Shown: piece by piece, positions 1 to 64,000 of the stretch
Position numbering within the stretch: the stretch's first letter is position 1
Layout: each line of letters starts with the position of its first letter
NCBI GenBank assembly: GCA_934120635.1
Contig: CAKOUR010000009.1
Span: forward strand, 15,406 to 79,405
Direction of reading: 5' to 3'
Origin: an uncultured Bacilli bacterium
GTDB lineage: Bacteria; Bacillota_I; Bacilli_A; RF39; UBA660
DNA length: 64,000 nucleotides
Program-made: the position numbers and the translations under genes
The notes under the pieces: model-generated
What the model was told of the DNA's origin: nothing
The model's input: only the letters and a program-made list of their open reading frames with translations
Database searches by the model: none

Positions 1-366
1 CATGATGAAGATGATTATTTAAAGTTAAATAGTAGAAATGTAAGTTGTATTGATAATATTGATGTTTATATTAAGATTAAAGATGGCGTTATTGAAGATA
101 TTAGTTTTGAGGGAGAAGCTTGTGTGATTAGTATTTCTTCTACTTCGATTATGGCTTCTACTTTGGTTGGAAAAACTATAGATGAAGCGCTTAAGATTAT
201 TGAAAATTATGATGATATGATAGAGGAAAAGGAATATGATAAGGATATTTTAGGGGAGGCTGTTGTTTATGATGATATTGCTAAGCAACCTTCTAGGAAG
301 AAGTGTGCTACGTTAACTTGGAATGGTGTTTATAAAAAATTGCTATCTTTAAAAGATGGTAAGTAG
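1..366 (+). CDS. sufU: Fe-S cluster scaffold protein, SufU/IscU (NifU N-terminal-like) family; 5' end outside window
   Basis: Frame 1 is open from base 1 to TAG at 364-366. The translation FEGEACVISISSTSIMAS...RKKCATLTW matches the Cys-containing motifs of SufU/IscU scaffolds. Confidence 0.7.
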   Translation, partial: HDEDDYLKLNSRNVSCIDNIDVYIKIKDGVIEDISFEGEACVISISSTSIMASTLVGKTIDEALKIIENYDDMIEEKEYDKDILGEAVVYDDIAKQPSRKKCATLTWNGVYKKLLSLKDGK

Positions 367-424
367 TTTTTTCTTTGAAGTAATTTACAGAAAAATCAAA
401 AAAAAGTGAAATGTGATAAAAAAG

Positions 425-453
425 TTGTATTTCAAAAAAAACTAGTGTATAAT
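425..453 (+). promoter_or_regulatory. sigma-A type promoter upstream of sepF
   Basis: TTGTAT (425-430), 17-nt spacer, TGtTATAAT extended -10 (446-453). RBS AAGGAGAGGA precedes the ATG at 484. Confidence 0.6.
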
Positions 454-483
454 AATTGTAAGTTATGATAAGGAGAGGATACT

Positions 484-879
484 ATGGCTTTGAGTAAATT
501 GAAGAAGATGATTGTAGATGAAATTGATGATGAAGAAGTAGAGGAGTCTGAAAAGAGTGAAGATATGGTTAATAGTGTAGGAACAGGTAAAATGATTTTG
601 TTAGAGCCTCGTGCTTATTCTGAGAGTCAACAAATTGCTGATCATTTGAAGAAGAAAAATACTGTTGTTGTGAATATGAAGAGGGTAACGCCTGATCAAG
701 CAAAAAGAATTGTAGATTTTTTAAGTGGTACAGTTTATGCTTTGGGTGGAGATTTACAAAAAATAGGTGCTGGTATTTTCTTATGTACACCTAAAAATGT
801 TGATGTTGAAGGGGCTATTACTGATGATGATGATAAGGGGAAGAAGGCTAAGAATAACGATATTGATTTAGATTGGTAG
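484..879 (+). CDS. sepF: cell division protein SepF
   Basis: 131 aa. Acidic N-terminal linker, then the SepF core [29 protein letters not shown]...[18 protein letters not shown]. Confidence 0.85.
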
Positions 880-896
880 AAGTTAGAGGGTGAGTT

Positions 897-1316
897 ATGA
901 AACGATTTAGTATTGTTAATAATGGATATAACATAGAAGAAGTGAATCAATTTATTGATATGGTTATTAAAAAGTTAGAACGATTGAGTGAAGATAATAA
1001 TAACTATTTGATGCAATTAGAAACTTTGAAAAAGCAATCTAGTCAAAATGCTGATGTAAAAGTTGCGAAGGCTTTGATTGCTGCTCAAGAGACAACGGAT
1101 AAAATGAAAGAACTTGCTCGTACTGAGGCAGATTTAATTGTTAAAGAGGCTAAGGATAATGCTAGTGCTATTGTGCATGAAGCTTTGATTTCTGCTCAAA
1201 AGACTGAACAAGAGTTGGATATGTTGAAGAAAAGTTATAGTGTATATAAAACAAAAATGGAAAGTTTAATTAAGGGACAACTTTCTTTGTTAGAGAAGAG
1301 CAATATTGAAGAATAA
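897..1316 (+). CDS. DivIVA-domain coiled-coil protein
   Basis: The N-terminal FSIVNNGYNIEEVNQFIDMV matches the DivIVA lipid-binding motif (F..v..GY...EVd.FLd). The rest is coiled coil. It lies directly downstream of sepF. Confidence 0.75.
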   Translation: MKRFSIVNNGYNIEEVNQFIDMVIKKLERLSEDNNNYLMQLETLKKQSSQNADVKVAKALIAAQETTDKMKELARTEADLIVKEAKDNASAIVHEALISAQKTEQELDMLKKSYSVYKTKMESLIKGQLSLLEKSNIEE

Positions 1317-1385
1317 TCTCTTCTTTTTTTGTTAACTTTTTTTTAAATATTTGGTACAATTGTAAAAGAAAGAAGGAAGAAGTTA

Positions 1386-2516
1386 ATGATATATTTAGAT
1401 TATGCTGCAACAACACCGGTTGATAAAAGAGTGTTAAGTACTTTTAATAAAGTTTGTTTAGATTATCCTGGGAATAGTAATTCGTTACATAAATTGGGGA
1501 TGGAAGCAAAGGAACTTGAAGATTATACAACAGAAAGAATTAAAGAATTATTAAATTTAAAAGATGAAGAGATTGTTTATACTAGTGGAGCTAGTGAAGC
1601 AAATAATCATGTTATTAAGGGTGTGTGTTCTAAATATAAGAGTCGTGGTAAGCATATTATTACTACCTTTTTAGAACATTCTTCAGTTTTATCTACGGTA
1701 AATTATTTAGCTAATCAAGGGTTTATTGTTGATTATGTAAAAATTAAAGATGATGGTCAAGTAGATTTAGAGCATTTGAAAAAATTATTAAATAATGATA
1801 CCATTTTGGTTAGTATTTGTGCTGTTGATAGTGAACTCGGGATTAAACAACCTATTGAAGAAATTTCTAAAATTGTTAGAGATTATCCAAAGTGTTTCTT
1901 TCATGTTGATTGTACTCAAGCAATAGGAAAAATTCCTCTTTGCTTTGATGATATGGATTTTGCAACTTGTTCTGCACATAAGATTTATGGATTAAAGGGG
2001 ATAGGATTATTGATAAAGAAGAAGAATATTATGTTAGATAATCTTATTCATGGAGGGAAATCTACTACAGTTTATCGTAGTGGAACTCCAGCACTACCAC
2101 TTATTGTTTCTACTATGAAAGCACTTGAATTGGTTATTCCTCATATTGAGGAGAATACTTCTTATGTTAAGGAATTAAATCAAAGTATTTTAGAATTTTT
2201 TAAGAAGTATCCTTCTGTTTTAATTAATAGTACTTCAAATTCTATTTATTCTACGATTAATATTAGTATTCTTAATATAAAGCCAGAAACTTTTATTCAT
2301 GCAATGGATAATTATGATATTTATATTTCTACTAAGAGTGCCTGTTCTAGTTCTAATACAATGTCTGATTCTGTGTATGCTGTGACAAAAGATCGAGAAA
2401 GAGCTATGCATAGTATTCGAATTAGTCTTTCTTTTAAAACGACAAAAGAAGAAATAGAAGAATTTTTTAGATGTTTTGATTTATGTTATCAAAGTTTAAA
2501 TTTTAAGGGAAATTAG
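1386..2516 (+). CDS. cysteine desulfurase, class V aminotransferase (NifS/IscS family)
   Basis: 376 aa. PLP-lysine context SAHKIYGLKGIG, plus YLDYAATTP at the N-terminus and a C-terminal Cys loop STKSACSS. Confidence 0.85.
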   Translation: MIYLDYAATTPVDKRVLSTFNKVCLDYPGNSNSLHKLGMEAKELEDYTTERIKELLNLKDEEIVYTSGASEANNHVIKGVCSKYKSRGKHIITTFLEHSSVLSTVNYLANQGFIVDYVKIKDDGQVDLEHLKKLLNNDTILVSICAVDSELGIKQPIEEISKIVRDYPKCFFHVDCTQAIGKIPLCFDDMDFATCSAHKIYGLKGIGLLIKKKNIMLDNLIHGGKSTTVYRSGTPALPLIVSTMKALELVIPHIEENTSYVKELNQSILEFFKKYPSVLINSTSNSIYSTINISILNIKPETFIHAMDNYDIYISTKSACSSSNTMSDSVYAVTKDRERAMHSIRISLSFKTTKEEIEEFFRCFDLCYQSLNFKGN

Positions 2517-2517
2517 A

Positions 2518-3510
2518 ATGAAAAAGATTTTTCTTTTGATTCTTCTTACTTTTTGTCCTTTATCTTTTGTTTTTGCAGATACTAAAAATTCTGTTAATAT
2601 TTATTTCTTTCATTCTAACACTTGTTCTCATTGCAAAGCTGAAAATAAATTTTTGCAAAGCATAGAAAAACAATATGATAACGTAAATGTATATCGCTAT
2701 GAGGTACATGATGAAAAAAATACTGATAAAATAAAAATGTTGGAAGATATTTATCAAATTAGTTTAGAAAGTGTTCCTGTAACGGTTATTGGTGATACTA
2801 TTTTTTATGGTTTTTCTGATGATGTAAGTAAAAATGAATTTTTGAGGGCAATTTCTTATTATTCTTTATATGGTTATCAAGATAAATTAGGGTATGCTTT
2901 TCAAGTAAAAACGTTACCAAGTTATCCTTATTCAAAAAATACTTTAAGTTATTCTTCCTACTTAAAAAAGATGAATGTTAAAATATTAGGGATTCTTCCT
3001 ATCTTTACTTTAGATAATTCTATGAATGCTAGTATTTTAGGTGTATTATCAGGGATTAATATTATCTTTTTATGTTCTTTAGTTCTTTTCTTTTTTCTCA
3101 TTCAAAAAGAAAAAGAACATAAAAATCGCTTATTTCTTTTTATTTTTTATTTTTTCTTTTCTTATTTAGGAAATATATATTTAATTAAACAAGGAATATG
3201 GTATTTTTTGTTTATTATTCTTTTTTTCTTTGTACTAATTTTCTATTCTTTAAAAAAGAAAAAATCTGTTTTTTGTCTTGCAGATATTGGATTAGTTTTA
3301 TCTTTAATGGTTACTTTAATAACAAAATATTATTTTTCTTATACCATAGATATTTTTAATCATATTAATCATTTATATCAGTTTACGGGACTAGATTGTT
3401 TTAGTTATTCCATTTATTACTTATTTCCTCTTTTCTTAATTTATCTTATCCTTCTTTGTATTTTATGTTTAATTAATGAGAAAAAGAGTAATAAGAAGAT
3501 TAATTTGTAA
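2518..3510 (+). CDS. thioredoxin-fold (CxxC) domain fused to a polytopic membrane domain
   Basis: Signal/anchor sequence, then FFHSNTCSHCKAE (CxxC in a thioredoxin-like context), then several hydrophobic segments. Confidence 0.55.
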   Translation: MKKIFLLILLTFCPLSFVFADTKNSVNIYFFHSNTCSHCKAENKFLQSIEKQYDNVNVYRYEVHDEKNTDKIKMLEDIYQISLESVPVTVIGDTIFYGFSDDVSKNEFLRAISYYSLYGYQDKLGYAFQVKTLPSYPYSKNTLSYSSYLKKMNVKILGILPIFTLDNSMNASILGVLSGINIIFLCSLVLFFFLIQKEKEHKNRLFLFIFYFFFSYLGNIYLIKQGIWYFLFIILFFFVLIFYSLKKKKSVFCLADIGLVLSLMVTLITKYYFSYTIDIFNHINHLYQFTGLDCFSYSIYYLFPLFLIYLILLCILCLINEKKSNKKINL

Positions 3511-3546
3511 TAATAAATAATGAGAAGAAAGCAGTTTAAAATTTTT

Positions 3547-3590
3547 AGAAATTTGAGGAGTAAAATACTTAAATTTCTTTTTTCTTTTTG
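3547..3590 (+). terminator. rho-independent terminator
   Basis: AGAAATTT (3547-3554) pairs with AAATTTCT (3571-3578) and is followed by a T-run. Confidence 0.5.
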
Positions 3591-3824
3591 ATAAAGAATA
3601 TTTATTGGTAGGAGAAAGTGGTGAAGAGTGATTGTTATAAAATGTATGTTTAAAAATAAAATGTATGTAAAAATAAAATCTATAAAAAAGATAAGAAGAA
3701 TTATTGACTATAGGTCGTGTTTTTGCTATTCTTTTATTAGGTAAATGATGTACATTTATGATTAAGATTAATAAAATACATAAGTTCCATAGAAGTATTT
3801 TATTAATAAAAAGAGGTGGAGATA

Positions 3825-5984
3825 ATGGAACAAGATATAATTAATTTGTTGTCTAATCCTAGCAGACCTTCAATGAGTTCTATTGAGATTAATGATGCTT
3901 TGGGTTATAAATCTATTGATGATTATAAGGCTGTTATGAAGTTGTTGGATGAATTATGTGTTAAGGGTATTCTTTATTATAGTGAAAAAAAGAAGAAATA
4001 TTTGTTATTAAAGAATAGTCATTTAGTTAGTGGAAAGATGTTGATGAATCCAAAGGGATTTGGGTTTGTATCTATTGGTGAAGGAAAGAAAGATATTTAT
4101 GTTCATCATGATAATTTAAATGGTGCTAGGAATTTGGATACTGTTTTAATTGAGTTGATAGGTGATAAGACTGAAGGAAGAGTTCATAGTATTTTGAAGA
4201 GAAATATGGAGAGTTTTGTTGGTACGGTTTATTTTAAGAATGGAAAATGTATGGTTCATCCGGATAATAAAAAGTTACTTGATATTGAGGTTATGAAAGA
4301 ATGTCAAAAAGGGCTTGTTGATGGACATAAGGTTGTAGTAGAGCCTGTTGATGAAAGTAAATATTTAGGTAGTGTTACTCATGTTATTGGTCATAAAAAT
4401 GATGTTGGTGTAGATATTTTATCTTTTGTTTATGAAAATAATTTTAAGCCTCAGTTTCCAGAAGAGGTATTAGATTCGATTCAAGATTTGCCTGATAATA
4501 TTGAGGGAGAAAATTTAAGTGGTCGTCTTGATTTAAGAAATAGAGTAATTTTTACGATTGATGGAGATGATACCAAAGATATAGATGATGCCGTAAGTAT
4601 TTTAAAGAATGATGATGGTACCTTTGAACTTGGTGTTCATATTGCGGATGTTAGTCATTATGTAAAACCAGATACTTTATTAGATAAGGAAGCTTATGAA
4701 AGGGGAACTAGTGTTTATTTGGTAGACAGAGTAATACCAATGTTACCTCACCGATTATCAAATGGAATTTGTTCTTTAAATCCAAATGTTGATCGACTTT
4801 CGATGTCTTGTATTATGAAGATTGATTCAACGGGTAAGATTATTTCTCATTGGATTGGGGAATCTGTTATTCGTAGTAGAATCCAAATGACTTATAATAA
4901 GGTTAATGATATTTTAGACAAAGGAATCATTGATGAAGCTTATCAACCATTCGCTGATGATTTAAGGATAATGCGACATGTATCAGATTTGTTGAGACAA
5001 AGAATGGTTAAACGTGGTTATATTGAATTTCATAGTAATGAAGCAAAAATTATTGTTGATGATGCGGGAAAACCAGTTGATATTCGTTTGAGAAATGAAG
5101 GAACAGGAGAAAATATGATAGAAAACTTTATGGTTGCAGCGAATGAAACAGTTGCTAGTTCTATATTCTATCAACAATTACCTGGTATTTATCGTGTTCA
5201 TAGTAAGCCTGATGAAAAGAGATTAAATAGTTTCTTCTGTTTCTTGGCTTCTCGTGGTTATAAAGTAAATGGAAAGAAGAAAAATATTACAGCAAGAGAT
5301 TTACAAAATGTCTTAAAGCAATTAGAGGATAAACCAGATGCAAAAATCCTTAATGATTTAGCAATTAGAAGTCAGGCTAAGGCTGTTTATTCAGATACTA
5401 ATATTGGTCATTTTGGTCTTGGTAGTAAATGCTATGCACATTTTACTTCTCCTATTAGAAGATATCCAGACTTAATTTTACATCGTTTGGTAAAAGATTA
5501 TCAATATCATTATTCTCCAGAAGTTATTGAATATTGGAATAAGAATTTATCTATTATGGCACTTCATTGTTCTGAGAAAGAACAAGATGCTGTTAAGTGT
5601 GAAAGAGATGTTGATGATATGAAGAAAGCTGAATATATGGAAAGTCATATTGGAGAAACGTTTACAGGAGTTATTTCTGGTGTACAAGAGTTTGGTGTTT
5701 TTGTTGAACTTCCTAATACAGTAGAAGGCCTTGCTAGAGTAGAGGATATGCCTCGTGGAGGATATCGTTATATTGAAGATGCTATGTGTTTAATTAATAG
5801 TAAAACAAAAGATATATTTGGTTTTGGAGATGAAGTTATTGTTCAGGTAATTAAGGCTTGTAAGGAGAATTCAACTATTGATTTTAAGATTTTAGGAAAA
5901 GTGAAAGAAAAAGAGAATGAAAATAGTCAAGATTTGGATGAAAAATCAGATTCTAAAAAATATATTTTGAAAAAGAATAAATAG
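3825..5984 (+). CDS. rnr: ribonuclease R
   Basis: RNB catalytic motif IDGDDTKDIDDAV, C-terminal S1 domain (GVISGVQEFGVFVEL) and a Lys-rich tail. The start is moved to the ATG at 3825, 5-7 nt after AGAGGTGGA; the track start at 3816 is GTG. Confidence 0.9.
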   Translation: MEQDIINLLSNPSRPSMSSIEINDALGYKSIDDYKAVMKLLDELCVKGILYYSEKKKKYLLLKNSHLVSGKMLMNPKGFGFVSIGEGKKDIYVHHDNLNGARNLDTVLIELIGDKTEGRVHSILKRNMESFVGTVYFKNGKCMVHPDNKKLLDIEVMKECQKGLVDGHKVVVEPVDESKYLGSVTHVIGHKNDVGVDILSFVYENNFKPQFPEEVLDSIQDLPDNIEGENLSGRLDLRNRVIFTIDGDDTKDIDDAVSILKNDDGTFELGVHIADVSHYVKPDTLLDKEAYERGTSVYLVDRVIPMLPHRLSNGICSLNPNVDRLSMSCIMKIDSTGKIISHWIGESVIRSRIQMTYNKVNDILDKGIIDEAYQPFADDLRIMRHVSDLLRQRMVKRGYIEFHSNEAKIIVDDAGKPVDIRLRNEGTGENMIENFMVAANETVASSIFYQQLPGIYRVHSKPDEKRLNSFFCFLASRGYKVNGKKKNITARDLQNVLKQLEDKPDAKILNDLAIRSQAKAVYSDTNIGHFGLGSKCYAHFTSPIRRYPDLILHRLVKDYQYHYSPEVIEYWNKNLSIMALHCSEKEQDAVKCERDVDDMKKAEYMESHIGETFTGVISGVQEFGVFVELPNTVEGLARVEDMPRGGYRYIEDAMCLINSKTKDIFGFGDEVIVQVIKACKENSTIDFKILGKVKEKENENSQDLDEKSDSKKYILKKNK

Positions 5985-5992
5985 GTGTAGAG

Positions 5993-7240
5993 ATGCAAAG
6001 AAGAAAGAAAAAGTTAAAGTTAGGTAATATTTTTATTGCAGTTAGTTTAGTTATTTTATTTTCTTTGGTTTTGATTTATTTTCTTGGTGGTGCTAACTCT
6101 AAAAATTTACAGCAAGAAGTAAAAAAAGATAATAAATTGCAAGAAAATAAGAAGGAAGAAGAGCAAGAGTATCAGGCGTCTATGGTTATGGTAGGAGATA
6201 ATTTAATTCATTCTAGTATTTATAAAGATGCTAGTGATGGAAAGGGGGGCTACGACTTTAGAAAGATGTATGAGTTGGTAAAGCCTATTATTCAAAAATA
6301 TGATATTGCTTACTATAATCAAGAAACTGTGCTTGGGGGAAAGGAACTTGGTGTGAGTGATTATCCTACTTTTAATTCTCCTCAAGAGGTTGGAGATGCG
6401 ATGATTGATGCTGGATTTAATTTGGTTTCTCTTGCTAGTAATCATACGATGGATTCTGGGGAGAAGGCTATTTTGGCATCAAGGGAGTATTGGGATAGTA
6501 AGAGTGATGTTTTGGCTGTTGGTAGTTATTCTAGTGCTGATGATCGGAATAAAGTTCGAATTGTTACAAAGAATAATATTCGGTATACGATGTTGAATTA
6601 TACTTATGGTACAAATGGAATAAGTGTTCCTAGTGGAAAAGAATACTTAGTTAATGTTTGGCCTACTAATTTAGAAATAAATGATGTAGAGAAGGATACA
6701 CAATATCAAGAATATAAAAAACAAGTAAAGAAGGATATTGAACAAGTTAGAGATAGTGTAGATGTTTTAATGGTAGCAATGCATTGGGGAGTAGAATATA
6801 CAGATGAGGCTACAGAATATGAGAAAGATATGGCTTCTTATTTGGCAAGTTTAGGTGTAGATATTATTATTGGTGCTCATCCCCATGTTATTCAGCCAGT
6901 TACTTGGATTGATAAGACTTTAGTAATTTATTCTTTAGGTAATTTTATTTCGGCTCAGTATCAGACTGATGATTATAACAAGATGGTTGGTTTGATGACT
7001 AGTTTAGAGATAAAAAAGAAAGTAAAAGGAAAAGATGTAACGATTAGTATTTCTAATGTAGATAATGATTTGGTATATACTTATTATAAGAATTGGCGAG
7101 GATTTAAAGTTGTTCCATTTTCTAGTTCGGAGATTGCTAATTATTTGCCTGATTATAAAAGAGTTCATGATAAATATGCTAAGGTGGTAAAGAAATATGA
7201 TAATAATATTTCGGTAAAGCCTGCTTATGGAGAGGAATAA
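5993..7240 (+). CDS. CapA-family (PGA_cap) metallophosphatase-like protein, membrane anchored
   Basis: N-terminal TM segment plus motifs MVGDNLIH, NHTMD, HWGVEY, GAHPHV. Confidence 0.8.
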   Translation: MQRRKKKLKLGNIFIAVSLVILFSLVLIYFLGGANSKNLQQEVKKDNKLQENKKEEEQEYQASMVMVGDNLIHSSIYKDASDGKGGYDFRKMYELVKPIIQKYDIAYYNQETVLGGKELGVSDYPTFNSPQEVGDAMIDAGFNLVSLASNHTMDSGEKAILASREYWDSKSDVLAVGSYSSADDRNKVRIVTKNNIRYTMLNYTYGTNGISVPSGKEYLVNVWPTNLEINDVEKDTQYQEYKKQVKKDIEQVRDSVDVLMVAMHWGVEYTDEATEYEKDMASYLASLGVDIIIGAHPHVIQPVTWIDKTLVIYSLGNFISAQYQTDDYNKMVGLMTSLEIKKKVKGKDVTISISNVDNDLVYTYYKNWRGFKVVPFSSSEIANYLPDYKRVHDKYAKVVKKYDNNISVKPAYGEE

Positions 7241-8451
7241 TGAAAAAAATAAGAAATAAGAAAAAGAAAAAATTTATCGTTTTAGTTCTTCTTTTCTTTA
7301 TTTCTCTTTTTACTTTTGGAGGAGTAGTTCTTTATCAGTATTTTCCTGCTTTTGAACAAAAGAAAACAATAAAAAAGGAAAAAAATACTTCTAAAGAAAA
7401 TAAGAAGAGTATAGAGAAATTATCTATGGTTATGGTAGGAGATAATTTAATTCATGATAAGATATATTGGGATGCTAAGAATGAGGGTGGTTATGATTTT
7501 AAGCCTATTTTTAGGGAAATTAAACCTATTATTCAAAAATATGATATTGCTTATTATAATCAAGAGACAATTTTAGGAGGATCAGATATTGGGGTTTCTA
7601 GTTATCCTGCATTTAATAGTCCTTATGAAGTTGGAGATGCGATGATTGATACTGGATTTAATTTAGTTTCTCTTGCTACTAATCATACAATGGATAGAGG
7701 AGAGAGGGCAATTTTAAATTCTAGGAAGTACTGGGATAGTAAGAGTGATGTTTTGGCTGTTGGTAGTTATTCTAGTACTGATGATCGAGATAAGGTTCGG
7801 ATTGTTACCAAAAATAATATTCGTTATGCTATGTTAAATTATACATATGGAACGAATGGAATAAGTGTTCCTAGTGGAAAAGAATACTTAGTTAATGTTT
7901 GGCCTGTTACTGGGAATAATCCTGATACAGATACTTTGTACCAAGAATATAAAAGTCAGGTAAAAAAAGATATTGAACAAGTTAGGGATAAAGTTGATTT
8001 ACTTATTGTTGCAATGCACTGGGGAGTGGAATATCAAGCAATGCCTAATCGTTATCAGGAAGATATGGCTTCTTATTTAGCTAGTTTAGGAGTGAATATT
8101 ATTATTGGTACGCATCCTCATGTTATTCAGCCAGTTACTTGGATTAATCAAACATTAGTAATTTATTCACTTGGTAATTTTTTGTCTGCTCATGAAGTAG
8201 TTAATATGGCTAATCGGGTTGGTTTGATGAGTATGGTTGACATTTATAAAGAAAATGGTAAAATAGTACTAGAAAATTTGCGCAATGAATTATTGTATAC
8301 TTATTATGATTCTTCTTATCGAGATTTTTTGATTATTCCTTTTTCTTCTATGGAAGAGAAGTATTTAAGTAATTATCGTGAAGTATATTCTAAATATAAA
8401 GGAATAGTTCAAGCATTAGATAAGAATGTAATTGTTCAATCGTTGAATTAA
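7240..8451 (+). CDS. CapA-family protein, tandem paralogue of the preceding gene
   Basis: Same motif set (MVGDNLIH, NHTMD, HWGVEY, GTHPHV). The start overlaps the upstream stop (TAATG). Confidence 0.8.
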   Translation: MKKIRNKKKKKFIVLVLLFFISLFTFGGVVLYQYFPAFEQKKTIKKEKNTSKENKKSIEKLSMVMVGDNLIHDKIYWDAKNEGGYDFKPIFREIKPIIQKYDIAYYNQETILGGSDIGVSSYPAFNSPYEVGDAMIDTGFNLVSLATNHTMDRGERAILNSRKYWDSKSDVLAVGSYSSTDDRDKVRIVTKNNIRYAMLNYTYGTNGISVPSGKEYLVNVWPVTGNNPDTDTLYQEYKSQVKKDIEQVRDKVDLLIVAMHWGVEYQAMPNRYQEDMASYLASLGVNIIIGTHPHVIQPVTWINQTLVIYSLGNFLSAHEVVNMANRVGLMSMVDIYKENGKIVLENLRNELLYTYYDSSYRDFLIIPFSSMEEKYLSNYREVYSKYKGIVQALDKNVIVQSLN

Positions 8452-8463
8452 GGAAGAGGTGTT

Positions 8464-9372
8464 ATGATGGAAGAGGAAAGAATAGAATTAAATGTTCCTG
8501 ATATTGGTCAAAATGAAAAAGTAAAAAAAATGAGAGAAGAAGAACAAAAAAATGATTTAAGGGAACAAAAAATTGCTAAAGAAAATAGAAGAAGAGCAGC
8601 AATGCGAACTAGAAGAAAGAAAAAAATCAAAAAGTACATTTTTGCTGCTGGTGTTGTTGTTATTGTTGGAGCAGGGCTTACTTATGTGGGAAAAAATGTT
8701 ATTCAAAATATTAATTATTCATCAAATCCAATAGAAAATACTGTTTCGTCTATTGATAGTTATATTAATAATGGTGAAAAAACTGAGTCTGCTGTGGTTG
8801 AGGAGTATGCAGAAAAATATGCCGCTTTAGAACAAGAAATACAATATAATGAACAGAGTAGCAATAGTAAATTGTCTCAGGTTGCTGATGATACTCAAGA
8901 AAAGGTAGATGCTCAGATTTCTAAATTAGCAGATAAAATGCTTTCTGATTTTGGAAGTTTAAGTTCTGAGGAATTAAAAACTTCATGTTTCAAGAGAACA
9001 AATGATAAACAATCTAGTTTTTATGATTTTTCTCTTTATCACAAAAAAAGTGTTACTTTAAATTGGTTAAAGAAATATTTTGATTATTCTCAAATTGAAA
9101 ATATTTATAATCGTTTATCTGAAGAAGAGATTAATGCTTTAATTGCTTTTACTACTTATAATTGTATTGATGTTTATGATGGTGGACCAAATAATAGAGA
9201 AACTTTTCTTAGGAATTTAGGATTTACTTCTGATCAAGGTGATGAGGAAAAATTAGCAATTGCAAAAAAGATGGCTAATCAAGTTTCCTTTAATATTGCT
9301 AAAGAGAGTTTAACACAAGAATTGGGATATTCTTTAGATATAGAGGCAGAAAGTGTAGGAAGAGGTAAATAG
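8464..9372 (+). CDS. hypothetical single-pass membrane protein
   Basis: Long ORF with an RBS. Charged N-terminus, one TM segment (IFAAGVVVIVGAGLTYV), no recognised motif. Confidence 0.5.
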   Translation: MMEEERIELNVPDIGQNEKVKKMREEEQKNDLREQKIAKENRRRAAMRTRRKKKIKKYIFAAGVVVIVGAGLTYVGKNVIQNINYSSNPIENTVSSIDSYINNGEKTESAVVEEYAEKYAALEQEIQYNEQSSNSKLSQVADDTQEKVDAQISKLADKMLSDFGSLSSEELKTSCFKRTNDKQSSFYDFSLYHKKSVTLNWLKKYFDYSQIENIYNRLSEEEINALIAFTTYNCIDVYDGGPNNRETFLRNLGFTSDQGDEEKLAIAKKMANQVSFNIAKESLTQELGYSLDIEAESVGRGK

Positions 9373-9373
9373 T

Positions 9374-9610
9374 ATGCAAGATCAAGAAATGGAAGTTGAG
9401 TATGTTACTTTAGAAGATGGTAGTGATTACTTTGTTGTTGATATTATTGATCATTATGTTTATTTAAAAAAAGAAGATGATGATAAGACATTTGAAGTTC
9501 GTGAAGTAGTAAAAGAAGAGAATGGAGAAGAATTCTTTGTAGAACTTGATAGTCAAGAAGAGTATGAGAATGCTTTATTATTATTTACAAAGAAGTATGT
9601 TAATCAATAA
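9374..9610 (+). CDS. small acidic DUF1292-like protein
   Basis: 78 aa, acidic. The pattern VTLEDGSDYFVVDII...FEVREVVKEENGEEF is typical of DUF1292-family proteins. Confidence 0.55.
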   Translation: MQDQEMEVEYVTLEDGSDYFVVDIIDHYVYLKKEDDDKTFEVREVVKEENGEEFFVELDSQEEYENALLLFTKKYVNQ

Positions 9611-9645
9611 TTTGATTTTATTAGTAAACTAAAAAGAAATATTCT

Positions 9646-9674
9646 TTGGAATATTCTTTTTTCTGTGGTATACT
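9646..9674 (+). promoter_or_regulatory. sigma-A type promoter upstream of parE
   Basis: TTGGAA (9646-9651), 17-nt spacer, TGgTATACT extended -10 (9666-9674). Confidence 0.55.
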
Positions 9675-9701
9675 ATTTTAAGAAATTAAGAAAGATGGTA
9701 G

Positions 9702-11624
9702 ATGGTGATGGTTAAGAAAACAACAAATACTTATGATGAAAATTCAATTAAAATATTAGAAGGATTAGAGGCTGTTAGAAAAAGACCTGGTATGTATATT
9801 GGCTCTACTGATAAAAGAGGTCTTCATCATTTAGTTTGGGAAATTGTCGATAATGGTGTAGATGAGGCTTTGAATGGTTATGGAAATCATTTAGAGATTA
9901 TTATGCATAAAGATGGTTCTGTTAGTGTTACAGATCATGGTAGAGGAATTCCAACAGGAATGCATGCTTCTGGGAAAAGTACTCCTGAAGTAATTTATAC
10001 AGTGCTTCATGCTGGAGGTAAGTTTTCAGAAGGTGGCTATAAAGTAAGTGGAGGACTTCATGGGGTTGGTGCTTCTGTTGTTAATGCTTTGTCTAGTTTT
10101 ATGGAAGTGACGACAAGGTATCAAGGAGAAGAATATTATATTTCGTTTAAAAATGGTGGGCATGTCGATAAAAAATTAACAAAGTTAGGTAGTACTAATA
10201 AGACAGGGACTACTGTTCATTTTATGCCTGATAGTGAAATATTTAGTAGTACAAAGTTTAATTTTAGTGTTATTTGTGAGAGAATGCAGGAATGTGCTTT
10301 TTTGGTAAATGGGCTTAGTATTGAAATTACTGATGAAATTGAAGGAAAGACAGAAAAATACTTATATCATAATGGTCTTGAATCTTTTGTTGAATATTTG
10401 AATGAAGGAAAGAATGTTTTACATAAAGTATTATGTTTTAAGGCTACTAAGGATCAAATTAATGTTAGTGTTGCTCTTCAATATACGGATAGTTATTCTG
10501 AGAATATTATTTCGTTTGTAAATAATGTAAAGACTAGTGATGGTGGCTCTCACGAAGTTGGGTTTAAGACTGCTTTAACAAAAGTATTAAATGATTATGC
10601 TAGAGAAAATAATTTTATTAAGGCTCGTGATAAATCGTTTGAGGGATCAGATGTTAGAGAAGGTCTTACGGCAATTATTAGCGTACAAATTCCTGAGTCT
10701 ATTCTTCAATTTGAAGGTCAGACAAAAGCTAAATTAGGAACTCCTGCTGCTAGAAGTATTGTTGAGGCAGTTACTACAGAAAAGTTAAAGTTTTTCTTGG
10801 AAGAAAATAAGTCAATTGCTACTATGATTGTGACCAAAGCATTAAAGGGAAAGGATGCTAGAGAAGCAGCTAGAAAAGCTAGAGAAGAATCTCGTAAGGG
10901 GAAAGATTCTAAAAAAATAGAAAAGATTTTAAGTGGAAAATTAACTCCAGCTCAGACAAAAGATAAATTATCTCGTGAATTATTTATTGTAGAGGGAGAC
11001 TCTGCTGGTGGTTCTGCTAAACAAGGAAGAAATAGAAAAACTCAAGCAATTTTACCATTGAGAGGTAAGGTTTTAAATACTGAGAAAGCAAAATTAGAAG
11101 ATATTTTTAAGAATGAAGAAATTAATACTTTAATTCATACTATAGGTGCTGGTTATGGGAATAATTTTAATATTAAAGATATTTGTTATGGTAAAGTTAT
11201 TATTATGACCGATGCTGATGATGATGGGGCACATATTCAATGTTTACTTTTAACTTTCTTCTATCGTTATATGAAGCCGTTGATAGAGAATGGAAATCTT
11301 TATATTGCTATGCCTCCTTTATATAAGGTAACGATTGGTTCACATGAACATTATTTATGGACAAATGAAGAGTTACGTGAACTTACAAAAGGAAAGAGTA
11401 ATTATAAGATTCAACGTTATAAAGGATTAGGTGAGATGAACGCTCATCAGTTATGGGAAACGACAATGGATCCAGAGAAGAGAAGTTTGGTTAAAGTAAA
11501 TATTACGGATGTTGCTCTTGCAGAAAAGAGAGTTTCTGTTTTAATGGGAGATGCTGTTGAACCTAGAAAAAATTGGATTAATGAAAATGTTGTATTTACC
11601 TTGGAAGATAATTATAAGATTTAG
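9702..11624 (+). CDS. parE: type IIA topoisomerase subunit B, ParE-like
   Basis: GHKL ATPase and Toprim motifs (EGDSAGGSAKQGR, IMTDADDDGAHI). PLRGKVLNTEKAKLEDIFKNEEINTLIH resembles ParE more than GyrB (from memory of the B. subtilis sequences). No A subunit gene is adjacent. Confidence 0.75.
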   Translation: MVMVKKTTNTYDENSIKILEGLEAVRKRPGMYIGSTDKRGLHHLVWEIVDNGVDEALNGYGNHLEIIMHKDGSVSVTDHGRGIPTGMHASGKSTPEVIYTVLHAGGKFSEGGYKVSGGLHGVGASVVNALSSFMEVTTRYQGEEYYISFKNGGHVDKKLTKLGSTNKTGTTVHFMPDSEIFSSTKFNFSVICERMQECAFLVNGLSIEITDEIEGKTEKYLYHNGLESFVEYLNEGKNVLHKVLCFKATKDQINVSVALQYTDSYSENIISFVNNVKTSDGGSHEVGFKTALTKVLNDYARENNFIKARDKSFEGSDVREGLTAIISVQIPESILQFEGQTKAKLGTPAARSIVEAVTTEKLKFFLEENKSIATMIVTKALKGKDAREAARKAREESRKGKDSKKIEKILSGKLTPAQTKDKLSRELFIVEGDSAGGSAKQGRNRKTQAILPLRGKVLNTEKAKLEDIFKNEEINTLIHTIGAGYGNNFNIKDICYGKVIIMTDADDDGAHIQCLLLTFFYRYMKPLIENGNLYIAMPPLYKVTIGSHEHYLWTNEELRELTKGKSNYKIQRYKGLGEMNAHQLWETTMDPEKRSLVKVNITDVALAEKRVSVLMGDAVEPRKNWINENVVFTLEDNYKI

Positions 11625-11679
11625 ATTTTCTTTCTTGAAAATACTTACATTTTCTTTTTCTTTATAAGGAGAATTGATA

Positions 11680-12129
11680 ATGGATAAGGATGTTTTTTAT
11701 ATGAAATTGGCACTTAAAGAGGCAACTAATGCGTACTTTTTAGATGAAGTGCCAATTGGATGTGTCATTGTTTTTCATGATCAAGTTTTGGTTAGTACAT
11801 ATAATCGAAAAACAATCGATCAAATTGCAACTTCGCATGCTGAGATTTTAGCGATTAATGAGGCTTGTCGTCAATTAGGTAGTTGGTATTTAGATGAATG
11901 TATTTTATATACTACGGTTGAACCTTGTTTGATGTGTACAGGGGCAATTATTCAATCGAGAATAAAGAGAGTGGTTTATGGTTGTTCTAATCAAGATTTT
12001 GGTTACCTTTCTCAGTTAAAAAATTCTAAAATAGAAGTTGTATCAGGAATATTAGAAGATGAATGTGTTTCTATTTTGCGAGATTTTTTTCAAAAAAAAA
12101 GAAAACAACATAAAGAAGAAGTTTCTTAA
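11680..12129 (+). CDS. tadA: tRNA-specific adenosine deaminase
   Basis: CDA zinc motifs HAEILAI and PCLMCTGAI. The start is moved to the ATG at 11680, 7 nt after AAGGAGA. Confidence 0.85.
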   Translation: MDKDVFYMKLALKEATNAYFLDEVPIGCVIVFHDQVLVSTYNRKTIDQIATSHAEILAINEACRQLGSWYLDECILYTTVEPCLMCTGAIIQSRIKRVVYGCSNQDFGYLSQLKNSKIEVVSGILEDECVSILRDFFQKKRKQHKEEVS

Positions 12130-12131
12130 GA

Positions 12132-13340
12132 TTATTTGATATTTTCTAATTTTGTCATAATTTCTTTTAATATTTTTTCATTCTTATTATTTTTGGGTAC
12201 GTAATATTTTGCTTTTTTGATTTCATCAGGTAAGTATTGTTGATTGACATAGTCGTTTGGATAATCATGAGGATATTTATAGTCAGGAGAGTGATTAATA
12301 ATATGTTTAGGAACTCCTCCAATTTTTTTTGTATGAATATCATTTAATACTTTATCAATTGATGCTTCTGCTGAATTACTTTTTGGGCTAAGTGCTAATT
12401 CAATTACAATGCAGGCTAAAGGAATTCTAGCTTCTGGTAATCCAAGTCTTAATGCAGAGTTAATAGCAGCATCTACTTTTGGTCCCATACTAGGATTAGC
12501 AAGTCCAATATCTTCATAGACAATTACTGATAATCTTCGGCAAATGATATCAATATCTCCAGTTTCTATTAGGAGTCCAAGGTAATACAAAGAAGCATGG
12601 ACATCACTTCCCCGAATAGATTTTTGAAAAGCACTAATAGCATTATAGTAGCCATCTTCATTTTTGTCGATAATGATGTTTGATTTTCCACTAATACTTT
12701 CTAATAACTTTGTTGTGATGTGATGGTTATTATTTGCATAGTAGGCTATTTCTATTAAGTTATAAACAGATCTTAAGTCATGATTAGAATTATTTTTGAT
12801 GAAATTTTTGGCATTTGAATCAATTTTTATATTTTCTAAGATATTTGAATTAATGACTTTATTGATTGCTGTGTTAATGTCTTCATCATTTAAATCTTTT
12901 AATTCGAATATTTGGCATCTACTTCTAATGGCAGGATTAATGGCATGATAGGGATTAGAGGTAGTTAGTCCAATTAAGGTAATTAGTCCTGATTCTAGGT
13001 AAGGAAGAAGTAAGTCTTGTTTATCTTTATTTAGACGGTGAATTTCATCTAAAATTAATACCATTCCTTGATATAATTTTGCTTCTTCAATAATGATATC
13101 AAAGTCTTTTTTTGTATTAATAACAGCATTGAATGTACGATATTTAACATTTAATTCTGATACAATTGCATGAGCAATAGTTGTTTTACCTATACCTGGA
13201 TTTCCGTATAAAATCATAGAGAATAGTTTTTTATTTTGAAGGAGATTGGTCAGTATTTTATTTTTTCCAATTAAGTGTTTTTGTCCAATTACTTCTTCTA
13301 ATTTTGTTGGTCTTAATTTGATTGCTAGTGGTTCATTCAT
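12132..13340 (-). CDS. rarA: replication-associated recombination protein A (MgsA/RarA AAA+ ATPase)
   Basis: Walker A GNPGIGKTT, Walker B LILDEIHR, and a conserved C-terminal MgsA domain (YDAISAFQKSIRGSD-like: YNAISAFQKSIRGSD). Confidence 0.9.
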   Translation of the reverse strand: MNEPLAIKLRPTKLEEVIGQKHLIGKNKILTNLLQNKKLFSMILYGNPGIGKTTIAHAIVSELNVKYRTFNAVINTKKDFDIIIEEAKLYQGMVLILDEIHRLNKDKQDLLLPYLESGLITLIGLTTSNPYHAINPAIRSRCQIFELKDLNDEDINTAINKVINSNILENIKIDSNAKNFIKNNSNHDLRSVYNLIEIAYYANNNHHITTKLLESISGKSNIIIDKNEDGYYNAISAFQKSIRGSDVHASLYYLGLLIETGDIDIICRRLSVIVYEDIGLANPSMGPKVDAAINSALRLGLPEARIPLACIVIELALSPKSNSAEASIDKVLNDIHTKKIGGVPKHIINHSPDYKYPHDYPNDYVNQQYLPDEIKKAKYYVPKNNKNEKILKEIMTKLENIK

Positions 13341-13464
13341 TTTCTTCTTCCTTTCTGTTTTATTATTATAGCATGGAGTAATGGGAATGTAAATTATGGA
13401 AATTTTGTATCTTTTTTTATCATTTCATGATATACTAGATTAGAATAGTATAGTAGGTGATAGG

Positions 13465-14391
13465 GTGGAAAAACTTTTTAAAACAATTGATGAACAGTTA
13501 GATATTTTAAAAGGAAAAGGGTTAATTATTGAAGATGAAGCTTTAGCTAGGGAAATTTTACTTCGTGAAAATTATTTTTTTATCAACGGATATCGCATTT
13601 TATTAATGAACTCTTATCGGGATAAGACTTTTGTTGTTGGTTCTACTTTCCGTGAACTTTATTCTATTTTTTTGTTTGATCGAAGTTTTCGAAATATTTT
13701 ATTTAAAAATTTACTTATTGTTGAGAATCAATTAAAGTCTGTTATTTCTTATCAATTATCTAAAAAGTATGGTTATCGTGATAAAGATTATTTAAATTTT
13801 AAAAATTTTACGATGGATAGAAATAAATCTAGAAGGGTAAAAGATGTTATTGAAAAAATGAAGCGTCAAATTCGGGTAAATGGTGCTCATCATATGGCAA
13901 CGATGCATTATATGAATAATTATGGTTATATTCCTTTATGGGTATTGGTAAAAGTTTTATCTTTTGGAATTGTGACGGAGTTATATTTGATTTTAAAACC
14001 AGAAGATCAAGTTGCGATTGCTGATATTTTTGGAATGAATACAAATTATTTAGAGAATTTTTTACCTATTTTATCTAATTATCGTAATTTGTGTGCTCAT
14101 GAAGATATTGTTTATGAACATCGATCTGAGAATGTTATTTTAAATACTCCTTATCATGAAAAATTAGGTATTCCTAGAATGGATGATGAGTATATTTATG
14201 GAAAAAATGATGTTTTTTCTGTAATGATTATGATGAAATATTTACTTCGTAGTGATGACTTTCGAATGATGATGAGAGAAATTGAGTATGAAATTGAAAA
14301 ATTAGATGGAGCCGTTGATTCTATTCCTATTGAAAAGATATTGGATCGAATGGGGATACCTGAAGATTATATGGATTTAGTAAATATGTAA
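13465..14391 (+). CDS. Abi-like (AbiD/AbiF, Abi_2 family) protein
   Basis: GTG start. ENYFFINGYR near the N-terminus and LSNYRNLCAHEDIVY (the RN..AH motif of Abi_2). Confidence 0.7.
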   Translation: MEKLFKTIDEQLDILKGKGLIIEDEALAREILLRENYFFINGYRILLMNSYRDKTFVVGSTFRELYSIFLFDRSFRNILFKNLLIVENQLKSVISYQLSKKYGYRDKDYLNFKNFTMDRNKSRRVKDVIEKMKRQIRVNGAHHMATMHYMNNYGYIPLWVLVKVLSFGIVTELYLILKPEDQVAIADIFGMNTNYLENFLPILSNYRNLCAHEDIVYEHRSENVILNTPYHEKLGIPRMDDEYIYGKNDVFSVMIMMKYLLRSDDFRMMMREIEYEIEKLDGAVDSIPIEKILDRMGIPEDYMDLVNM

Positions 14392-14402
14392 GGAGGAGAA
14401 AG

Positions 14403-15500
14403 ATGAAAAAGAATAGTGTTAGAATCATTTTGATTATAGTAGTATTACTTTCTTTTATTAGTGGATCTGTTGGTATGTATTTCGTTTCTTTATTGGGCGC
14501 AGATAATGTGAAAACAGTAATTTCAACAGGTAGTTCATCTTTAGAAGAAAAGGATACTATTTCTAAGGGAGTAGTGAATGTGTATGATGCTGTTGTAGTT
14601 GTTGAAGGATTTTCTAATAATAAATTGGCTTCTACTGGTACAGGTTTTGTTTATAAAAATGGAAATGGCGTTTCTTATATTATGACTAATCACCATGTTA
14701 TTTCTGGTATGGATTCTGTAAAAGTTGTTTTAAGTGATAAAACAGTTTTAAAAGCACAAGTTCGTGGTAGTGAAGCTTATTCTGATATAGCAGTTTTAGC
14801 CGTTGATTCTAAATCAGTAAAATCTGTTGCTGTTATGGGAGATAGTGATAATCTAAAAGTAGGAGATACTGTATTTACAGTAGGGTCACCTGAGGGAGCA
14901 GATTATGCTGGTACAGTTACGAAGGGAATTTTGTCTGGAAAGAATCGAATGGTTGCTGTTGCTCTTTCTAATGAATCTTCTTCGGATTACTATATGAAAG
15001 TATTACAAACAGATGCGGCAATTAATCCAGGAAATAGTGGAGGACCTTTATGTAATATTAATGGAGAGGTAATAGGAATTACTAATATGAAGTTAGTTGA
15101 TTCTACAGTTGAAGGAATTGGGTTTGCAATTCCTATTGAAGATGCGCTATTTTATGCTTCTACTTTAGAAAAGGGGGGAAGTATTACTAGACCTTACTTT
15201 GGAATAGGAATGCTTGATTTAAATAATAGTTATTATTTATGGAAAAGTGGTATTATTGTTCCTGATACTATTAAAGAAGGTGTAGTTGTTACTGAGGTTC
15301 CTTTGACTTCTCCAGCAGGATTTGCAGGTATAAAAAAAGGTGATATTATTCTTTCTCTTGGTGGGGAAAAAGTGAAGTCAATTGCTGAATTCCGTTATAT
15401 ATTATATAAACATAAGGCAGGAGAAAAGGTGGTAGTGGAATTTTATCGAAATAATAAAATTAAAAAAGTTGAAGTTAAGTTAGGAACTTCTAAAAATTAA
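14403..15500 (+). CDS. htrA: HtrA/DegP-family serine protease with PDZ domain
   Basis: N-terminal TM segment. Catalytic triad contexts TNHHVI, DIAVL, GNSGGPL. C-terminal PDZ (GIKKGDIILSLGGEKV). Confidence 0.9.
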   Translation: MKKNSVRIILIIVVLLSFISGSVGMYFVSLLGADNVKTVISTGSSSLEEKDTISKGVVNVYDAVVVVEGFSNNKLASTGTGFVYKNGNGVSYIMTNHHVISGMDSVKVVLSDKTVLKAQVRGSEAYSDIAVLAVDSKSVKSVAVMGDSDNLKVGDTVFTVGSPEGADYAGTVTKGILSGKNRMVAVALSNESSSDYYMKVLQTDAAINPGNSGGPLCNINGEVIGITNMKLVDSTVEGIGFAIPIEDALFYASTLEKGGSITRPYFGIGMLDLNNSYYLWKSGIIVPDTIKEGVVVTEVPLTSPAGFAGIKKGDIILSLGGEKVKSIAEFRYILYKHKAGEKVVVEFYRNNKIKKVEVKLGTSKN

Positions 15501-15578
15501 TAGTTAATTTTAATAAAATTTAAAGTTTTTATGTTACAATAATAGGGACTTAAGAAATTAGGAAAGGAATGATTATTT

Positions 15579-16118
15579 ATGGAATTAAGAGGAAGTAAAA
15601 CTGAACAAAATTTAATGACTGCTTTTGCTGGAGAAAGTCAAGCTCGTAATAAATATACTTATTTTGCTAGTAAGGCTAGAAAAGATGGTTATGAGCAAAT
15701 TGCGGCTATTTTTGAAGAAACTGCAAATAATGAAAAAGAGCATGCTAAGATGTGGTTTAAGGAGTTAAATGGTGGTTCTATTCCTGATACTGCTGCAAAT
15801 TTATTAGCTGCCGCTGAGGGAGAAAACTACGAATGGACAGATATGTATCAAGATTTTGCTAAGACTGCTAAAGAGGAAGGTTTTGATCGATTAGCTTATC
15901 TTTTTGAAGGTGTTGCACAGATAGAAAAGGAACATGAGGAAAGATATCGCAAGTTACTTGAAAATGTTGAAGGTGGTTTAGTTTTCTCTAAAGACGGAGA
16001 TAAGATTTGGAAATGTCGTAATTGTGGACATATTGTTATTGGAAAAGAAGCTCCAAAAGTTTGTCCTATATGTGCTCATCCTCAAAGTTACTTTGAAATT
16101 AAAGCTGAAAATTACTAA
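15579..16118 (+). CDS. rbr: rubrerythrin
   Basis: Ferritin-like di-iron EX2H motifs ([18 protein letters not shown]) plus a C-terminal rubredoxin CRNCGH...CPICAH. Confidence 0.9.
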
Positions 16119-16237
16119 AATTAATGTTTACAAAAGCATTAATTTTTTAAATTCTTTGAAATTTGGTGGATTTAACAAATTTGAATTTTTTAAAGAATGA
16201 TTTAGTTTTTTTAAAGTTTTAAGAAATAAAATATGAT

Positions 16238-16270
16238 AAAATCACATCTAAAATTTAGATGTGATTTTTT
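16238..16270 (+). terminator. rho-independent terminator after rbr
   Basis: Perfect 13-bp stem AAAATCACATCTA / TAGATGTGATTTT, 5-nt loop, T-run. Confidence 0.8.
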
Positions 16271-16450
16271 AGGTTTACCGAATTTCGAAGAACCTCTTTT
16301 TAAAATTATTTATTATAGTGTTATTTTTTTATAAATATAATTATATCTTTTTGTACTTTTAGGGTGTAATTTTAGTATTATTTTACATTTTACTATATTG
16401 AAAAGGTAAAATTTGATTATTAATTTTTTAAAATTTTTTATTAAGATAAA

Positions 16451-16479
16451 TTGCAAAATATAAAAAAATGTGTTATAAT
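16451..16479 (+). promoter_or_regulatory. sigma-A type promoter of the surface-protein gene
   Basis: TTGCAA (16451-16456), 17-nt spacer, TGtTATAAT (16471-16479). Confidence 0.65.
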
Positions 16480-16544
16480 TTTATTTATAGTAGAAAGTAG
16501 TTGAAGGTGGATGCTTTTTGTAATAATTTTAAGGAGGTAATTTT

Positions 16545-19535
16545 ATGAAAGGAAATCAGATAAAAGTATTATTTTTACTATTTTTAAGTGTTTTTATATT
16601 TAAAATGGGTAGTGTAAATGCTGCTACAGCAACATTTTCTAGGGGTGGTTCTATTGAAAAAGGGACTTTTGTTAATAAAACAATAGGAGGCAAGAAAGCT
16701 TATTGTTCTACGCATTATTGGCCGGCTCCTATTGATGGTGCTGTTTACGAAAAAGTTACTTCAACCAATAATTATAGTAAAGATAGTTATATTGCTGGTC
16801 AAATTATTAAAATTGCAAAAAATAAATATTCTGGTGTTGATCAATATGTATATATTCAAAATGCGTTAACTTGTTACTTTAGAGGAAAGGCTTCTGTTAA
16901 TCGTTATAAAGATTCTAGAGATACTTCTTTATGTAATGATAGTAAGGTAAAATCTTTAATTAATACTGCAAAAAAATATGTAGGAGAATATCAATTTAAT
17001 GAGGGTTCAAAAACCTCTAAGTTACCAAAATTAACTATTAGTACTGCTAGTCAAGTAATTAGTACTGTTTCTTCTAGTTCTGCTTCTCAATTTAATTATA
17101 CATCTAGTACAATAAAGATTAGTGGTTTAAATAAAGAAAATTATGGTGGTAATAGAAAAAATTATTATTCTTCTTCTGTTCCTAAATATACATTAAATAT
17201 TTCTGGTGGTGTTAGTGGTTCTACTATTGAATTATGTTCTTCAAATAAATGTTACTCAAATGGAGCTACTGATTTAGTAGATGGAGATTATATTTTAAGA
17301 ATTAAAAATGGTGGTTCTAAGGGGGGAAAGGTAGTTGTTTCTATTAACGGAGATAATAAGAGTAAATATCCTTCTACTAATATTTGGAAGTGCAAAAGTA
17401 AGTGTGGTACATCTGCACAAGTTATGCAAACTTATGTTCCTTCTGTTGATGTTACTAGAGATATTTCTGCGACACAAACTTTTAATTATTCTGCAATAGG
17501 TAAATATTCTGCTTTAATTGAAAAAGTAGATGAGAGTGGTAATGCTCTAAAGAATGCTACGTTAAAATTATATATAGCTGATTCTAGCGGAAATAAGATT
17601 GGTAATGATTTGTGTAGTACTAATACTCCTGGTAATGAAACTTCTTGCTCTGCTACTGAACTTACTGAAATGAATAATTATAAAGAAGGAAATCAATTGT
17701 GTTATACTGAAGAGGTTTCTCCTAGTGGTTATAAAAATATAGGTACAAAGTGTTATCCTATTTCTTTAAAGGGAACTGGTGCTAATGCTACTAAGTATTA
17801 TGAGTATCATAAAAATGGAGATGAATGGAAAGAAACAGAGATTCTTTCTGGTGGTGATAAGGTCTTTCAGAATTATAAGACTTTTGCTAAAGGAGATAAT
17901 ATATCTGCTGTTAATGTATTTAATGTTAAAAATGGTAAAAAAATTTATAGTGATGTGGAAAAAATATATGAATATAAATATGTTGTTGCTGATAAAGAAA
18001 AGGTTTTTTACACTTCTAAAGCACTTCCTGCTGAATCTTCAAAAGTTTATTACCATGGTAATAAGACAGAAAATGAAGATGGAAGTGTAACTTATGAATT
18101 TTCTGATCCTATTTATATGATTAATATTCCTAAGGATATGACTGATTCTAGTGATAATACTGGTATTGAAACTAGTTTGGTTGAAGTTGAGGCATATAAG
18201 AAAGATGGAAAATATATAATTTTATCTTCTAGTAATGATAGTGGTGGTGTTCCTGTTTATACTGAGAAAAATCCTCAAGAAACTCTTACTTTAGTCGATT
18301 CGTATTCTTCAACAGGAAGTAAGGTTTGTTATAATAAAAATGATGGTGTTGCAGCAGATAGTGATAAATATTGTAGTGAAGATTATTATATGACTCAGGT
18401 TGCTGTTTCTAATGGTAGTGTTCATATTACTGTTCTTAATGTTTTAAATAGTGTTAAAATTAGTAAAAAAGCTATTACTGGTGATGAAGAGTTACCTGGT
18501 GCTAAACTTGCTTTATATACTACTGAAAATGGAAAATGTACAAATACATTAGTAAGTAAAAAAAATTCTAATGCTTTAGGTTTTTCTTATCGAGCTTATA
18601 ATCCTATTCCGTATGTTGATGATGATGCTTCTTCTAATAATAGTTCAACTAGTAGTACTAATGATTCAACTGGAACTAGTGGTTCTACTTCTGGTAATGA
18701 TGCATCTAATGATGATGTTGCAATTGATGATACATATAATTATTTAGATGGTTTACAATGGATTTCCTCTGACGAGCCTGTTACTATTTCTGGGCTTGCT
18801 GCTGGTACTTATTGCTTGGTAGAAAAGGTTCCTGCTGCTGGGTATAAAAAGGCTACTACGACTACTAAGTTTACTATTAATAAGGATGGTAAAATAGTGG
18901 ACAGTGTTGAAGGGGAACATACTGGTGATAAAGAAAAAGATAAGACTCTTTCGAATGTAACCTTAATAGTTAGAAATGAACTAAATAAACTTACTATTAG
19001 TAAGACAGATATTACTACTTCAAAGGAATTACCTGGTGCGGTTTTGAGAATATGTAATGCTGTAAAGAAGGATGATGGAAGTTATTCTGCTGTTGTATCT
19101 AGTGGTGAAACTGGAGATGTGGTTAGTGATTTGACTAATTGTGATACTCCTAATTTGATTGATGGTTCTGAATCTTCTTGGAAGAGTACAGATAAGCCTC
19201 ATGAAATTTCAGGTTTACCTAGTGGTACGTATGCATTAGTAGAAATTACAGCTCCAAATGGTTATACTACGGCAGAAACAATTTTCTTTAAAATGACTGA
19301 TGAAGGTGTTTTAACTGATGTTAATGGGAATGTTTTGGCAAATAATAAGATTGTAATGCATGATAAACCTATTAATAATGTAAAAACAGGTGATAAATAT
19401 ATTATTGTTGTTATTGTTATTATGTTATCTTGTTTGGGAATTGGTGGCTATTATTACTTTAATAAAAATAATAATCATTTTAATGATAATGATAAATTTA
19501 GAAAAAGAAAAATTTATTTTAATAAATTAAATTAA
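16545..19535 (+). CDS. wall-anchored adhesin with SpaA/Cna-B-type Ig-fold repeats and a variant sorting signal (NVKTG)
   Basis: Signal peptide. Repeated ISKKAITGDEELPGAKLALYT / ISKTDITTSKELPGAVLRICN and VEKVPAAGYKKA / VEITAPNGYTTA modules. A Ser/Thr/Asp-rich linker. The C-terminus is NNVKTGD, then a hydrophobic segment, then KFRKRK. Confidence 0.8.
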   Translation: MKGNQIKVLFLLFLSVFIFKMGSVNAATATFSRGGSIEKGTFVNKTIGGKKAYCSTHYWPAPIDGAVYEKVTSTNNYSKDSYIAGQIIKIAKNKYSGVDQYVYIQNALTCYFRGKASVNRYKDSRDTSLCNDSKVKSLINTAKKYVGEYQFNEGSKTSKLPKLTISTASQVISTVSSSSASQFNYTSSTIKISGLNKENYGGNRKNYYSSSVPKYTLNISGGVSGSTIELCSSNKCYSNGATDLVDGDYILRIKNGGSKGGKVVVSINGDNKSKYPSTNIWKCKSKCGTSAQVMQTYVPSVDVTRDISATQTFNYSAIGKYSALIEKVDESGNALKNATLKLYIADSSGNKIGNDLCSTNTPGNETSCSATELTEMNNYKEGNQLCYTEEVSPSGYKNIGTKCYPISLKGTGANATKYYEYHKNGDEWKETEILSGGDKVFQNYKTFAKGDNISAVNVFNVKNGKKIYSDVEKIYEYKYVVADKEKVFYTSKALPAESSKVYYHGNKTENEDGSVTYEFSDPIYMINIPKDMTDSSDNTGIETSLVEVEAYKKDGKYIILSSSNDSGGVPVYTEKNPQETLTLVDSYSSTGSKVCYNKNDGVAADSDKYCSEDYYMTQVAVSNGSVHITVLNVLNSVKISKKAITGDEELPGAKLALYTTENGKCTNTLVSKKNSNALGFSYRAYNPIPYVDDDASSNNSSTSSTNDSTGTSGSTSGNDASNDDVAIDDTYNYLDGLQWISSDEPVTISGLAAGTYCLVEKVPAAGYKKATTTTKFTINKDGKIVDSVEGEHTGDKEKDKTLSNVTLIVRNELNKLTISKTDITTSKELPGAVLRICNAVKKDDGSYSAVVSSGETGDVVSDLTNCDTPNLIDGSESSWKSTDKPHEISGLPSGTYALVEITAPNGYTTAETIFFKMTDEGVLTDVNGNVLANNKIVMHDKPINNVKTGDKYIIVVIVIMLSCLGIGGYYYFNKNNNHFNDNDKFRKRKIYFNKLN

Positions 19536-19560
19536 GATATTTTAATTTTCATAGTATAAG

Positions 19561-19595
19561 AAAATTAGCCTAAAATTATTTGGCTAATTTTTGTT
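19561..19595 (+). terminator. rho-independent terminator
   Basis: Perfect 10-bp stem AAAATTAGCC / GGCTAATTTT with an 11-nt loop. Confidence 0.6.
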
Positions 19596-19631
19596 ATATT
19601 TCGGTATTTTAAAAAAAGTAAAATACTTCTA

Positions 19632-19660
19632 TTGACTTTTAATTATATATTTTTTATAAT
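19632..19660 (+). promoter_or_regulatory. consensus sigma-A promoter of the ileS leader
   Basis: TTGACT (19632-19637), 17-nt spacer, TATAAT (19655-19660). Confidence 0.75.
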
Positions 19661-19666
19661 TAATTT

Positions 19667-19915
19667 AAATTTGTTAAAACATGTGAAAGAGATGTTATTT
19701 AAATAGTTTATTTAAAGAGAATCTATTATTGGTGGAAGGTAGATAATAAAGTTTAAATAAGGATCACTCTTGATTGTGAACTTTTGAACTTAAGTAGAAA
19801 GTGTCCGGGAAGTAGTATCCCGTTATCTAATGAAGTGCACAAAATTTTTGTGAATTAAGGTGGTACCACGTTTTTTTAGCGCCCTTAAGGAATAAAATTT
19901 TTGTGCTTTTTATTT
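19667..19915 (+). promoter_or_regulatory. T-box leader (tRNA-Ile sensing transcription attenuator)
   Basis: Conserved T-box sequence AATTAAGGTGGTACCACG at 19853-19870. Upstream AGAGA and AGTAGAAAG stem-I elements. Candidate ATC specifier at 19825-19827. A long terminator helix (GCACAAAATTTTT...CCTTAAGG...AAAATTTTTGTGC, then a T-run) ends near 19915. Confidence 0.8.
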
Positions 19916-19936
19916 TTAGAAAGAAGGATGATTTAT

Positions 19937-22900
19937 ATGTATGAAAGTTTAGATAAGAGAGATGTTAAAGATGTTGAAAAAAGTATATTAGATACTTGGA
20001 AGAAAGAAGATATTTTAAATGAAACCATAAAAAATCGTGAAGGTAAGAAAGATTTTGTTTTTTATGATGGCCCTATTTATGCCAATGCTAAACCTGGTAT
20101 TCATCATGTATTTGCTAAAACAATTAAGGATTCTTTTTGTAAGTATAAAGTAATGAATGGATATAGAGTATTAAGAAAGATTGGTCTTGATACGCATGGT
20201 CTTCCTATTGAAGTTAATGTAGAGAAAAAACTAGGATTTACAGGTAAAGCTGATATTGAGAAATTTGGTGTTGATGCCTTTTGTCGTGAATGTAATAAGG
20301 CAACTGCTACAAATATTAATGAGGTTAATCATATTACCGATATGATGGGACAATTTATTGATTGTAAAAATCCTTATATTACTTGTTCTAATGATTATAT
20401 TGAGTCAGAGTGGTGGATTATTAAACAAATGGATGAGAAGGGGCTTTTATATCACGGAAATAAGGTACTATGGTATTGTCCTAGATGTGGTACAGAATTA
20501 TCTCAATTTGAAGTATCACAAGGGTATACTAAAACTAGCGTTAATACGGTTATTGTTCCTTTAAAGCGAGTAGATGCTGATGAGTATTTCTTAGCTTGGA
20601 CAACAACCCCTTGGACTTTGGTGGCGAATGTTGCGATTTGTGTTAATCCTGATATGACTTATATTAAAGCAAAATCTAAGGGATATCAATTTATTGTAGC
20701 AGAAAGTCTTGCTGATCGTGTTCTTGGAGAAGATTATGAAGTAGTTGATACTTTTAAAGGTAGTGATTTGGTTGGAATAAAATATGAACAATTAATGCCT
20801 TTTGTTCATGTTGAAGGAAAATGTCACGAAGTCATTGCTGATGGATATGTAACAGACAGTGATGGTACGGGTATTGTTCATATTGCTCCTGCATTTGGTG
20901 CTGATGATAACCGCGTTTGTTCTCAAAATGGGATTGGTTTTGTGAATCCAGTTGGACTTGATGGAAGATATACGACTGGTCCATGGGAGGGTCGTCTTGT
21001 TACGGATCCTGAGCTTGAAATTGATATTATTAAATGGTTAAAAGCAAATGATAAGTTATTTAAGAAAATTAAAATTGAACATGATTATCCACATTGTTGG
21101 CGTTGTAAGAGTCCTTTAATTAGTTATCCTAAACCTGCTTGGTATATTAAAACAACGGAATATAAAGATAAAATTATTGAGGCAAATAAAAAAATTCATT
21201 GGTATCCTGCTTATGTTGGAGAAAAACGTTTTGGAAATTGGCTTGAGAATATAGTTGATTGGGGAATTTCTAGAAATCGTTATTGGGGTTGTCCACTTCC
21301 TGTTTGGGAATGTTCTTGTGGAAAGAGAAAAGTTATTGGTTCTCTAGATGAATTGCAAGAAAATGTTGTTGAAGATGTTAATGTAAGAGAGATGGAATTG
21401 CATCGTCCTTATGTGGATCAAATTCATTTAAAATGTTCTTGTGGTAAAGAAATGACTCGTGTTAAAGATGTTTTAGATGTTTGGTTTGATTCTGGTTCGA
21501 TGCCTTATGCGCAATTTCATTATCCTTTTGAAAATCAAGAATTATTTAAAAGTCAATTTCCTGCTGACTTTATTGCCGAAGGTCTTGATCAAACTAGAGG
21601 CTGGTTTTATGTTTTACTTGTTATTTCTACGATTATTTCAGGAGAAAGTTCATTTAAAAATGTTGTTGTAAATGATATGATGTTGGATGAATTTGGAAAG
21701 AAAATGAGTAAGTCTGTTGGGAATATTGTTGATCCAATTGAAATGATGGAGAAGTATGGAGCAGATAATATTAGATGGTATATGTTATATACATCTCCTG
21801 TTTGGACACCTCTAAAATTTTCTGAAGCTGGGGTAAGAGAAGTTCATAGTAAATTCTTTAATCCTTTAAAAAATACTTATACATTCTTTCAAACGTATGC
21901 AAATATTGATCATATTAATATTGAGGATTGCAAGGTTAAGTATGAAGAAAGAGAAGAAATTGATAAGTGGCTATTAAGTAAATACAATCATCTAATAGAA
22001 AAAGTAAGAGAGTTTTACGAGATGTATGATTTAAATTTGGTTGTTAGAGAAATTACTAATTTTGTATCTGAAGATTTATCAAATTGGTATATTAGAAGAA
22101 ATAGAAATCGTTTTTGGGGAAGTGATATGAATACAAGTAAGAAAAGTGTTTATATGACTACTTATGAAGTAATGGAAGGTTTGTGCCGTTTATGTGCACC
22201 GGTTATTCCTTATTTAACAGAAGAAATCTATACAAAATTAACAAAGAAAAAATCCGTTCATTTAGCAGATTTTCCTGTTTGCTCTAGAGAATTAATTGAT
22301 AGCAAGTTAGAATATAAAATGGATTTGGTTAGAGATTTAATTACTATGGGAAGAAACATAAGAGAAGAATCTAAAATAAAAGTTAGACAACCAATTAAGA
22401 GTGTTATGTTAGAGTCTTCTATTAAGAATGATATCTCTGGACTTGAGTTGTTAATTAAAGAAGAATTAAATGTTAAAGAAGTATTATATGTTGATGATGC
22501 TAATTTATATATGAATATATCTTATAAGCCTAATTTTAGGGTAGCAGGTAAAGTGTTTGGTAAAGATATGAAAGAGTTTTCTAAATATTTAGAAAATATT
22601 AATAAGAATGATTTATTAAAATTATCTAAAGGAGAATTAATAGTTAATTTTAATGGTAATGAATATAAGATAACTGAAGATTTAGTTGATAAAAAAATAG
22701 AACCAAAAGAGGGATTTAATGTTTCAGTTAATGATAATTTGATTATTATTCTTGATTTAGAATTAACGGATGATTTAATTAATGAAGGTCTTGCTAGAGA
22801 AACAATTTCTAAGATTCAAAATCTAAGAAAGAGTAGTGGTTTTGATATTGCAGATCGAATTAATATTTATTATTCTTCTAATGATTTATATAGTAATAAG

Positions 22901-23029
22901 ATAAGTAATTATATTAAGTTTATTTGTGATGAAACACTTGCACTTAGTATGAAAAAAGTGGATAGTATTGAAGAATTTGAAAAAATTAATGACTTTGAAG
23001 TAGGAATAAAGTTAGAGAAAATTGATTAG
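19937..23029 (+). CDS. ileS: isoleucyl-tRNA synthetase, long type-2 (eukaryote-like) form
   Basis: Class I motifs PGIHHVF (HIGH-like) and KMSKS. About 1,030 aa with a long C-terminal extension. The start is moved to the ATG at 19937, after GAAGGA; the track start (TTG at 19901) lies inside the T-box terminator. Confidence 0.9.
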   Translation: MYESLDKRDVKDVEKSILDTWKKEDILNETIKNREGKKDFVFYDGPIYANAKPGIHHVFAKTIKDSFCKYKVMNGYRVLRKIGLDTHGLPIEVNVEKKLGFTGKADIEKFGVDAFCRECNKATATNINEVNHITDMMGQFIDCKNPYITCSNDYIESEWWIIKQMDEKGLLYHGNKVLWYCPRCGTELSQFEVSQGYTKTSVNTVIVPLKRVDADEYFLAWTTTPWTLVANVAICVNPDMTYIKAKSKGYQFIVAESLADRVLGEDYEVVDTFKGSDLVGIKYEQLMPFVHVEGKCHEVIADGYVTDSDGTGIVHIAPAFGADDNRVCSQNGIGFVNPVGLDGRYTTGPWEGRLVTDPELEIDIIKWLKANDKLFKKIKIEHDYPHCWRCKSPLISYPKPAWYIKTTEYKDKIIEANKKIHWYPAYVGEKRFGNWLENIVDWGISRNRYWGCPLPVWECSCGKRKVIGSLDELQENVVEDVNVREMELHRPYVDQIHLKCSCGKEMTRVKDVLDVWFDSGSMPYAQFHYPFENQELFKSQFPADFIAEGLDQTRGWFYVLLVISTIISGESSFKNVVVNDMMLDEFGKKMSKSVGNIVDPIEMMEKYGADNIRWYMLYTSPVWTPLKFSEAGVREVHSKFFNPLKNTYTFFQTYANIDHINIEDCKVKYEEREEIDKWLLSKYNHLIEKVREFYEMYDLNLVVREITNFVSEDLSNWYIRRNRNRFWGSDMNTSKKSVYMTTYEVMEGLCRLCAPVIPYLTEEIYTKLTKKKSVHLADFPVCSRELIDSKLEYKMDLVRDLITMGRNIREESKIKVRQPIKSVMLESSIKNDISGLELLIKEELNVKEVLYVDDANLYMNISYKPNFRVAGKVFGKDMKEFSKYLENINKNDLLKLSKGELIVNFNGNEYKITEDLVDKKIEPKEGFNVSVNDNLIIILDLELTDDLINEGLARETISKIQNLRKSSGFDIADRINIYYSSNDLYSNKISNYIKFICDETLALSMKKVDSIEEFEKINDFEVGIKLEKID

Positions 23030-23114
23030 TAAAAGAAATGGAGAAATTCTGTTTCTTTTTCTTATTTTTTATAGTAGAATGATTATTATAATTATTTATA
23101 GGGAGTGATAGTAT

Positions 23115-23783
23115 ATGAATTTAGTTGGAAATCATTGGGATAAAGTTTTAGATCATGAGTATCATGAAGAATACTTTAAAAAAATTGTTGCTTATATTAA
23201 TCGAGCTTATAAAGAAAGGGAGATTTTTCCTCCAAAGTCTAGAATTTTGAGAGCACTTACATTAACAGATTATGATGATGTTAAAGTAGTTATTTTGGGA
23301 CAAGATCCTTATCATGGGGTGGGAGAGGCGAATGGTCTTGCTTTTGCTGTTTCTGATGGAGTTAAGATTCCTCCATCTTTAAGGAATATTTATAAGGAAC
23401 TTTATAATGACTTGGGAATTGAACCATCTTCTGTTGGTAATTTAGAATGTTGGGCTAAAGAAGGAATTCTTCTTTTGAATGCTGTTTTAACAGTTGAAAA
23501 AGATAAGCCTGCTTCTCATAAAGATTTAGGTTGGGAAAATTTTACAGATGCTATTATACGAAGTTTAAATGCTAAAGATACACCAGTGGTATTTATTTTA
23601 TGGGGAAACTTTGCTCGTAGCAAGAAAAATTTAATTACTAATCCTAAACATTATATTATAGAGTCAACTCATCCTTCTCCATTTTCTGCTAATTATGGTT
23701 TTTTTGGAAGTAAACCATTTTCTAAAACAAATAGTTTTTTAAAGAAAAATCATTTAAAAGAAATTGATTGGCATGTAATGTAA
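23115..23783 (+). CDS. ung: uracil-DNA glycosylase
   Basis: GQDPYH water-activating loop and the HPSPFSA motif. Confidence 0.9.
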   Translation: MNLVGNHWDKVLDHEYHEEYFKKIVAYINRAYKEREIFPPKSRILRALTLTDYDDVKVVILGQDPYHGVGEANGLAFAVSDGVKIPPSLRNIYKELYNDLGIEPSSVGNLECWAKEGILLLNAVLTVEKDKPASHKDLGWENFTDAIIRSLNAKDTPVVFILWGNFARSKKNLITNPKHYIIESTHPSPFSANYGFFGSKPFSKTNSFLKKNHLKEIDWHVM

Positions 23784-23785
23784 AT

Positions 23786-23844
23786 AAAAAATGATGAATT
23801 TTGAATTTGTCTTTATAGACTTTTATTCTTATTCATCATTTTTT
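23786..23844. terminator. bidirectional terminator between convergent ung and the LRR gene
   Basis: 14-bp arms AAAAAATGATGAAT (23786-23799) and ATTCATCATTTTTT (23831-23844), with A/T runs on both sides. Confidence 0.6.
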
Positions 23845-23845
23845 A

Positions 23846-25696
23846 TTAAATAGAATTATTTTTTGTATTTCTTTTTGATAAAATGATAAGTGCTGTTGTA
23901 ACAATAGCGATGGTAATTATAATGTATAGAGATAGTGATCCTGTAACTGGGTTAGTTAGTCTTTTTAATGAAAATTCTTTGATTATTTTATTGTCATATG
24001 TTATTTGTAATTTGTCCCCATTAATAGTTACATTTGCTCCATTCCATGAAACTTTAACATTGTTTAAAATTTCTTGATCACTGTCACCATTTACTTCTAT
24101 TGTGCTATCACTTTCATTGATAGGATATTTGTTGCTTGTTAAGTTGATGAAATGTAAGTCATAGGAAGCATATAGTTTTGGTTGAATGTTAGATGATACG
24201 TTATTTAAAGTTAAATCATCAGAATATAATTGTATTCTTGCATAATTGTTTTTGCCTGTAATAGTATCTTGTTCATATGGATTACTGACTTCACAGTTAG
24301 TGATTGTTGTTGTTTCTTTTGTTGGAGTGCTTCCATCAACTGTATATTCAACATTATAAGTACAAACATTTTTATAATTGCTTTCGTTGATTAAGCCATT
24401 TCCTTTGTATAATGTGTATTTTTTTAAGGAGATGTTATCTGGTACATTTGTCATAAATTCATTTACAGAAATACTTGATCCATAGACTGGTACGACTTTA
24501 TAATAGGCAATATCTAAGTTTTTTAAATTTGGGTAAGCAGATAAATCAGTATTGTTTAACCAATCGTTTTCTAATCCCATGTATGTTATTTTACTTTTAT
24601 CTGTTATATTATATAAATCAAAATTATTAAGTACTGCATTTATTTTTTCTAATTTGCTTTGACTACCTAAATTTAAACTTGATAAGTTATTTGATGATGC
24701 ATATATTTCAGTTAAATTTGATAGTCCAGATAAGTTTAAGTTAGAAAGTTTATTAGAAGAAATATTTAAGTAAGTTAGGTTTGTTAATTTTGATAAGTCA
24801 ATTGAACTAATATTATTGGCATATAAGTCTAGGGCTTTTAATGCTGTATTATTTGATAAATTGACATTTGTTAATTGATTTCCAGAACTGTATAAGTATT
24901 CTAATTTTGTATTTTTAGAAGTATCTAGGTTTGCTATTTTGTTTGCTGATATTATGAAATAATTTAAATTTGTTAACTTTGAAATGTCAATACTACTTAG
25001 TTTATTAGCGTTTAAGTCTAATTTTGTTAAATTTGTTGCTGATGTTGGTAGGGTTAATGAAGTTAATCCGTTTCCTGATAAGTAAACGTGCTCTAGTTTT
25101 GTATTTTTACTTAAATCTATAGTAGTTATTTTATTTAATGATAATAGTAAAAGTTTAAGTTCTGTTAAATTAGAAATATTTATACTTGTTAATTTATTAT
25201 TATAAACGTTTAAATCAATTAATTTAGAATTGTTAGTTAAATCAATATTTGTTATTTGGTTTCCATTTAAGTATAATTGTTGTAAATTTGTATTTTTACT
25301 TAAATCAATATTTGTTAACTTGTTGAATGTCATATTTAACATTACTAAATTTGTATTTTTACTTAAGTCCATAGTACTTACATTGTTTTTGTATAAATTT
25401 AAATATCTTAGGGAAGTAAGCTTTTCTATTCCTTTTGTACTTGTTATTTTTTGATCTCGACATATAACTTCAGTTATTTTTGATAATTCTTCGTCAGTTG
25501 CACTTGTTCTATCTTTTCCTAATGTGTCTAGTACACATCTGTATAGTTCTTCTGATTCAAATCCTGCATCTTTTGCTGATGTTAGGTATTGGTTTGTTTG
25601 AACTATAGTTTTTTTACTGTTTTGTTTATATGGATACAAATTTATAGTTGTTAGTATACATATAATTGTTGTTAATAAAAATATTTTTTTCTTCAT
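23846..25696 (-). CDS. leucine-rich-repeat (internalin-like) surface protein with variant sorting signal (NPVTG)
   Basis: Signal peptide. More than a dozen 22-residue repeats of the pattern L..L.L..N.L..IDLS.N. A beta-rich C-terminal region. The C-terminus is LTNPVTGS, then a hydrophobic segment, then KRNTK. Confidence 0.8.
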   Translation of the reverse strand: MKKKIFLLTTIICILTTINLYPYKQNSKKTIVQTNQYLTSAKDAGFESEELYRCVLDTLGKDRTSATDEELSKITEVICRDQKITSTKGIEKLTSLRYLNLYKNNVSTMDLSKNTNLVMLNMTFNKLTNIDLSKNTNLQQLYLNGNQITNIDLTNNSKLIDLNVYNNKLTSINISNLTELKLLLLSLNKITTIDLSKNTKLEHVYLSGNGLTSLTLPTSATNLTKLDLNANKLSSIDISKLTNLNYFIISANKIANLDTSKNTKLEYLYSSGNQLTNVNLSNNTALKALDLYANNISSIDLSKLTNLTYLNISSNKLSNLNLSGLSNLTEIYASSNNLSSLNLGSQSKLEKINAVLNNFDLYNITDKSKITYMGLENDWLNNTDLSAYPNLKNLDIAYYKVVPVYGSSISVNEFMTNVPDNISLKKYTLYKGNGLINESNYKNVCTYNVEYTVDGSTPTKETTTITNCEVSNPYEQDTITGKNNYARIQLYSDDLTLNNVSSNIQPKLYASYDLHFINLTSNKYPINESDSTIEVNGDSDQEILNNVKVSWNGANVTINGDKLQITYDNKIIKEFSLKRLTNPVTGSLSLYIIITIAIVTTALIILSKRNTKNNSI

Positions 25697-25803
25697 TTAT
25701 TTTCACTCCTTTATTTTTCTTAGATAGGATTTGAATGTACTCTATCTTGATAGTATTGTAGCATATATTTTATTTAATTTCTATAATTTTATAAAATAAT
25801 TTT

Positions 25804-25843
25804 AATTTTGCGTGAATTTTAATTTTGCGTGAATTTTAATTTG
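25804..25843. repeat. 17-bp tandem repeat (about 2.4 copies) in the intergenic region
   Basis: AATTTTGCGTGAATTTT occurs at 25804-25820 and 25821-25837, followed by a partial third copy. Confidence 0.8.
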
Positions 25844-25925
25844 CATTGATTGAAAGTTAAATGAAATAATAAAAATTGCTATTTTATTTCCAATTTTACA
25901 AATTGGGAAATGTTAGATAACTTTA

Positions 25926-25954
25926 TTGACATGGTTTATTATTCAAGTTAAAAT
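25926..25954 (+). promoter_or_regulatory. sigma-A type promoter of addB
   Basis: TTGACA (25926-25931), 17-nt spacer, TAAAAT (25949-25954). Confidence 0.55.
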
Positions 25955-25986
25955 TATATTAATTATGGACTAAAGGTAGGGATAAT

Positions 25987-28371
25987 ATGAATGAAGTTGA
26001 AATTAAGGATAATACAATTTTAATTGTAATGAATGAAGACAAAAATCATTTGATTAAAATTTTTGGGGAAAAGAATTTATTTTATTCTAAAATTTTTACA
26101 ATAAGAGAGTTTATGGATAAGTATTATTTTTCTTATGATGAAAGGGCAATTTATTATCTTAAAGAGAAATATCATTATAATTATGATGTTGCTTTGATGT
26201 ATTTATCTTTGTTTTATTTTGTTTCTGATGATATAGATATTGATGTAGAAAAAGTAAGATGGGTAAAGAAATTAAAAAAAGAATTGCAAGAGGAAGGACT
26301 TCTTTTTTCTTCTTCTTATTTCTTAGAATATTTAGTCAATAAAGATATTGTTTTTTATGATGTTTTTTTTGATGGTATGGTGACTCAGTTATATCATGAT
26401 TTAGAAAAAAATTTTCAAGTGAGAACTTATTTTTCACAAAAAAAACAATATGATAGGGATATTTTGTATGAGTTTTCTGATATTTCTGATGAAGTTGTGT
26501 ATGTTGCTACAGCTATTTTGGAGAAAATTAAAAGTGGAATTTCTCCTTCTTGTATTAAGTTGTGTGGGGTAGAGGGAGAATATTTGCCTGTTGTGAAAAG
26601 AATTTTTTCTTGGTTTTCTTTGCCAGTTGATGTATCGGATAATTTTTTATATGCTACATTAATGGGACAGGATTTTTTAAAAAATTTAGGTCATCGTCCA
26701 GATGAGGCAATGGATTATTTAAAAGCACATTATTCTTTATCTCAAAAAGAGGAAGCAACAATTTTTAATCAGATTTGTGATATTGTGAATCATTATGTAT
26801 GGGTAGATGATTTTTTTAAAATAAAAGATTTTCTTATTCATGATTTTAAACATACAAAGGTAATAAATAAAAAAAGTACTAGTGGAATAGAAATCATTCC
26901 TAATTTGCGAAATGTGGGGGATGAGTTTCATGTTTTTTTGCTTGGTTTTAATCAGGGGATTATTCCTAGATTGAAAAAAGATGAGGACTATTTTGATGAT
27001 GCTTTAAAAGAAAAGTTAGGTCTTATTTCTTCAAAAGAGGAGAATAAAAGGGAAAAGAATAGATGGCTTCAGGAGATTTTAGGGGTTAAGAATTTAGTGA
27101 TTACAATGAAGAGAAAGAGTCCTTTGGGGGAATTTTATCTTTCTAGTTTGAATGATGATTTACAAATGCATGTTGAGAGTGTTAAAAATACTTATTGTTA
27201 TTCTCATTTGTATAATAAGCTTTTACTTGGGGAAAAGTTAGATACTTTGGTAAAGTATAATGAAAAGGAGGAAGATTTAGATTATCTTTATGAGAGATAT
27301 CAAGATATTCCTTATTTAAGTTATGATTCTTCTTTTAAAGGGATTAGTAAAGATAAGTTAAGAGATTATTTAGATGGTAAGTTAACTTTATCTTATAGTG
27401 CAATGAATAGCTATTATCAATGTGGATTTCGTTATTATCTTTCTAATGTTTTAAAACTTAATTTATTTCCTAATACTTTTTATACTGTTTTGGGGAATAT
27501 TTATCATGATGTTTTGTCAGAGTATAAAAAAGAAGGTTTTAATTTTTCTGATGTTTATGATGAGGTTGTTAAGAAGTATGAAGAGGTATATTCTTATGAT
27601 GATAGAGAAAGATTCTTTATTGATTATTTAAAGGGGGAACTTAAATTTATTATTGATACAATTTTAAAGCAAGAAGAAGAATCTGATTTAAAGAGTGCTT
27701 TTTTTGAGGATAGAATTGTTAAAAATTATCATTATTCTTCCTATGATGTTTGTTTTAAGGGCTTTGTTGATAAGATGATGGTTAGTGATGATGAGAGGTT
27801 AGTTTCTATTATTGATTATAAGACAGGGAATCCTAATTTGAATTTAAATTATACGATTTATGGGTTAGATTTACAGTTACCGATTTATTTATTTTTAGCT
27901 AGAAATAAGTTTCCTGAGGCTAGGATTGTTGGATTTTATTTACAAAAGATTTTAAATAATGAGATTAGTCGTGATAATCAGCATTCTTATCTTGAATTGA
28001 AGAGGGAGAAGTTAAAATTGCAAGGATATAGTAATTCAGATGTTTCTATTTTATCTTTATTTGATAAAACTTATTGCAATAGTAAAGTGATTAAGGGGAT
28101 GAGAACGACAGCTAAAGGTCTTGGTACTAAAAAAGTTTTAGATGATGTGAAGATGGAGGCTTTAGGAAATTTAGCTGAAGATAAGATAACTGATGCGATG
28201 AGGGGGATAATTAATGCTAATTTTATGATTAATCCTAAGAGAATTGGAAATGATAATGTTGGTTGTAAGTATTGTCATTATCGAGATATTTGTTTTATGA
28301 GTGAAAAAGATATTGTGGATTTAAAAGAGTATAAAAATTTAGAATTTTTAGAAGAGGAAAGTGTTGATTGA
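25987..28371 (+). CDS. addB: helicase-nuclease complex subunit AddB (RexB)
   Basis: 794 aa. C-terminal nuclease/Fe-S region with YYQCGFRYYL, IIDYKTG and CKYCHYRDIC. It sits upstream of addA. Confidence 0.85.
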   Translation: MNEVEIKDNTILIVMNEDKNHLIKIFGEKNLFYSKIFTIREFMDKYYFSYDERAIYYLKEKYHYNYDVALMYLSLFYFVSDDIDIDVEKVRWVKKLKKELQEEGLLFSSSYFLEYLVNKDIVFYDVFFDGMVTQLYHDLEKNFQVRTYFSQKKQYDRDILYEFSDISDEVVYVATAILEKIKSGISPSCIKLCGVEGEYLPVVKRIFSWFSLPVDVSDNFLYATLMGQDFLKNLGHRPDEAMDYLKAHYSLSQKEEATIFNQICDIVNHYVWVDDFFKIKDFLIHDFKHTKVINKKSTSGIEIIPNLRNVGDEFHVFLLGFNQGIIPRLKKDEDYFDDALKEKLGLISSKEENKREKNRWLQEILGVKNLVITMKRKSPLGEFYLSSLNDDLQMHVESVKNTYCYSHLYNKLLLGEKLDTLVKYNEKEEDLDYLYERYQDIPYLSYDSSFKGISKDKLRDYLDGKLTLSYSAMNSYYQCGFRYYLSNVLKLNLFPNTFYTVLGNIYHDVLSEYKKEGFNFSDVYDEVVKKYEEVYSYDDRERFFIDYLKGELKFIIDTILKQEEESDLKSAFFEDRIVKNYHYSSYDVCFKGFVDKMMVSDDERLVSIIDYKTGNPNLNLNYTIYGLDLQLPIYLFLARNKFPEARIVGFYLQKILNNEISRDNQHSYLELKREKLKLQGYSNSDVSILSLFDKTYCNSKVIKGMRTTAKGLGTKKVLDDVKMEALGNLAEDKITDAMRGIINANFMINPKRIGNDNVGCKYCHYRDICFMSEKDIVDLKEYKNLEFLEEESVD

Positions 28372-28386
28372 TTAGGAGTTGATGTT

Positions 28387-29037
28387 ATGTATACGAGAAA
28401 AGAACTTGCGGATAAAGTAGGGATATCTGTTCAGAAGATAAAAGAATATGAGGAGAAGGGGTATTTAGCTTCTGTTTGTAATTTTATAACGGGGAATCAT
28501 TATTATAGTGATTATAAGCCAATATTGTTATCTTTTCTTTCTTGTTTAGAAAAAAGAGGTATGTCTCAAGAGAAAATTTTGGATGTTTTGAATGGAGAAA
28601 AATCTACAGAAATTGAATTATTGGAAAAAGAAAATTATATTCAGAATATTAATTTTTCGATTATTTCTGGTGATTATCAAGACTATGTTAAATGGAATGG
28701 TAAAAGGGAAGAGAATTCTGTTGAGGCACATGAGATAAAGACAAATCATGCTAAATATTATATTATTTTAGATGAAGATAGATTTTATGGAAATTTCTTA
28801 GTTTATTGTTATGAAAATACTTTTTTTGAAAATAGTTTACTTGTTTGTAATGATATTTTGTTTAATATTGTGATTGATTATTTAAAAGGAGAAGGTTATT
28901 CTTATATTACTTATTATGAATATAAAAAAGAAGAAAAAACAATTCAATATTTAAAAGATAAATATTCAGCAGAATTAATAGATGATAATGTTTTATTTGG
29001 AAATATTTTGTTTGTAAAATTAAAAATTATATTATAG
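28387..29037 (+). CDS. MerR-like HTH protein inserted between addB and addA
   Basis: The N-terminal YTRKELADKVGISVQKIKEYEEKGYL resembles a MerR-type HTH. The remaining 150 aa are not recognised. Confidence 0.5.
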   Translation: MYTRKELADKVGISVQKIKEYEEKGYLASVCNFITGNHYYSDYKPILLSFLSCLEKRGMSQEKILDVLNGEKSTEIELLEKENYIQNINFSIISGDYQDYVKWNGKREENSVEAHEIKTNHAKYYIILDEDRFYGNFLVYCYENTFFENSLLVCNDILFNIVIDYLKGEGYSYITYYEYKKEEKTIQYLKDKYSAELIDDNVLFGNILFVKLKIIL

Positions 29038-29055
29038 GATAAGGGAGGTAATTTG

Positions 29056-32000
29056 ATGATACCAATAAAGCCAGCTGATGTAACGTGGACTGATGAACAG
29101 TGGGAGGCAATTTATGAAGATCATAAGAATATTATTGTTTCTGCTGGTGCAGGTTCGGGGAAAACTGCTGTTTTAACAGAGAGGGTCATTCGTAAATTGA
29201 AAGATGGGGTTGATGTTAATCGGCTACTTATTTTGACCTTTACGAAGGCTGCTGCTGGAGAGATGGCGGATAGAATTCGAAAAAAAATTAAGAAGATTCC
29301 TGAATTAAAGGAGCAATTAGATTTATTAGATTCTGCTTATATTACTACTTTTGATAGTTTTGCTTTATCTATTGTTAAAAAATATCATTATTTATTAAAT
29401 ATTTCTCCTAGTATTGGGATTATTGATTCTAGTGTGATTACTTTGGAGAAAAGTAGAGTTATGGATGAGATATTTTTGTCTTATTATCAAGAAAAAGATG
29501 AAGATTTTTTGAAGATGATTCGTACTTTTTGTACGAAGGATGATACAGAAATTAAGAATTCTATTTTGAAAATTAGTAATCAATTAGATTTATTATCGGA
29601 TAAGAAGAAATATTTAGAAGAATATCTAGATAAGTATTATTCTGATGATCGATTAATTCGAAATGTAGAGGAATATTTTTCTCTTATTCAAGAGAAGATA
29701 GATTTTATTTTTGAGACGGTTTCTGCTATTTCTTTGCTTGATGCTGAGTATGCGATAAAGTTAGAAGAGTCTTTGGAGATGCTTAAAGAGATTCATTGTT
29801 ATAATGATATTCGTAAGTATTTAAATATTAAGTTGCCATCTGCTCCAAGGGGGAGTGAGGAAGAGTTAAAGAGTTTAAAGTCTTCTATTAGTGATGTACT
29901 TAAAGAGATAAAGAATTTGGCAGTTTATGAAGATGAAGAGGAGATTATTTCTACATTAAAGAGTACTTATGATACAGTTAAAGTAATGATAGAGATTATT
30001 TTAAAGTTTACGGATAAGATTTCTTGGTATAAAGAAGATAAGGGAGCTTATGAATTTAATGATATTGCTATTATGGCAATTGATATTGTTAAGAATTATT
30101 CTTATGTTCGGGATGAATTAAAAGAATATTTTAATGAGATTATGATAGATGAATATCAGGATACGAATGATTTGCAGGAAGAATTTATTTCCATGATTAG
30201 TAATCATAATGTTTATATGGTAGGAGATATTAAACAATCTATTTATCGTTTTAGAAATGCTAATCCTTATATTTTTAAGAATAAGTATGATTTATATAGT
30301 GAGAGTAAGATAGATAAAAAGATTGATTTGAATAAGAATTTTCGTTCTAGAAAAGAAGTATTAGAGAATATTAATGCAATTTTTACTTTAATTATGGGAG
30401 AAGAATTAGGAGGGGCTAATTATTTAGAGAGTCATCAGATGATTTTTGGTAATGGAGCTTATTTAAAGGAAGAGGCTAATCATTCTCATGAAATGGAGAT
30501 TGTTCGTTATCCTTATTCAAAAGAAGTTGGTTTTAGTAAAGATGAAATAGAAGCTTTTATTATTGCTCGTGATATTCAAGATAAAGTAAGGCATGGATAT
30601 TTGGTTTTTGATAAAGATAGTGGTATTTTGAGGAAATGTTTATATAGTGATTTTTCTATTATTATGGATAGGGCTACTACTTTTGATTTATATAAGAAAA
30701 TTTTTGGTTATTTGGGAATTCCTGTTACTTTATTAAAGAATGAAAAAATGAATGATGAGGATGATATTTTACTTATTTCTAATATTATTAAGTTGGTATT
30801 AAAACTTTCTGTAAAAGAGATAGATACGGAATTTAAATATTTATTTACTAGTATTGCTAGGAGTTTTTTGATTGGTCTTTCAGATGAGGAGATTTTTGAT
30901 TATTTTATTAAAAATACTTATATGGAAAGTGATGTGGTAGGGAAGTGTTTGAAGTTGGTAAGGACTCTTCCTTATACGACACCTCATCAACTTATTGATG
31001 ATATTATAGATAGTTTTTCTTTTTATGAGAAATATATTACTATTGGGAATGTTGAAGGTGGTATTGTTAAGTTAGCTAAAATTCGTGAGATAGCGATTAA
31101 TTTGGAGAGTTTAGGGTATTCAGTAAAGGATTTTTCTCTTTATTTATCTGAACTTTTAGAAAATGGAATTGAAATGCAATATGAAGTTAGTGATAATGGG
31201 GCTACTTCGGTTAAGTTGATGACTATTCATAAATCAAAAGGTTTAGAGTATCCTGTTTGTTATTTTAGTGGATTATATAAAAAGTTTAATATTAGTGATT
31301 TGAAAGAAAGGTTTTTATATGATAAGAATTATGGGATAATTACTCCTTATTTTCAAGAGGGAATAGGAGAGGTAATTTGGAAAGATTTAGTTAGAGATTG
31401 TTATTTAAAAGAAGAAATTAGCGAGAAGATTCGATTATTTTATGTTGCTTTAACGAGAGCACGTGAGAAGATGATTATGATTGTTCCTGAAAATGATAAG
31501 TTGAGAGATTTTTCTCAGGTAACAGTTTTAGAGGATTCTGTGAAAAAGAATTTTCGTACATTAGAAGATATGTTGGATTTTATTTCTTTTCGACTTTCTT
31601 CTTATGAGAAAAAGATATCTTTAGAGGATATTCACTTAACTAAGGACTATGCTTATTTAAAGAAAAGTAATTATCAGGAATCTCTTAGTAAAAAGAAAAA
31701 AGAAATTGAAGTATTTTCTTATTCATTTTCTCAGGATGAAGTGGAAAGTAAAAGTTTTTCTAAGAAGAATCATGAAGTGATTAGTAAGAATCAGTATGAA
31801 CTCATGAAACTTGGTACTATGGTACATGAATATTTGGAATTTTTTGATTTTAAGAATCCTTGTATTGAGAAAATAGAAAATAAAGAGGTACAGGAAATAA
31901 TCAAGAGACTTCTTAAGTGTTCAATATTTCAAAATATAGATAAGGCAAAAGTTTATCAAGAGTATGAATTTATTGATGAAGAGGGAAATCAAGAATTACA

Positions 32001-32202
32001 TGGGATTATTGATTTGATGCTTGTGTATGAAGATCATATTGATATTATTGATTATAAGTTATCTAATATTTATGATGATGATTATGATGAACAATTAAAT
32101 GGCTATTACAAGTATATTCAGAAGAAGACAGATAAGAAAATTCATCTTTACTTATATTCATTAATTAGTGGGGAATATAGAGAAGTAAAGAAAGTAGATT
32201 AG
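29056..32202 (+). CDS. addA: ATP-dependent helicase/nuclease subunit AddA (RexA)
   Basis: UvrD-type motifs AGAGSGKT, DEYQDTN and TIHKSKGLE. C-terminal RecB-type nuclease GIIDLMLVYEDHIDIIDYK. The start is moved to the ATG at 29056 after AAGGGAGG. Confidence 0.9.
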   Translation: MIPIKPADVTWTDEQWEAIYEDHKNIIVSAGAGSGKTAVLTERVIRKLKDGVDVNRLLILTFTKAAAGEMADRIRKKIKKIPELKEQLDLLDSAYITTFDSFALSIVKKYHYLLNISPSIGIIDSSVITLEKSRVMDEIFLSYYQEKDEDFLKMIRTFCTKDDTEIKNSILKISNQLDLLSDKKKYLEEYLDKYYSDDRLIRNVEEYFSLIQEKIDFIFETVSAISLLDAEYAIKLEESLEMLKEIHCYNDIRKYLNIKLPSAPRGSEEELKSLKSSISDVLKEIKNLAVYEDEEEIISTLKSTYDTVKVMIEIILKFTDKISWYKEDKGAYEFNDIAIMAIDIVKNYSYVRDELKEYFNEIMIDEYQDTNDLQEEFISMISNHNVYMVGDIKQSIYRFRNANPYIFKNKYDLYSESKIDKKIDLNKNFRSRKEVLENINAIFTLIMGEELGGANYLESHQMIFGNGAYLKEEANHSHEMEIVRYPYSKEVGFSKDEIEAFIIARDIQDKVRHGYLVFDKDSGILRKCLYSDFSIIMDRATTFDLYKKIFGYLGIPVTLLKNEKMNDEDDILLISNIIKLVLKLSVKEIDTEFKYLFTSIARSFLIGLSDEEIFDYFIKNTYMESDVVGKCLKLVRTLPYTTPHQLIDDIIDSFSFYEKYITIGNVEGGIVKLAKIREIAINLESLGYSVKDFSLYLSELLENGIEMQYEVSDNGATSVKLMTIHKSKGLEYPVCYFSGLYKKFNISDLKERFLYDKNYGIITPYFQEGIGEVIWKDLVRDCYLKEEISEKIRLFYVALTRAREKMIMIVPENDKLRDFSQVTVLEDSVKKNFRTLEDMLDFISFRLSSYEKKISLEDIHLTKDYAYLKKSNYQESLSKKKKEIEVFSYSFSQDEVESKSFSKKNHEVISKNQYELMKLGTMVHEYLEFFDFKNPCIEKIENKEVQEIIKRLLKCSIFQNIDKAKVYQEYEFIDEEGNQELHGIIDLMLVYEDHIDIIDYKLSNIYDDDYDEQLNGYYKYIQKKTDKKIHLYLYSLISGEYREVKKVD

Positions 32203-32240
32203 AGGATTAAAAATGATTAGAAAAATTTGGGAGAAGAAAA

Positions 32241-32576
32241 ATGAGTAAGTATATTATTGTAAGAACTTATTGTGATAGTTTAGATATTTCTAATAAAATT
32301 ATCTCTTGTTTATTAGAAAAGAGATTAGTTGCTGGTAGTCAAATTGTTACTATTACTTCAGAATATTGGTGGAATAATGAAAAAAGAAAAAAAGAGGAAT
32401 TTCAATTATCTTTTCGAAGTAGATATGATTTATTTACTACAATTAAGAAAGAGATTTTAAATAGTCATTCGTATGAAGTACCAGAAATTTCTTGTACAGA
32501 AATATTAGATGGTAATCAAGAATTCTTTGATTGGATTGATAAAGAAGTAGAGAAGGGTGTTTTTAAATGTGACTAG
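32241..32576 (+). CDS. cutA: divalent-cation tolerance protein CutA
   Basis: 111 aa. Matches the CutA1 pattern (LVAGSQI...SEYWWNNE...E...L.F.S). Confidence 0.7.
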   Translation: MSKYIIVRTYCDSLDISNKIISCLLEKRLVAGSQIVTITSEYWWNNEKRKKEEFQLSFRSRYDLFTTIKKEILNSHSYEVPEISCTEILDGNQEFFDWIDKEVEKGVFKCD

Positions 32577-33195
32577 AATAAAAAATATTGTTTTTGATAT
32601 TGGAAATGTAATTCTTCATTTTGATTTAGATGAAGTTCTTCCTCACTTTGCTTCTAATGAGGAGGAAAAGAATTTTTTACTTCAGGAAGTTATTCATTCT
32701 CCAGAGTGGCTTTCTTATGCTTTAATTGATACGGGTTTTCTTTCTAGGGGGCATGCAATTTCTATTGTAGAGGATAGAACAAATCATAAAAATGATTCAT
32801 TAATAGAAAAATTTTGGTATCATTATAATGAATATAGTTTTATTGATGATAAAGTACTTTGTTTGATTTTAAATTTAAAAAAGAAGGGGTATTCTATTTA
32901 TTTGCTTTCTAATATTAATGAGTATACATTTAAATCTATTTATGATAGTAAATTATTTGATATAGTAGATGGATATGTATTGTCTTATCTTGAACATCAG
33001 GTAAAGCCATATAAATCTATTTATTTGACTTTGTTAGATAGATTTAAATTAAAACCAAATGAATGTTTATTTATTGATGATAATAAGAAGAATGTTGAAA
33101 CTGCTAGAGATTTAGGAATGATAGGTGAGGTAGTTACTCCTGACTCTTATGATAGTATTGTTGGTGTTTTAGAGAAAAATAAAATTAATGTTTAA
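32557..33195 (+). CDS. HAD-superfamily hydrolase
   Basis: HAD motifs I FDIGNV, II LLSN and IV FIDDN. The start is uncertain: GTG at 32557 or GTG at 32569. Confidence 0.75.
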   Translation: MFLNVTRIKNIVFDIGNVILHFDLDEVLPHFASNEEEKNFLLQEVIHSPEWLSYALIDTGFLSRGHAISIVEDRTNHKNDSLIEKFWYHYNEYSFIDDKVLCLILNLKKKGYSIYLLSNINEYTFKSIYDSKLFDIVDGYVLSYLEHQVKPYKSIYLTLLDRFKLKPNECLFIDDNKKNVETARDLGMIGEVVTPDSYDSIVGVLEKNKINV

Positions 33196-33196
33196 T

Positions 33197-33252
33197 AAAA
33201 TACTTATTTAGTTTATTCTTTTTATAAAGAGAAGACTAGATAAGTATTTTTT
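33197..33252 (+). terminator. long-stem rho-independent terminator; homologous copy at 58372-58432
   Basis: About 25-bp stem AAAATACTTATTTAGTTTATTCTTT / AAAGAGAAGACTAGATAAGTATTTT (three G-U pairs, one mismatch), followed by TTTTTT. Confidence 0.8.
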
Positions 33253-33265
33253 GTGATAAAGGTGT

Positions 33266-33294
33266 TTGCAATGTTAGGGTTAGTATGCTATACT
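33266..33294 (+). promoter_or_regulatory. sigma-A promoter of module A (A1-A7 operon)
   Basis: TTGCAA (33266-33271), 17-nt spacer, TGcTATACT extended -10 (33286-33294). Confidence 0.65.
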
Positions 33295-33327
33295 TAAATA
33301 GAAGAAGGTAGGAGAGGTATGTAGGTT

Positions 33328-33813
33328 ATGAAAAAGAGTTTTAGTCATGTAATCATTATTGTTTATATTTTGTTAGCGGTATTTATTACGATATGTTTAT
33401 TATCTTATAATGATTATAATACAACAGAGTTTGGTAATAAGACAGTTGTTATTGTGAAGAATGATAAGACTGGTAAGTATAAGAAGGGGGATTTGTTGAT
33501 TGTTTCTTCTGAAAATACTTATAGGGAAGGTATGCAAGTGTTTTATTATGTTTCTAGGGGAAAGAGTTATTATATTCAAGTTGGGAATGTTAATGAGGTA
33601 AATAAAGATAGTGTTGTTGTTGATAATACTGTTATTGATAAGAAGTTTTTGATAGGATGTGATAATGATGTTAAGGCTATTCCTTTTGTTGGTAGTGTTT
33701 TAGCATTGTTGGAATCTAAGTGGGGTTATTTAGGAATTATTATTTTTCCTGTTTTAGGGGCTTTTTTATATGAAGTATATTCTATTTTAAAAGAGTTGAG
33801 GCGAGTAAGATAG
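33328..33813 (+). CDS. A1: signal-peptidase-I (SipW-type)-like membrane protein lacking the catalytic Ser and His (pseudo-peptidase)
   Basis: Same architecture as A6/B4: N-terminal TM, beta core with KKGDLLIV, C-terminal TM. VKNDKTGKY replaces SGSMEP and YIQVGNV replaces THRV. It is a paralogue of B2. Confidence 0.6.
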   Translation: MKKSFSHVIIIVYILLAVFITICLLSYNDYNTTEFGNKTVVIVKNDKTGKYKKGDLLIVSSENTYREGMQVFYYVSRGKSYYIQVGNVNEVNKDSVVVDNTVIDKKFLIGCDNDVKAIPFVGSVLALLESKWGYLGIIIFPVLGAFLYEVYSILKELRRVR

Positions 33814-33817
33814 GGAT

Positions 33818-34780
33818 ATGTTTAAGAGGATAAAGAATTGTTTAGTAATTAGAAAAGATGGCGTATGGAATTATAAAAGAATTATTATTTTTTCTATAGT
33901 TTTATTGATTGTTATAGGTAGTAGTGCTAGTTATGCTAAGTATGCTTATTTAGATATTAAAAATTATTATTTGGAGATGAAGGGCTTTTATTTTAATTGT
34001 GATAAGTTATCTAATAAGGGGGCTAATATAGAGATGACTAACTGGTCTGGGGTTGGTGATTATGAGATAACTTTTAATATGGATAGTCTTAGTAATAGAA
34101 ATTTGAAGAATAGTGATGATGTTTATTATGATATTAGTTATGAATGTTCTTCTAATGTTGTTTGTAGTATTAAGGATAATAAAACTAGTGGAATGATTCC
34201 TCATGATAGTAATCAAGATAGTTTTACTGTTGTTATTACTGTTCCTACTTCTGTTACTTTACATGATAAAGATAGTGTTACTTTGAAGGTTGTTGCTACT
34301 TCGACTTCACCTTATCGAAAGAAATTGGTTGGTAGTTTTAAATTAGTTGTTGGGTATTATGGACTTAGTTATGAGATAAGTGATAAGGTAGGAAGTCCAT
34401 ATTTGGAGGCTAAGGTTACTAATACATTGGACTATTATGTTGTAAGAGAGGCTTTTTCTAATTATAAGGTTAATACTCATATTGATATTCCTACTTATTT
34501 AGGATTGGATGATTTAGATAAGAAAAAATGTTCTTCAGCAATTATTACTTTTGATTTTAATCCTGATTATATTATTTTGGATATGACGGATGAGGCATAT
34601 TTGTCGGGAATTAGTAGTTCTACAAAAAGAATTGGGAACTATGATTATATTAATTCACTTTCTTTTTCAATTGATGCTTTATCAAGTATGCAAGTTAAGT
34701 TTTATAAGAAAGATACTAAGTTAAATTATACTTATCCTAATATAGATAATAATTCTATTATTAAGGTTTCATATAGTTAG
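33818..34780 (+). CDS. A2: secreted protein with a SipW/TasA-class signal peptide (class 'FY..D', paralogue of B5)
   Basis: Hydrophobic core followed by SSASYAKYAYLD, then KGFYFNCD (compare B5 IAFYLLD). The rest is beta-rich. Confidence 0.6.
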   Translation: MFKRIKNCLVIRKDGVWNYKRIIIFSIVLLIVIGSSASYAKYAYLDIKNYYLEMKGFYFNCDKLSNKGANIEMTNWSGVGDYEITFNMDSLSNRNLKNSDDVYYDISYECSSNVVCSIKDNKTSGMIPHDSNQDSFTVVITVPTSVTLHDKDSVTLKVVATSTSPYRKKLVGSFKLVVGYYGLSYEISDKVGSPYLEAKVTNTLDYYVVREAFSNYKVNTHIDIPTYLGLDDLDKKKCSSAIITFDFNPDYIILDMTDEAYLSGISSSTKRIGNYDYINSLSFSIDALSSMQVKFYKKDTKLNYTYPNIDNNSIIKVSYS

Positions 34781-34795
34781 AAAAGAGGATTTTTT

Positions 34796-35755
34796 ATGGA
34801 TGTTATTAATACTTATGTAGAATTTCGCCTTAGTAATTTTACTATTTATGCAAAGATGATTATGGGTAAGTATTTTGATCAAAATATATTTAATTTATAT
34901 TTAGATAGATATAAGATGGTTAGATATTATAATCAAGAAATAACTAGGAAGAGTACATTAGAGGCTACTTTAAATGCTTCTTTAGAAGAGATATATTTAA
35001 AAAATAATAGTGATGTTTCTAAATTTATTTTTGAATTATTTAAGATGTTTTATTATTTAGATGGTGTAAAAAAATTTAGGGGTAATAAGAATTTGAAAAG
35101 TTTTGTTTTAGAACTTGATGTTATTCGAAGAGAAAAATTAGGTTTTATAGATGATGAGTTTGTTTCTTCTTTTATGAAGGTTGTTTTGGATAACGAAAAG
35201 AGAAGTAGTCGCTATTTTAATAGATTTTCTTCTAATGATTTTTCTTTACAATGTAAAAAGATTAGGGGTGAGGATATTTATTTAGTTAATTTGTTGAATA
35301 ATATTGAGATACCTAGTCTTTATAGTGAGTATGCTATTGATAAAGTACTTAATGAGTCTAGAGTTTCTGTTGATATTTTATTTGTTCTTTATTATTTAAT
35401 TAGTATTTGTTTTTTAAAGGATATTGTAAAGGGAAATTTTAAGAAGAAGTATTTACTTGATTTTTCGGTAAAGATATTTTCTTCTTTGGAGAAAAGGCAG
35501 AAGTTTTTAAAAATATTTGATGATGATATTACTAAGGAGAATTTTATATTTAAAATTGATCCTATAGCTTTTCTTAGTTATGAAGAGGAAATTTGTTCTC
35601 TTATTCATGAGGGATATTCTTTTGGACTTATAATTAATTCTGATGATCAATATAATATGATTAAGAATAAGAATTTAGATTATTTTTCGTATTTATTTCT
35701 TGATAAGAAATTAGAGGGGTTGATAAGTGATAGTGATTTATATATTTTAATATAG
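34796..35755 (+). CDS. A3: cytoplasmic protein, possibly a degenerate EAL-like domain
   Basis: No TM segment or signal. LELDVIRREKLGFIDDEFVSSF, FIFKIDP and EGYSFGLIINSDDQ...YLFLDKKL follow the order of the EAL-domain motifs (EAL.R..G.isP.eFi / lEitE / G..ialDDFG / KiD), but with the catalytic residues replaced. Confidence 0.3.
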   Translation: MDVINTYVEFRLSNFTIYAKMIMGKYFDQNIFNLYLDRYKMVRYYNQEITRKSTLEATLNASLEEIYLKNNSDVSKFIFELFKMFYYLDGVKKFRGNKNLKSFVLELDVIRREKLGFIDDEFVSSFMKVVLDNEKRSSRYFNRFSSNDFSLQCKKIRGEDIYLVNLLNNIEIPSLYSEYAIDKVLNESRVSVDILFVLYYLISICFLKDIVKGNFKKKYLLDFSVKIFSSLEKRQKFLKIFDDDITKENFIFKIDPIAFLSYEEEICSLIHEGYSFGLIINSDDQYNMIKNKNLDYFSYLFLDKKLEGLISDSDLYILI

Positions 35756-35770
35756 GAAGGAAGTTTTAGG

Positions 35771-37294
35771 GTGCAGACGTATTTGAGGTTTTTATATGAA
35801 TTTTTGATGCAATTTTTTATTGGAATTAAGACTATTGTTTTTGGGATAGTTAATGGTGTTAAAGAAATTTTTAATATTTCTTCTTATATTAAGATTATTA
35901 ATTTTTATAAGGATGATTTTAATGGTCCTGAATGGGTTTTTGTTGTTATTGCTATTATATTATTGATTGTTCTTGTGTTAGCTATTTTTTTAATTATTTT
36001 CTTTTTGATTAAAAAATATTTAAGATTTAGAAAGACTTTGGTAGAGCAAGAAGATTTGTTGGAGGAAGTTGCTACTTTAAATAATGAGGTGTCTAGTTTG
36101 GTTAAGGAGAAAGAGAGTATTTTAGCAATGAAGGTTTCTCATTTGGGATTAAAACCTTCTGAACTAGATGAAGAGGATGATGATACTAGTAATGATAATA
36201 CTTCTAATGGTGAGGAATATCGTTTTCCTAAGTTACATTCTATAGATGAGGCTTATCTTAATTATAAGATTAAGAATTATAATAATAATTTTACTTTACC
36301 TGAGTTAGTAGAAGATTTTAGAAATTTTGCTGCTTCACATTTAAAACTTTATTATAAGACAGAGATGATTAGATTGTTTATTTCGGCTTTAGCGTCGACA
36401 AAGCTGGTTATTTTGCAAGGTATTTCTGGTACTGGTAAGACTTCGCTTGCTTATGCTTGGGGAAAGTTTTTAAAGCATGATTCTTGTGTTGCGTCTGTAC
36501 AGCCATCTTGGAGAGATAGAACTGAGTTATTTGGTTATTTTAATGAATTTACGAAGAAGTTTAATGAAACTGAAGTTTTGAAAGAGATGTATTTAGCTGG
36601 TTACACGGATGATGTTTATACGGTTATTTTGGATGAAATGAATATTTCTAGGGTTGAATATTATTTTGCAGAGATGTTATCTATTCTAGAAATGCCTAAT
36701 AAGGATGAATGGATTGTTGAACTAGTTAGTGCTAGTTGGAAAAATGATCCTAAGAATATTATTGATGGTAAGTTAAAGATACCCCCTAATATGTGGTATA
36801 TTGGGACTATTAATAATGATGATTCTACTTTTATGGTAACAGATAAAGTTTATGATAGAGCAATGCCTCTCGATATTAATGATAAGGGGCAAGTTTTTGA
36901 ACCTAAGGATGTTCCTGCTCAGGATATTAATTATACTTATCTTGATAAGTTGTTTCAAGAGGCTATTAATGATAATCAAATTAGTCAAGAAACTTTAGAT
37001 AAGATAGAGATTATGGATGATTATGTTATTAAGCATTTTAGAATTGCTTTTGGTAATAGAATTGTTGCTCATATGAAGAAGTTTGTTCCTGTTTATGTTG
37101 CTTGTGGTGGAGAAGAAGTAGATGGTGTTGATTATTTTTTAGCAAGAAAGGTTCTTCGAAAGTTTGAACAATTGAATGTATCTTATATTAGGGATGAAAT
37201 AGATGGATATATTGAATTTTTAGATAAAACTTTTGGTAAGGGTAAGATGAAAGAATGTGAAGAGTATTTACTTAGACTTAAGAAATTAACTTAA
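35771..37294 (+). CDS. A4: membrane-anchored McrB-like AAA+ (GTPase-type) protein
   Basis: GTG start after AGGAAGGAAG. N-terminal hydrophobic segments (WVFVVIAIILLIVLVLAIFLIIFFLI), a coiled coil and an acidic linker. Then Walker A GISGTGKTS (36419-36445), VQPSWRDRTELFGYF, Walker B VILDEMNISRVEYYFAEMLSILE and YIGTINNDDST. These are colinear with E. coli McrB motifs GPPGVGKT / VQFHQSYSYEDFIQGY / FIIDEINRANLSKVFGE / IIGLMNTADRS. Confidence 0.7.
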   Translation: MQTYLRFLYEFLMQFFIGIKTIVFGIVNGVKEIFNISSYIKIINFYKDDFNGPEWVFVVIAIILLIVLVLAIFLIIFFLIKKYLRFRKTLVEQEDLLEEVATLNNEVSSLVKEKESILAMKVSHLGLKPSELDEEDDDTSNDNTSNGEEYRFPKLHSIDEAYLNYKIKNYNNNFTLPELVEDFRNFAASHLKLYYKTEMIRLFISALASTKLVILQGISGTGKTSLAYAWGKFLKHDSCVASVQPSWRDRTELFGYFNEFTKKFNETEVLKEMYLAGYTDDVYTVILDEMNISRVEYYFAEMLSILEMPNKDEWIVELVSASWKNDPKNIIDGKLKIPPNMWYIGTINNDDSTFMVTDKVYDRAMPLDINDKGQVFEPKDVPAQDINYTYLDKLFQEAINDNQISQETLDKIEIMDDYVIKHFRIAFGNRIVAHMKKFVPVYVACGGEEVDGVDYFLARKVLRKFEQLNVSYIRDEIDGYIEFLDKTFGKGKMKECEEYLLRLKKLT

Positions 37295-37312
37295 TGGGAG
37301 GGAGCGATTTTT

Positions 37313-38422
37313 ATGGGTTTGGAGGTTATTGATTTATATCAAAAGACAAATAGTAAGAGTACTAGGGGTTTTTTGGATAAAATTGATTCTAATTTAAATG
37401 TTAAGAGTGATTATGAGAAGGTTGATTCTAATTTAGAATGGCTTACTAAAATGGAGGATACTATTTATTATTTAGATAATATTTTAAGAAATCCTAATCG
37501 ATTTATTGTTAATGAGGAGGATATTGTTAAGATTGAATTGGCAAGAAGAGTTACGGTTGAGAGTATTAAGCATTTATCTAGGAATACAAATTTAATTCAA
37601 GATTATGATCGAAAAACGGGAAATGTTAGACCTTCTAAAATACTTAATATTAATAAAGAAGAGAGTTTTAATACTTATGAAAATCGTTTTATTTATAGTT
37701 TAATTCAGAATATGAGGGGCTTTATTGCTAGAAAGAAGCAGGCTGGTATTGTACCTAGTAGTATTCGTGATGATAAAGTATTAGAGTATAATGCTAGTAC
37801 AGTGATTGGAAAAGAAAAAGTTAAAATGTCAATGCAGCTTAATTCTAAACTTGATGAAGAAGGTTCTAATGCATCGGCTGATGAGATTAGTAAGAGGATT
37901 GAAAAGTTAGAGTTACAGATATCAGATTTGATGAATAGTGATGTTTATAAGACTTTGGCAAAACTTCATGTAGCTCTTGTTACTTCTCCAATAAAAAAGA
38001 CAAATGTTATTTTAAAAAATGTTAATTTTCAATATGCTGAAAAATTATGGAATTATATGCAAGAAGAGTTAATGAATGAACCTGGTGTTTTTAGGAAAAA
38101 GAAGAATTATCAGGATAAGGGAAGTTTGAAGTCTAATTTTGATGAAACTTTTTTGCTTAATTATTTAATTATGAATAAGATGGATAATAAGAAACTTACC
38201 ATAGAGGAAAAGGAAGAGGTTTCTTCTAAAATTACTTATGGTATGATAGAGGAATTAATGAAGTTAAATGAAAATATTAGTGAAGAAGAGTTAAAGAAGA
38301 TGGTTTCTTTACAGTATGGAAAGATTAAATATAAGCAAGTTGTTAGTAATAGGAAAATTATAGATATTTATATTAAACATATAAATAAGTATTTAAAGAA
38401 AATAGAGAGTATAGAAATATAG
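37313..38422 (+). CDS. A5: McrC N-terminal/DUF2357-like protein without a recognisable PD-(D/E)xK nuclease
   Basis: LRNPNRFIVNEEDIVKIELARRVTVESIKHLSRN...FNTYENRFIYSLIQNM resembles the region upstream of the nuclease in McrC/DUF2357-DUF524 proteins (the ..tpENRF.. motif, from memory). The C-terminal half is coiled-coil-rich. Confidence 0.4.
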   Translation: MGLEVIDLYQKTNSKSTRGFLDKIDSNLNVKSDYEKVDSNLEWLTKMEDTIYYLDNILRNPNRFIVNEEDIVKIELARRVTVESIKHLSRNTNLIQDYDRKTGNVRPSKILNINKEESFNTYENRFIYSLIQNMRGFIARKKQAGIVPSSIRDDKVLEYNASTVIGKEKVKMSMQLNSKLDEEGSNASADEISKRIEKLELQISDLMNSDVYKTLAKLHVALVTSPIKKTNVILKNVNFQYAEKLWNYMQEELMNEPGVFRKKKNYQDKGSLKSNFDETFLLNYLIMNKMDNKKLTIEEKEEVSSKITYGMIEELMKLNENISEEELKKMVSLQYGKIKYKQVVSNRKIIDIYIKHINKYLKKIESIEI

Positions 38423-38443
38423 GATAGATATGGTTGGTGGAGT

Positions 38444-39007
38444 ATGAAAAATACAGTTGATAAAATTAAAAATAATAAATGTTTAAGGATTATTTATAAA
38501 GTATTAAAAGCAATAACGACTTTGTTAATTATTTTAATTGTTAGTGTTATTTTTGTTCAAAGAATATCTAATAATAAAGTAACAATAGGTGGATATAGTG
38601 TTTTTACGATTATTACAGAGAGTATGGTGCCTAAATATCAAGTTGGAGATATGTTGCTATCTAAGAAATGTGCTATTGATAAGATTAAAGTAGGTGATGA
38701 TGTTGTTTATATGGGAAAAAGTGGTACTTTTGAAGGAAAAATTGTAACTCATAGGGTGATAAAAATTGATAAAACTAGTAATGGATTAGAGTTTCATACG
38801 AAAGGTATTGCTAATGCTGTTGAAGATCCTTTAGTTAATGGTGATCAAATTTATGGAGTTGTTAGTAAGAAATTATTCTTTTTGAGTATGCTTAGTAAGT
38901 TAGTTAATAATATATATGGCTTTTATTTTATTATTTTTATCCCTTTTGCAATTATGATATTTCTTGAAATTATTGCTATGATGCATGAAAAAGATAAGAA
39001 AAATTAA
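38444..39007 (+). CDS. A6: signal peptidase I, SipW/archaeal-ER type
   Basis: N- and C-terminal TM segments. Nucleophile context TIITESMVP (the Ser codon AGT is at 38621-38623). His context IVTHRVIKID. Then HTKGIANAVED. Confidence 0.75.
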   Translation: MKNTVDKIKNNKCLRIIYKVLKAITTLLIILIVSVIFVQRISNNKVTIGGYSVFTIITESMVPKYQVGDMLLSKKCAIDKIKVGDDVVYMGKSGTFEGKIVTHRVIKIDKTSNGLEFHTKGIANAVEDPLVNGDQIYGVVSKKLFFLSMLSKLVNNIYGFYFIIFIPFAIMIFLEIIAMMHEKDKKN

Positions 39008-39645
39008 TGAATAATAATAATCAGCTATTAAAAGTCATATGGAAAGTTGTTAAAAAGAGATTTAAACTTAGTCATTTATTGTTTATTGCATTACTTCTTA
39101 CTTGTAATTCTTTTGCTTGGTTTATTTATATGAATAAGATCGATAGTGATATTGATGTTAAGGTAAAGGCTTGGAATGTTTCTTTTCGCTTTGATAATCA
39201 AACTATGAGTGATTATATTAAATTTGATGTTCGGGATATATATCCTGGAATGGAAGATAATAGACAAGAGGTTTCTGTTACGAATGATGGTGAAGTAGCG
39301 GCTAAACTTTACTATGAAATTGTTAGTGTTAGAATTTTTGATAAAACTTATTCGGTAAATGATGGTGGTTTTAGTTCTTCAGAGATTGAAAATGTACTTA
39401 ATCAGTCTTATCCTTTTAAGATTAATATTTCTTCTGATAAAGAGGTTATTGATGGTAAGGGAGGTGTTGCTAAGTTTATTGTGAATGTTTCTTGGCCTTA
39501 TGAAACTTTGGATGATAATGGAGAACTAAAGGATTTGGATGATACTTATTGGGGAAATAAAGCTTATTCTTATGGTAAGGAATATCCAGATAAGCCTTGC
39601 GTTTTGTTAAATATAAAATTATCAGCAACACAGGTAAATAATTAG
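39007..39645 (+). CDS. A7: small TasA/camelysin-like secreted protein (class 'AxWK', paralogue of A8 and B3)
   Basis: Signal core followed by CNSFAWFIY, then DVKVKAWNVSF (compare A8 NVSIARWKILV and B3 GVSVASWKIKV). The start overlaps the A6 stop (TAATG). Confidence 0.6.
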   Translation: MNNNNQLLKVIWKVVKKRFKLSHLLFIALLLTCNSFAWFIYMNKIDSDIDVKVKAWNVSFRFDNQTMSDYIKFDVRDIYPGMEDNRQEVSVTNDGEVAAKLYYEIVSVRIFDKTYSVNDGGFSSSEIENVLNQSYPFKINISSDKEVIDGKGGVAKFIVNVSWPYETLDDNGELKDLDDTYWGNKAYSYGKEYPDKPCVLLNIKLSATQVNN

Positions 39646-39691
39646 ATTGAATAAATTGATATTCTTTTGAATTTAAAAAATAAAATGTTGT

Positions 39692-39728
39692 AAAAAATCA
39701 CATCAAATTTTTGGCGTGATTTTTGTTT
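39692..39728. terminator. bidirectional terminator between convergent A7 and A8
   Basis: AAAATCAC (39694-39701) pairs with GTGATTTT (39716-39723). It is flanked by an A-run upstream and a T-run downstream. Confidence 0.5.
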
Positions 39729-39814
39729 ATAATCTTTAAAAAATATTAAAGTTTAAGATTATGTTTAAGTATTTTATAATAAATATTTTAAGTTATTTTT
39801 TAAAGTTGATGTTT

Positions 39815-40456
39815 TTAATTTGTATTTTGAACTGTTGGAAGTTGAATAAATTTTAAATGAACATTTACTTTTGCTAATCCATCTTTGATGGTGGTTGTAT
39901 TAGTGTCAGCTTTATTGTCCATAGTTGCACCATTATTTTCATCATCATTCCATTTTAAATATACTCTTATTTTTAATTCTTTGTTTTTACTATTGTAAGG
40001 AATTTGATCTTCTATTTTTATTTGATTATCTTTAGAAATTATTTCTTGTTTTTCTCCATCATTTAAGGAATATCCTGAAATTGACATATCTTTTACAATG
40101 CTGTTATCGTTATTGCTGGTAGTAATCTCATATTTTAATGATACATCTGTATTAGAAGCATCGATTATCATATCGAAATATCCTTCTGCTGTTGGAGCAA
40201 TAACATTAGCAGCAATATTATCGTTTCCTTTAAAAATAGGACTAATGATATTAGTTAATTCTTTTTCGGTTGTTATATCTTTATTGTTTACTAATATTTT
40301 CCAGCGAGCGATAGACACATTAGCATCTGATGTGGTTTGAGTTATATATTTAGCATATGTTTGTTTTATTGTGAATATTGATAATATAATTAAGAAACTT
40401 AAAGATAAAATCAGAATTTGTTTTTTTCTCTTTTCTTTTTTTGATATATAAGGCAT
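39815..40456 (-). CDS. A8: small TasA/camelysin-like secreted protein (class 'AxWK'), on the opposite strand
   Basis: Signal core followed by KQTYAKYITQTTSD, then NVSIARWKILVNN. RBS GAGGAGGAA is upstream on the minus strand. Confidence 0.6.
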   Translation of the reverse strand: MPYISKKEKRKKQILILSLSFLIILSIFTIKQTYAKYITQTTSDANVSIARWKILVNNKDITTEKELTNIISPIFKGNDNIAANVIAPTAEGYFDMIIDASNTDVSLKYEITTSNNDNSIVKDMSISGYSLNDGEKQEIISKDNQIKIEDQIPYNSKNKELKIRVYLKWNDDENNGATMDNKADTNTTTIKDGLAKVNVHLKFIQLPTVQNTN

Positions 40457-40481
40457 TTTATTCCTCCTCTATTATATTTTT

Positions 40482-40510
40482 ATTATAGCAAAACATTTTT
40501 AAAAATACAA
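40482..40510 (-). promoter_or_regulatory. sigma-A promoter of A8 (minus strand)
   Basis: The minus strand reads TTGTAT, 17-nt spacer, TATAAT (plus-strand ATACAA at 40505-40510 and ATTATA at 40482-40487). Confidence 0.65.
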
Positions 40511-40539
40511 TTGCAGATGATAGAGAATTATGATAAACT
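40511..40539 (+). promoter_or_regulatory. sigma-A promoter of the A9-A10-A11 operon
   Basis: TTGCAG (40511-40516), 17-nt spacer, TGaTAAACT (40531-40539). It abuts the divergent A8 promoter. Confidence 0.5.
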
Positions 40540-40567
40540 ATACATTATAGGTAAGTAGGGTGGTATA

Positions 40568-41284
40568 ATGAGTAAAGTTGTTGTAACAGCTAGTCGTTTA
40601 GAGAGAAGAAAAAAGATTAATAAGTATTTGAAGAGAATTACTTTAATTTTAATGATATTGTTTGCTTTTTTGTATATTATTTTAGCAATTATTTATAATG
40701 GTGGTAATTTTACTATTACTTTGGATCCTACTTTTTCGGCTGATACAGGGATAGTTTTATATGAAAATAGAGAAAAGAAAGAAATTAAAAATAGGTTATA
40801 TGCTAAAGAGATAGATTCAATGGATAATATTTCTATTAAGTGGATTCCAGATAATATTGATGATGAGAAAGATGGAGCACATAATGGTGATAATTACATA
40901 GCGTATACTTTTTATTTAGAGAATGAGGGAAAAGAGGAGATTAATTATTGGGTAGAATGTACGATTGATGATGTTATTCGCCGAATTGATGAGGCTGTTA
41001 GAATAATGATTATTTTAAATGGGGATAAGGTTGTTTATGCTAAGGAGAATAGTCTTACAAAGATGGCGGAGGATGGTACGGAAAAGTTTTATAAAAGTAA
41101 GGTGCCAGTTCTAAGAAAAAGATCTAATTTTAAGTCTGGGGATATTGATAAATATACAATAGTTGTTTGGGTAGAAGGTGATGATCCTGATTGTGTAGAT
41201 GCTTTGATTGGTGGAGAGATTAAGATGCATTTAGATATTAGAGATGAACATATTTCTAATTTGAATAAAGAAAAGAAGAAATAG
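40568..41284 (+). CDS. A9: membrane-anchored protein sharing the C-terminal W.EG.D.DC motif with A10 and B6
   Basis: Basic N-terminus plus a TM segment (ITLILMILFAFLYIILAIIY), but no [ST][YF][AS]x[FY] motif. The C-terminal VVWVEGDDPDCVDALIGGEIKMHL parallels A10 and B6. Confidence 0.55.
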   Translation: MSKVVVTASRLERRKKINKYLKRITLILMILFAFLYIILAIIYNGGNFTITLDPTFSADTGIVLYENREKKEIKNRLYAKEIDSMDNISIKWIPDNIDDEKDGAHNGDNYIAYTFYLENEGKEEINYWVECTIDDVIRRIDEAVRIMIILNGDKVVYAKENSLTKMAEDGTEKFYKSKVPVLRKRSNFKSGDIDKYTIVVWVEGDDPDCVDALIGGEIKMHLDIRDEHISNLNKEKKK

Positions 41285-41292
41285 GTGAAAAT

Positions 41293-42339
41293 ATGGGAAA
41301 GAGAATAAGGACGAGGAAGATTTACTATTATGAAGAGGTAGAAGAAGATAGTGTTGATAAGAAAAAAGTTGTTTATTTATTATTTTTACTTTTGATGACT
41401 GGAATTATGCTTGCTACTTCTACTTATGCATGGTTTACAACTAATCGTATAGTTAAGGTTGATACTTTGAATATTAAGGTACAAAGTGAGGGGAGTTTAG
41501 AAATTTCTGTTGATGGTATTAATTGGAAACCTGGTATTACTCAAGAAGAACTTGCTGCTGCTAGAAGTACTTATCCTGGTAGTGTTAATCAGCTTCCTTC
41601 TTTGATTGAGCCAGTATCAACGGTTGGAGAGCTTGATAATCGTGGCTTTATGAATATGTATTTGGGTGTAGTTAAATCTAATAGTATGGGAGATTATATT
41701 TTAACTTCAACTAAAAGTACTGAGATAGAGGGAAATGGTGAATTATCTGATGGTAAGTTTGTGGCTTTTGATTTATTTTTAAAGACAACTGAGGCTAAGG
41801 ATTTGTATTTAACTGGTAAATCTGGGGTTACTTATAATGGTAATGCTAGTGTTGGAACTGAAAATGCTATTCGAGTTGCTTTTGTTAATGAAGGGAATGT
41901 AATGGATGGTAGTGGAAGTTCGGTTATTCAGTCTCTTGCTACAACTAATCGGGATAATGTTTATATTTGGGAGCCTAATTATGATACTCATACTTTAACT
42001 GGCATTAGTAATGCTTTAGATATTTATAATATAACAACTAGTTTAAATGGGGCTCAATATATCCCTTATGATGGGGTACAATCTGAGATTAGTGAGGATG
42101 AAAATATTACTTTAAAGAGATCTTTTGCTAGTTATTATCCTAATAAATTTTTTAGGGTTACGCCTTTTTTAATTACTCCAAGTGGTAGTAATACTTATCA
42201 AAAGTTTATTAATTTACCTAGTGGTATTACTAAAATTAGGGTTTATTTATGGTTAGAAGGACAAGATGTTGATTGTGAGAATAATGCTTCTGTTGGGGAC
42301 TTAGCTTTTACTTTGGAGTTTAGTACTAATCCCTCTTAA
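41293..42339 (+). CDS. A10: large secreted subunit-like protein with SipW/TasA-class signal (paralogue of B6)
   Basis: LATSTYAWFTTNRIVKVDTLNIKVQSEGSLEISVDG matches B6 LSTSTYAWFTSNRTVTVEDINVNVAASGGIQVSVDG. The shared C-terminus is YLWLEGQDVDCENNASVGDLAFTLEFS. Confidence 0.65.
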   Translation: MGKRIRTRKIYYYEEVEEDSVDKKKVVYLLFLLLMTGIMLATSTYAWFTTNRIVKVDTLNIKVQSEGSLEISVDGINWKPGITQEELAAARSTYPGSVNQLPSLIEPVSTVGELDNRGFMNMYLGVVKSNSMGDYILTSTKSTEIEGNGELSDGKFVAFDLFLKTTEAKDLYLTGKSGVTYNGNASVGTENAIRVAFVNEGNVMDGSGSSVIQSLATTNRDNVYIWEPNYDTHTLTGISNALDIYNITTSLNGAQYIPYDGVQSEISEDENITLKRSFASYYPNKFFRVTPFLITPSGSNTYQKFINLPSGITKIRVYLWLEGQDVDCENNASVGDLAFTLEFSTNPS

Positions 42340-42456
42340 TTAAATAAAATAATACTTAATTGTTATGAGTATTATTTTTATTTTTGTTTGTTAAAAATAA
42401 AGTGACTTTTTATTTGGGGTATGGTATAATTTAGTTAATGTAGGAGAGTGGTATAG

Positions 42457-45400
42457 ATGCGTTATCGTAATGTTAAGACTAGTAAGATTTTGATTACGAT
42501 TATTCTTTCTGTTTTTGTTATTGCATCTATTACTACTTATTCATTAACTTATAGTGAATATACAACAACTACTACTTTGTCAGAAGTGGAAAATGCTAGT
42601 GGTATTTTTGATAATACAGTTGTTGTTGATGATAGTACAAGTGATTATAATTATTATATGAGTTTAAATTATACAGAAAATTCTTCTAATACTCTTCCTA
42701 CTGGTGTTAATCAAAATATTTATACTAAAAATAATTTAGTTAATGTAGAAATTACTTATGATGGTAGTTCTATTGATGATAATTCTTTAGTTGGGTATGT
42801 TAGTTTGTCTGAGAGACAAAATATTTATAAGTATTATAAGATGTATCCTGTTGTGGATGGATATGTTGATATTCCATTAATAGAAAATCCTTTTACAGAC
42901 AGGCCTACTAATATGGGATTTAATGGTTGGGTTACAGATTATTCTGGTGTAATTCTTCGCTATGATGATAAATTTTATGAGAGGTATGCGAGGGTTCCTG
43001 TTAACTCTATTGGTGATGTTAAGATTACTTTTCATGCTAGTTGGGTTAGTGCTAATGTTGGAAATATTACTTCTAGTTCTAATCAATGGTCTAGTGCTTT
43101 TGGTTCTTTGAATAAGAAGGGTATGGTCCAACTTGGTGGGTCTATTCCTGTTTATGAGAGTGTTGTTGGTCTTTATACTAAGGAACATATTTCTGGTGGT
43201 AGTTGGTGGAATAGAGTTTATTTTCCTGAAAATTCTTTTGATGATTCTGGGAAGAATATAGAGGGGCAACAGTGTCGTGATTGGAATGGCTGTGATTATT
43301 ATGCTAAGGTTTTAGCTGATGTTTATAATGCTGGTGTTACTTATTATAAGTTGGTAAATAAGAGGATGCAAAGTTATACTCCAAAGATTACTGGTTATGA
43401 TGAACTTCCTGGTTTGGAACCTGGTAAGGTTCTTGCTTCTTTTTATCGCAAGGTTAAGATTAATCGTTATGAGGATATTAGTGGATATTATAATGATGAT
43501 GGTGTATATCAAGAGAGTGGTACTTGTAGTAGTAGTTCTGGGTGTTTTTATTATGAATTGGTACAATATTATGATAATAATGGTCAAGTAGAGACTGTTG
43601 TTGATGGTGAGAGTTATTATTATCTTGCTACTAGGGATACTAATATTATTGTTATGAAATCTAATACTAGTAGTGTTCCTTCTGATAGTATGGTTAAGCC
43701 TTATACTTTAACTAGTGTATATAATGGTGTTGATTATCGTAATAATGTTACTTGGACTGTTTCCAATTCTGCTGTTTATGCTTATAGTGATGTTAATATT
43801 GAGAATATTAGAATTAATTCTAATGCTTTAGATGATGGAAAAAATAATCCGACTTCTAGTGCTAGTTCTTCTAGGTATTTTTATGGTAATTATCATAATG
43901 TTAGGTTTGGAAGAGGAATTCTTAGAACTGGTAATTATAAGAATTTTTATGGTATTTTGGGGGGAGATAATAAGTATGAAAATTTGGGGAATAGTGGTAA
44001 TGTATATAAGTATAGTTTAATTATTGAGAGTGGTTTTTATAATGTTCTTTCTTTATCTAATGGTAGTGTTTATGATAATTATAGTTGGAATACTAGTAAT
44101 AAGTATATTATGAATAAGTCTATATATGGTAATGATTATGATAGGGTGAAGAAGGATAATGATAAGTTTGATGTTTCTTTTTGTGCTGCTGCTAGTTGGG
44201 GTGGAGGAGATTATTATTCGTCTTCTAATATTGGCTATGATTTAGTTGTTAAAAGTGGTAGTTTTGGTACTAAAAAAGTTGATTATTCTGCTGGCCTTTA
44301 TATGGGAGGAAGAGGTTATGGAGAGCATTATACTTCTAAGAAAACAAAGATTGAGGGAGGATGGATTTATAATTTAATTGGTGGTCCTTCTGTTGGTAGT
44401 AGTAGATCTAATTATAATGATATTTATCTTTATATGACTGGTGGAGAAGTCGATTCTATTGTTGGTGGTGCTGGTCTTAGTACAACTTATGGTAATAGAG
44501 TTTTAGCGATTACTGGTGGTGTTGTTAATTATCATGTTTTTGGTGGATCTAATGGTTATATTGGAAATAGTGGTGATGGAAAATTAACTGGTAGTTCGTT
44601 TATTTATGTTGGTGGAAATGCTTTAATTGGTAATGAGAATAATGTTAATAATAATACTAAGTTATGGGGTGCTGAAGCTGGTTCTGTATTTGGTATAGGT
44701 AATGGGAACTCTAGTAATGATTCAATTGGGACTAATGATAATTCTGCTATTATTATAGATGGTGATGCTATAGTTTCTGGTAATGTATATGGTGGAGGTA
44801 ATTATGGAGCTACTGGGATTAATGGTACTGGTAATAATTATACACATATTAATTTATTAGGTGGTCTTGTTAAAGGTAATGTATATGGTGGGGGTAATAA
44901 TAATGGAGCTGGTTCTTCTTCAAATTTTAAAGTAAATATTGTTTTAAATGGTGGTGTTGTTGAGGGATCTATTTATGGTGGTTCTAGGACAAAGGGGACT
45001 ATTTCTGGTTCGGTTAATTTGAATTTATTATCTGGTCATGTAAAGACTTCTTGCTATGGTGGTGGTGAGGGTGGCTATGTATCTTCTACTAATTCTGGAA
45101 CTTTTGTTACAGGTAATGTTGATGTTGTTGTAGGGAATACTGATGCTGATAATAAGTTATTAAAAATTGATAATTCTATTTATGGTGGTAGTGCTTTTGG
45201 AACTGTAAATGGTTCTAGTAATTCTTCTAATATTTCTAGTTATAATACTACTTTACAGGTATTATCTGGAACGATTAATAATGTATATGGTGGGGGTGAA
45301 GGAAATGATACTTATACGCCATATGTTCTTGGGAATGTTAATGTTGATGTATATGGTGGAAGTATTAATAATGTTTTTGGAGGATCTGATCAAAAGGGAA

Positions 45401-48400
45401 CTCCTAATGGTAAGGTTACAGTAAATATACGTGGAGGTAAAATTGTTAATACTTATGCTGGGGGTAATAAAACAGAAGTTGGAGAGCCAGTAATTAATTT
45501 TTATGGTGGCGTTACAGAAAATGGCTATGGTGGAGGAAATCAAGCTAAAGTTAATGTTAGCCATGTTTTGTTAGATGGTGGTAAGGTTAATAATTTGTTC
45601 GGTTCTTCTAATTTGAGTGGAGATGTTTCTACTAGTAATGTTGTTGTTTCTTCTGGAATTGGAGAAAATATTTATGGTGGTAATAATATTGGTGGTACTA
45701 CGAATATTTCTAATGTTAATATAAATGGTGGAGAAATTAATAATGTATATGGTGGGGGTAGAGAAACTGATATTAGTACTTCTTCTAATGTTAATATAAT
45801 GGGGAGTGCTACTAATGTTTTTGGAGGTTCTGATAAATCTGGTAATGTTAAGACCAGTTATATTAATGTTAATGATGGTGTTGTTACTAATATTTATGGG
45901 GGGAATAATTTAGGTGGTAAGACTAATACTTCTAATGTTACGGTTAATGGTGGTATTATTGGTTCTTTATATGGTGGTGGATTAGAAGCTTTTACTACTA
46001 CTTCTAATTTGAATGTTCTTTATGGTAAGGTTGATTATTTATTTGGTGGGGGTAAGAGTGCTGGTGTTAATGATACACATCTTAATTTAAATAAAGGATA
46101 TATTAAAAATACTTATGGGGGATCTAATGTTTTAGGAGATGTAATTAATACTAATATTAAGAATACTAATTTAGAGTTAGAGAGTAATAGTGATTTGTAT
46201 GCTGATGTTACATTTGATAAAAGTACTGTTAATCAGACAAATAATCAGAATATTAAGTCTAGTGAGAATATTAAGGTTACTCTTCATAATAATTCAAATG
46301 TTAGTTATAATGATTGGGATTTTTATTTAATTACAACTGATTCTGTATTTGATTCTAATTGGTCTTCTACAAATATAGAGGAGATTAATGGGGTATTTCA
46401 TGCTAATCAGGTTAATCAATGGTATGGAACAAATGCTTTGTCTTCTTATTCAACTCTTTCTTTTGATTTTAATATTCACTCTTATGTATCTTATGATGAC
46501 TTTTTTGTTATTGGTTATGTTTTAATTGGTCATACTTCTAATTCTGATGATGTTAAGACTGTTTATTATAATGATTTATATGTTACTAATATGTATGGTG
46601 GTAATAATGAGGGTGGTGTTACTACTAATAGTAATATTGATTTATCTAGTGGTATTTATGGTACTGTTTATGGTGGTGGAAATAAGGCTGTTATTAATAA
46701 AAGTAATGTTAATGTTGTTAATGCTACTATTTTGAATTCTATTTATGGTGGTGGAAATGCTGCTTCTGTTCTTACTGATACTTCTTTAAATGTTTTGGAT
46801 AAGACTACTGTAAATGGTGATGTTTATGGTGGCGGTAATGATGCTATTGTTGATGGAGATACTAATGTAAAAATTGTTGGTGCTTCTGTTTTAGGTAATA
46901 CTTATGGTGGCGGTAATAATGGAGCTGTTTTAGGGGAAGCTAATACTAGGATTACTAGTAGTACTATTTCTAATAGTGCTCATGCTGGTGGTAATGGTAA
47001 GACGGCAGTGGTTGTTATGGGAAATAAGATTGATGTTGAGGGAAAAACGTTGATTAAAAAGCATTTGTTTGGTGGTGGAAATGCTGCTGCTACGGGATGT
47101 GATAAAGAGTTTACTTCTTCTTTAGAACTTGTTTCTTGTGATAATGTTAATCAGGCATATAGTTATGTTAATGTGGCTGGTGCATCAATTTTAGGTAATG
47201 TTTATGGTGGGGCTAATACTTCGGTTGTTTATGGTGAAACTTTTGTTAATATTGGTATTGATACTTTAGATAAAAGTAATAATTATATAAAGGATGATAT
47301 TGATATTAAGGGTACGGTTTTTGGTGGTGGAGAGGCTAATGCTAGTGGTAGTGTTGATTATGATTTTAAGTTTATTAGTGTTACAAAAGGAATTAATATT
47401 GATATTAATGGACTTAATCATGATGTTTATTTAATTGAAGGTTCTATTTTTGGTAGTGGGAATGCTTCTTCTTCTGGTGGATATAGTTATATTAATATTA
47501 ATAATTATGGTACTTTTGATAATTATAAGACTAATGTATCTATTCAAAGAAGTGATGTTGTTACTTTGAATAATAGTGCTATTGAATTATTAGGAGCTAC
47601 AGATAGGACAAATAAATATAAGAATGAGTTATTTACTTTTAGTAGAATTAAACATCTTAAGTTAAAGAATGGATCAGTATTATATTTAAATAAAGGTACT
47701 AACTTATTAGAAAGGTATTCTAGTTTAGTTGATGTTGATGGTAAAGAGAAAAAAGTTGAAGTTTTAATTGATTTAGAAGAGAAAAAAGTTACAAAAAATG
47801 GGGATAATCGTATTTATATGCTTGAGGGAAAGAATATGAATATTTCTGATGATGAATCTCTTGCTACTTATGGAGAGGTTGATGGAATGACTTTTTTTGG
47901 AATGTTTACTAAGGATAGGACAGGTAAAATTGCTACAGCACTTTATTCGAAAGAGTATAGTTATGGTGATCAGGTTAGTAGTTCAGAACTTTATCATTTT
48001 TCTAGTGGTAGTTATGTAATGGGACAACATAAGGAGAAACATGATTATAAAAAAGATGGATTTTATACGAATTATCCTGATGATGGTAATGTTCTTAAGC
48101 AAGATTATATTGAACCAACGCCTAATGATACTATTTATTATAGATGGGTAGTAGGTGAGGCTGTTGATGTTATTGAAATTAGTTTGACAGCAAGTAAATA
48201 TTCTACTTTGGGTACATATGAGTTACAATTACTTAATTATTATCAGCCTAATACTGAATTTCATATTTTAGGTGTTAATTTTGATAATTTATCTAATAAT
48301 ATTGAACTGCTTGCTAGTGATGATATTCCAAGGTATGCTAATAATGTTGAGGATGCTAATCGTGATTTTGGATTATCAATTAAAACTGGAACTAATGGTT

Positions 48401-50067
48401 GGATTACTAAGGGAAGTACTGATTTTATTACTGAAAAAGGGAAAGAATTAAAGGGAACAACAAGTTATAAAAGTGAAAATTCTTCGGTAATACCTAGTTT
48501 TATTTTCTATTTATATCATTCTAAAAATTTGAATGTTTCTTCTGATTTTGGGAGTGTAGTGATATCTTTAATGGTGTCTACTCCTATTGATGATTTGAAT
48601 AGTAAGATTCAGAGAATTAATATCCAGGTTAATATTAATTCGGCTTTATATGATGGAGATAATTATGAGGCGGCTATTGCTCCTGGATCACAATACAAGA
48701 TGTTTGCTAATAGTAATGTTAATGTTACAACTAAAAGTACTTTTAGTACATATTTTTCGTTATTTAAAGAAAGTGATAATAATTTATATAAGGATGGTTA
48801 TTATAGAAGTTTAGTTTCTAATTATGCTTTGCCTGTTAATACTAAAATTACTATGATCGATTTTGCTAGTAGTAGTAAGCCTGAATATTATTATTATGTA
48901 ATTAATGAAGAGGATTATTTAAATAGTTTGAATGAATTAAAGACAGAAGGTGAGATTGGTTATCCTTTTTCGAGATTTATTCGAATGGGTAGTCCTAGTG
49001 TTAATAATACTTATAATGATAGTGATGCTAATAGTAAGTATTATGATCAGAAAAAGAAGAAGGCTGAGGAGGAGTTTGTTTTTAATGTTGATTTGAAGGA
49101 AACTAATATTGATACTGATGTTTTAAAGAAGAATTTACTTATGGAATTGAGGGATAAGAATGATAATCCTGTTATTCCAGTTTTGGATATTGCTCAGAGA
49201 AAAATGTTTTATAATTTATATATAAATAAAGATGCTATTATTGATGCTGAGGCTACTTTGAGTAATGATACTATTTATGTTGGTACTTCTGTTGATTTGA
49301 ATGTTACTACTAATTTTATGCAGCAGAAGATTGGAGATATTAATGTTATTGATACAAATTTTTATGATCAAAAATTGGGTATTAAACTTTCTTTATATGA
49401 TAGTAATGATAATTTAGTTAATGGAGCAACTTTGCTTGGTACGAAGTTTATTTATGATAAGGTTAGTTATTTTCCTAGACAGGATGGTACAGTTAGGTTT
49501 AATATTGCTGAGTCGGTTGCTAATGTTTCTTCAAAGATTACGATTGATACTACTAATAGTAATATACCTAGTGGAGATTATCGTTTGAAGATAGAAACTT
49601 TTGGTTCTGCTGATGGTATTTATTATGGGCTTACTCCTTCTACTATGATTACTAAGGATATTGTTATTGTTAATGAATCGTTTGGTTTATCAGTAAAAAT
49701 GGATGATAATGCTTTGATAATTGATGCAAATAATAATTCAAATAGTAATAGAAGATTAGATTTTAATTTAGAATATTCTTCTAATTTAAAGAAGCCTAGT
49801 ATTAGGGTTAGTCTTTATAGAAGGACTTATAGTGATATTTATAAATATAGTTATTCTAAAGTAGATTTAGCAGATTATGTTACGAATAATTTGAATAAGA
49901 CTAATACTAATTTAGAATATTTAGTAATGGATAGTCCTAGTAATCGTTTTCAATATATTTTAAATATGAAAGATAATTTGAAAACAGGTACTTATCAAGT
50001 TAAATTTCTTTTATATGATAATAATACTTATGTTGGAGAGGTTATTAAATATATTATTATTAAGTAA
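42457..50067 (+). CDS. A11: 2,536-aa secreted beta-helix-repeat giant protein (putative adhesin) with SipW/TasA-class signal
   Basis: N-terminal ILITIILSVFVIASITTYSLTYSEYT. One Flg_new/Listeria-Bacteroides-repeat-like unit (PTNMGFNGWVTDY...ITFHASW). More than 25 [VILF][YF]GG[GSN] repeats. A long non-repetitive C-terminal region. Confidence 0.85.
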   Translation: MRYRNVKTSKILITIILSVFVIASITTYSLTYSEYTTTTTLSEVENASGIFDNTVVVDDSTSDYNYYMSLNYTENSSNTLPTGVNQNIYTKNNLVNVEITYDGSSIDDNSLVGYVSLSERQNIYKYYKMYPVVDGYVDIPLIENPFTDRPTNMGFNGWVTDYSGVILRYDDKFYERYARVPVNSIGDVKITFHASWVSANVGNITSSSNQWSSAFGSLNKKGMVQLGGSIPVYESVVGLYTKEHISGGSWWNRVYFPENSFDDSGKNIEGQQCRDWNGCDYYAKVLADVYNAGVTYYKLVNKRMQSYTPKITGYDELPGLEPGKVLASFYRKVKINRYEDISGYYNDDGVYQESGTCSSSSGCFYYELVQYYDNNGQVETVVDGESYYYLATRDTNIIVMKSNTSSVPSDSMVKPYTLTSVYNGVDYRNNVTWTVSNSAVYAYSDVNIENIRINSNALDDGKNNPTSSASSSRYFYGNYHNVRFGRGILRTGNYKNFYGILGGDNKYENLGNSGNVYKYSLIIESGFYNVLSLSNGSVYDNYSWNTSNKYIMNKSIYGNDYDRVKKDNDKFDVSFCAAASWGGGDYYSSSNIGYDLVVKSGSFGTKKVDYSAGLYMGGRGYGEHYTSKKTKIEGGWIYNLIGGPSVGSSRSNYNDIYLYMTGGEVDSIVGGAGLSTTYGNRVLAITGGVVNYHVFGGSNGYIGNSGDGKLTGSSFIYVGGNALIGNENNVNNNTKLWGAEAGSVFGIGNGNSSNDSIGTNDNSAIIIDGDAIVSGNVYGGGNYGATGINGTGNNYTHINLLGGLVKGNVYGGGNNNGAGSSSNFKVNIVLNGGVVEGSIYGGSRTKGTISGSVNLNLLSGHVKTSCYGGGEGGYVSSTNSGTFVTGNVDVVVGNTDADNKLLKIDNSIYGGSAFGTVNGSSNSSNISSYNTTLQVLSGTINNVYGGGEGNDTYTPYVLGNVNVDVYGGSINNVFGGSDQKGTPNGKVTVNIRGGKIVNTYAGGNKTEVGEPVINFYGGVTENGYGGGNQAKVNVSHVLLDGGKVNNLFGSSNLSGDVSTSNVVVSSGIGENIYGGNNIGGTTNISNVNINGGEINNVYGGGRETDISTSSNVNIMGSATNVFGGSDKSGNVKTSYINVNDGVVTNIYGGNNLGGKTNTSNVTVNGGIIGSLYGGGLEAFTTTSNLNVLYGKVDYLFGGGKSAGVNDTHLNLNKGYIKNTYGGSNVLGDVINTNIKNTNLELESNSDLYADVTFDKSTVNQTNNQNIKSSENIKVTLHNNSNVSYNDWDFYLITTDSVFDSNWSSTNIEEINGVFHANQVNQWYGTNALSSYSTLSFDFNIHSYVSYDDFFVIGYVLIGHTSNSDDVKTVYYNDLYVTNMYGGNNEGGVTTNSNIDLSSGIYGTVYGGGNKAVINKSNVNVVNATILNSIYGGGNAASVLTDTSLNVLDKTTVNGDVYGGGNDAIVDGDTNVKIVGASVLGNTYGGGNNGAVLGEANTRITSSTISNSAHAGGNGKTAVVVMGNKIDVEGKTLIKKHLFGGGNAAATGCDKEFTSSLELVSCDNVNQAYSYVNVAGASILGNVYGGANTSVVYGETFVNIGIDTLDKSNNYIKDDIDIKGTVFGGGEANASGSVDYDFKFISVTKGINIDINGLNHDVYLIEGSIFGSGNASSSGGYSYININNYGTFDNYKTNVSIQRSDVVTLNNSAIELLGATDRTNKYKNELFTFSRIKHLKLKNGSVLYLNKGTNLLERYSSLVDVDGKEKKVEVLIDLEEKKVTKNGDNRIYMLEGKNMNISDDESLATYGEVDGMTFFGMFTKDRTGKIATALYSKEYSYGDQVSSSELYHFSSGSYVMGQHKEKHDYKKDGFYTNYPDDGNVLKQDYIEPTPNDTIYYRWVVGEAVDVIEISLTASKYSTLGTYELQLLNYYQPNTEFHILGVNFDNLSNNIELLASDDIPRYANNVEDANRDFGLSIKTGTNGWITKGSTDFITEKGKELKGTTSYKSENSSVIPSFIFYLYHSKNLNVSSDFGSVVISLMVSTPIDDLNSKIQRINIQVNINSALYDGDNYEAAIAPGSQYKMFANSNVNVTTKSTFSTYFSLFKESDNNLYKDGYYRSLVSNYALPVNTKITMIDFASSSKPEYYYYVINEEDYLNSLNELKTEGEIGYPFSRFIRMGSPSVNNTYNDSDANSKYYDQKKKKAEEEFVFNVDLKETNIDTDVLKKNLLMELRDKNDNPVIPVLDIAQRKMFYNLYINKDAIIDAEATLSNDTIYVGTSVDLNVTTNFMQQKIGDINVIDTNFYDQKLGIKLSLYDSNDNLVNGATLLGTKFIYDKVSYFPRQDGTVRFNIAESVANVSSKITIDTTNSNIPSGDYRLKIETFGSADGIYYGLTPSTMITKDIVIVNESFGLSVKMDDNALIIDANNNSNSNRRLDFNLEYSSNLKKPSIRVSLYRRTYSDIYKYSYSKVDLADYVTNNLNKTNTNLEYLVMDSPSNRFQYILNMKDNLKTGTYQVKFLLYDNNTYVGEVIKYIIIK
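44400..47500 (+). repeat. degenerate coding repeats (Gly/Asn-rich [VIL][YF]GG[GSN]N units every 20-35 codons) inside A11
   Basis: Examples: VYGGGNYGATG, VYGGGNNNGAG, IYGGNNIGG, VYGGGRETD, VFGGSDKSG, IYGGNNLGG, VYGGGNKAV, IYGGGNAAS, VYGGGNDAI, TYGGGNNGA, LFGGGNAAA. Confidence 0.7.
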
Positions 50068-50071
50068 GTTT

Positions 50072-50106
50072 AAAAAAAGTAGACAGACTATGTTTACTTT
50101 TTTTGT
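50072..50106 (+). terminator. rho-independent terminator after A11
   Basis: 14-bp stem AAAAAAAGTAGACA / TGTTTACTTTTTTT (one G-U pair), 5-nt loop GACTA, T-run. Confidence 0.8.
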
Positions 50107-50279
50107 TAAAAATGAATTAAAAGAGATTTGAACATTTATTATATTGTTTAGTAATTTTATATTGTGGAATAAGTTAATTTATTATATTGGTGATTATTAT
50201 TTTTGGAATAATCTCTATTAAGTACTTTTCATTTTGAAAAAAATTCGCTATAATGAAGTAAATAGAAGATGGTGATAGG

Positions 50280-50399
50280 ATGGATAAAGTGAAGGAATTA
50301 TCTCATGAGGAGCTATTGGAAGTATATAGTAAAATAGATGAAATAATAACTTATCTTGAAAAAGAGAAACAAAGTATGGAGGATAAAGATGGTGAATGA
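50280..50399 (+). CDS. B0: possible 39-aa acidic coiled-coil ORF overlapping the B1 start
   Basis: ATG at 50280 after GGTGATAGG. Translates to MDKVKELSHEELLEVYSKIDEIITYLEKEKQSMEDKDGE. The stop TGA (50397-50399) overlaps the B1 start in ATGGTGAATGA. It falls below the ORF-track length cutoff. Confidence 0.3.
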   Translation: MDKVKELSHEELLEVYSKIDEIITYLEKEKQSMEDKDGE

Positions 50400-51882
50400 T
50401 TTAAAGGATGAGTTTGTTTCTTTAGTAGAAGTATTGGAAATAATGCCTAAGAATAATAAGAAAAATAGAGTTAAGTATTTTGAGTATATTGATGATAAAA
50501 TAGATATTTATATGAAAAAGAAAGAAATTGTTTTAGATGAAATAAAGAGAAGATATTGTGATTTATATGAGGAGTCTTCTTCTTTTGATGATTTTGAATT
50601 GTTGGAGTTAAAGGATTCTATAAAGAAAAAGAATATTTTTAATACTTCTTATGAAAAGTCTGGGTTAGATTTTTGTGTTTATGAGATTATTCATTTTTAT
50701 AAGGATGATTTTGATAATTTGAATCAGGATATTGAAAATGCGATTAAGATATTTGAGAATGTAGGATTAAGGTTAAGTTGGAAAGATTTTTATTATAATC
50801 CTTATGTTACTGTTTATATGGAGGCTTTTTTTCAAAATAGGGATAATTTGTCTTTTGATGATTTAAAGAAATGTTTTGATTTGGTTTATTGGAAATGTCC
50901 AAATATTATTTTTTATATTGGTCTTAATTTTAAGTATTTATATTATCGCTATTATAAGAAGTTTGATAGGTGTTATTTATCTTCTGGTGATGAGGAGTAT
51001 AGTTCTATTAAAAAGAAATATTTTGATTGTTATGTTGAATTAATGAATAAAAAAAATAATAGTAGAGGGAATTTAATTCAATTATTTTTTAGTGGGAGCT
51101 ATTCTATTGGTGAATATAATAATGAGAAGAGAGATAGTTATCGAAATAATATTAGTGATTATTGTATTGATAATGGTGTTATAGATAGTTTTTATAGTTG
51201 TTTAAAGGAGTATAAATTTTATTTAGATTATCAATTTTTAATTGATCATTTTAAATCTATTTATTTAGAAAAAGATAAATATAAAGATTGCTATAAGAAG
51301 CTTCTTAAAGAGATTAAGAAGGATGAGAAGAAGTTATTTTTAAAGGTTAAGAAGTATCATTTTTTACTAAAATGGAAGAAGGATGAGAAGGCTTTGATAT
51401 TACTTCTTGATATTAATAATTTGTTAGATAGTTTAAAGGATAAGTATTCTTTGCTTGAAGTTAATAAAGTTAGAGAGAAGATTTCTTTTATGAATGATAA
51501 TGTTAGTTATTATTGTATTTTTGATTTTTTATTGGGATATTTTACTTATTTAAGGACTTTATTTGAAGAGAGATATCCAGACTATTCTTTTGATGAAATA
51601 ACGAGGGCTATTGATGATTTTTATGATAGGTTTATTTCTCTATCGTATCAAGTTATTAATCATATAATGGTTAAGGAAGATGTTAATATTCCTCAAATAA
51701 TAGCAGATCATTATAGACTTCTTAATTTGAAGGTTATAGATTCTTCTATTGCTTCTGATTTGGATGCTGTTATGGATAATGTTTTTAAGTTAAAGGTAAT
51801 TGATTTGATGGATAAATTGCATTTGAGTTATGATGATATGTTATTTCTATGTAATGTTAAGAAACTTGGAATTGTCAAGTAA
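50389..51882 (+). CDS. B1: 497-aa cytoplasmic protein of unknown function
   Basis: Long ORF. The ATG at 50389 lies 6 nt after GGAGGA; the track start at 50356 is TTG. Predicted helical, Tyr/Asp/Lys-rich, with no TM segment and no recognised motif. Confidence 0.6.
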   Translation: MVNDLKDEFVSLVEVLEIMPKNNKKNRVKYFEYIDDKIDIYMKKKEIVLDEIKRRYCDLYEESSSFDDFELLELKDSIKKKNIFNTSYEKSGLDFCVYEIIHFYKDDFDNLNQDIENAIKIFENVGLRLSWKDFYYNPYVTVYMEAFFQNRDNLSFDDLKKCFDLVYWKCPNIIFYIGLNFKYLYYRYYKKFDRCYLSSGDEEYSSIKKKYFDCYVELMNKKNNSRGNLIQLFFSGSYSIGEYNNEKRDSYRNNISDYCIDNGVIDSFYSCLKEYKFYLDYQFLIDHFKSIYLEKDKYKDCYKKLLKEIKKDEKKLFLKVKKYHFLLKWKKDEKALILLLDINNLLDSLKDKYSLLEVNKVREKISFMNDNVSYYCIFDFLLGYFTYLRTLFEERYPDYSFDEITRAIDDFYDRFISLSYQVINHIMVKEDVNIPQIIADHYRLLNLKVIDSSIASDLDAVMDNVFKLKVIDLMDKLHLSYDDMLFLCNVKKLGIVK

Positions 51883-51929
51883 ATAAAACTATGTTATACT
51901 AAATTTAAATAGAAGGTGGGATTTATTTT

Positions 51930-52466
51930 ATGAAAAAATTTTTAAAGATAATTGGTGGAATTATTTTAATTCCATATTTGTTTGTTGTAATTATTATGAC
52001 TGTTTGTTTAATTAATTATAATAAGTATGGTGTTACAGAGATATTTGATAAGACATTTGTTATTGTGTCTGATGATTCTTTAAAACCTCTTTATCAAAAG
52101 GGAGATTTGCTTATTGTTACTAATAAGGGGAATGATGATATTGCTTCTGGTGATCAGATATTTTTTTATGAACAAAATAAGGAGAAGAAAAGGGTTGTTA
52201 TTAATTTAGCTAAGGTTGTATCTAAGAGAAAGATTACAAATGTAGAAACTACTTTTGAGATAGATGGTGGGTATGAATATTCTAGTGAATATGTTATTGG
52301 TTCTGCTAAAAATACGGTTGTTTATCATAAATTAGGTAGTGTTTTAAAGATTTTATCTTCAAGATGGATTTTCTTATTTGTTATTATTTTACCTATTTTA
52401 TTTATCTTTTTATATGAGTTATATGAATTTATTCTTGAGGTTAAGCGTAATTTAAAAGAGGTTTAG
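51930..52466 (+). CDS. B2: signal-peptidase-I-like membrane protein lacking the catalytic His (pseudo-peptidase; paralogue of A1)
   Basis: N- and C-terminal TM segments. VSDDSLKPLYQKGDLLIV aligns with SGSMEP...DLVIV of B4. INLAKVV replaces THRV. Confidence 0.6.
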   Translation: MKKFLKIIGGIILIPYLFVVIIMTVCLINYNKYGVTEIFDKTFVIVSDDSLKPLYQKGDLLIVTNKGNDDIASGDQIFFYEQNKEKKRVVINLAKVVSKRKITNVETTFEIDGGYEYSSEYVIGSAKNTVVYHKLGSVLKILSSRWIFLFVIILPILFIFLYELYEFILEVKRNLKEV

Positions 52467-53060
52467 ATGAAGAAGTATTTTTATTCTTTATTGACTATTT
52501 TGTGCTTTTCTTTTCTTTTATGTCAAATTGTTAAGACTTATTCTTTGTTTGAATCAAATATTGATAATGAGGTTGGTGTTTCTGTTGCTTCTTGGAAGAT
52601 TAAGGTTGGGGATACTTATATTACTTCACTTTCTAATGATGATGAGTCTTTTGATTTGGGTTCTATTAAATGGGAGAGTGCTAGTCATGTTAGAGATGGT
52701 AGTGGAGCCCCTGGTTCTAAGGGAAGTTTTGATATTATTATTAATCCATTAACAACTGATACTTCTTTTTTGTATGAAATTTTTATTGATAAGGATAAGA
52801 TGAATAATTCAATGATTGAGATTACTTCTGTTAGAGAAGTTGGTGGACATGAGTTTTTTAATTATTCAGATAATACTTATCGGGGAATTGCTTTATTGAA
52901 GGATATTAAAAATAAAGTTACTTATGATATTCGTGTTGATTTGGTTTGGAAAGATAATGGAGATAATAATTCTTCTGATTATGCTTTGGGAACTTTAGCG
53001 AGTAAACGAGTTAATTTACCTATAAAGGTAATGGTTCGTCAATATGATGGTAAAGAGTGA
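52467..53060 (+). CDS. B3: small TasA/camelysin-like secreted protein (class 'AxWK')
   Basis: Signal core followed by VKTYSLFESNID, then GVSVASWKIKVG. The start abuts the B2 stop. Confidence 0.6.
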   Translation: MKKYFYSLLTILCFSFLLCQIVKTYSLFESNIDNEVGVSVASWKIKVGDTYITSLSNDDESFDLGSIKWESASHVRDGSGAPGSKGSFDIIINPLTTDTSFLYEIFIDKDKMNNSMIEITSVREVGGHEFFNYSDNTYRGIALLKDIKNKVTYDIRVDLVWKDNGDNNSSDYALGTLASKRVNLPIKVMVRQYDGKE

Positions 53061-53644
53061 TTAGTGTGAAATATATAGATAAGATTGGTAATGTTATTAC
53101 TTATATTTTAATTGGTTTGGTTAGTTTTGTTGCTGTTTTTATGGTTTATAGTTATATTTGTCTTAATTTATTAGGAAAAGATTATGTTAGTATTTTGGGA
53201 TATACTTATTTTGAGGTTGCTAGTGGTTCTATGGAACCTGCTATTTCTAAGGATGATTTAGTTATTGTTAAGATTGGTAGTGATTATAAAGAAAGGGATA
53301 TTGTTACTTTTTCTTTAAATAATGAATTTATTACACATAGGGTAGTTCAAATTGATAGTAAGACTATTACTACTAAGGGTGATTATAATAATAGTAGGGA
53401 TGCTAAAGTTAGAAAAGATAATGTGTTAGGTAAGGTAGTTATGATTGTTCCAAAGTTTGGAATTTGGAAGAGGGTTTTAATGACTCCAAAGGTTTTTTCT
53501 TTGTTGTTTGTTACTTTAGTTTTATTTAGTTTTACTTTTTCTTATAATAATAGGAGTAAAAGAAAGAGGATTAAGCAAAAGATTTTAAAAAAGCAAAAAG
53601 AGGATTTGCTTGATTTGGGAGATATTCCTATAAAGAAGAAATAG
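53057..53644 (+). CDS. sipW: B4: signal peptidase I, SipW/archaeal-ER type (canonical motifs)
   Basis: ASGSMEPAISKDDLVIV, FITHRVVQID and TKGDYNNSRD, with TM segments at both ends. It overlaps the B3 stop (GTGA). Confidence 0.85.
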   Translation: MISVKYIDKIGNVITYILIGLVSFVAVFMVYSYICLNLLGKDYVSILGYTYFEVASGSMEPAISKDDLVIVKIGSDYKERDIVTFSLNNEFITHRVVQIDSKTITTKGDYNNSRDAKVRKDNVLGKVVMIVPKFGIWKRVLMTPKVFSLLFVTLVLFSFTFSYNNRSKRKRIKQKILKKQKEDLLDLGDIPIKKK

Positions 53645-53656
53645 GGAGGGATTTTT

Positions 53657-54241
53657 ATGTTTAGTAAGAGGAAATTTCTTCTTATTTCCAAAATAAATGT
53701 ATTATTTTTAATTTTATTAATTTTAATTAAATTTTTGCCTGTTACTTTTTCTAGATATCAGTCTTCTGGAATTGGAAATGTTAATTCAAATATTGCTTTT
53801 TATTTACTTGATGTTGGTCAAATGAATAAGACTATTAAGATTAGTGATTTGATTCCTAGTGATTCTGGATATGTTTATCATTTTACTATTTCTAATGTTA
53901 AGGATAATCGAGTTAGTGATGTTGATTTGGAATATATTTTGAAGATTAGGACGACGACTAATTTGCCGATTCGTTATGAACTTTTTTTGAATAGTGATTA
54001 TCAGGATGGTAATAGTGTTAATTTGATTAATAATGATAATACAAAGGTAGAGAAGGATTTGGATGGAACTTATTTTCAAGAATTTACTTTTGATAAGGTG
54101 GAGTTATTTTATAAAACTCCTAAAGTGAATACTTATACTTTAGTTGTTTATTTAGATAAAAATGAAGAAGACTTTGTTTATCAAGGGGCTGTTGAACTTA
54201 TAGAACTTAGTGTTGATTCTAGTCAGGTGACTGTAAATTAA
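53657..54241 (+). CDS. B5: secreted protein with SipW/TasA-class signal (class 'FY..D', paralogue of A2)
   Basis: Signal core followed by PVTFSRYQSSG, then NIAFYLLDVG. The rest is beta-rich. Confidence 0.6.
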   Translation: MFSKRKFLLISKINVLFLILLILIKFLPVTFSRYQSSGIGNVNSNIAFYLLDVGQMNKTIKISDLIPSDSGYVYHFTISNVKDNRVSDVDLEYILKIRTTTNLPIRYELFLNSDYQDGNSVNLINNDNTKVEKDLDGTYFQEFTFDKVELFYKTPKVNTYTLVVYLDKNEEDFVYQGAVELIELSVDSSQVTVN

Positions 54242-54255
54242 TTTGAAAAAATATG

Positions 54256-54296
54256 TTGCAATTTGTCGAAAGATATGATATCATAAATTTATGATA
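54256..54296 (+). promoter_or_regulatory. promoter of B6 overlapped by a 16-bp perfect palindrome (candidate operator)
   Basis: TTGCAA (54256-54261), 17-nt spacer, TGaTATCAT (54276-54284). ATCATAAATTTATGAT (54280-54295) is a perfect palindrome. TATGATAT occurs twice (54274-54281 and 54289-54296). Confidence 0.5.
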
Positions 54297-54355
54297 TGGA
54301 TAGGTAGAAGATACTACTTATTTTAGAGTCAAATATGAATAAAAGGAGTAGAAAA

Positions 54356-55510
54356 ATGGATGAGAAAGAATTACGTGAACAAGAAGTAATTAATAATCAA
54401 AAAGAAGAAAAGAAGGAGAATAAGAGAAGTAAAAAAAGACTATTTTTATTACTTTTGTTATTAATTGTAACTGGTGTAATGCTTAGTACATCAACCTATG
54501 CATGGTTTACTTCTAATAGAACTGTTACTGTTGAGGATATTAATGTTAATGTTGCTGCTAGTGGTGGTATTCAGGTATCTGTTGATGGTACTAGTTGGAA
54601 GTCAATTATTACAAATGATGATTTAAAGAATGCGAATGTGACATATAAGGCTGCTACTAATCAGATACCTAGTGTTTTAAAACCTGTATCAACAGCGGCT
54701 AAATCATTAAATGGTGATGGTTATTTAAGCATGTGGTTAGGAACTGTTGAAACAAGTAATACTACTACTAATAAAGGACAATATATTTTAACTTCAAAGG
54801 ATGTTAGTGCTGTTAAAGATAATTCAGCAGCAGATGCTGGTACTGATGCTGGTAGTAACGGACATTTTGTTATGTTTGATTTATTTGTTCGTTTAGATGA
54901 TAATGGTCAGGATAAGAAACCATTATATTTAACTAAAACTTCTAATGTTACATTTAAATCTGGTGGAACTGATTTAGGTACACAAAATGCTGCTAGAGTT
55001 GCTTTTATTAATGAAGGAGAGACTGCTGCTGGTTCTGAAGTGGCAACTATTCAAGCTTTAAAAACAACAGACGTATCTAAAATTTATTTGTGGGAACCTA
55101 ATTATGATGCTCATACTAATACTGGTATTTCTAATGCATTATCGTTCTATAATAGTACTAATAGTGGAGATGCTTATAATAAGGCTAATGCAAAAGAATC
55201 TGTTCCATATTTTGGAACAATAGCAGAGGTTACTACTGAAAATGATGTTCTTTTAAGTAAAGCAAATGCTACTGATAATGCTACACAATTTGCTGCTGTT
55301 ACACCTAATATTACAACTAAATCTACTTGGGGAACAGAAGCTGTTAATTATGAGAAATTATTTGATTTATCTCCTAATAAGATTGCTAAAGTTAGAATTT
55401 ATTTCTGGGTTGAAGGTCAAGATATTGATTGTGAAAATAATGCATCAGGTGGAGATATTACTTTAAAACTTCAATTTAGTTTAAATGATAAAGATGGTGC
55501 TGCAGCTTAA
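54356..55510 (+). CDS. B6: large secreted subunit-like protein with SipW/TasA-class signal (paralogue of A10)
   Basis: LSTSTYAWFTSNRTV after the hydrophobic core, and C-terminal YFWVEGQDIDCENNASGGDITLKLQFS. The start is moved to the ATG at 54356, 7 nt after AAGGAG. Ala/Thr-rich. Confidence 0.7.
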   Translation: MDEKELREQEVINNQKEEKKENKRSKKRLFLLLLLLIVTGVMLSTSTYAWFTSNRTVTVEDINVNVAASGGIQVSVDGTSWKSIITNDDLKNANVTYKAATNQIPSVLKPVSTAAKSLNGDGYLSMWLGTVETSNTTTNKGQYILTSKDVSAVKDNSAADAGTDAGSNGHFVMFDLFVRLDDNGQDKKPLYLTKTSNVTFKSGGTDLGTQNAARVAFINEGETAAGSEVATIQALKTTDVSKIYLWEPNYDAHTNTGISNALSFYNSTNSGDAYNKANAKESVPYFGTIAEVTTENDVLLSKANATDNATQFAAVTPNITTKSTWGTEAVNYEKLFDLSPNKIAKVRIYFWVEGQDIDCENNASGGDITLKLQFSLNDKDGAAA

Positions 55511-55529
55511 TATTTAATTTATTGATATA

Positions 55530-55564
55530 GAAAATTTTCAACATGTTGTTGAGAATTTTTTTGT
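55530..55564 (+). terminator. rho-independent terminator after B6
   Basis: AAAATTTTCAACA / TGTTGAGAATTTT stem (one G-U pair), 3-nt loop, T-run. Confidence 0.75.
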
Positions 55565-55609
55565 TAAAAAGGCTATCCTAATTTTTCTTTTTATATTATA
55601 ATGAATGAT

Positions 55610-55690
55610 ATTCACTATGATGAACAATTAAATGACTATTATTATTATATTCAGAAGGAGATAGATAAAAAAATTAATCTTTACTTATAA
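55610..55690 (+). pseudogene. relic of the addA 3' end
   Basis: TATGATGAACAATTAAATGACTATTATTATTATATTCAGAAGGAGATAGATAAAAAAATTAATCTTTACTTATA aligns with addA 32083-32156 (TATGATGAACAATTAAATGGCTATTACAAGTATATTCAGAAGAAGACAGATAAGAAAATTCATCTTTACTTATA). Confidence 0.75.
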
Positions 55691-55767
55691 ACAAAATTAA
55701 AAAAAGAAATCAAAGAGTAGAATTAGATAAAAAGTGGGAGATTAGTTACACTAGAAGAATTTTTATT

Positions 55768-55923
55768 ATGTTAATTACTTATTTTGTAGTAGTAATTTAT
55801 TCGGTAATGATTCAGAAAATGGATAGCATATGGCTTTCTTCTTTAGTTCCAGTGATTGGCTTTTTATTATCGATTTTGTCTTTAAAAATGATTAGAAAAA
55901 TTTGGGGGAAGAAAAACTGGTAA
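55768..55923 (+). CDS. possible 51-aa two-TM peptide ORF between the addA and cutA relics
   Basis: Translates to MLITYFVVVIYSVMIQKMDSIWLSSLVPVIGFLLSILSLKMIRKIWGKKNW. Only its last 30 nt (AAAATGATTAGAAAAATTTGGG) survive upstream of the intact cutA, at about 32211-32232. Confidence 0.3.
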   Translation: MLITYFVVVIYSVMIQKMDSIWLSSLVPVIGFLLSILSLKMIRKIWGKKNW

Positions 55924-56190
55924 GTATATTATTATAAAAACTTATTGTGATAGTTTAGATATTTCTAATAAAATTATCTCTTGTTTATTAGAAAAGAAAT
56001 TAGCTGCTGGTAATTAAGTTGTTGCTATTACTTCAGAATATTGGTGGAAAAAAGAAAAAAAGATGAATTTCAATTATCTTTTCGAAGTAGATATGATTTA
56101 TTTCCTACAATTAAGAAAGAAATTTTAATATTCATTCTTATGAGGTATCAGAAATTTTTTGATTGGATTGATAAAGAATTAAAGAACTGA
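55921..56190 (+). pseudogene. decayed copy of cutA
   Basis: Aligns with 32244-32560. The start ATG is lost (ACTGGTAAGTAT versus ATGAGTAAGTAT). There is an in-frame TAA (GGTAATTAAGTT versus GGTAGTCAAATT), and indels occur in the A-run and near the 3' end. Confidence 0.8.
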
Positions 56191-56199
56191 AATTTATAG

Positions 56200-57291
56200 C
56201 TAAGAATATTTTCTTTCTTTTTTTCTTTTTCTTATTAAAGATGAATTCATTTTCTTTTCTTCATTGAGATAATTATCTCTTTCAATTGGTTTTATTGATT
56301 GAAAAGAAGTTTTTTGTTTTTGAGCATATTGTTCTAAATTTCTTTTATTTTTCTGCTGATTAACTTTTAAGTTGCTAATTTCTTCCATTTGTTTTTCAAT
56401 TAATCGTTTTAATTTATCTTGTTCTAGTTCATTATCAAATTCTGTTTTGATTGTTTTTGGTAGTTTGTTTTCTCCTAATAGATTATTCATCTGGTTAAAT
56501 AGTTTTAAATGATTATTATTTCTTCTTTTTAGATAAGTAGCACTACAGATGGTTCCTAAAGTAAAGGTAGAAAATGGGATTAATAAACTTCCTGGATGAC
56601 TAATCATAATTGTTGGAATACAAGAAAAAAACATTATAAATGTACCCGTTGCTAGGGATAACAGAATTGTATTTAGGATTTTTAATTTCTTTGGTAATCT
56701 TATATCCCAAAAATAGTCAGCTATAAATTTTTTTGTTACAAGTAGGTCTAATTTATCAGTTCCTTCTTTTATTCTTTTTTCTAATTCTTCTTTTTTTAAA
56801 TCAAGTTTTTGGGAATAATCATTAGAAAATTCCAAATCTTTTTGTGATAATAAATTTATACTTTGATTGATAGTTTGATTTCTATTTTCTTTTTTTCTTA
56901 TTTCAAGTTGGCATTTTGCTTGTTCTTCTAACTGTTCAAATTTAGTTGTAGCAGAAGAAAAACTTTGTAGTAGTTTTTTTGCTTGATATTTTCTATCTAA
57001 GAAAATTTGACTTATTTTACCTATTACTATAGAGCCACCAAATAAGGCAAGAGAAAAGTTATAAGTAAAAATATTAGTAGGAATACTTAAGATGCTTGTT
57101 ATTAATATACTACTTGTAGCTAATAATAAATAAGTTATTGTCGAAAAAGAAAAAATATTAATTAACTTAAATTCAGAACTATTCATGCGAAGTATTCTTT
57201 TTTTCTCCCTCATCATTTCGATTTGTTTTTCATTTTCCTCTTGTTGTTTTTTTAACTCTATTATACTTTTTATTTGTTCATTTTCCCTCAT
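56200..57291 (-). CDS. membrane protein with an internally duplicated coiled-coil plus two-TM architecture; unknown function
   Basis: 363 aa. Order of segments: coiled coil, 2 TM, coiled coil, 2 TM, coiled coil/basic tail. No recognised motif. Confidence 0.55.
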   Translation of the reverse strand: MRENEQIKSIIELKKQQEENEKQIEMMREKKRILRMNSSEFKLINIFSFSTITYLLLATSSILITSILSIPTNIFTYNFSLALFGGSIVIGKISQIFLDRKYQAKKLLQSFSSATTKFEQLEEQAKCQLEIRKKENRNQTINQSINLLSQKDLEFSNDYSQKLDLKKEELEKRIKEGTDKLDLLVTKKFIADYFWDIRLPKKLKILNTILLSLATGTFIMFFSCIPTIMISHPGSLLIPFSTFTLGTICSATYLKRRNNNHLKLFNQMNNLLGENKLPKTIKTEFDNELEQDKLKRLIEKQMEEISNLKVNQQKNKRNLEQYAQKQKTSFQSIKPIERDNYLNEEKKMNSSLIRKRKKERKYS

Positions 57292-57376
57292 CTTTCTCTT
57301 CCTTTCTTTTTCAAACTATTTTATCATAAAATACTTATTTTTCAAATTGATTTTATTAAAGAAATAATAAAAGTAT

Positions 57377-57487
57377 TTTTTGGTTTTTTTCTAAAAAGAC
57401 TATCTTAAATTTTCTTTTTATATTATAATCAATATGGAAAGCAAAATAATACAAAAATACTGTTAGTATTAGATTATAATAAATTTA
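57377..57487 (+). repeat. duplicate of the terminator tail, upstream region and first codons of the ABC transporter gene (compare 58424-58536)
   Basis: AAAAAGACTATCTTAAATTTTCTTTTTATATTATAAT is shared with 58437-58475. CTGTTAGTATTAGATTATAATAAA aligns with ATGTTAGTATTAGAATGTAATAAA, the start of the ATPase gene. Confidence 0.75.
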
Positions 57488-57507
57488 AAAAATAGGAGGA
57501 AGAAAAA

Positions 57508-58368
57508 ATGGTTAATACATCTAGAATTTTAGAATGGAATAGGGTTAGTAGTGAAGAAGAATTATATGAATTATTAAATCAATATCATTGGATACTTTCG
57601 GAAGAGGTAATAACTTATTTAGAGCTTTTAATTAATTTAAAAGTTTCTGTGTATGAGTACAATCCGCTTGTTTCTCCAGAAATGAAAGAATTTTTATTAG
57701 AATTAGATCTTTATCGTAAGATAGCTATTTATAATATTTATTATCGAACACAAAATTTATTAATCAAAAATAATGAAGGAATCGATTTAGAAATTTCTAA
57801 TAATGAAAATGGTATGGAACATTTAAATGTTGTAGGAAAAATAGATAATCATAAATTTAATATTTTTTCTTTTCAGTATTCATCTGATAATATACAGAAA
57901 AATAATTTGTTATTTCAAGATGGTTCTTCAAATAAAATAAGAAATCTTTATATTGGAGATTCTTCTCTTTATTTAACAAAAGTTGATCTTAATTTAAGAG
58001 AGAAAGAATTGTTAAGTATTTTGGAAAGTTATGAAAAAGAATCACAAAAGTCTAATCCCTATGGTGGACATAAAAATAAATATGGTGGTCCTTCAACAAA
58101 TTGGAATTTAGAACACCAAAGAACGCTAAAAAATTTGACAGATAATTACCGCAAAATAGAAAGTCATGAAGAATTAACAGCAACAGATCAAAGAATCATT
58201 CAAGCTCAAGAATATTTCTATCAGTTATTGTTAAATGATTTTCATGTGAAAAAAAGTGATTTTTCCGAAGAAAAATATCCTTCTTCTCAAAATTCAAAAC
58301 GAATGAACAAAGTTCTGAAAAAAGAATATCCAGGAACAAAAATTAAAACAAATATTCAATATTGGTAA
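57508..58368 (+). CDS. hypothetical cytoplasmic protein (286 aa)
   Basis: Long ORF with a strong RBS (AGGAGGAAG). No TM segment and no recognised motif. Confidence 0.55.
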   Translation: MVNTSRILEWNRVSSEEELYELLNQYHWILSEEVITYLELLINLKVSVYEYNPLVSPEMKEFLLELDLYRKIAIYNIYYRTQNLLIKNNEGIDLEISNNENGMEHLNVVGKIDNHKFNIFSFQYSSDNIQKNNLLFQDGSSNKIRNLYIGDSSLYLTKVDLNLREKELLSILESYEKESQKSNPYGGHKNKYGGPSTNWNLEHQRTLKNLTDNYRKIESHEELTATDQRIIQAQEYFYQLLLNDFHVKKSDFSEEKYPSSQNSKRMNKVLKKEYPGTKIKTNIQYW

Positions 58369-58371
58369 ATG

Positions 58372-58432
58372 AAAAAAATACTGATTTAGTTTCTTCTTTT
58401 TATAAAGAGAAGACTAGGTAAGTATTTTTTTG
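58372..58432 (+). terminator. long-stem terminator, homologue of 33197-33252
   Basis: AAAAAAATACTGATTTAGTTTCTTCTTT / AAAGAGAAGACTAGGTAAGTATTTTTTT. Confidence 0.75.
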
Positions 58433-58512
58433 TTTCAAAAAAGACTATCTTAAATTTTCTTTTTATATTATAATGAATGTGGATGGTGAAATAATGCAGA
58501 AAGAAGTGCATT

Positions 58513-59409
58513 ATGTTAGTATTAGAATGTAATAAAGTTTTTAAGAAAATTGGGCATCATGTGATTGTTTCTGATTTATCTTTTTCTTTAAATGAAGGGG
58601 ATATTTTAGGTTTTATTGGTCCTAATGGTGCTGGGAAGACTACCTCTATTAAGTTGATGTTAGGGTTGCAAAGTTTAAGTGGTGGTAGTGTAAAAATTTT
58701 AGGTTATGATATTAAAAAAGATTTTGTTAAAGCAATTAGACAGGTTGGGGCGATTGTTGAGAATCCTGATTTGTATATGTATTTAACTGGATATGAGAAT
58801 TTGAAAATTGCCTCTGTTTTTTATCAAGTAGATAAGAATAGAATTGATGAAATAGTTAGGTTAGTTGGTTTAGAGAATCGTATTCATGATGCAGTAAAAA
58901 ATTATTCTCTTGGTATGCGTCAGAGATTAGGGATTGCTGTTGCTATTCTTCATCGACCTAAGTTATTGATTTTGGATGAACCAATGAATGGTTTAGATCC
59001 AGAGGGAATTAAAGATTTAAAAAATATTTTGACTACTTTGGCACGTGATTATTCGATGGCTATTATTATTTCTAGTCATATTTTATCAGAGTTGGAATCT
59101 TTTTGTACTAGGATTTGTATTTTTTCTAAGGGAAGAGTAGAAAAAGATGCTTCTATTGCAGAAATTAAAAAAATTACAGAAAAAGAACGCTACTGTTTAG
59201 AGGTTAGTGATACAAATTTAGATTCTATTTTAACTTCTTATCAGGTTTTAGATAATGAACATATTGAAGTTTCTGCTACAAGAGAGAATATTGTTAATAT
59301 TTTAAAAGCTCTATTATTAAATGGTATTTTTGTGTATGAATTAAAAAGAGAAGTTTTATCTTTAGAAGATGTTTTCTTAAAAGTGATGGAGGCATCTCAT
59401 GATATTTAA
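58513..59409 (+). CDS. ABC transporter ATP-binding protein (ABC-2 type)
   Basis: Walker A GPNGAGKTT, signature LSLGMRQRLGIA, Walker B LLILDEPMNGLD. Confidence 0.9.
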   Translation: MLVLECNKVFKKIGHHVIVSDLSFSLNEGDILGFIGPNGAGKTTSIKLMLGLQSLSGGSVKILGYDIKKDFVKAIRQVGAIVENPDLYMYLTGYENLKIASVFYQVDKNRIDEIVRLVGLENRIHDAVKNYSLGMRQRLGIAVAILHRPKLLILDEPMNGLDPEGIKDLKNILTTLARDYSMAIIISSHILSELESFCTRICIFSKGRVEKDASIAEIKKITEKERYCLEVSDTNLDSILTSYQVLDNEHIEVSATRENIVNILKALLLNGIFVYELKREVLSLEDVFLKVMEASHDI

Positions 59410-60820
59410 ATTAATGAAAATAGAACTTTTAAAAGTATTTAGAAAAAAGGGAATTTATGTTATTTGGGGAGTGATGCTATTATTTTGTTTTTTTAATAAT
59501 TTTTTGTATTGGCGGGATTATGATAAAGAGGGTAGATATTTATATGAAGAAAAAGAAAATATTCAAGAAGAAATAAAGAATTTAACTAAGGAAAAAGATT
59601 CTGTTGTATTAGGAACTGATGCTAGGATTATGTTAGAAACAAAGATAGAACTTTTAAAATTAAAGTCAACTTTTTCTAAAAATTCATGGCAATATTTTAA
59701 AGTAAATGATTATTTATATGATGCTTTATATGAGAAAAATAAAGATAGTACTAATTTAGAAAAAGTTAAGTATTATGATACTTTAGTTTCGAAGTTTAAA
59801 AATAATGATTATTCTTATTTTTGGCATTTAGAGAAGAAAGATTTAGAGAGTCAAATTTCCTTTTTAAAGGAAGAGCTGGAAAATGGAGAAGGGGATACTA
59901 GTCTTCAGAAGAATCTTGAACAAAAAGAAGAAGAGTTGTCTGTATTAAACTATCGAATTAAGAATCGTATTGTTGAAGATAATGGGTATTTGAATGAGGC
60001 ATTGTCAACTTATCTTAGTTCACGAGATAAATTAAAGGAGCTTTCTAAAAATCCTTACCAAGAAAAAATAGTTTATCAAGAAGTGAAAAGAGAAATGAAG
60101 ATTAGTGAGGTTGTTCTTTTGGATAGAGTGAATTATCAAAAAGAAAACACCTTAAATTCATTAATCAAAGGAATTATGAATGATTATGAACTTTTCTTTG
60201 TTATTATTCTTTTGATGGTTAGTGCATCTTTAATTTGTGATGAATTTCAAAAGGGAACAGTTAAGTTTCTCTTGATAAAACCAGTAAGTCGATTTATAAT
60301 ATTATTAAGTAAATATTTTACTTCCTTACTTGTTCTTTTGATGAGTGTTCTTCTTGTTTTTGGATTTCAATTTGTTTTAGGAGGAATATTTTTTGGAGTA
60401 GATTCTCTACATTTAGGAGTAATTGTTTATGATTATGGATTAGATAAAGTACTTCATTTGAATGTGTTTCTTTGGTTTTTAATATCTTTATTATCGAAGA
60501 TGCCTTCGATGCTGATGCTTAGTTTAATCGCTTTCCTACTTGGAATCGTAACCTCATCAACGATAATTTCAATGATTATTCCTTTGATGATTTCAATCTT
60601 TTCCTCATCGTTGTTAGAACTTGCTATTTCTCATCATCTTTATTGGATGAAGTATTTGCCTAATTTTACTTGGCAATTTTCTTCCTATTTATTTGGAAAG
60701 TTTTCTGGATTAGAGGGGTTGGATTTTTGGTTTTCTTGTATTTGGTATAGTTTATATTTTGTTATTTTTCTTCTTTTAATAAGAGGAATATTTAAACGAA
60801 AAGATATTAAGAATGTGTAA
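59399..60820 (+). CDS. ABC-2 type permease with a large N-terminal loop
   Basis: Overlaps the ATPase gene. One N-terminal TM segment, a 230-aa charged/coiled region, then 5-6 TM segments. Confidence 0.7.
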   Translation: MIFKLMKIELLKVFRKKGIYVIWGVMLLFCFFNNFLYWRDYDKEGRYLYEEKENIQEEIKNLTKEKDSVVLGTDARIMLETKIELLKLKSTFSKNSWQYFKVNDYLYDALYEKNKDSTNLEKVKYYDTLVSKFKNNDYSYFWHLEKKDLESQISFLKEELENGEGDTSLQKNLEQKEEELSVLNYRIKNRIVEDNGYLNEALSTYLSSRDKLKELSKNPYQEKIVYQEVKREMKISEVVLLDRVNYQKENTLNSLIKGIMNDYELFFVIILLMVSASLICDEFQKGTVKFLLIKPVSRFIILLSKYFTSLLVLLMSVLLVFGFQFVLGGIFFGVDSLHLGVIVYDYGLDKVLHLNVFLWFLISLLSKMPSMLMLSLIAFLLGIVTSSTIISMIIPLMISIFSSSLLELAISHHLYWMKYLPNFTWQFSSYLFGKFSGLEGLDFWFSCIWYSLYFVIFLLLIRGIFKRKDIKNV

Positions 60821-60832
60821 GGAGGGGTAAGG

Positions 60833-61459
60833 ATGGCTTCTGCTTTAAGAAAGATGATTACAAGTTATTTTCCTGATGTATGGCCGGTAATTATTATCAT
60901 TACGGTAATTTGTTGTTCTCTTAGAGTTTCGTATTTAATTTTACATAAAGAGAAGTTTTGTTTTTATAAAGAGTTATTTATGTTGCTTTTTATTCTTTAT
61001 GTGATGTGTTTATTTGAAGTTGTTACTATTCAAGATGATAATTATGGATTATCTAATTTTATTCCTTTTAGGGAAATATTTCGCTATCAAGTAGGAAGTC
61101 GTTTATTTATTAAAAATATTATTGGGAATATTTTATTATTTTTACCTTATGGTTATTTTGCTAGTGATTATTTGAAAGTAAAAAAAGTATGGTGGATTGC
61201 TGGTCTTACCATGATTATTTCTTTAACGATTGAGATTGTTCAATTAAATATTGGAAGAACTTTTGATGTAGATGATATGATTTTGAATACATTAGGAGGA
61301 AGTATAGGTTTTTTCATTTATTGTGTTTTAGATAGTTTAAGAGAGAGATTGCCTGCTTTTTGTAAGAGTGATGGGTTTGTTAATTTTGTTGTTATTGTTA
61401 TTTTTATTGTTGGGATTATTTATTTATTTGATTTACATGTAATGGAGTTTATTTCTTAG
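60833..61459 (+). CDS. VanZ-like membrane protein
   Basis: About 200 aa with 5 TM segments. The pattern NFIPFREI...NILLFLPYGYF...EIVQL...GRTFDVDDMILNTLGG is typical of the VanZ family. Confidence 0.7.
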   Translation: MASALRKMITSYFPDVWPVIIIITVICCSLRVSYLILHKEKFCFYKELFMLLFILYVMCLFEVVTIQDDNYGLSNFIPFREIFRYQVGSRLFIKNIIGNILLFLPYGYFASDYLKVKKVWWIAGLTMIISLTIEIVQLNIGRTFDVDDMILNTLGGSIGFFIYCVLDSLRERLPAFCKSDGFVNFVVIVIFIVGIIYLFDLHVMEFIS

Positions 61460-61475
61460 AAAGTTGAGGTTTTTT

Positions 61476-61916
61476 ATGTTTGATATTATTAATAATTATA
61501 ATGAAGAGGTATTAGAGTTAGATATTTTAGAAAAGTATGTGACATATGTTGTAAAAAAATTAAAGTTAGAGAAGGCTATATTTAATTTTATATTAGTTGA
61601 TGAAGAGGAGATTCATGAATTAAATAAAACTTATCGTAAAGTAGATAGACCTACTGATGTGATTACTTTTGCTTTAGAGGATGGAGATGATTTTCAAAAT
61701 CCTGAGTTTAGGACTTTGGGAGATGTTTATATTTGTGTTCCTATAGCTTACAAGCAAGCAGAGATGTATGGACATTCTAGAATTCGAGAAATTTGTTTTC
61801 TAGCAACACATGGGATTTTACATTTACTTGGCTATGACCATATGGAAGAGGAAGAAGAGAAAGTGATGTTTTCTTTACAAGAGGAGTTGTTAAAGGGTTA
61901 TGAGATTAATCGGTAA
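61476..61916 (+). CDS. ybeY: rRNA maturation endoribonuclease YbeY
   Basis: Zinc motif HGILHLLGYDH. The start is moved to the ATG at 61476 after GAGG. Confidence 0.9.
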   Translation: MFDIINNYNEEVLELDILEKYVTYVVKKLKLEKAIFNFILVDEEEIHELNKTYRKVDRPTDVITFALEDGDDFQNPEFRTLGDVYICVPIAYKQAEMYGHSRIREICFLATHGILHLLGYDHMEEEEEKVMFSLQEELLKGYEINR

Positions 61917-62310
61917 AATGAAGGTTAAAAAATTATTAAAGAGTCAAGGTCGTGCAAAGTTTAGAGAAAGTGCATCTCACGCGATGGATGGGATTACTTA
62001 TACAGTAAGTCATGAGAGAAATTTTAGAATAGAACTTGCTGCTGCTTGTTTGGTTACGTTCCTTAGTTATTTTTTGAAAGTTAGTGTAGTGGAGTGGTGT
62101 ATTTTGCTTCTTACTATTTCTCTTGTTTTAGTATTAGAGATGGTTAATACGGCGATTGAAAGAACTGTTGATTTGGTGACTAAAGATTATTATGAACTTG
62201 CTAAAAATGCAAAAGATGTTGCAGCAGGAGCAGTGCTTGTTGCTAGTATGTTTTCTGTTGTTCTTGGGATATTGATTTTTTTACCTAAGATTATTAGTTT
62301 ATTAAAGTAA
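61900..62310 (+). CDS. dgkA: diacylglycerol/undecaprenol kinase (DgkA family)
   Basis: Three TM segments with LEMVNTAIERTVDL and AKDVAAGAVL motifs. It overlaps the ybeY stop, as in the conserved phoH-ybeY-dgkA cluster. Confidence 0.85.
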   Translation: MRLIGKMKVKKLLKSQGRAKFRESASHAMDGITYTVSHERNFRIELAAACLVTFLSYFLKVSVVEWCILLLTISLVLVLEMVNTAIERTVDLVTKDYYELAKNAKDVAAGAVLVASMFSVVLGILIFLPKIISLLK

Positions 62311-62336
62311 AATACTGATTTAGTATTTTTCTTTTC
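62309..62336 (+). terminator. rho-independent terminator
   Basis: AAAATACT / AGTATTTT stem, loop GATTT, T-rich tail. Confidence 0.5.
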
Positions 62337-62370
62337 GAATTAGAATTTTAATGGTTTGAGGAGATGTGAG

Positions 62371-62592
62371 ATGAAAAAGTTAAGCGGAAGAGTAGTTGAA
62401 GTTTTTATTCCAGATAATATGAATCAAGAAGTAGGTTTTAGAGTAGAAACTAATGAAGGGATAAAAGAGATTATAGAAGAGCAAGATGAATATAATGCTA
62501 AAATATTAAGAGAGGATAATGTAATTGTTACAGAACAAATTATTGATGGAAAATATTTTATTGATATAGAATTAGGGGAAAAGTATGAATAA
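62371..62592 (+). CDS. small acidic hypothetical protein (73 aa)
   Basis: ATG at 62371, 7 nt after GAGGAG. Its stop overlaps the start of the downstream helicase gene (ATGAATAA). Confidence 0.5.
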   Translation: MKKLSGRVVEVFIPDNMNQEVGFRVETNEGIKEIIEEQDEYNAKILREDNVIVTEQIIDGKYFIDIELGEKYE

Positions 62593-64000
62593 TTTACTAA
62601 ATTTATATCCTCATAATTTAGAAGGATATGATGAGGCTAAAAAAGCTTATCAAGAAGGAAAAAAAATTGTCAGTGAAGTTCGGGCAACGGGAACTGGGAA
62701 AAGTTATATTAACCTACAATTTGCTTTAGATAATCAAGATAAAAAAGGGATTTATGTTGTTCCTAGTTTATCTATTATTGAACATTTAAAAGAAATTGTT
62801 AACGAAAATTCAAATGTTAGTTTAAGTGATTTTTCTCATGTTGATTTTAGAACTTATCAAAGTTTTGTTAATATGAGTTATAATGAGATAAAAAATTTAG
62901 CGTGTGATTTTTTGATTGTTGATGAATTCCATCATTTGAATGGGCTTGTATGGGAGAATAGAATTTCAAAATTGATTGAAACACATCCTGATATTAAGGT
63001 GCTTGGGACAACGGCTTATACCGTAGTTTCAAGAGGAACTTCTTATGAGAGGGATATGGCTTTGGCTGGTGGAAATGAAATATTTTCTGATTCAATAGTT
63101 AATCGCTATGATTTATGTGATGCGATAATTGATGGTGTTTTACCAAAACCAATTTATAAAAGTGCTTATATTCATTTGTCTAGTGAATTATCTGATATTG
63201 AAAGAAATTTAGAAAGTAGTCATTTAACTACAAAGGAATATCAAGAGTATCAACTTGTTTTAGATGATTTAAAGAGAAAAATTCATGAAGCACCAACTAT
63301 TGCGGATGTTTTAAAGAAAAATTTAAAACCAAATGGAAAGTATTATTATTTTTGTCCTGTTAAATCAGAAGAAGGAATAAATGATATTGAAACAATAAAA
63401 AAACAAATGTTAGAAAATCTAGCGGGAAAATATGGGAAAGAAGATATTGTTTTTTATACTACAACTTCAGAAATGGGAGAATTAGGAAAGAAAAATCGAG
63501 ATGCCTTTTACCATGATAAAACATTAGATGGACAAGATTGTTCAAATAAACTTCGTATTATGTTTGCAATTAACCAATATAATGAAGGGGTACATGCTCC
63601 TGGTGTTGATGGTGTAATTGAGGGCAGAATGACAAATTCTGATATTGTCTTTTTTGAACATATTGGTAGATCTTTAGCTGTAAGAGGAGATAATCAGAAA
63701 AGAAAAGAAGAATTAGAAAAATATTCTTCTGAGGAATTATTACAAATGTGTCATGATAGAGATATTTTAGTCAAAGAAAATAATTCTAAAGAAGAAATAA
63801 TAGAAAAATTACTTTCTCCTCTTATTATTGATTTAACTTGTAATTATGAATGGATTAAAGAGTTAGAAGATCATTTAAAGAATAGATTAAAAGAAAATAT
63901 AGGAAGAAAAAATAATACTTATCAAAGAAGAAAACTCATTGATGCATCATTTGATATAGAAGTAGAAAATATTGACTTATTTTCTAGTTTAATGGAATTA
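62585..64000 (+). CDS. SF2 helicase (DEAD/DEAH, restriction-Res-like), 3' end outside the window
   Basis: My own translation from the ATG at 62585; the ORF is absent from the track because no stop falls in the window. Motif I RATGTGKSY, Ia VVPSLSII, II VDEFHH, III GTTA, V/VI NQYNEGVHAPGVD...EHIGRSLA. The frame is open to base 64000. Confidence 0.75.
   Translation, partial: MNNLLNLYPHNLEGYDEAKKAYQEGKKIVSEVRATGTGKSYINLQFALDNQDKKGIYVVPSLSIIEHLKEIVNENSNVSLSDFSHVDFRTYQSFVNMSYNEIKNLACDFLIVDEFHHLNGLVWENRISKLIETHPDIKVLGTTAYTVVSRGTSYERDMALAGGNEIFSDSIVNRYDLCDAIIDGVLPKPIYKSAYIHLSSELSDIERNLESSHLTTKEYQEYQLVLDDLKRKIHEAPTIADVLKKNLKPNGKYYYFCPVKSEEGINDIETIKKQMLENLAGKYGKEDIVFYTTTSEMGELGKKNRDAFYHDKTLDGQDCSNKLRIMFAINQYNEGVHAPGVDGVIEGRMTNSDIVFFEHIGRSLAVRGDNQKRKEELEKYSSEELLQMCHDRDILVKENNSKEEIIEKLLSPLIIDLTCNYEWIKELEDHLKNRLKENIGRKNNTYQRRKLIDASFDIEVENIDLFSSLMEL

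Follow-up and report, generated by a model that had tools for sequence, protein, structure and literature searches.

A membrane-anchored McrB-like NTPase and a nuclease-less McrC-like partner linked to SipW-type signal peptidases in a CoCoPALM locus of gut Bacilli

McrBC is the textbook DNA restriction motor. The NxD branch of McrB GTPases was defined by Bell, Sahakyan, Makarova, Wolf and Koonin (eLife 2024; PMC11090510), whose McrB phylogeny puts the CoCoPALM clade into that branch; the class was named in the same paper, in one paragraph and with its analysis deferred. There, the N-terminal domain of CoCoPALM is called FtsB-like, the McrC homologue is said usually to have a coiled coil too, and an association with signal-peptidase-family proteins is independently described (PMC11090510). 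Literature searches on CoCoPALM, on DUF2357 with signal peptidase and on McrB with FtsB and pilus returned Bell et al. and its preprint alone.

The locus described here lies in a window of 64,000 nucleotides (the whole stretch of DNA analysed) from an uncultured Bacilli bacterium. Judged by sequence, it is a member of CoCoPALM, a class named in 2024 and so far uncharacterized. As in CoCoPALM, an NxD-type McrB-like GTPase (A4) with an N-terminal transmembrane (TM) segment (aa 55-80) and a coiled-coil-like helix (aa 52-124) stands next to a DUF2357 McrC homologue (A5) and to signal-peptidase-family genes, with weak FtsL-type matches (E 0.06-0.23) that hint at FtsB/FtsL homology. The McrC homologue of the window's clade is minimal (about 370 aa) and appears to lack the long coiled coil described as usual for CoCoPALM. 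The earlier note had called either of its two readings of the A4/A5 pair unusual; the combination has a precedent in CoCoPALM (PMC11090510). The text of that paper does not speak of synteny across the clade, of how extremely A4 is conserved, of candidate pseudo-SipW genes or of DUF2357::SipW fusions. The features are the following.

A1, 33328-33813, + strand: SipW-like protein without conserved Ser and His boxes
A2, 33818-34780, + strand: N-terminally anchored, with SYAKY behind its TM segment; putatively a secreted subunit
A3, 34796-35755, + strand: cytoplasmic protein of no known family
A4, 35771-37294, + strand: membrane-anchored, coiled-coil McrB-like AAA+ (NxD-type) NTPase; 507 aa, GTG start
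A4 aa 1-124, 35771-36142, + strand: conserved N-terminal helix, TM segment and coiled-coil-like helix
A4 Walker A GISGTGKT (aa 217-224), 36419-36442, + strand: from the alignment of 41 diverse homologues
A4 Walker B LDEMN (aa 287-291), 36629-36643, + strand: pairs with DEIN of E. coli McrB in the alignment
A4 signature NNDD (aa 348-351), 36812-36823, + strand: NxD variant of the McrB NxxD motif
A5, 37313-38422, + strand: McrC N-terminal (DUF2357) domain protein without nuclease; 369 aa
A5 DUF2357 core (aa ~28-255), 37394-38077, + strand: with a variable insert at ~145-215
A6, 38444-39007, + strand: SipW/archaeal-type signal peptidase I, Ser and His boxes conserved
A7, 39007-39645, + strand: N-anchored, SFAWF motif; A7-A10 form a paralogous family by HMM cross-matches
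A8, 39815-40456, - strand: N-anchored paralogue (HMM cross-matches), TYAKY motif
A9, 40568-41284, + strand: N-anchored, basic cytoplasmic tail
A10, 41293-42339, + strand: N-anchored, TM segment followed by A-W-F; putatively the major subunit
A11, 42457-50067, + strand: 2536-aa N-anchored giant repeat protein; putative adhesin
Second module, 50356-55510, + strand: paralogous to the first by HMM and BLAST

A4 had been read as colinear with the AAA+ core of McrB, and profile comparison bears this out. In hhalign, the A4 family aligned with E. coli McrB over 166 columns (probability 96.8%, E 2.4e-10) and with the MoxR protein RavA over 47 (7.8%). Against the PDB, McrB was the sole significant match of A4 in phmmer (E 2e-3) and again of the A4 family profile (E 1.2e-5). 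The motifs quoted earlier are all there, namely GISGTGKTS (aa 217-225), VQPSWRDRTELFGYF (243-257), VILDEMNISRVEYYFAEMLSILE (285-307) and INNDD (347-351). Walker A (G217, G220, G222, K223), Walker B (D288, N291), the NxD signature (N348, D350) and arginines are invariant in 41 diverse homologues with identity down to 33%, position 351 being D, E or Q in all 41, and conservation is extreme across the whole AAA+ module and its lid. INNDD does occupy the position of the E. coli McrB NTAD, to which N348-N-D350-D351 is aligned, in the shortened NxD form and not as the canonical NxxD. Judged from these alignments, the McrB likeness is beyond chance. It is exceedingly improbable that A4 is a generic AAA_5 (MoxR/dynein-type) ATPase with a superficial resemblance to McrB, even though Foldseek with the A4 model, a search that does not discriminate here, put dynein, MCM and MoxR-type AAA+ proteins (RavA, NorQ, 2r44) on top, with McrB absent from the top 50 matches, and Pfam yielded a weak AAA_5 match alone. 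Against this alternative stand the hhalign difference between McrB and RavA, the exclusive PDB sequence match, the NxD signature and the obligatory DUF2357 neighbour, both McrBC-specific, and the published phylogeny (PMC11090510).

The N-terminal part of A4 also conforms to its first description, in which hydrophobic segments, a coiled coil and an acidic linker replaced a DNA-binding domain. Pfam and NCBIfam gave no DNA-binding domain match in aa 1-147, and homologues are alignable from residue 1 onward, starting at the GTG codon. The strong hydrophobic segment at aa 55-80 has a Kyte-Doolittle peak of 3.88 (aa 58-76) and a second, weaker one (about 1.4) covers aa 7-34. The AlphaFold2 model (pLDDT 83.9) has helices at 2-33, 36-49 and 52-124, the last running on from the TM segment without a break; KKYLRFRK directly follows that segment, and aa 125-147 form a disordered acidic linker. 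Together, these features establish A4 as a predicted membrane protein, anchored by an N-terminal TM/coiled-coil stalk, with intact and very strongly conserved catalytic motifs.

A5 matches Pfam DUF2357 (PF09823) over aa 28-144 with 46.2 bits (E 4.4e-12; cut-off 23.3 bits), and the YENRF on which its McrC/DUF2357 assignment had been based lies at aa 122-126. Its conserved blocks are aa 42-135 and 219-250. It aligns with the N-terminal regions of McrC-like proteins (676 and 783 aa) encoded in CoCoNuT-like systems, and hhalign matched it over aa 40-280 to the McrC-like protein of another locus (L084). Homologues in the window's clade are uniformly about 370 aa long, and long charged coiled coils occur in McrC homologues of other clades. 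A5 ends about 110 aa beyond DUF2357 in a poorly conserved, helical C-terminal tail; in its low-confidence model (pLDDT 65), helices alone follow aa 271, and apart from the tail only short helices at 189-218 are seen. The absence of a PD-(D/E)xK motif noticed earlier is upheld by the lack of any nuclease family match in Pfam, NCBIfam and PADLOC and by the short tail modelled as helices alone. On the McrC-like fold expected of A5 the results are divided: the DUF2357 profile match speaks for it, whereas sequence and profile searches of the PDB gave no match, hhalign of the A5 family found no profile similarity to E. coli McrC, and Foldseek with the low-confidence model returned no fold match (best E 4.6e-3, TM-score 0.13). 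By its profile match and length, A5 is a stand-alone, complete McrC N-terminal (DUF2357) domain without a nuclease.

What the A4/A5 pair shares with E. coli McrBC is an AAA+ core, alignable over 166 columns and bearing both Walker motifs and the N..D signature, and a separate partner with a DUF2357-type activator domain (as defined in PMC11090510). It differs in the TM segment and coiled coil that replace the DNA-binding N-domain, in having NxD and not NxxD, in a partner that lacks both the PD-(D/E)xK nuclease and profile similarity to E. coli McrC, and in its context of envelope proteins, not restriction-modification genes. The closest non-membrane relatives belong to CoCoNuT systems (CnuB/CnuC with HEPN and other nucleases), with which the pair shares a GTPase about 40% identical, a homologous DUF2357 and coiled-coil N-terminal fusions. 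CoCoNuT-like loci differ from the window by their HEPN-like proteins, helicases, long McrC homologues and defence islands; no CoCoNuT-type nuclease (HEPN, PD-(D/E)xK) was found in A3, A5 or their neighbours, and the window is without HEPN or helicases.

The gaps on which co-transcription of the pair with its neighbours had been proposed measure 15 nt (A3 to A4), 18 nt (A4 to A5) and 21 nt (A5 to A6), each holding a Shine-Dalgarno-like GGAGG/GGAAGG, and no terminator-like site was found on the + strand between 33328 and 39645. A6 exceeds the cut-off of TIGR02228 (73 bits, E 2.4e-20; cut-off 51.85 bits) and conserves the SM.P and HR boxes as ESMVP and THR. A1 has a weak match to NCBIfam SipW (E 1.8e-3) and is cross-matched by the A6 HMM, and neither an SM.P nor an HR motif is conserved in a 72-sequence alignment of the window and 71 homologues; it is probably a pseudo-peptidase. 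A3 gave no Pfam match in 13 members and no PDB profile match. Its position is taken by HEPN-like proteins in CoCoNuT-like relatives, and a degenerate HEPN/nuclease partner was considered and rejected after BLASTP and hhalign comparisons with the HEPN-like proteins of these loci proved negative. In A10, A46, W47 and F48 are invariant; A11 is conserved 3' of A10, with a sub-threshold Pfam match alone. In the second module, an unknown protein of 508 aa is accompanied by paralogues of A1 and of A10 (the latter at 54335-55510), by an A8-like and a small N-anchored protein, and by a second SipW (53057-53644; SGSMEP motif, Peptidase_S24/S26 matches).

A dedicated SipW beside several secreted proteins, which carry an N-terminal hydrophobic segment followed by an aromatic-rich motif, is reminiscent of the TapA-SipW-TasA, SipW-CalY and SipW-BsaA operons of Bacillus and Clostridium. 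To our knowledge, these operons have no NTPase and the TasA-type fibres of Bacillus need none. The window further differs from them in its candidate pseudo-peptidases, its 2536-aa protein and substrates without TasA/Peptidase_M73 sequence similarity. A2 and A7-A10 have no Pfam match, including Peptidase_M73/TasA; a TasA-like A10 family was rejected on Pfam and PDB profile searches, and hhalign of this family with an approximate TasA sequence gave nothing. The earlier designation as a fibre operon with peptidases and their substrates accordingly holds for the SipW-type peptidases and the N-anchored putative fibre proteins and finds no sequence support for TasA identity; since the substrates resemble neither TasA nor a solved structure detectably, the word fibre rests on N-terminal architecture and association with SipW.

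Conservation was assessed in the best 80 of 161 matching species stretches, which come from small-genome gut Bacilli. The order A1-A11 is kept in these 80 loci, where A4 is by far the best-conserved gene (72-91% identity, against neighbour medians of 30-54%). Among the same best 80, A1 was found in 71, A2 in 76 (median identity 44%), A3 in 79 (30%), A6 in 78 and A7 in 77. A3 is always immediately 5' of A4 in the window's clade, and A8, where present, is with few exceptions reversed in strand. Across all 80 metagenome loci, A5 directly follows A4 in 77 (median gap 18 nt). The linkage extends to a distant set of 74 metagenome loci of other clades, in which A4 relatives have a DUF2357 neighbour in 71, a SipW-like gene in 69 and an A9/A10-like gene in 59. 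Where a partner is missing, A4 mostly lies near a contig end or the contig is short; two loci (L168 and L136) lack partners despite several kb of flank. Viral contigs yielded 3 distant A4 relatives alone among 2.9 million. The window is low in GC throughout (0.23-0.32), and its composition shows no island at A4/A5; on this uniformity and on the conserved synteny, horizontal acquisition as an island was rejected. Of the two associations envisaged for membrane McrB/McrC-like pairs, that with SipW is borne out by the 69 distant loci, and that with defence islands is not, the flanks being SipW and N-anchored proteins rather than defence genes. As far as gene order and composition can tell, the A4/A5 pair is not a mobile defence island; it is in tight genetic linkage with SipW-type signal peptidases and with a paralogous N-anchored family.

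Physical coupling of the two activities is suggested by DUF2357::Peptidase_S26 fusions, found with intact Ser and His boxes in three contigs (mutually 50-70% identical). The Ruminococcus fusions join a McrC-like domain, a coiled coil, a TM helix and a SipW peptidase in one chain. Of the clusters at 90% identity, the 120 that match best are almost without exception ~940-1130 aa long, and 55 of them have both Pfam domains on record; these 55 include the cultured species Ruminococcus albus and R. flavefaciens. In R. albus, the locus (L175) contains A10-like and A9-like genes (A9 HMM, E 8e-62), SipW, the fusion and a homologue of A4 that is 51% identical along its entire length; an EAL-domain gene also lies within it. 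Such a fusion points to a physical link between the McrC-like domain and SipW, and gives a topological constraint, with DUF2357 intracellular and the peptidase extracellular.

We think it probable that A4/A5 is an NxD-branch McrBC module that lost its DNA-binding and nuclease parts and was recruited to a cell-envelope function. Most likely, by analogy, it would be a GTP-driven, membrane-tethered ring working with SipW on secreted fibre subunits. As in McrBC, A4 may form a hexameric ring, here in the cytoplasm and hung from the membrane, which the A5 DUF2357 stalk would enter, boosting GTP hydrolysis. A5 would also connect the ring to SipW, and nucleotide hydrolysis would thereby be coupled to subunit handling, that is to processing, membrane extraction and/or polymerization of A2, A7-A10 and the giant A11, with a surface fibre or adhesin as product. 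The role of A4/A5 would be comparable to that of the ATPase-platform pair of type IV pili (PilB/PilC with prepilin peptidase), an analogy of function alone: in each, a hexameric NTPase in the cytoplasm would be combined with a partner in the membrane, a signal peptidase of its own and several N-anchored subunits. There is no homology, the NTPase of the window being of the AAA+ McrB type and not a secretion ATPase, and its peptidase a SipW-type serine enzyme and not the aspartic PilD, with no class III signal peptide. Counted against an envelope machine are the low-confidence A5 model, with no fold match and no similarity to E. coli McrC, the Foldseek ranking of dynein, MCM and MoxR-type proteins ahead of McrB, the putative substrates' lack of detectable resemblance to TasA or a solved structure, and the defence-island-like contexts of the closest non-membrane A4 relatives together with a PADLOC match.

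The last of these bears on the choice left by the earlier note between a defence-type McrBC derivative and a motor for fibre or adhesin assembly. In the defence version, A4/A5 would be an abortive-infection module derived from McrBC and akin to CoCoNuT, with an effector at the membrane or envelope in place of the nuclease. The AAA+ core of A4 does match the PADLOC candidate-defence profile PDC-M26A (E 4.8e-32; no paper on PDC-M26 was found), and about 40%-identical homologues of 550-870 aa adjoin genes for HEPN-like proteins, a helicase of the Upf1 type and a nuclease of the OLD family, as well as Cas-related genes. A patchy distribution and rapid evolution are the norm for defence genes. A4 occupies one syntenic position as the most conserved gene of its locus in the best 80 of 161 species stretches; no nuclease or HEPN was detected in A3 or A5, the flanking genes encode SipW and N-anchored proteins, DUF2357 is fused to SipW in Ruminococcus, and relatives are virtually absent from viral contigs. 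We regard defence as improbable and the motor as favoured, on the strict synteny, the extreme conservation of A4 in that species set, the 74 distant loci and the fusions; the locus would then be, with fair probability, a housekeeping surface-structure machine and not an anti-phage system.

An envelope role need not imply force. The ring could serve as a regulatory switch or a checkpoint: A5 would set its nucleotide state, and that state would gate SipW or license export on a cytoplasmic signal, with no mechanical work done on substrates. Such a switch, which we deem unlikely, could accommodate the fact that Bacillus TasA-type fibres are not known to need an NTPase, and the EAL-domain gene of the R. 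albus locus, as well as the fact that McrC is the activator of the McrB GTPase in McrBC (summarised in PMC11090510). The data fit switch and motor alike; the extreme conservation of the AAA+ module and lid, and the long rigid DUF2357-SipW coiled coils of other clades, suit force transmission at least equally. Much further down the scale, and very improbable, is a role in cell division or envelope biogenesis that has nothing to do with the secreted proteins encoded nearby, A4 then being a membrane coiled coil of the FtsB/FtsL kind fused to an NTPase. The high conservation of A4 in small genomes, the FtsB-like label given by Bell et al. (PMC11090510) and FtsL-type matches at aa 56-116 (E 0.06-0.23) speak in its favour; these matches are, however, far under the Pfam and NCBIfam cut-offs, the neighbours in all clades are SipW and N-anchored proteins with no division genes, and A4 must have the topology opposite to FtsB, because its coil is contiguous with an NTPase in the cytoplasm and the TM segment is followed by KKYLRFRK.

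Returning to the envelope motor, we have here a two-subunit McrBC engine, minus DNA binding and nuclease, very strongly conserved at the core of a secretion/fibre locus that occurs both in cultured Ruminococcus and in gut Bacilli with small genomes, which are abundant but uncultured. Should the coupling to SipW prove real, it would represent a new NTP-driven route to Gram-positive surface structures and clearly exemplify the exaptation of a defence motor for building the cell envelope. A bolder reading, tentative and in our estimate short of an even chance, is that A4/A5 powers a third, undescribed Gram-positive surface-filament machine, in which the McrBC-derived GTPase ring, hung from the membrane, would act directly on SipW via the McrC N-domain. 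By the same tentative reading, assembly might be neither sortase-dependent, nor that of a type IV pilus, nor passive and TasA-type, and GTP hydrolysis could conceivably be coupled to cleavage, extraction and polymerization of N-anchored subunits. Were this true, a restriction-enzyme motor would have been completely exapted for organelle assembly, and the machine would be a core trait both of gut Bacilli with small genomes and of cellulolytic Ruminococcus. The Ruminococcus fusion proteins offer a cultured way into experiments; their current annotation is 'signal peptidase I' alone.

A membrane-tethered McrB-like protein (A4) paired with a nuclease-less McrC-like protein (A5), which the earlier note had read from the sequence of the putative fibre locus (genes A1 to A11), is confirmed by profile searches, structure modelling and conserved genomic context. 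The motifs quoted for both proteins were all found where the note had put them, in a cluster that includes the following genes:

34796-35755, + strand: A3, a clade-specific cytoplasmic protein of no detectable family, always encoded immediately 5' of the GTPase gene
35771-37294, + strand: A4, 507 aa, GTG start (ORF table)
37313-38422, + strand: A5, 369 aa (ORF table)
39815-40456, - strand: A8, the sole opposite-strand gene of the cluster

A4 and A5 sit within a run of same-strand genes. The short gaps of 15-21 nt claimed on both sides of the pair hold on measurement, with 15 nt from A3 to A4, 18 nt from A4 to A5 and 21 nt from A5 to A6 (SipW-type signal peptidase). A Shine-Dalgarno-like purine run precedes each of A4, A5 and A6, one per gap, and the + strand carries no terminator-like hairpin between 33328 and 39645. 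The window is AT-rich throughout (GC 0.23-0.32), with no compositional break at A4/A5. Given the orientation of A8, at least three transcription units are expected (A1-A7, A8 and A9-A11); this inversion is kept in nearly all related loci with A8 at that position, L064 being the exception. On the 5' side of the cluster, at 25987-32202, a 216-aa ORF (28387-29037) whose N-terminus may be a MerR-type helix-turn-helix is flanked by a possible addB-like ORF (25987-28371) and a possible addA-like ORF (29053-32202), both large, all as read from the translations.

The Pfam matches of A4 are weak and limited to P-loop/AAA_5. Compared with all PDB sequences, its sole significant matches are three E. coli McrB entries (E 2-3e-3), and with a profile of 41 diverse homologues McrB is the only AAA+ match in the PDB (E 1.2e-5). 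Aligned by hhalign to E. coli McrB (from NC_000913), the same profile reaches a probability of 96.8% (E 2.4e-10) across 166 columns that start N-terminal to Walker A and run past the signature motif, against 7.8%, for the P-loop only, with the MoxR-family protein RavA. The proposed colinearity with the McrB AAA+ core is therefore upheld. A Foldseek search with the whole A4 model returned dynein, MCM, RavA, NorQ and 2r44 at E 1e-7 to 1e-5, with McrB absent from the top 50 matches. On the model, structural comparison thus bears out an AAA_5-type fold but does not set McrB apart, so that the assignment rests on sequence profiles, signature motif and partner gene.

Residues G217, G220, G222, K223, D288, N291, R294, E296, T346, N348, D350, S352, T353, R363 and R430 of A4 are invariant in 41/41 homologues, and position 351 is D, E or Q. 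A major branch of McrB proteins is defined by "NxD, usually followed by E or a second D" (Bell et al., eLife 2024, PMC11090510). The INNDD of A4 does occupy the position of the McrB NTAD, as claimed; given the conservation in the 41 homologues, it reads NxD, and the NxxD label has to be dropped.

The AlphaFold2 model of A4 (pLDDT 83.9) has helices at aa 2-33 and 36-49, a continuous helix at aa 52-124 that is strongly hydrophobic at aa 55-80 (Kyte-Doolittle up to 3.9), a disordered acidic linker at aa 125-147, then the alpha/beta AAA+ core and a helical lid. Hydrophobicity profile and model together agree with the membrane segment, coil and acidic linker described earlier; since the basic cluster KKYLRFRK follows the TM segment, coil and NTPase are assigned to the cytoplasmic side. 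Within A4, conservation is near-complete over the AAA+ core and lid and is strong again in the first 20 residues. At the level of sequence, profiles and motifs establish A4 as a predicted membrane-anchored McrB-type NxD AAA+ protein with intact catalytic motifs.

The likeness of A5 to the N-terminal part of McrC is substantiated by Pfam DUF2357 at aa 28-144 (46.2 bits; gathering cut-off 23.3), and database entries for its homologues carry the name "DUF2357 domain-containing protein". PF09823 is the McrC N-terminal domain, which binds and activates McrB (Bell et al., PMC11090510). Residues 42-267 align to the N-terminal 270 residues of a 676-aa protein whose gene lies immediately 3' of that for a related GTPase (E 2e-15), and the A5 family aligns to a 783-aa DUF2357 protein (residues 148-381, probability 94.6%). 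A5 is a DUF2357 core with a variable insert at aa ~145-215, followed by ~110 poorly conserved residues modelled as helical. Pfam, NCBIfam and PADLOC searches found no nuclease family in A5, in line with the reported lack of a PD-(D/E)xK motif, and all 120 homologues among the matches listed are 351-396 aa long. A5 has no PDB match by sequence or profile, and its family has none to E. coli McrC by hhalign. Nor did a McrC-like fold emerge from Foldseek, where the A5 model (pLDDT 65) had no match; no other part of the protein is as well conserved as the worst stretch of the model (aa 63-117, pLDDT <50), as might be expected of a segment that folds only on its partner.

A genome scan with one genome per species gave 161 stretches encoding an A4 relative, of which the best 80 were taken as loci. 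Their records are labelled "Bacilli bacterium", "uncultured Tenericutes" or "Clostridium sp. CAG:914/628/451/567/609" and include a closed 1.26-Mb chromosome; we take the hosts to be RF39-type small-genome gut Bacilli. In these best 80 of the 161 stretches, the order A1-A2-A3-A4-A5-A6-A7-(A8 reversed)-A9-A10-A11 is near-universal. For A4, identity spans 72-91% with a median of 77%; among its neighbours the median is 53% (A5), 49% (A6), 46% (A10), 44% (A2), 34% (A1) and 30% (A3). Genes flanking the cluster are not shared between the 80 loci, an addA orthologue being absent from the flanks, and the conserved unit is therefore the cluster rather than the chromosomal neighbourhood. Eight loci with the same synteny and A4 75-81% identical (L005, L026, L034, L036, L042, L047, L052 and L079) come from MAG records whose titles name Muribaculaceae, Sphaerochaetaceae, Oribacterium, Paludibacteraceae or Bacteroidaceae, probably through mislabelling or bin contamination and not because the locus truly occurs in those taxa.

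A metagenome scan seeded with distant membrane-type A4 homologues added 80 loci, 6 of the window's clade and 74 of others. A5 directly follows A4 in 77/80 (median gap 18 nt). Among the 74, a DUF2357 protein is encoded 3' of A4 in 71, A9/A10-like genes occur in 59, and a SipW-like gene is found in 69. Loci without partner genes are mostly short contigs or have A4 close to a contig end; even with >6 kb on either side, however, L168 lacks SipW-like and A9/A10-like genes, and L136, which extends 8 kb downstream, has no A9/A10-like gene. A screen of 2.9 million viral contigs gave only three remote A4 relatives (27-36% identity). Judged by gene content, these surveys show A4 to be obligatorily linked to a DUF2357-only partner and to SipW-type peptidases, and also to the N-anchored protein family.

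Outside the window's clade, the DUF2357 partner measures 313-1057 aa (median 678), the extra length being a long, highly charged coiled coil for which Pfam gave coiled-coil-type matches only and no nuclease. In several loci this partner is fused to the peptidase:

L120:1948-5121, fusion ORF
L148:9589-12558, fusion ORF
L149:9561-12515, fusion ORF
L175:6289-9234, fusion ORF of Ruminococcus albus (981-1057 aa over all four)

In L120, L148 and L149, one ORF (984-1057 aa) encodes DUF2357 first, then a coiled coil, a TM helix and lastly a SipW-type Peptidase_S26 domain with intact GSMEP and THRI boxes. Both domains exceed the Pfam cut-offs in L120 and L148 and are detected by the A5- and A6-family HMMs in L149; because the three are mutually only 50-70% identical, the architecture is conserved and not an assembly error. 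In a database search with one of these fusion proteins, nearly all of the 120 best-matching 90%-identity clusters are ~940-1130 aa long, with both Pfam domains on record in 55, one in most others and none in a few; among them are proteins from cultured R. albus, R. flavefaciens and Ruminococcus sp. whose only annotation is "signal peptidase I". The R. albus locus (L175) reads A10-like (reversed, ATSTYAWFT), EAL-domain gene, A9-like, SipW, A4 homologue and fusion, its A4 homologue matching the window's A4 from end to end, membrane N-terminus included, at 51% identity. The EAL-domain (c-di-GMP phosphodiesterase) gene, at L175:2326-3084, hints at c-di-GMP control of that locus. By its architecture the fusion sets DUF2357 on the cytoplasmic side and the peptidase on the outer side of the membrane, and argues that the McrC-like protein and SipW would act in one complex in unfused systems too, such as here, where A6 starts 21 nt after A5.

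With a TIGR02228 match (E 2.4e-20) and both Ser and His boxes kept, A6 is by its sequence a bona fide SipW/archaeal-type signal peptidase. The related A1 (33328-33813) and its paralogue at 51930-52466 (32% identical) lack both boxes; they are probably pseudo-peptidases with a structural role in the machinery. The paralogue belongs to a second module 3' of A11, which brings the locus to ~22 kb (33328-55510) and lies upstream of A1 in other species, a circularly permuted arrangement:

50356-55510, + strand: second module, with a 508-aa protein of no assigned family, the A1 paralogue, an A8-like protein, a SipW with SGSMEP (53057-53644; Ser and His boxes kept), a small N-anchored protein and an A10 paralogue (42% identical)

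A2 and A7-A11 share a basic N-terminus and a single TM segment, which is followed by an aromatic motif (YAWF, FAWF or YAKY), and the HMMs of A7, A8, A9 and A10 match one another. The label "TasA" given earlier to these putative substrates is not sustained at the level of sequence: they have no Pfam match to Peptidase_M73, the A10 family has no PDB profile match, and hhalign found no similarity to an approximate TasA sequence.

The earlier note had left two readings of the pair, a defence derivative or a motor recruited for fibre assembly. Searched exhaustively, 1.84 billion cluster representatives gave 8247 A4 relatives (767 with E <1e-30). Full-length relatives of ~500 aa have the membrane N-terminus, and those of 550-870 aa have the GTPase alone in common (~40% identity). 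It is the latter that speak for defence: 10/10 sampled match the PADLOC candidate PDC-M26A, and in the two loci examined (L081 and L084) the GTPase has upstream a 517-534-aa protein (L081:4461-6014, L084:573-2177) whose C-terminus bears an R-N-x(3-4)-H HEPN-like motif, and on its other side a DUF2357 protein of 676-783 aa. Close by are genes for a Upf1-like helicase, PP2C, kinase, OLD-family nuclease and a Cas-related protein. These contexts are CoCoNuT-type defence islands as in Bell et al. (PMC11090510). In the window, however, the upstream position is held by A3, which lacks a conserved His and has no detectable relation to the HEPN-like proteins. Synteny, SipW linkage and fusions make a defence role of A4/A5 distinctly improbable, and favour the recruited motor.

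McrBC forms a hexameric ring in which the McrC N-domain, inserted in the pore, contacts the signature Asp and stimulates GTP hydrolysis (PMC11090510). By analogy, an A4 ring would be suspended beneath the membrane by six TM/coiled-coil stalks, and A5 would plug into the ring, activate it and bridge it to SipW. Nucleotide hydrolysis could then power, or set the timing of, the steps by which N-anchored subunits are processed, extracted and polymerised into a fibre; the giant A11 would serve as an adhesin. The ATPase/platform/peptidase trio of type IV pili offers a functional analogue of A4/A5/SipW, by analogy only. The pair might also act purely as a switch, with no motor function, motor and switch not being separable by present data; hydrolysis-coupled fibre building by A4/A5/SipW is the reading we prefer.

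A large NxD GTPase clade fused to an FtsB-like TM/coiled-coil domain has been named CoCoPALM, its analysis being deferred to a forthcoming paper (Bell et al., PMC11090510). The window pair has the defining features of CoCoPALM and therefore belongs to a named class rather than being categorically new. Literature searches on CoCoPALM, on DUF2357 with signal peptidase and on McrB with FtsB and pilus found only Bell et al. and its preprint. The following seem to be additions to the published paragraph: the fixed 11-gene synteny across a clade of small-genome gut Bacilli with exceptional A4 conservation, the minimal, coil-poor McrC homologue of the window's clade, the pseudo-SipW genes and the DUF2357::SipW fusions of Ruminococcus. 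The probable exaptation of a McrBC-type pair is striking, in a class already flagged in the literature.

Additional copies of the pair occur in some loci. L072 (1-1800) has a second GTPase/DUF2357 pair (65% and 33% identity), L163 an extra or tandem GTPase/DUF2357 copy, and L088 (6988-11503) two such pairs in tandem.
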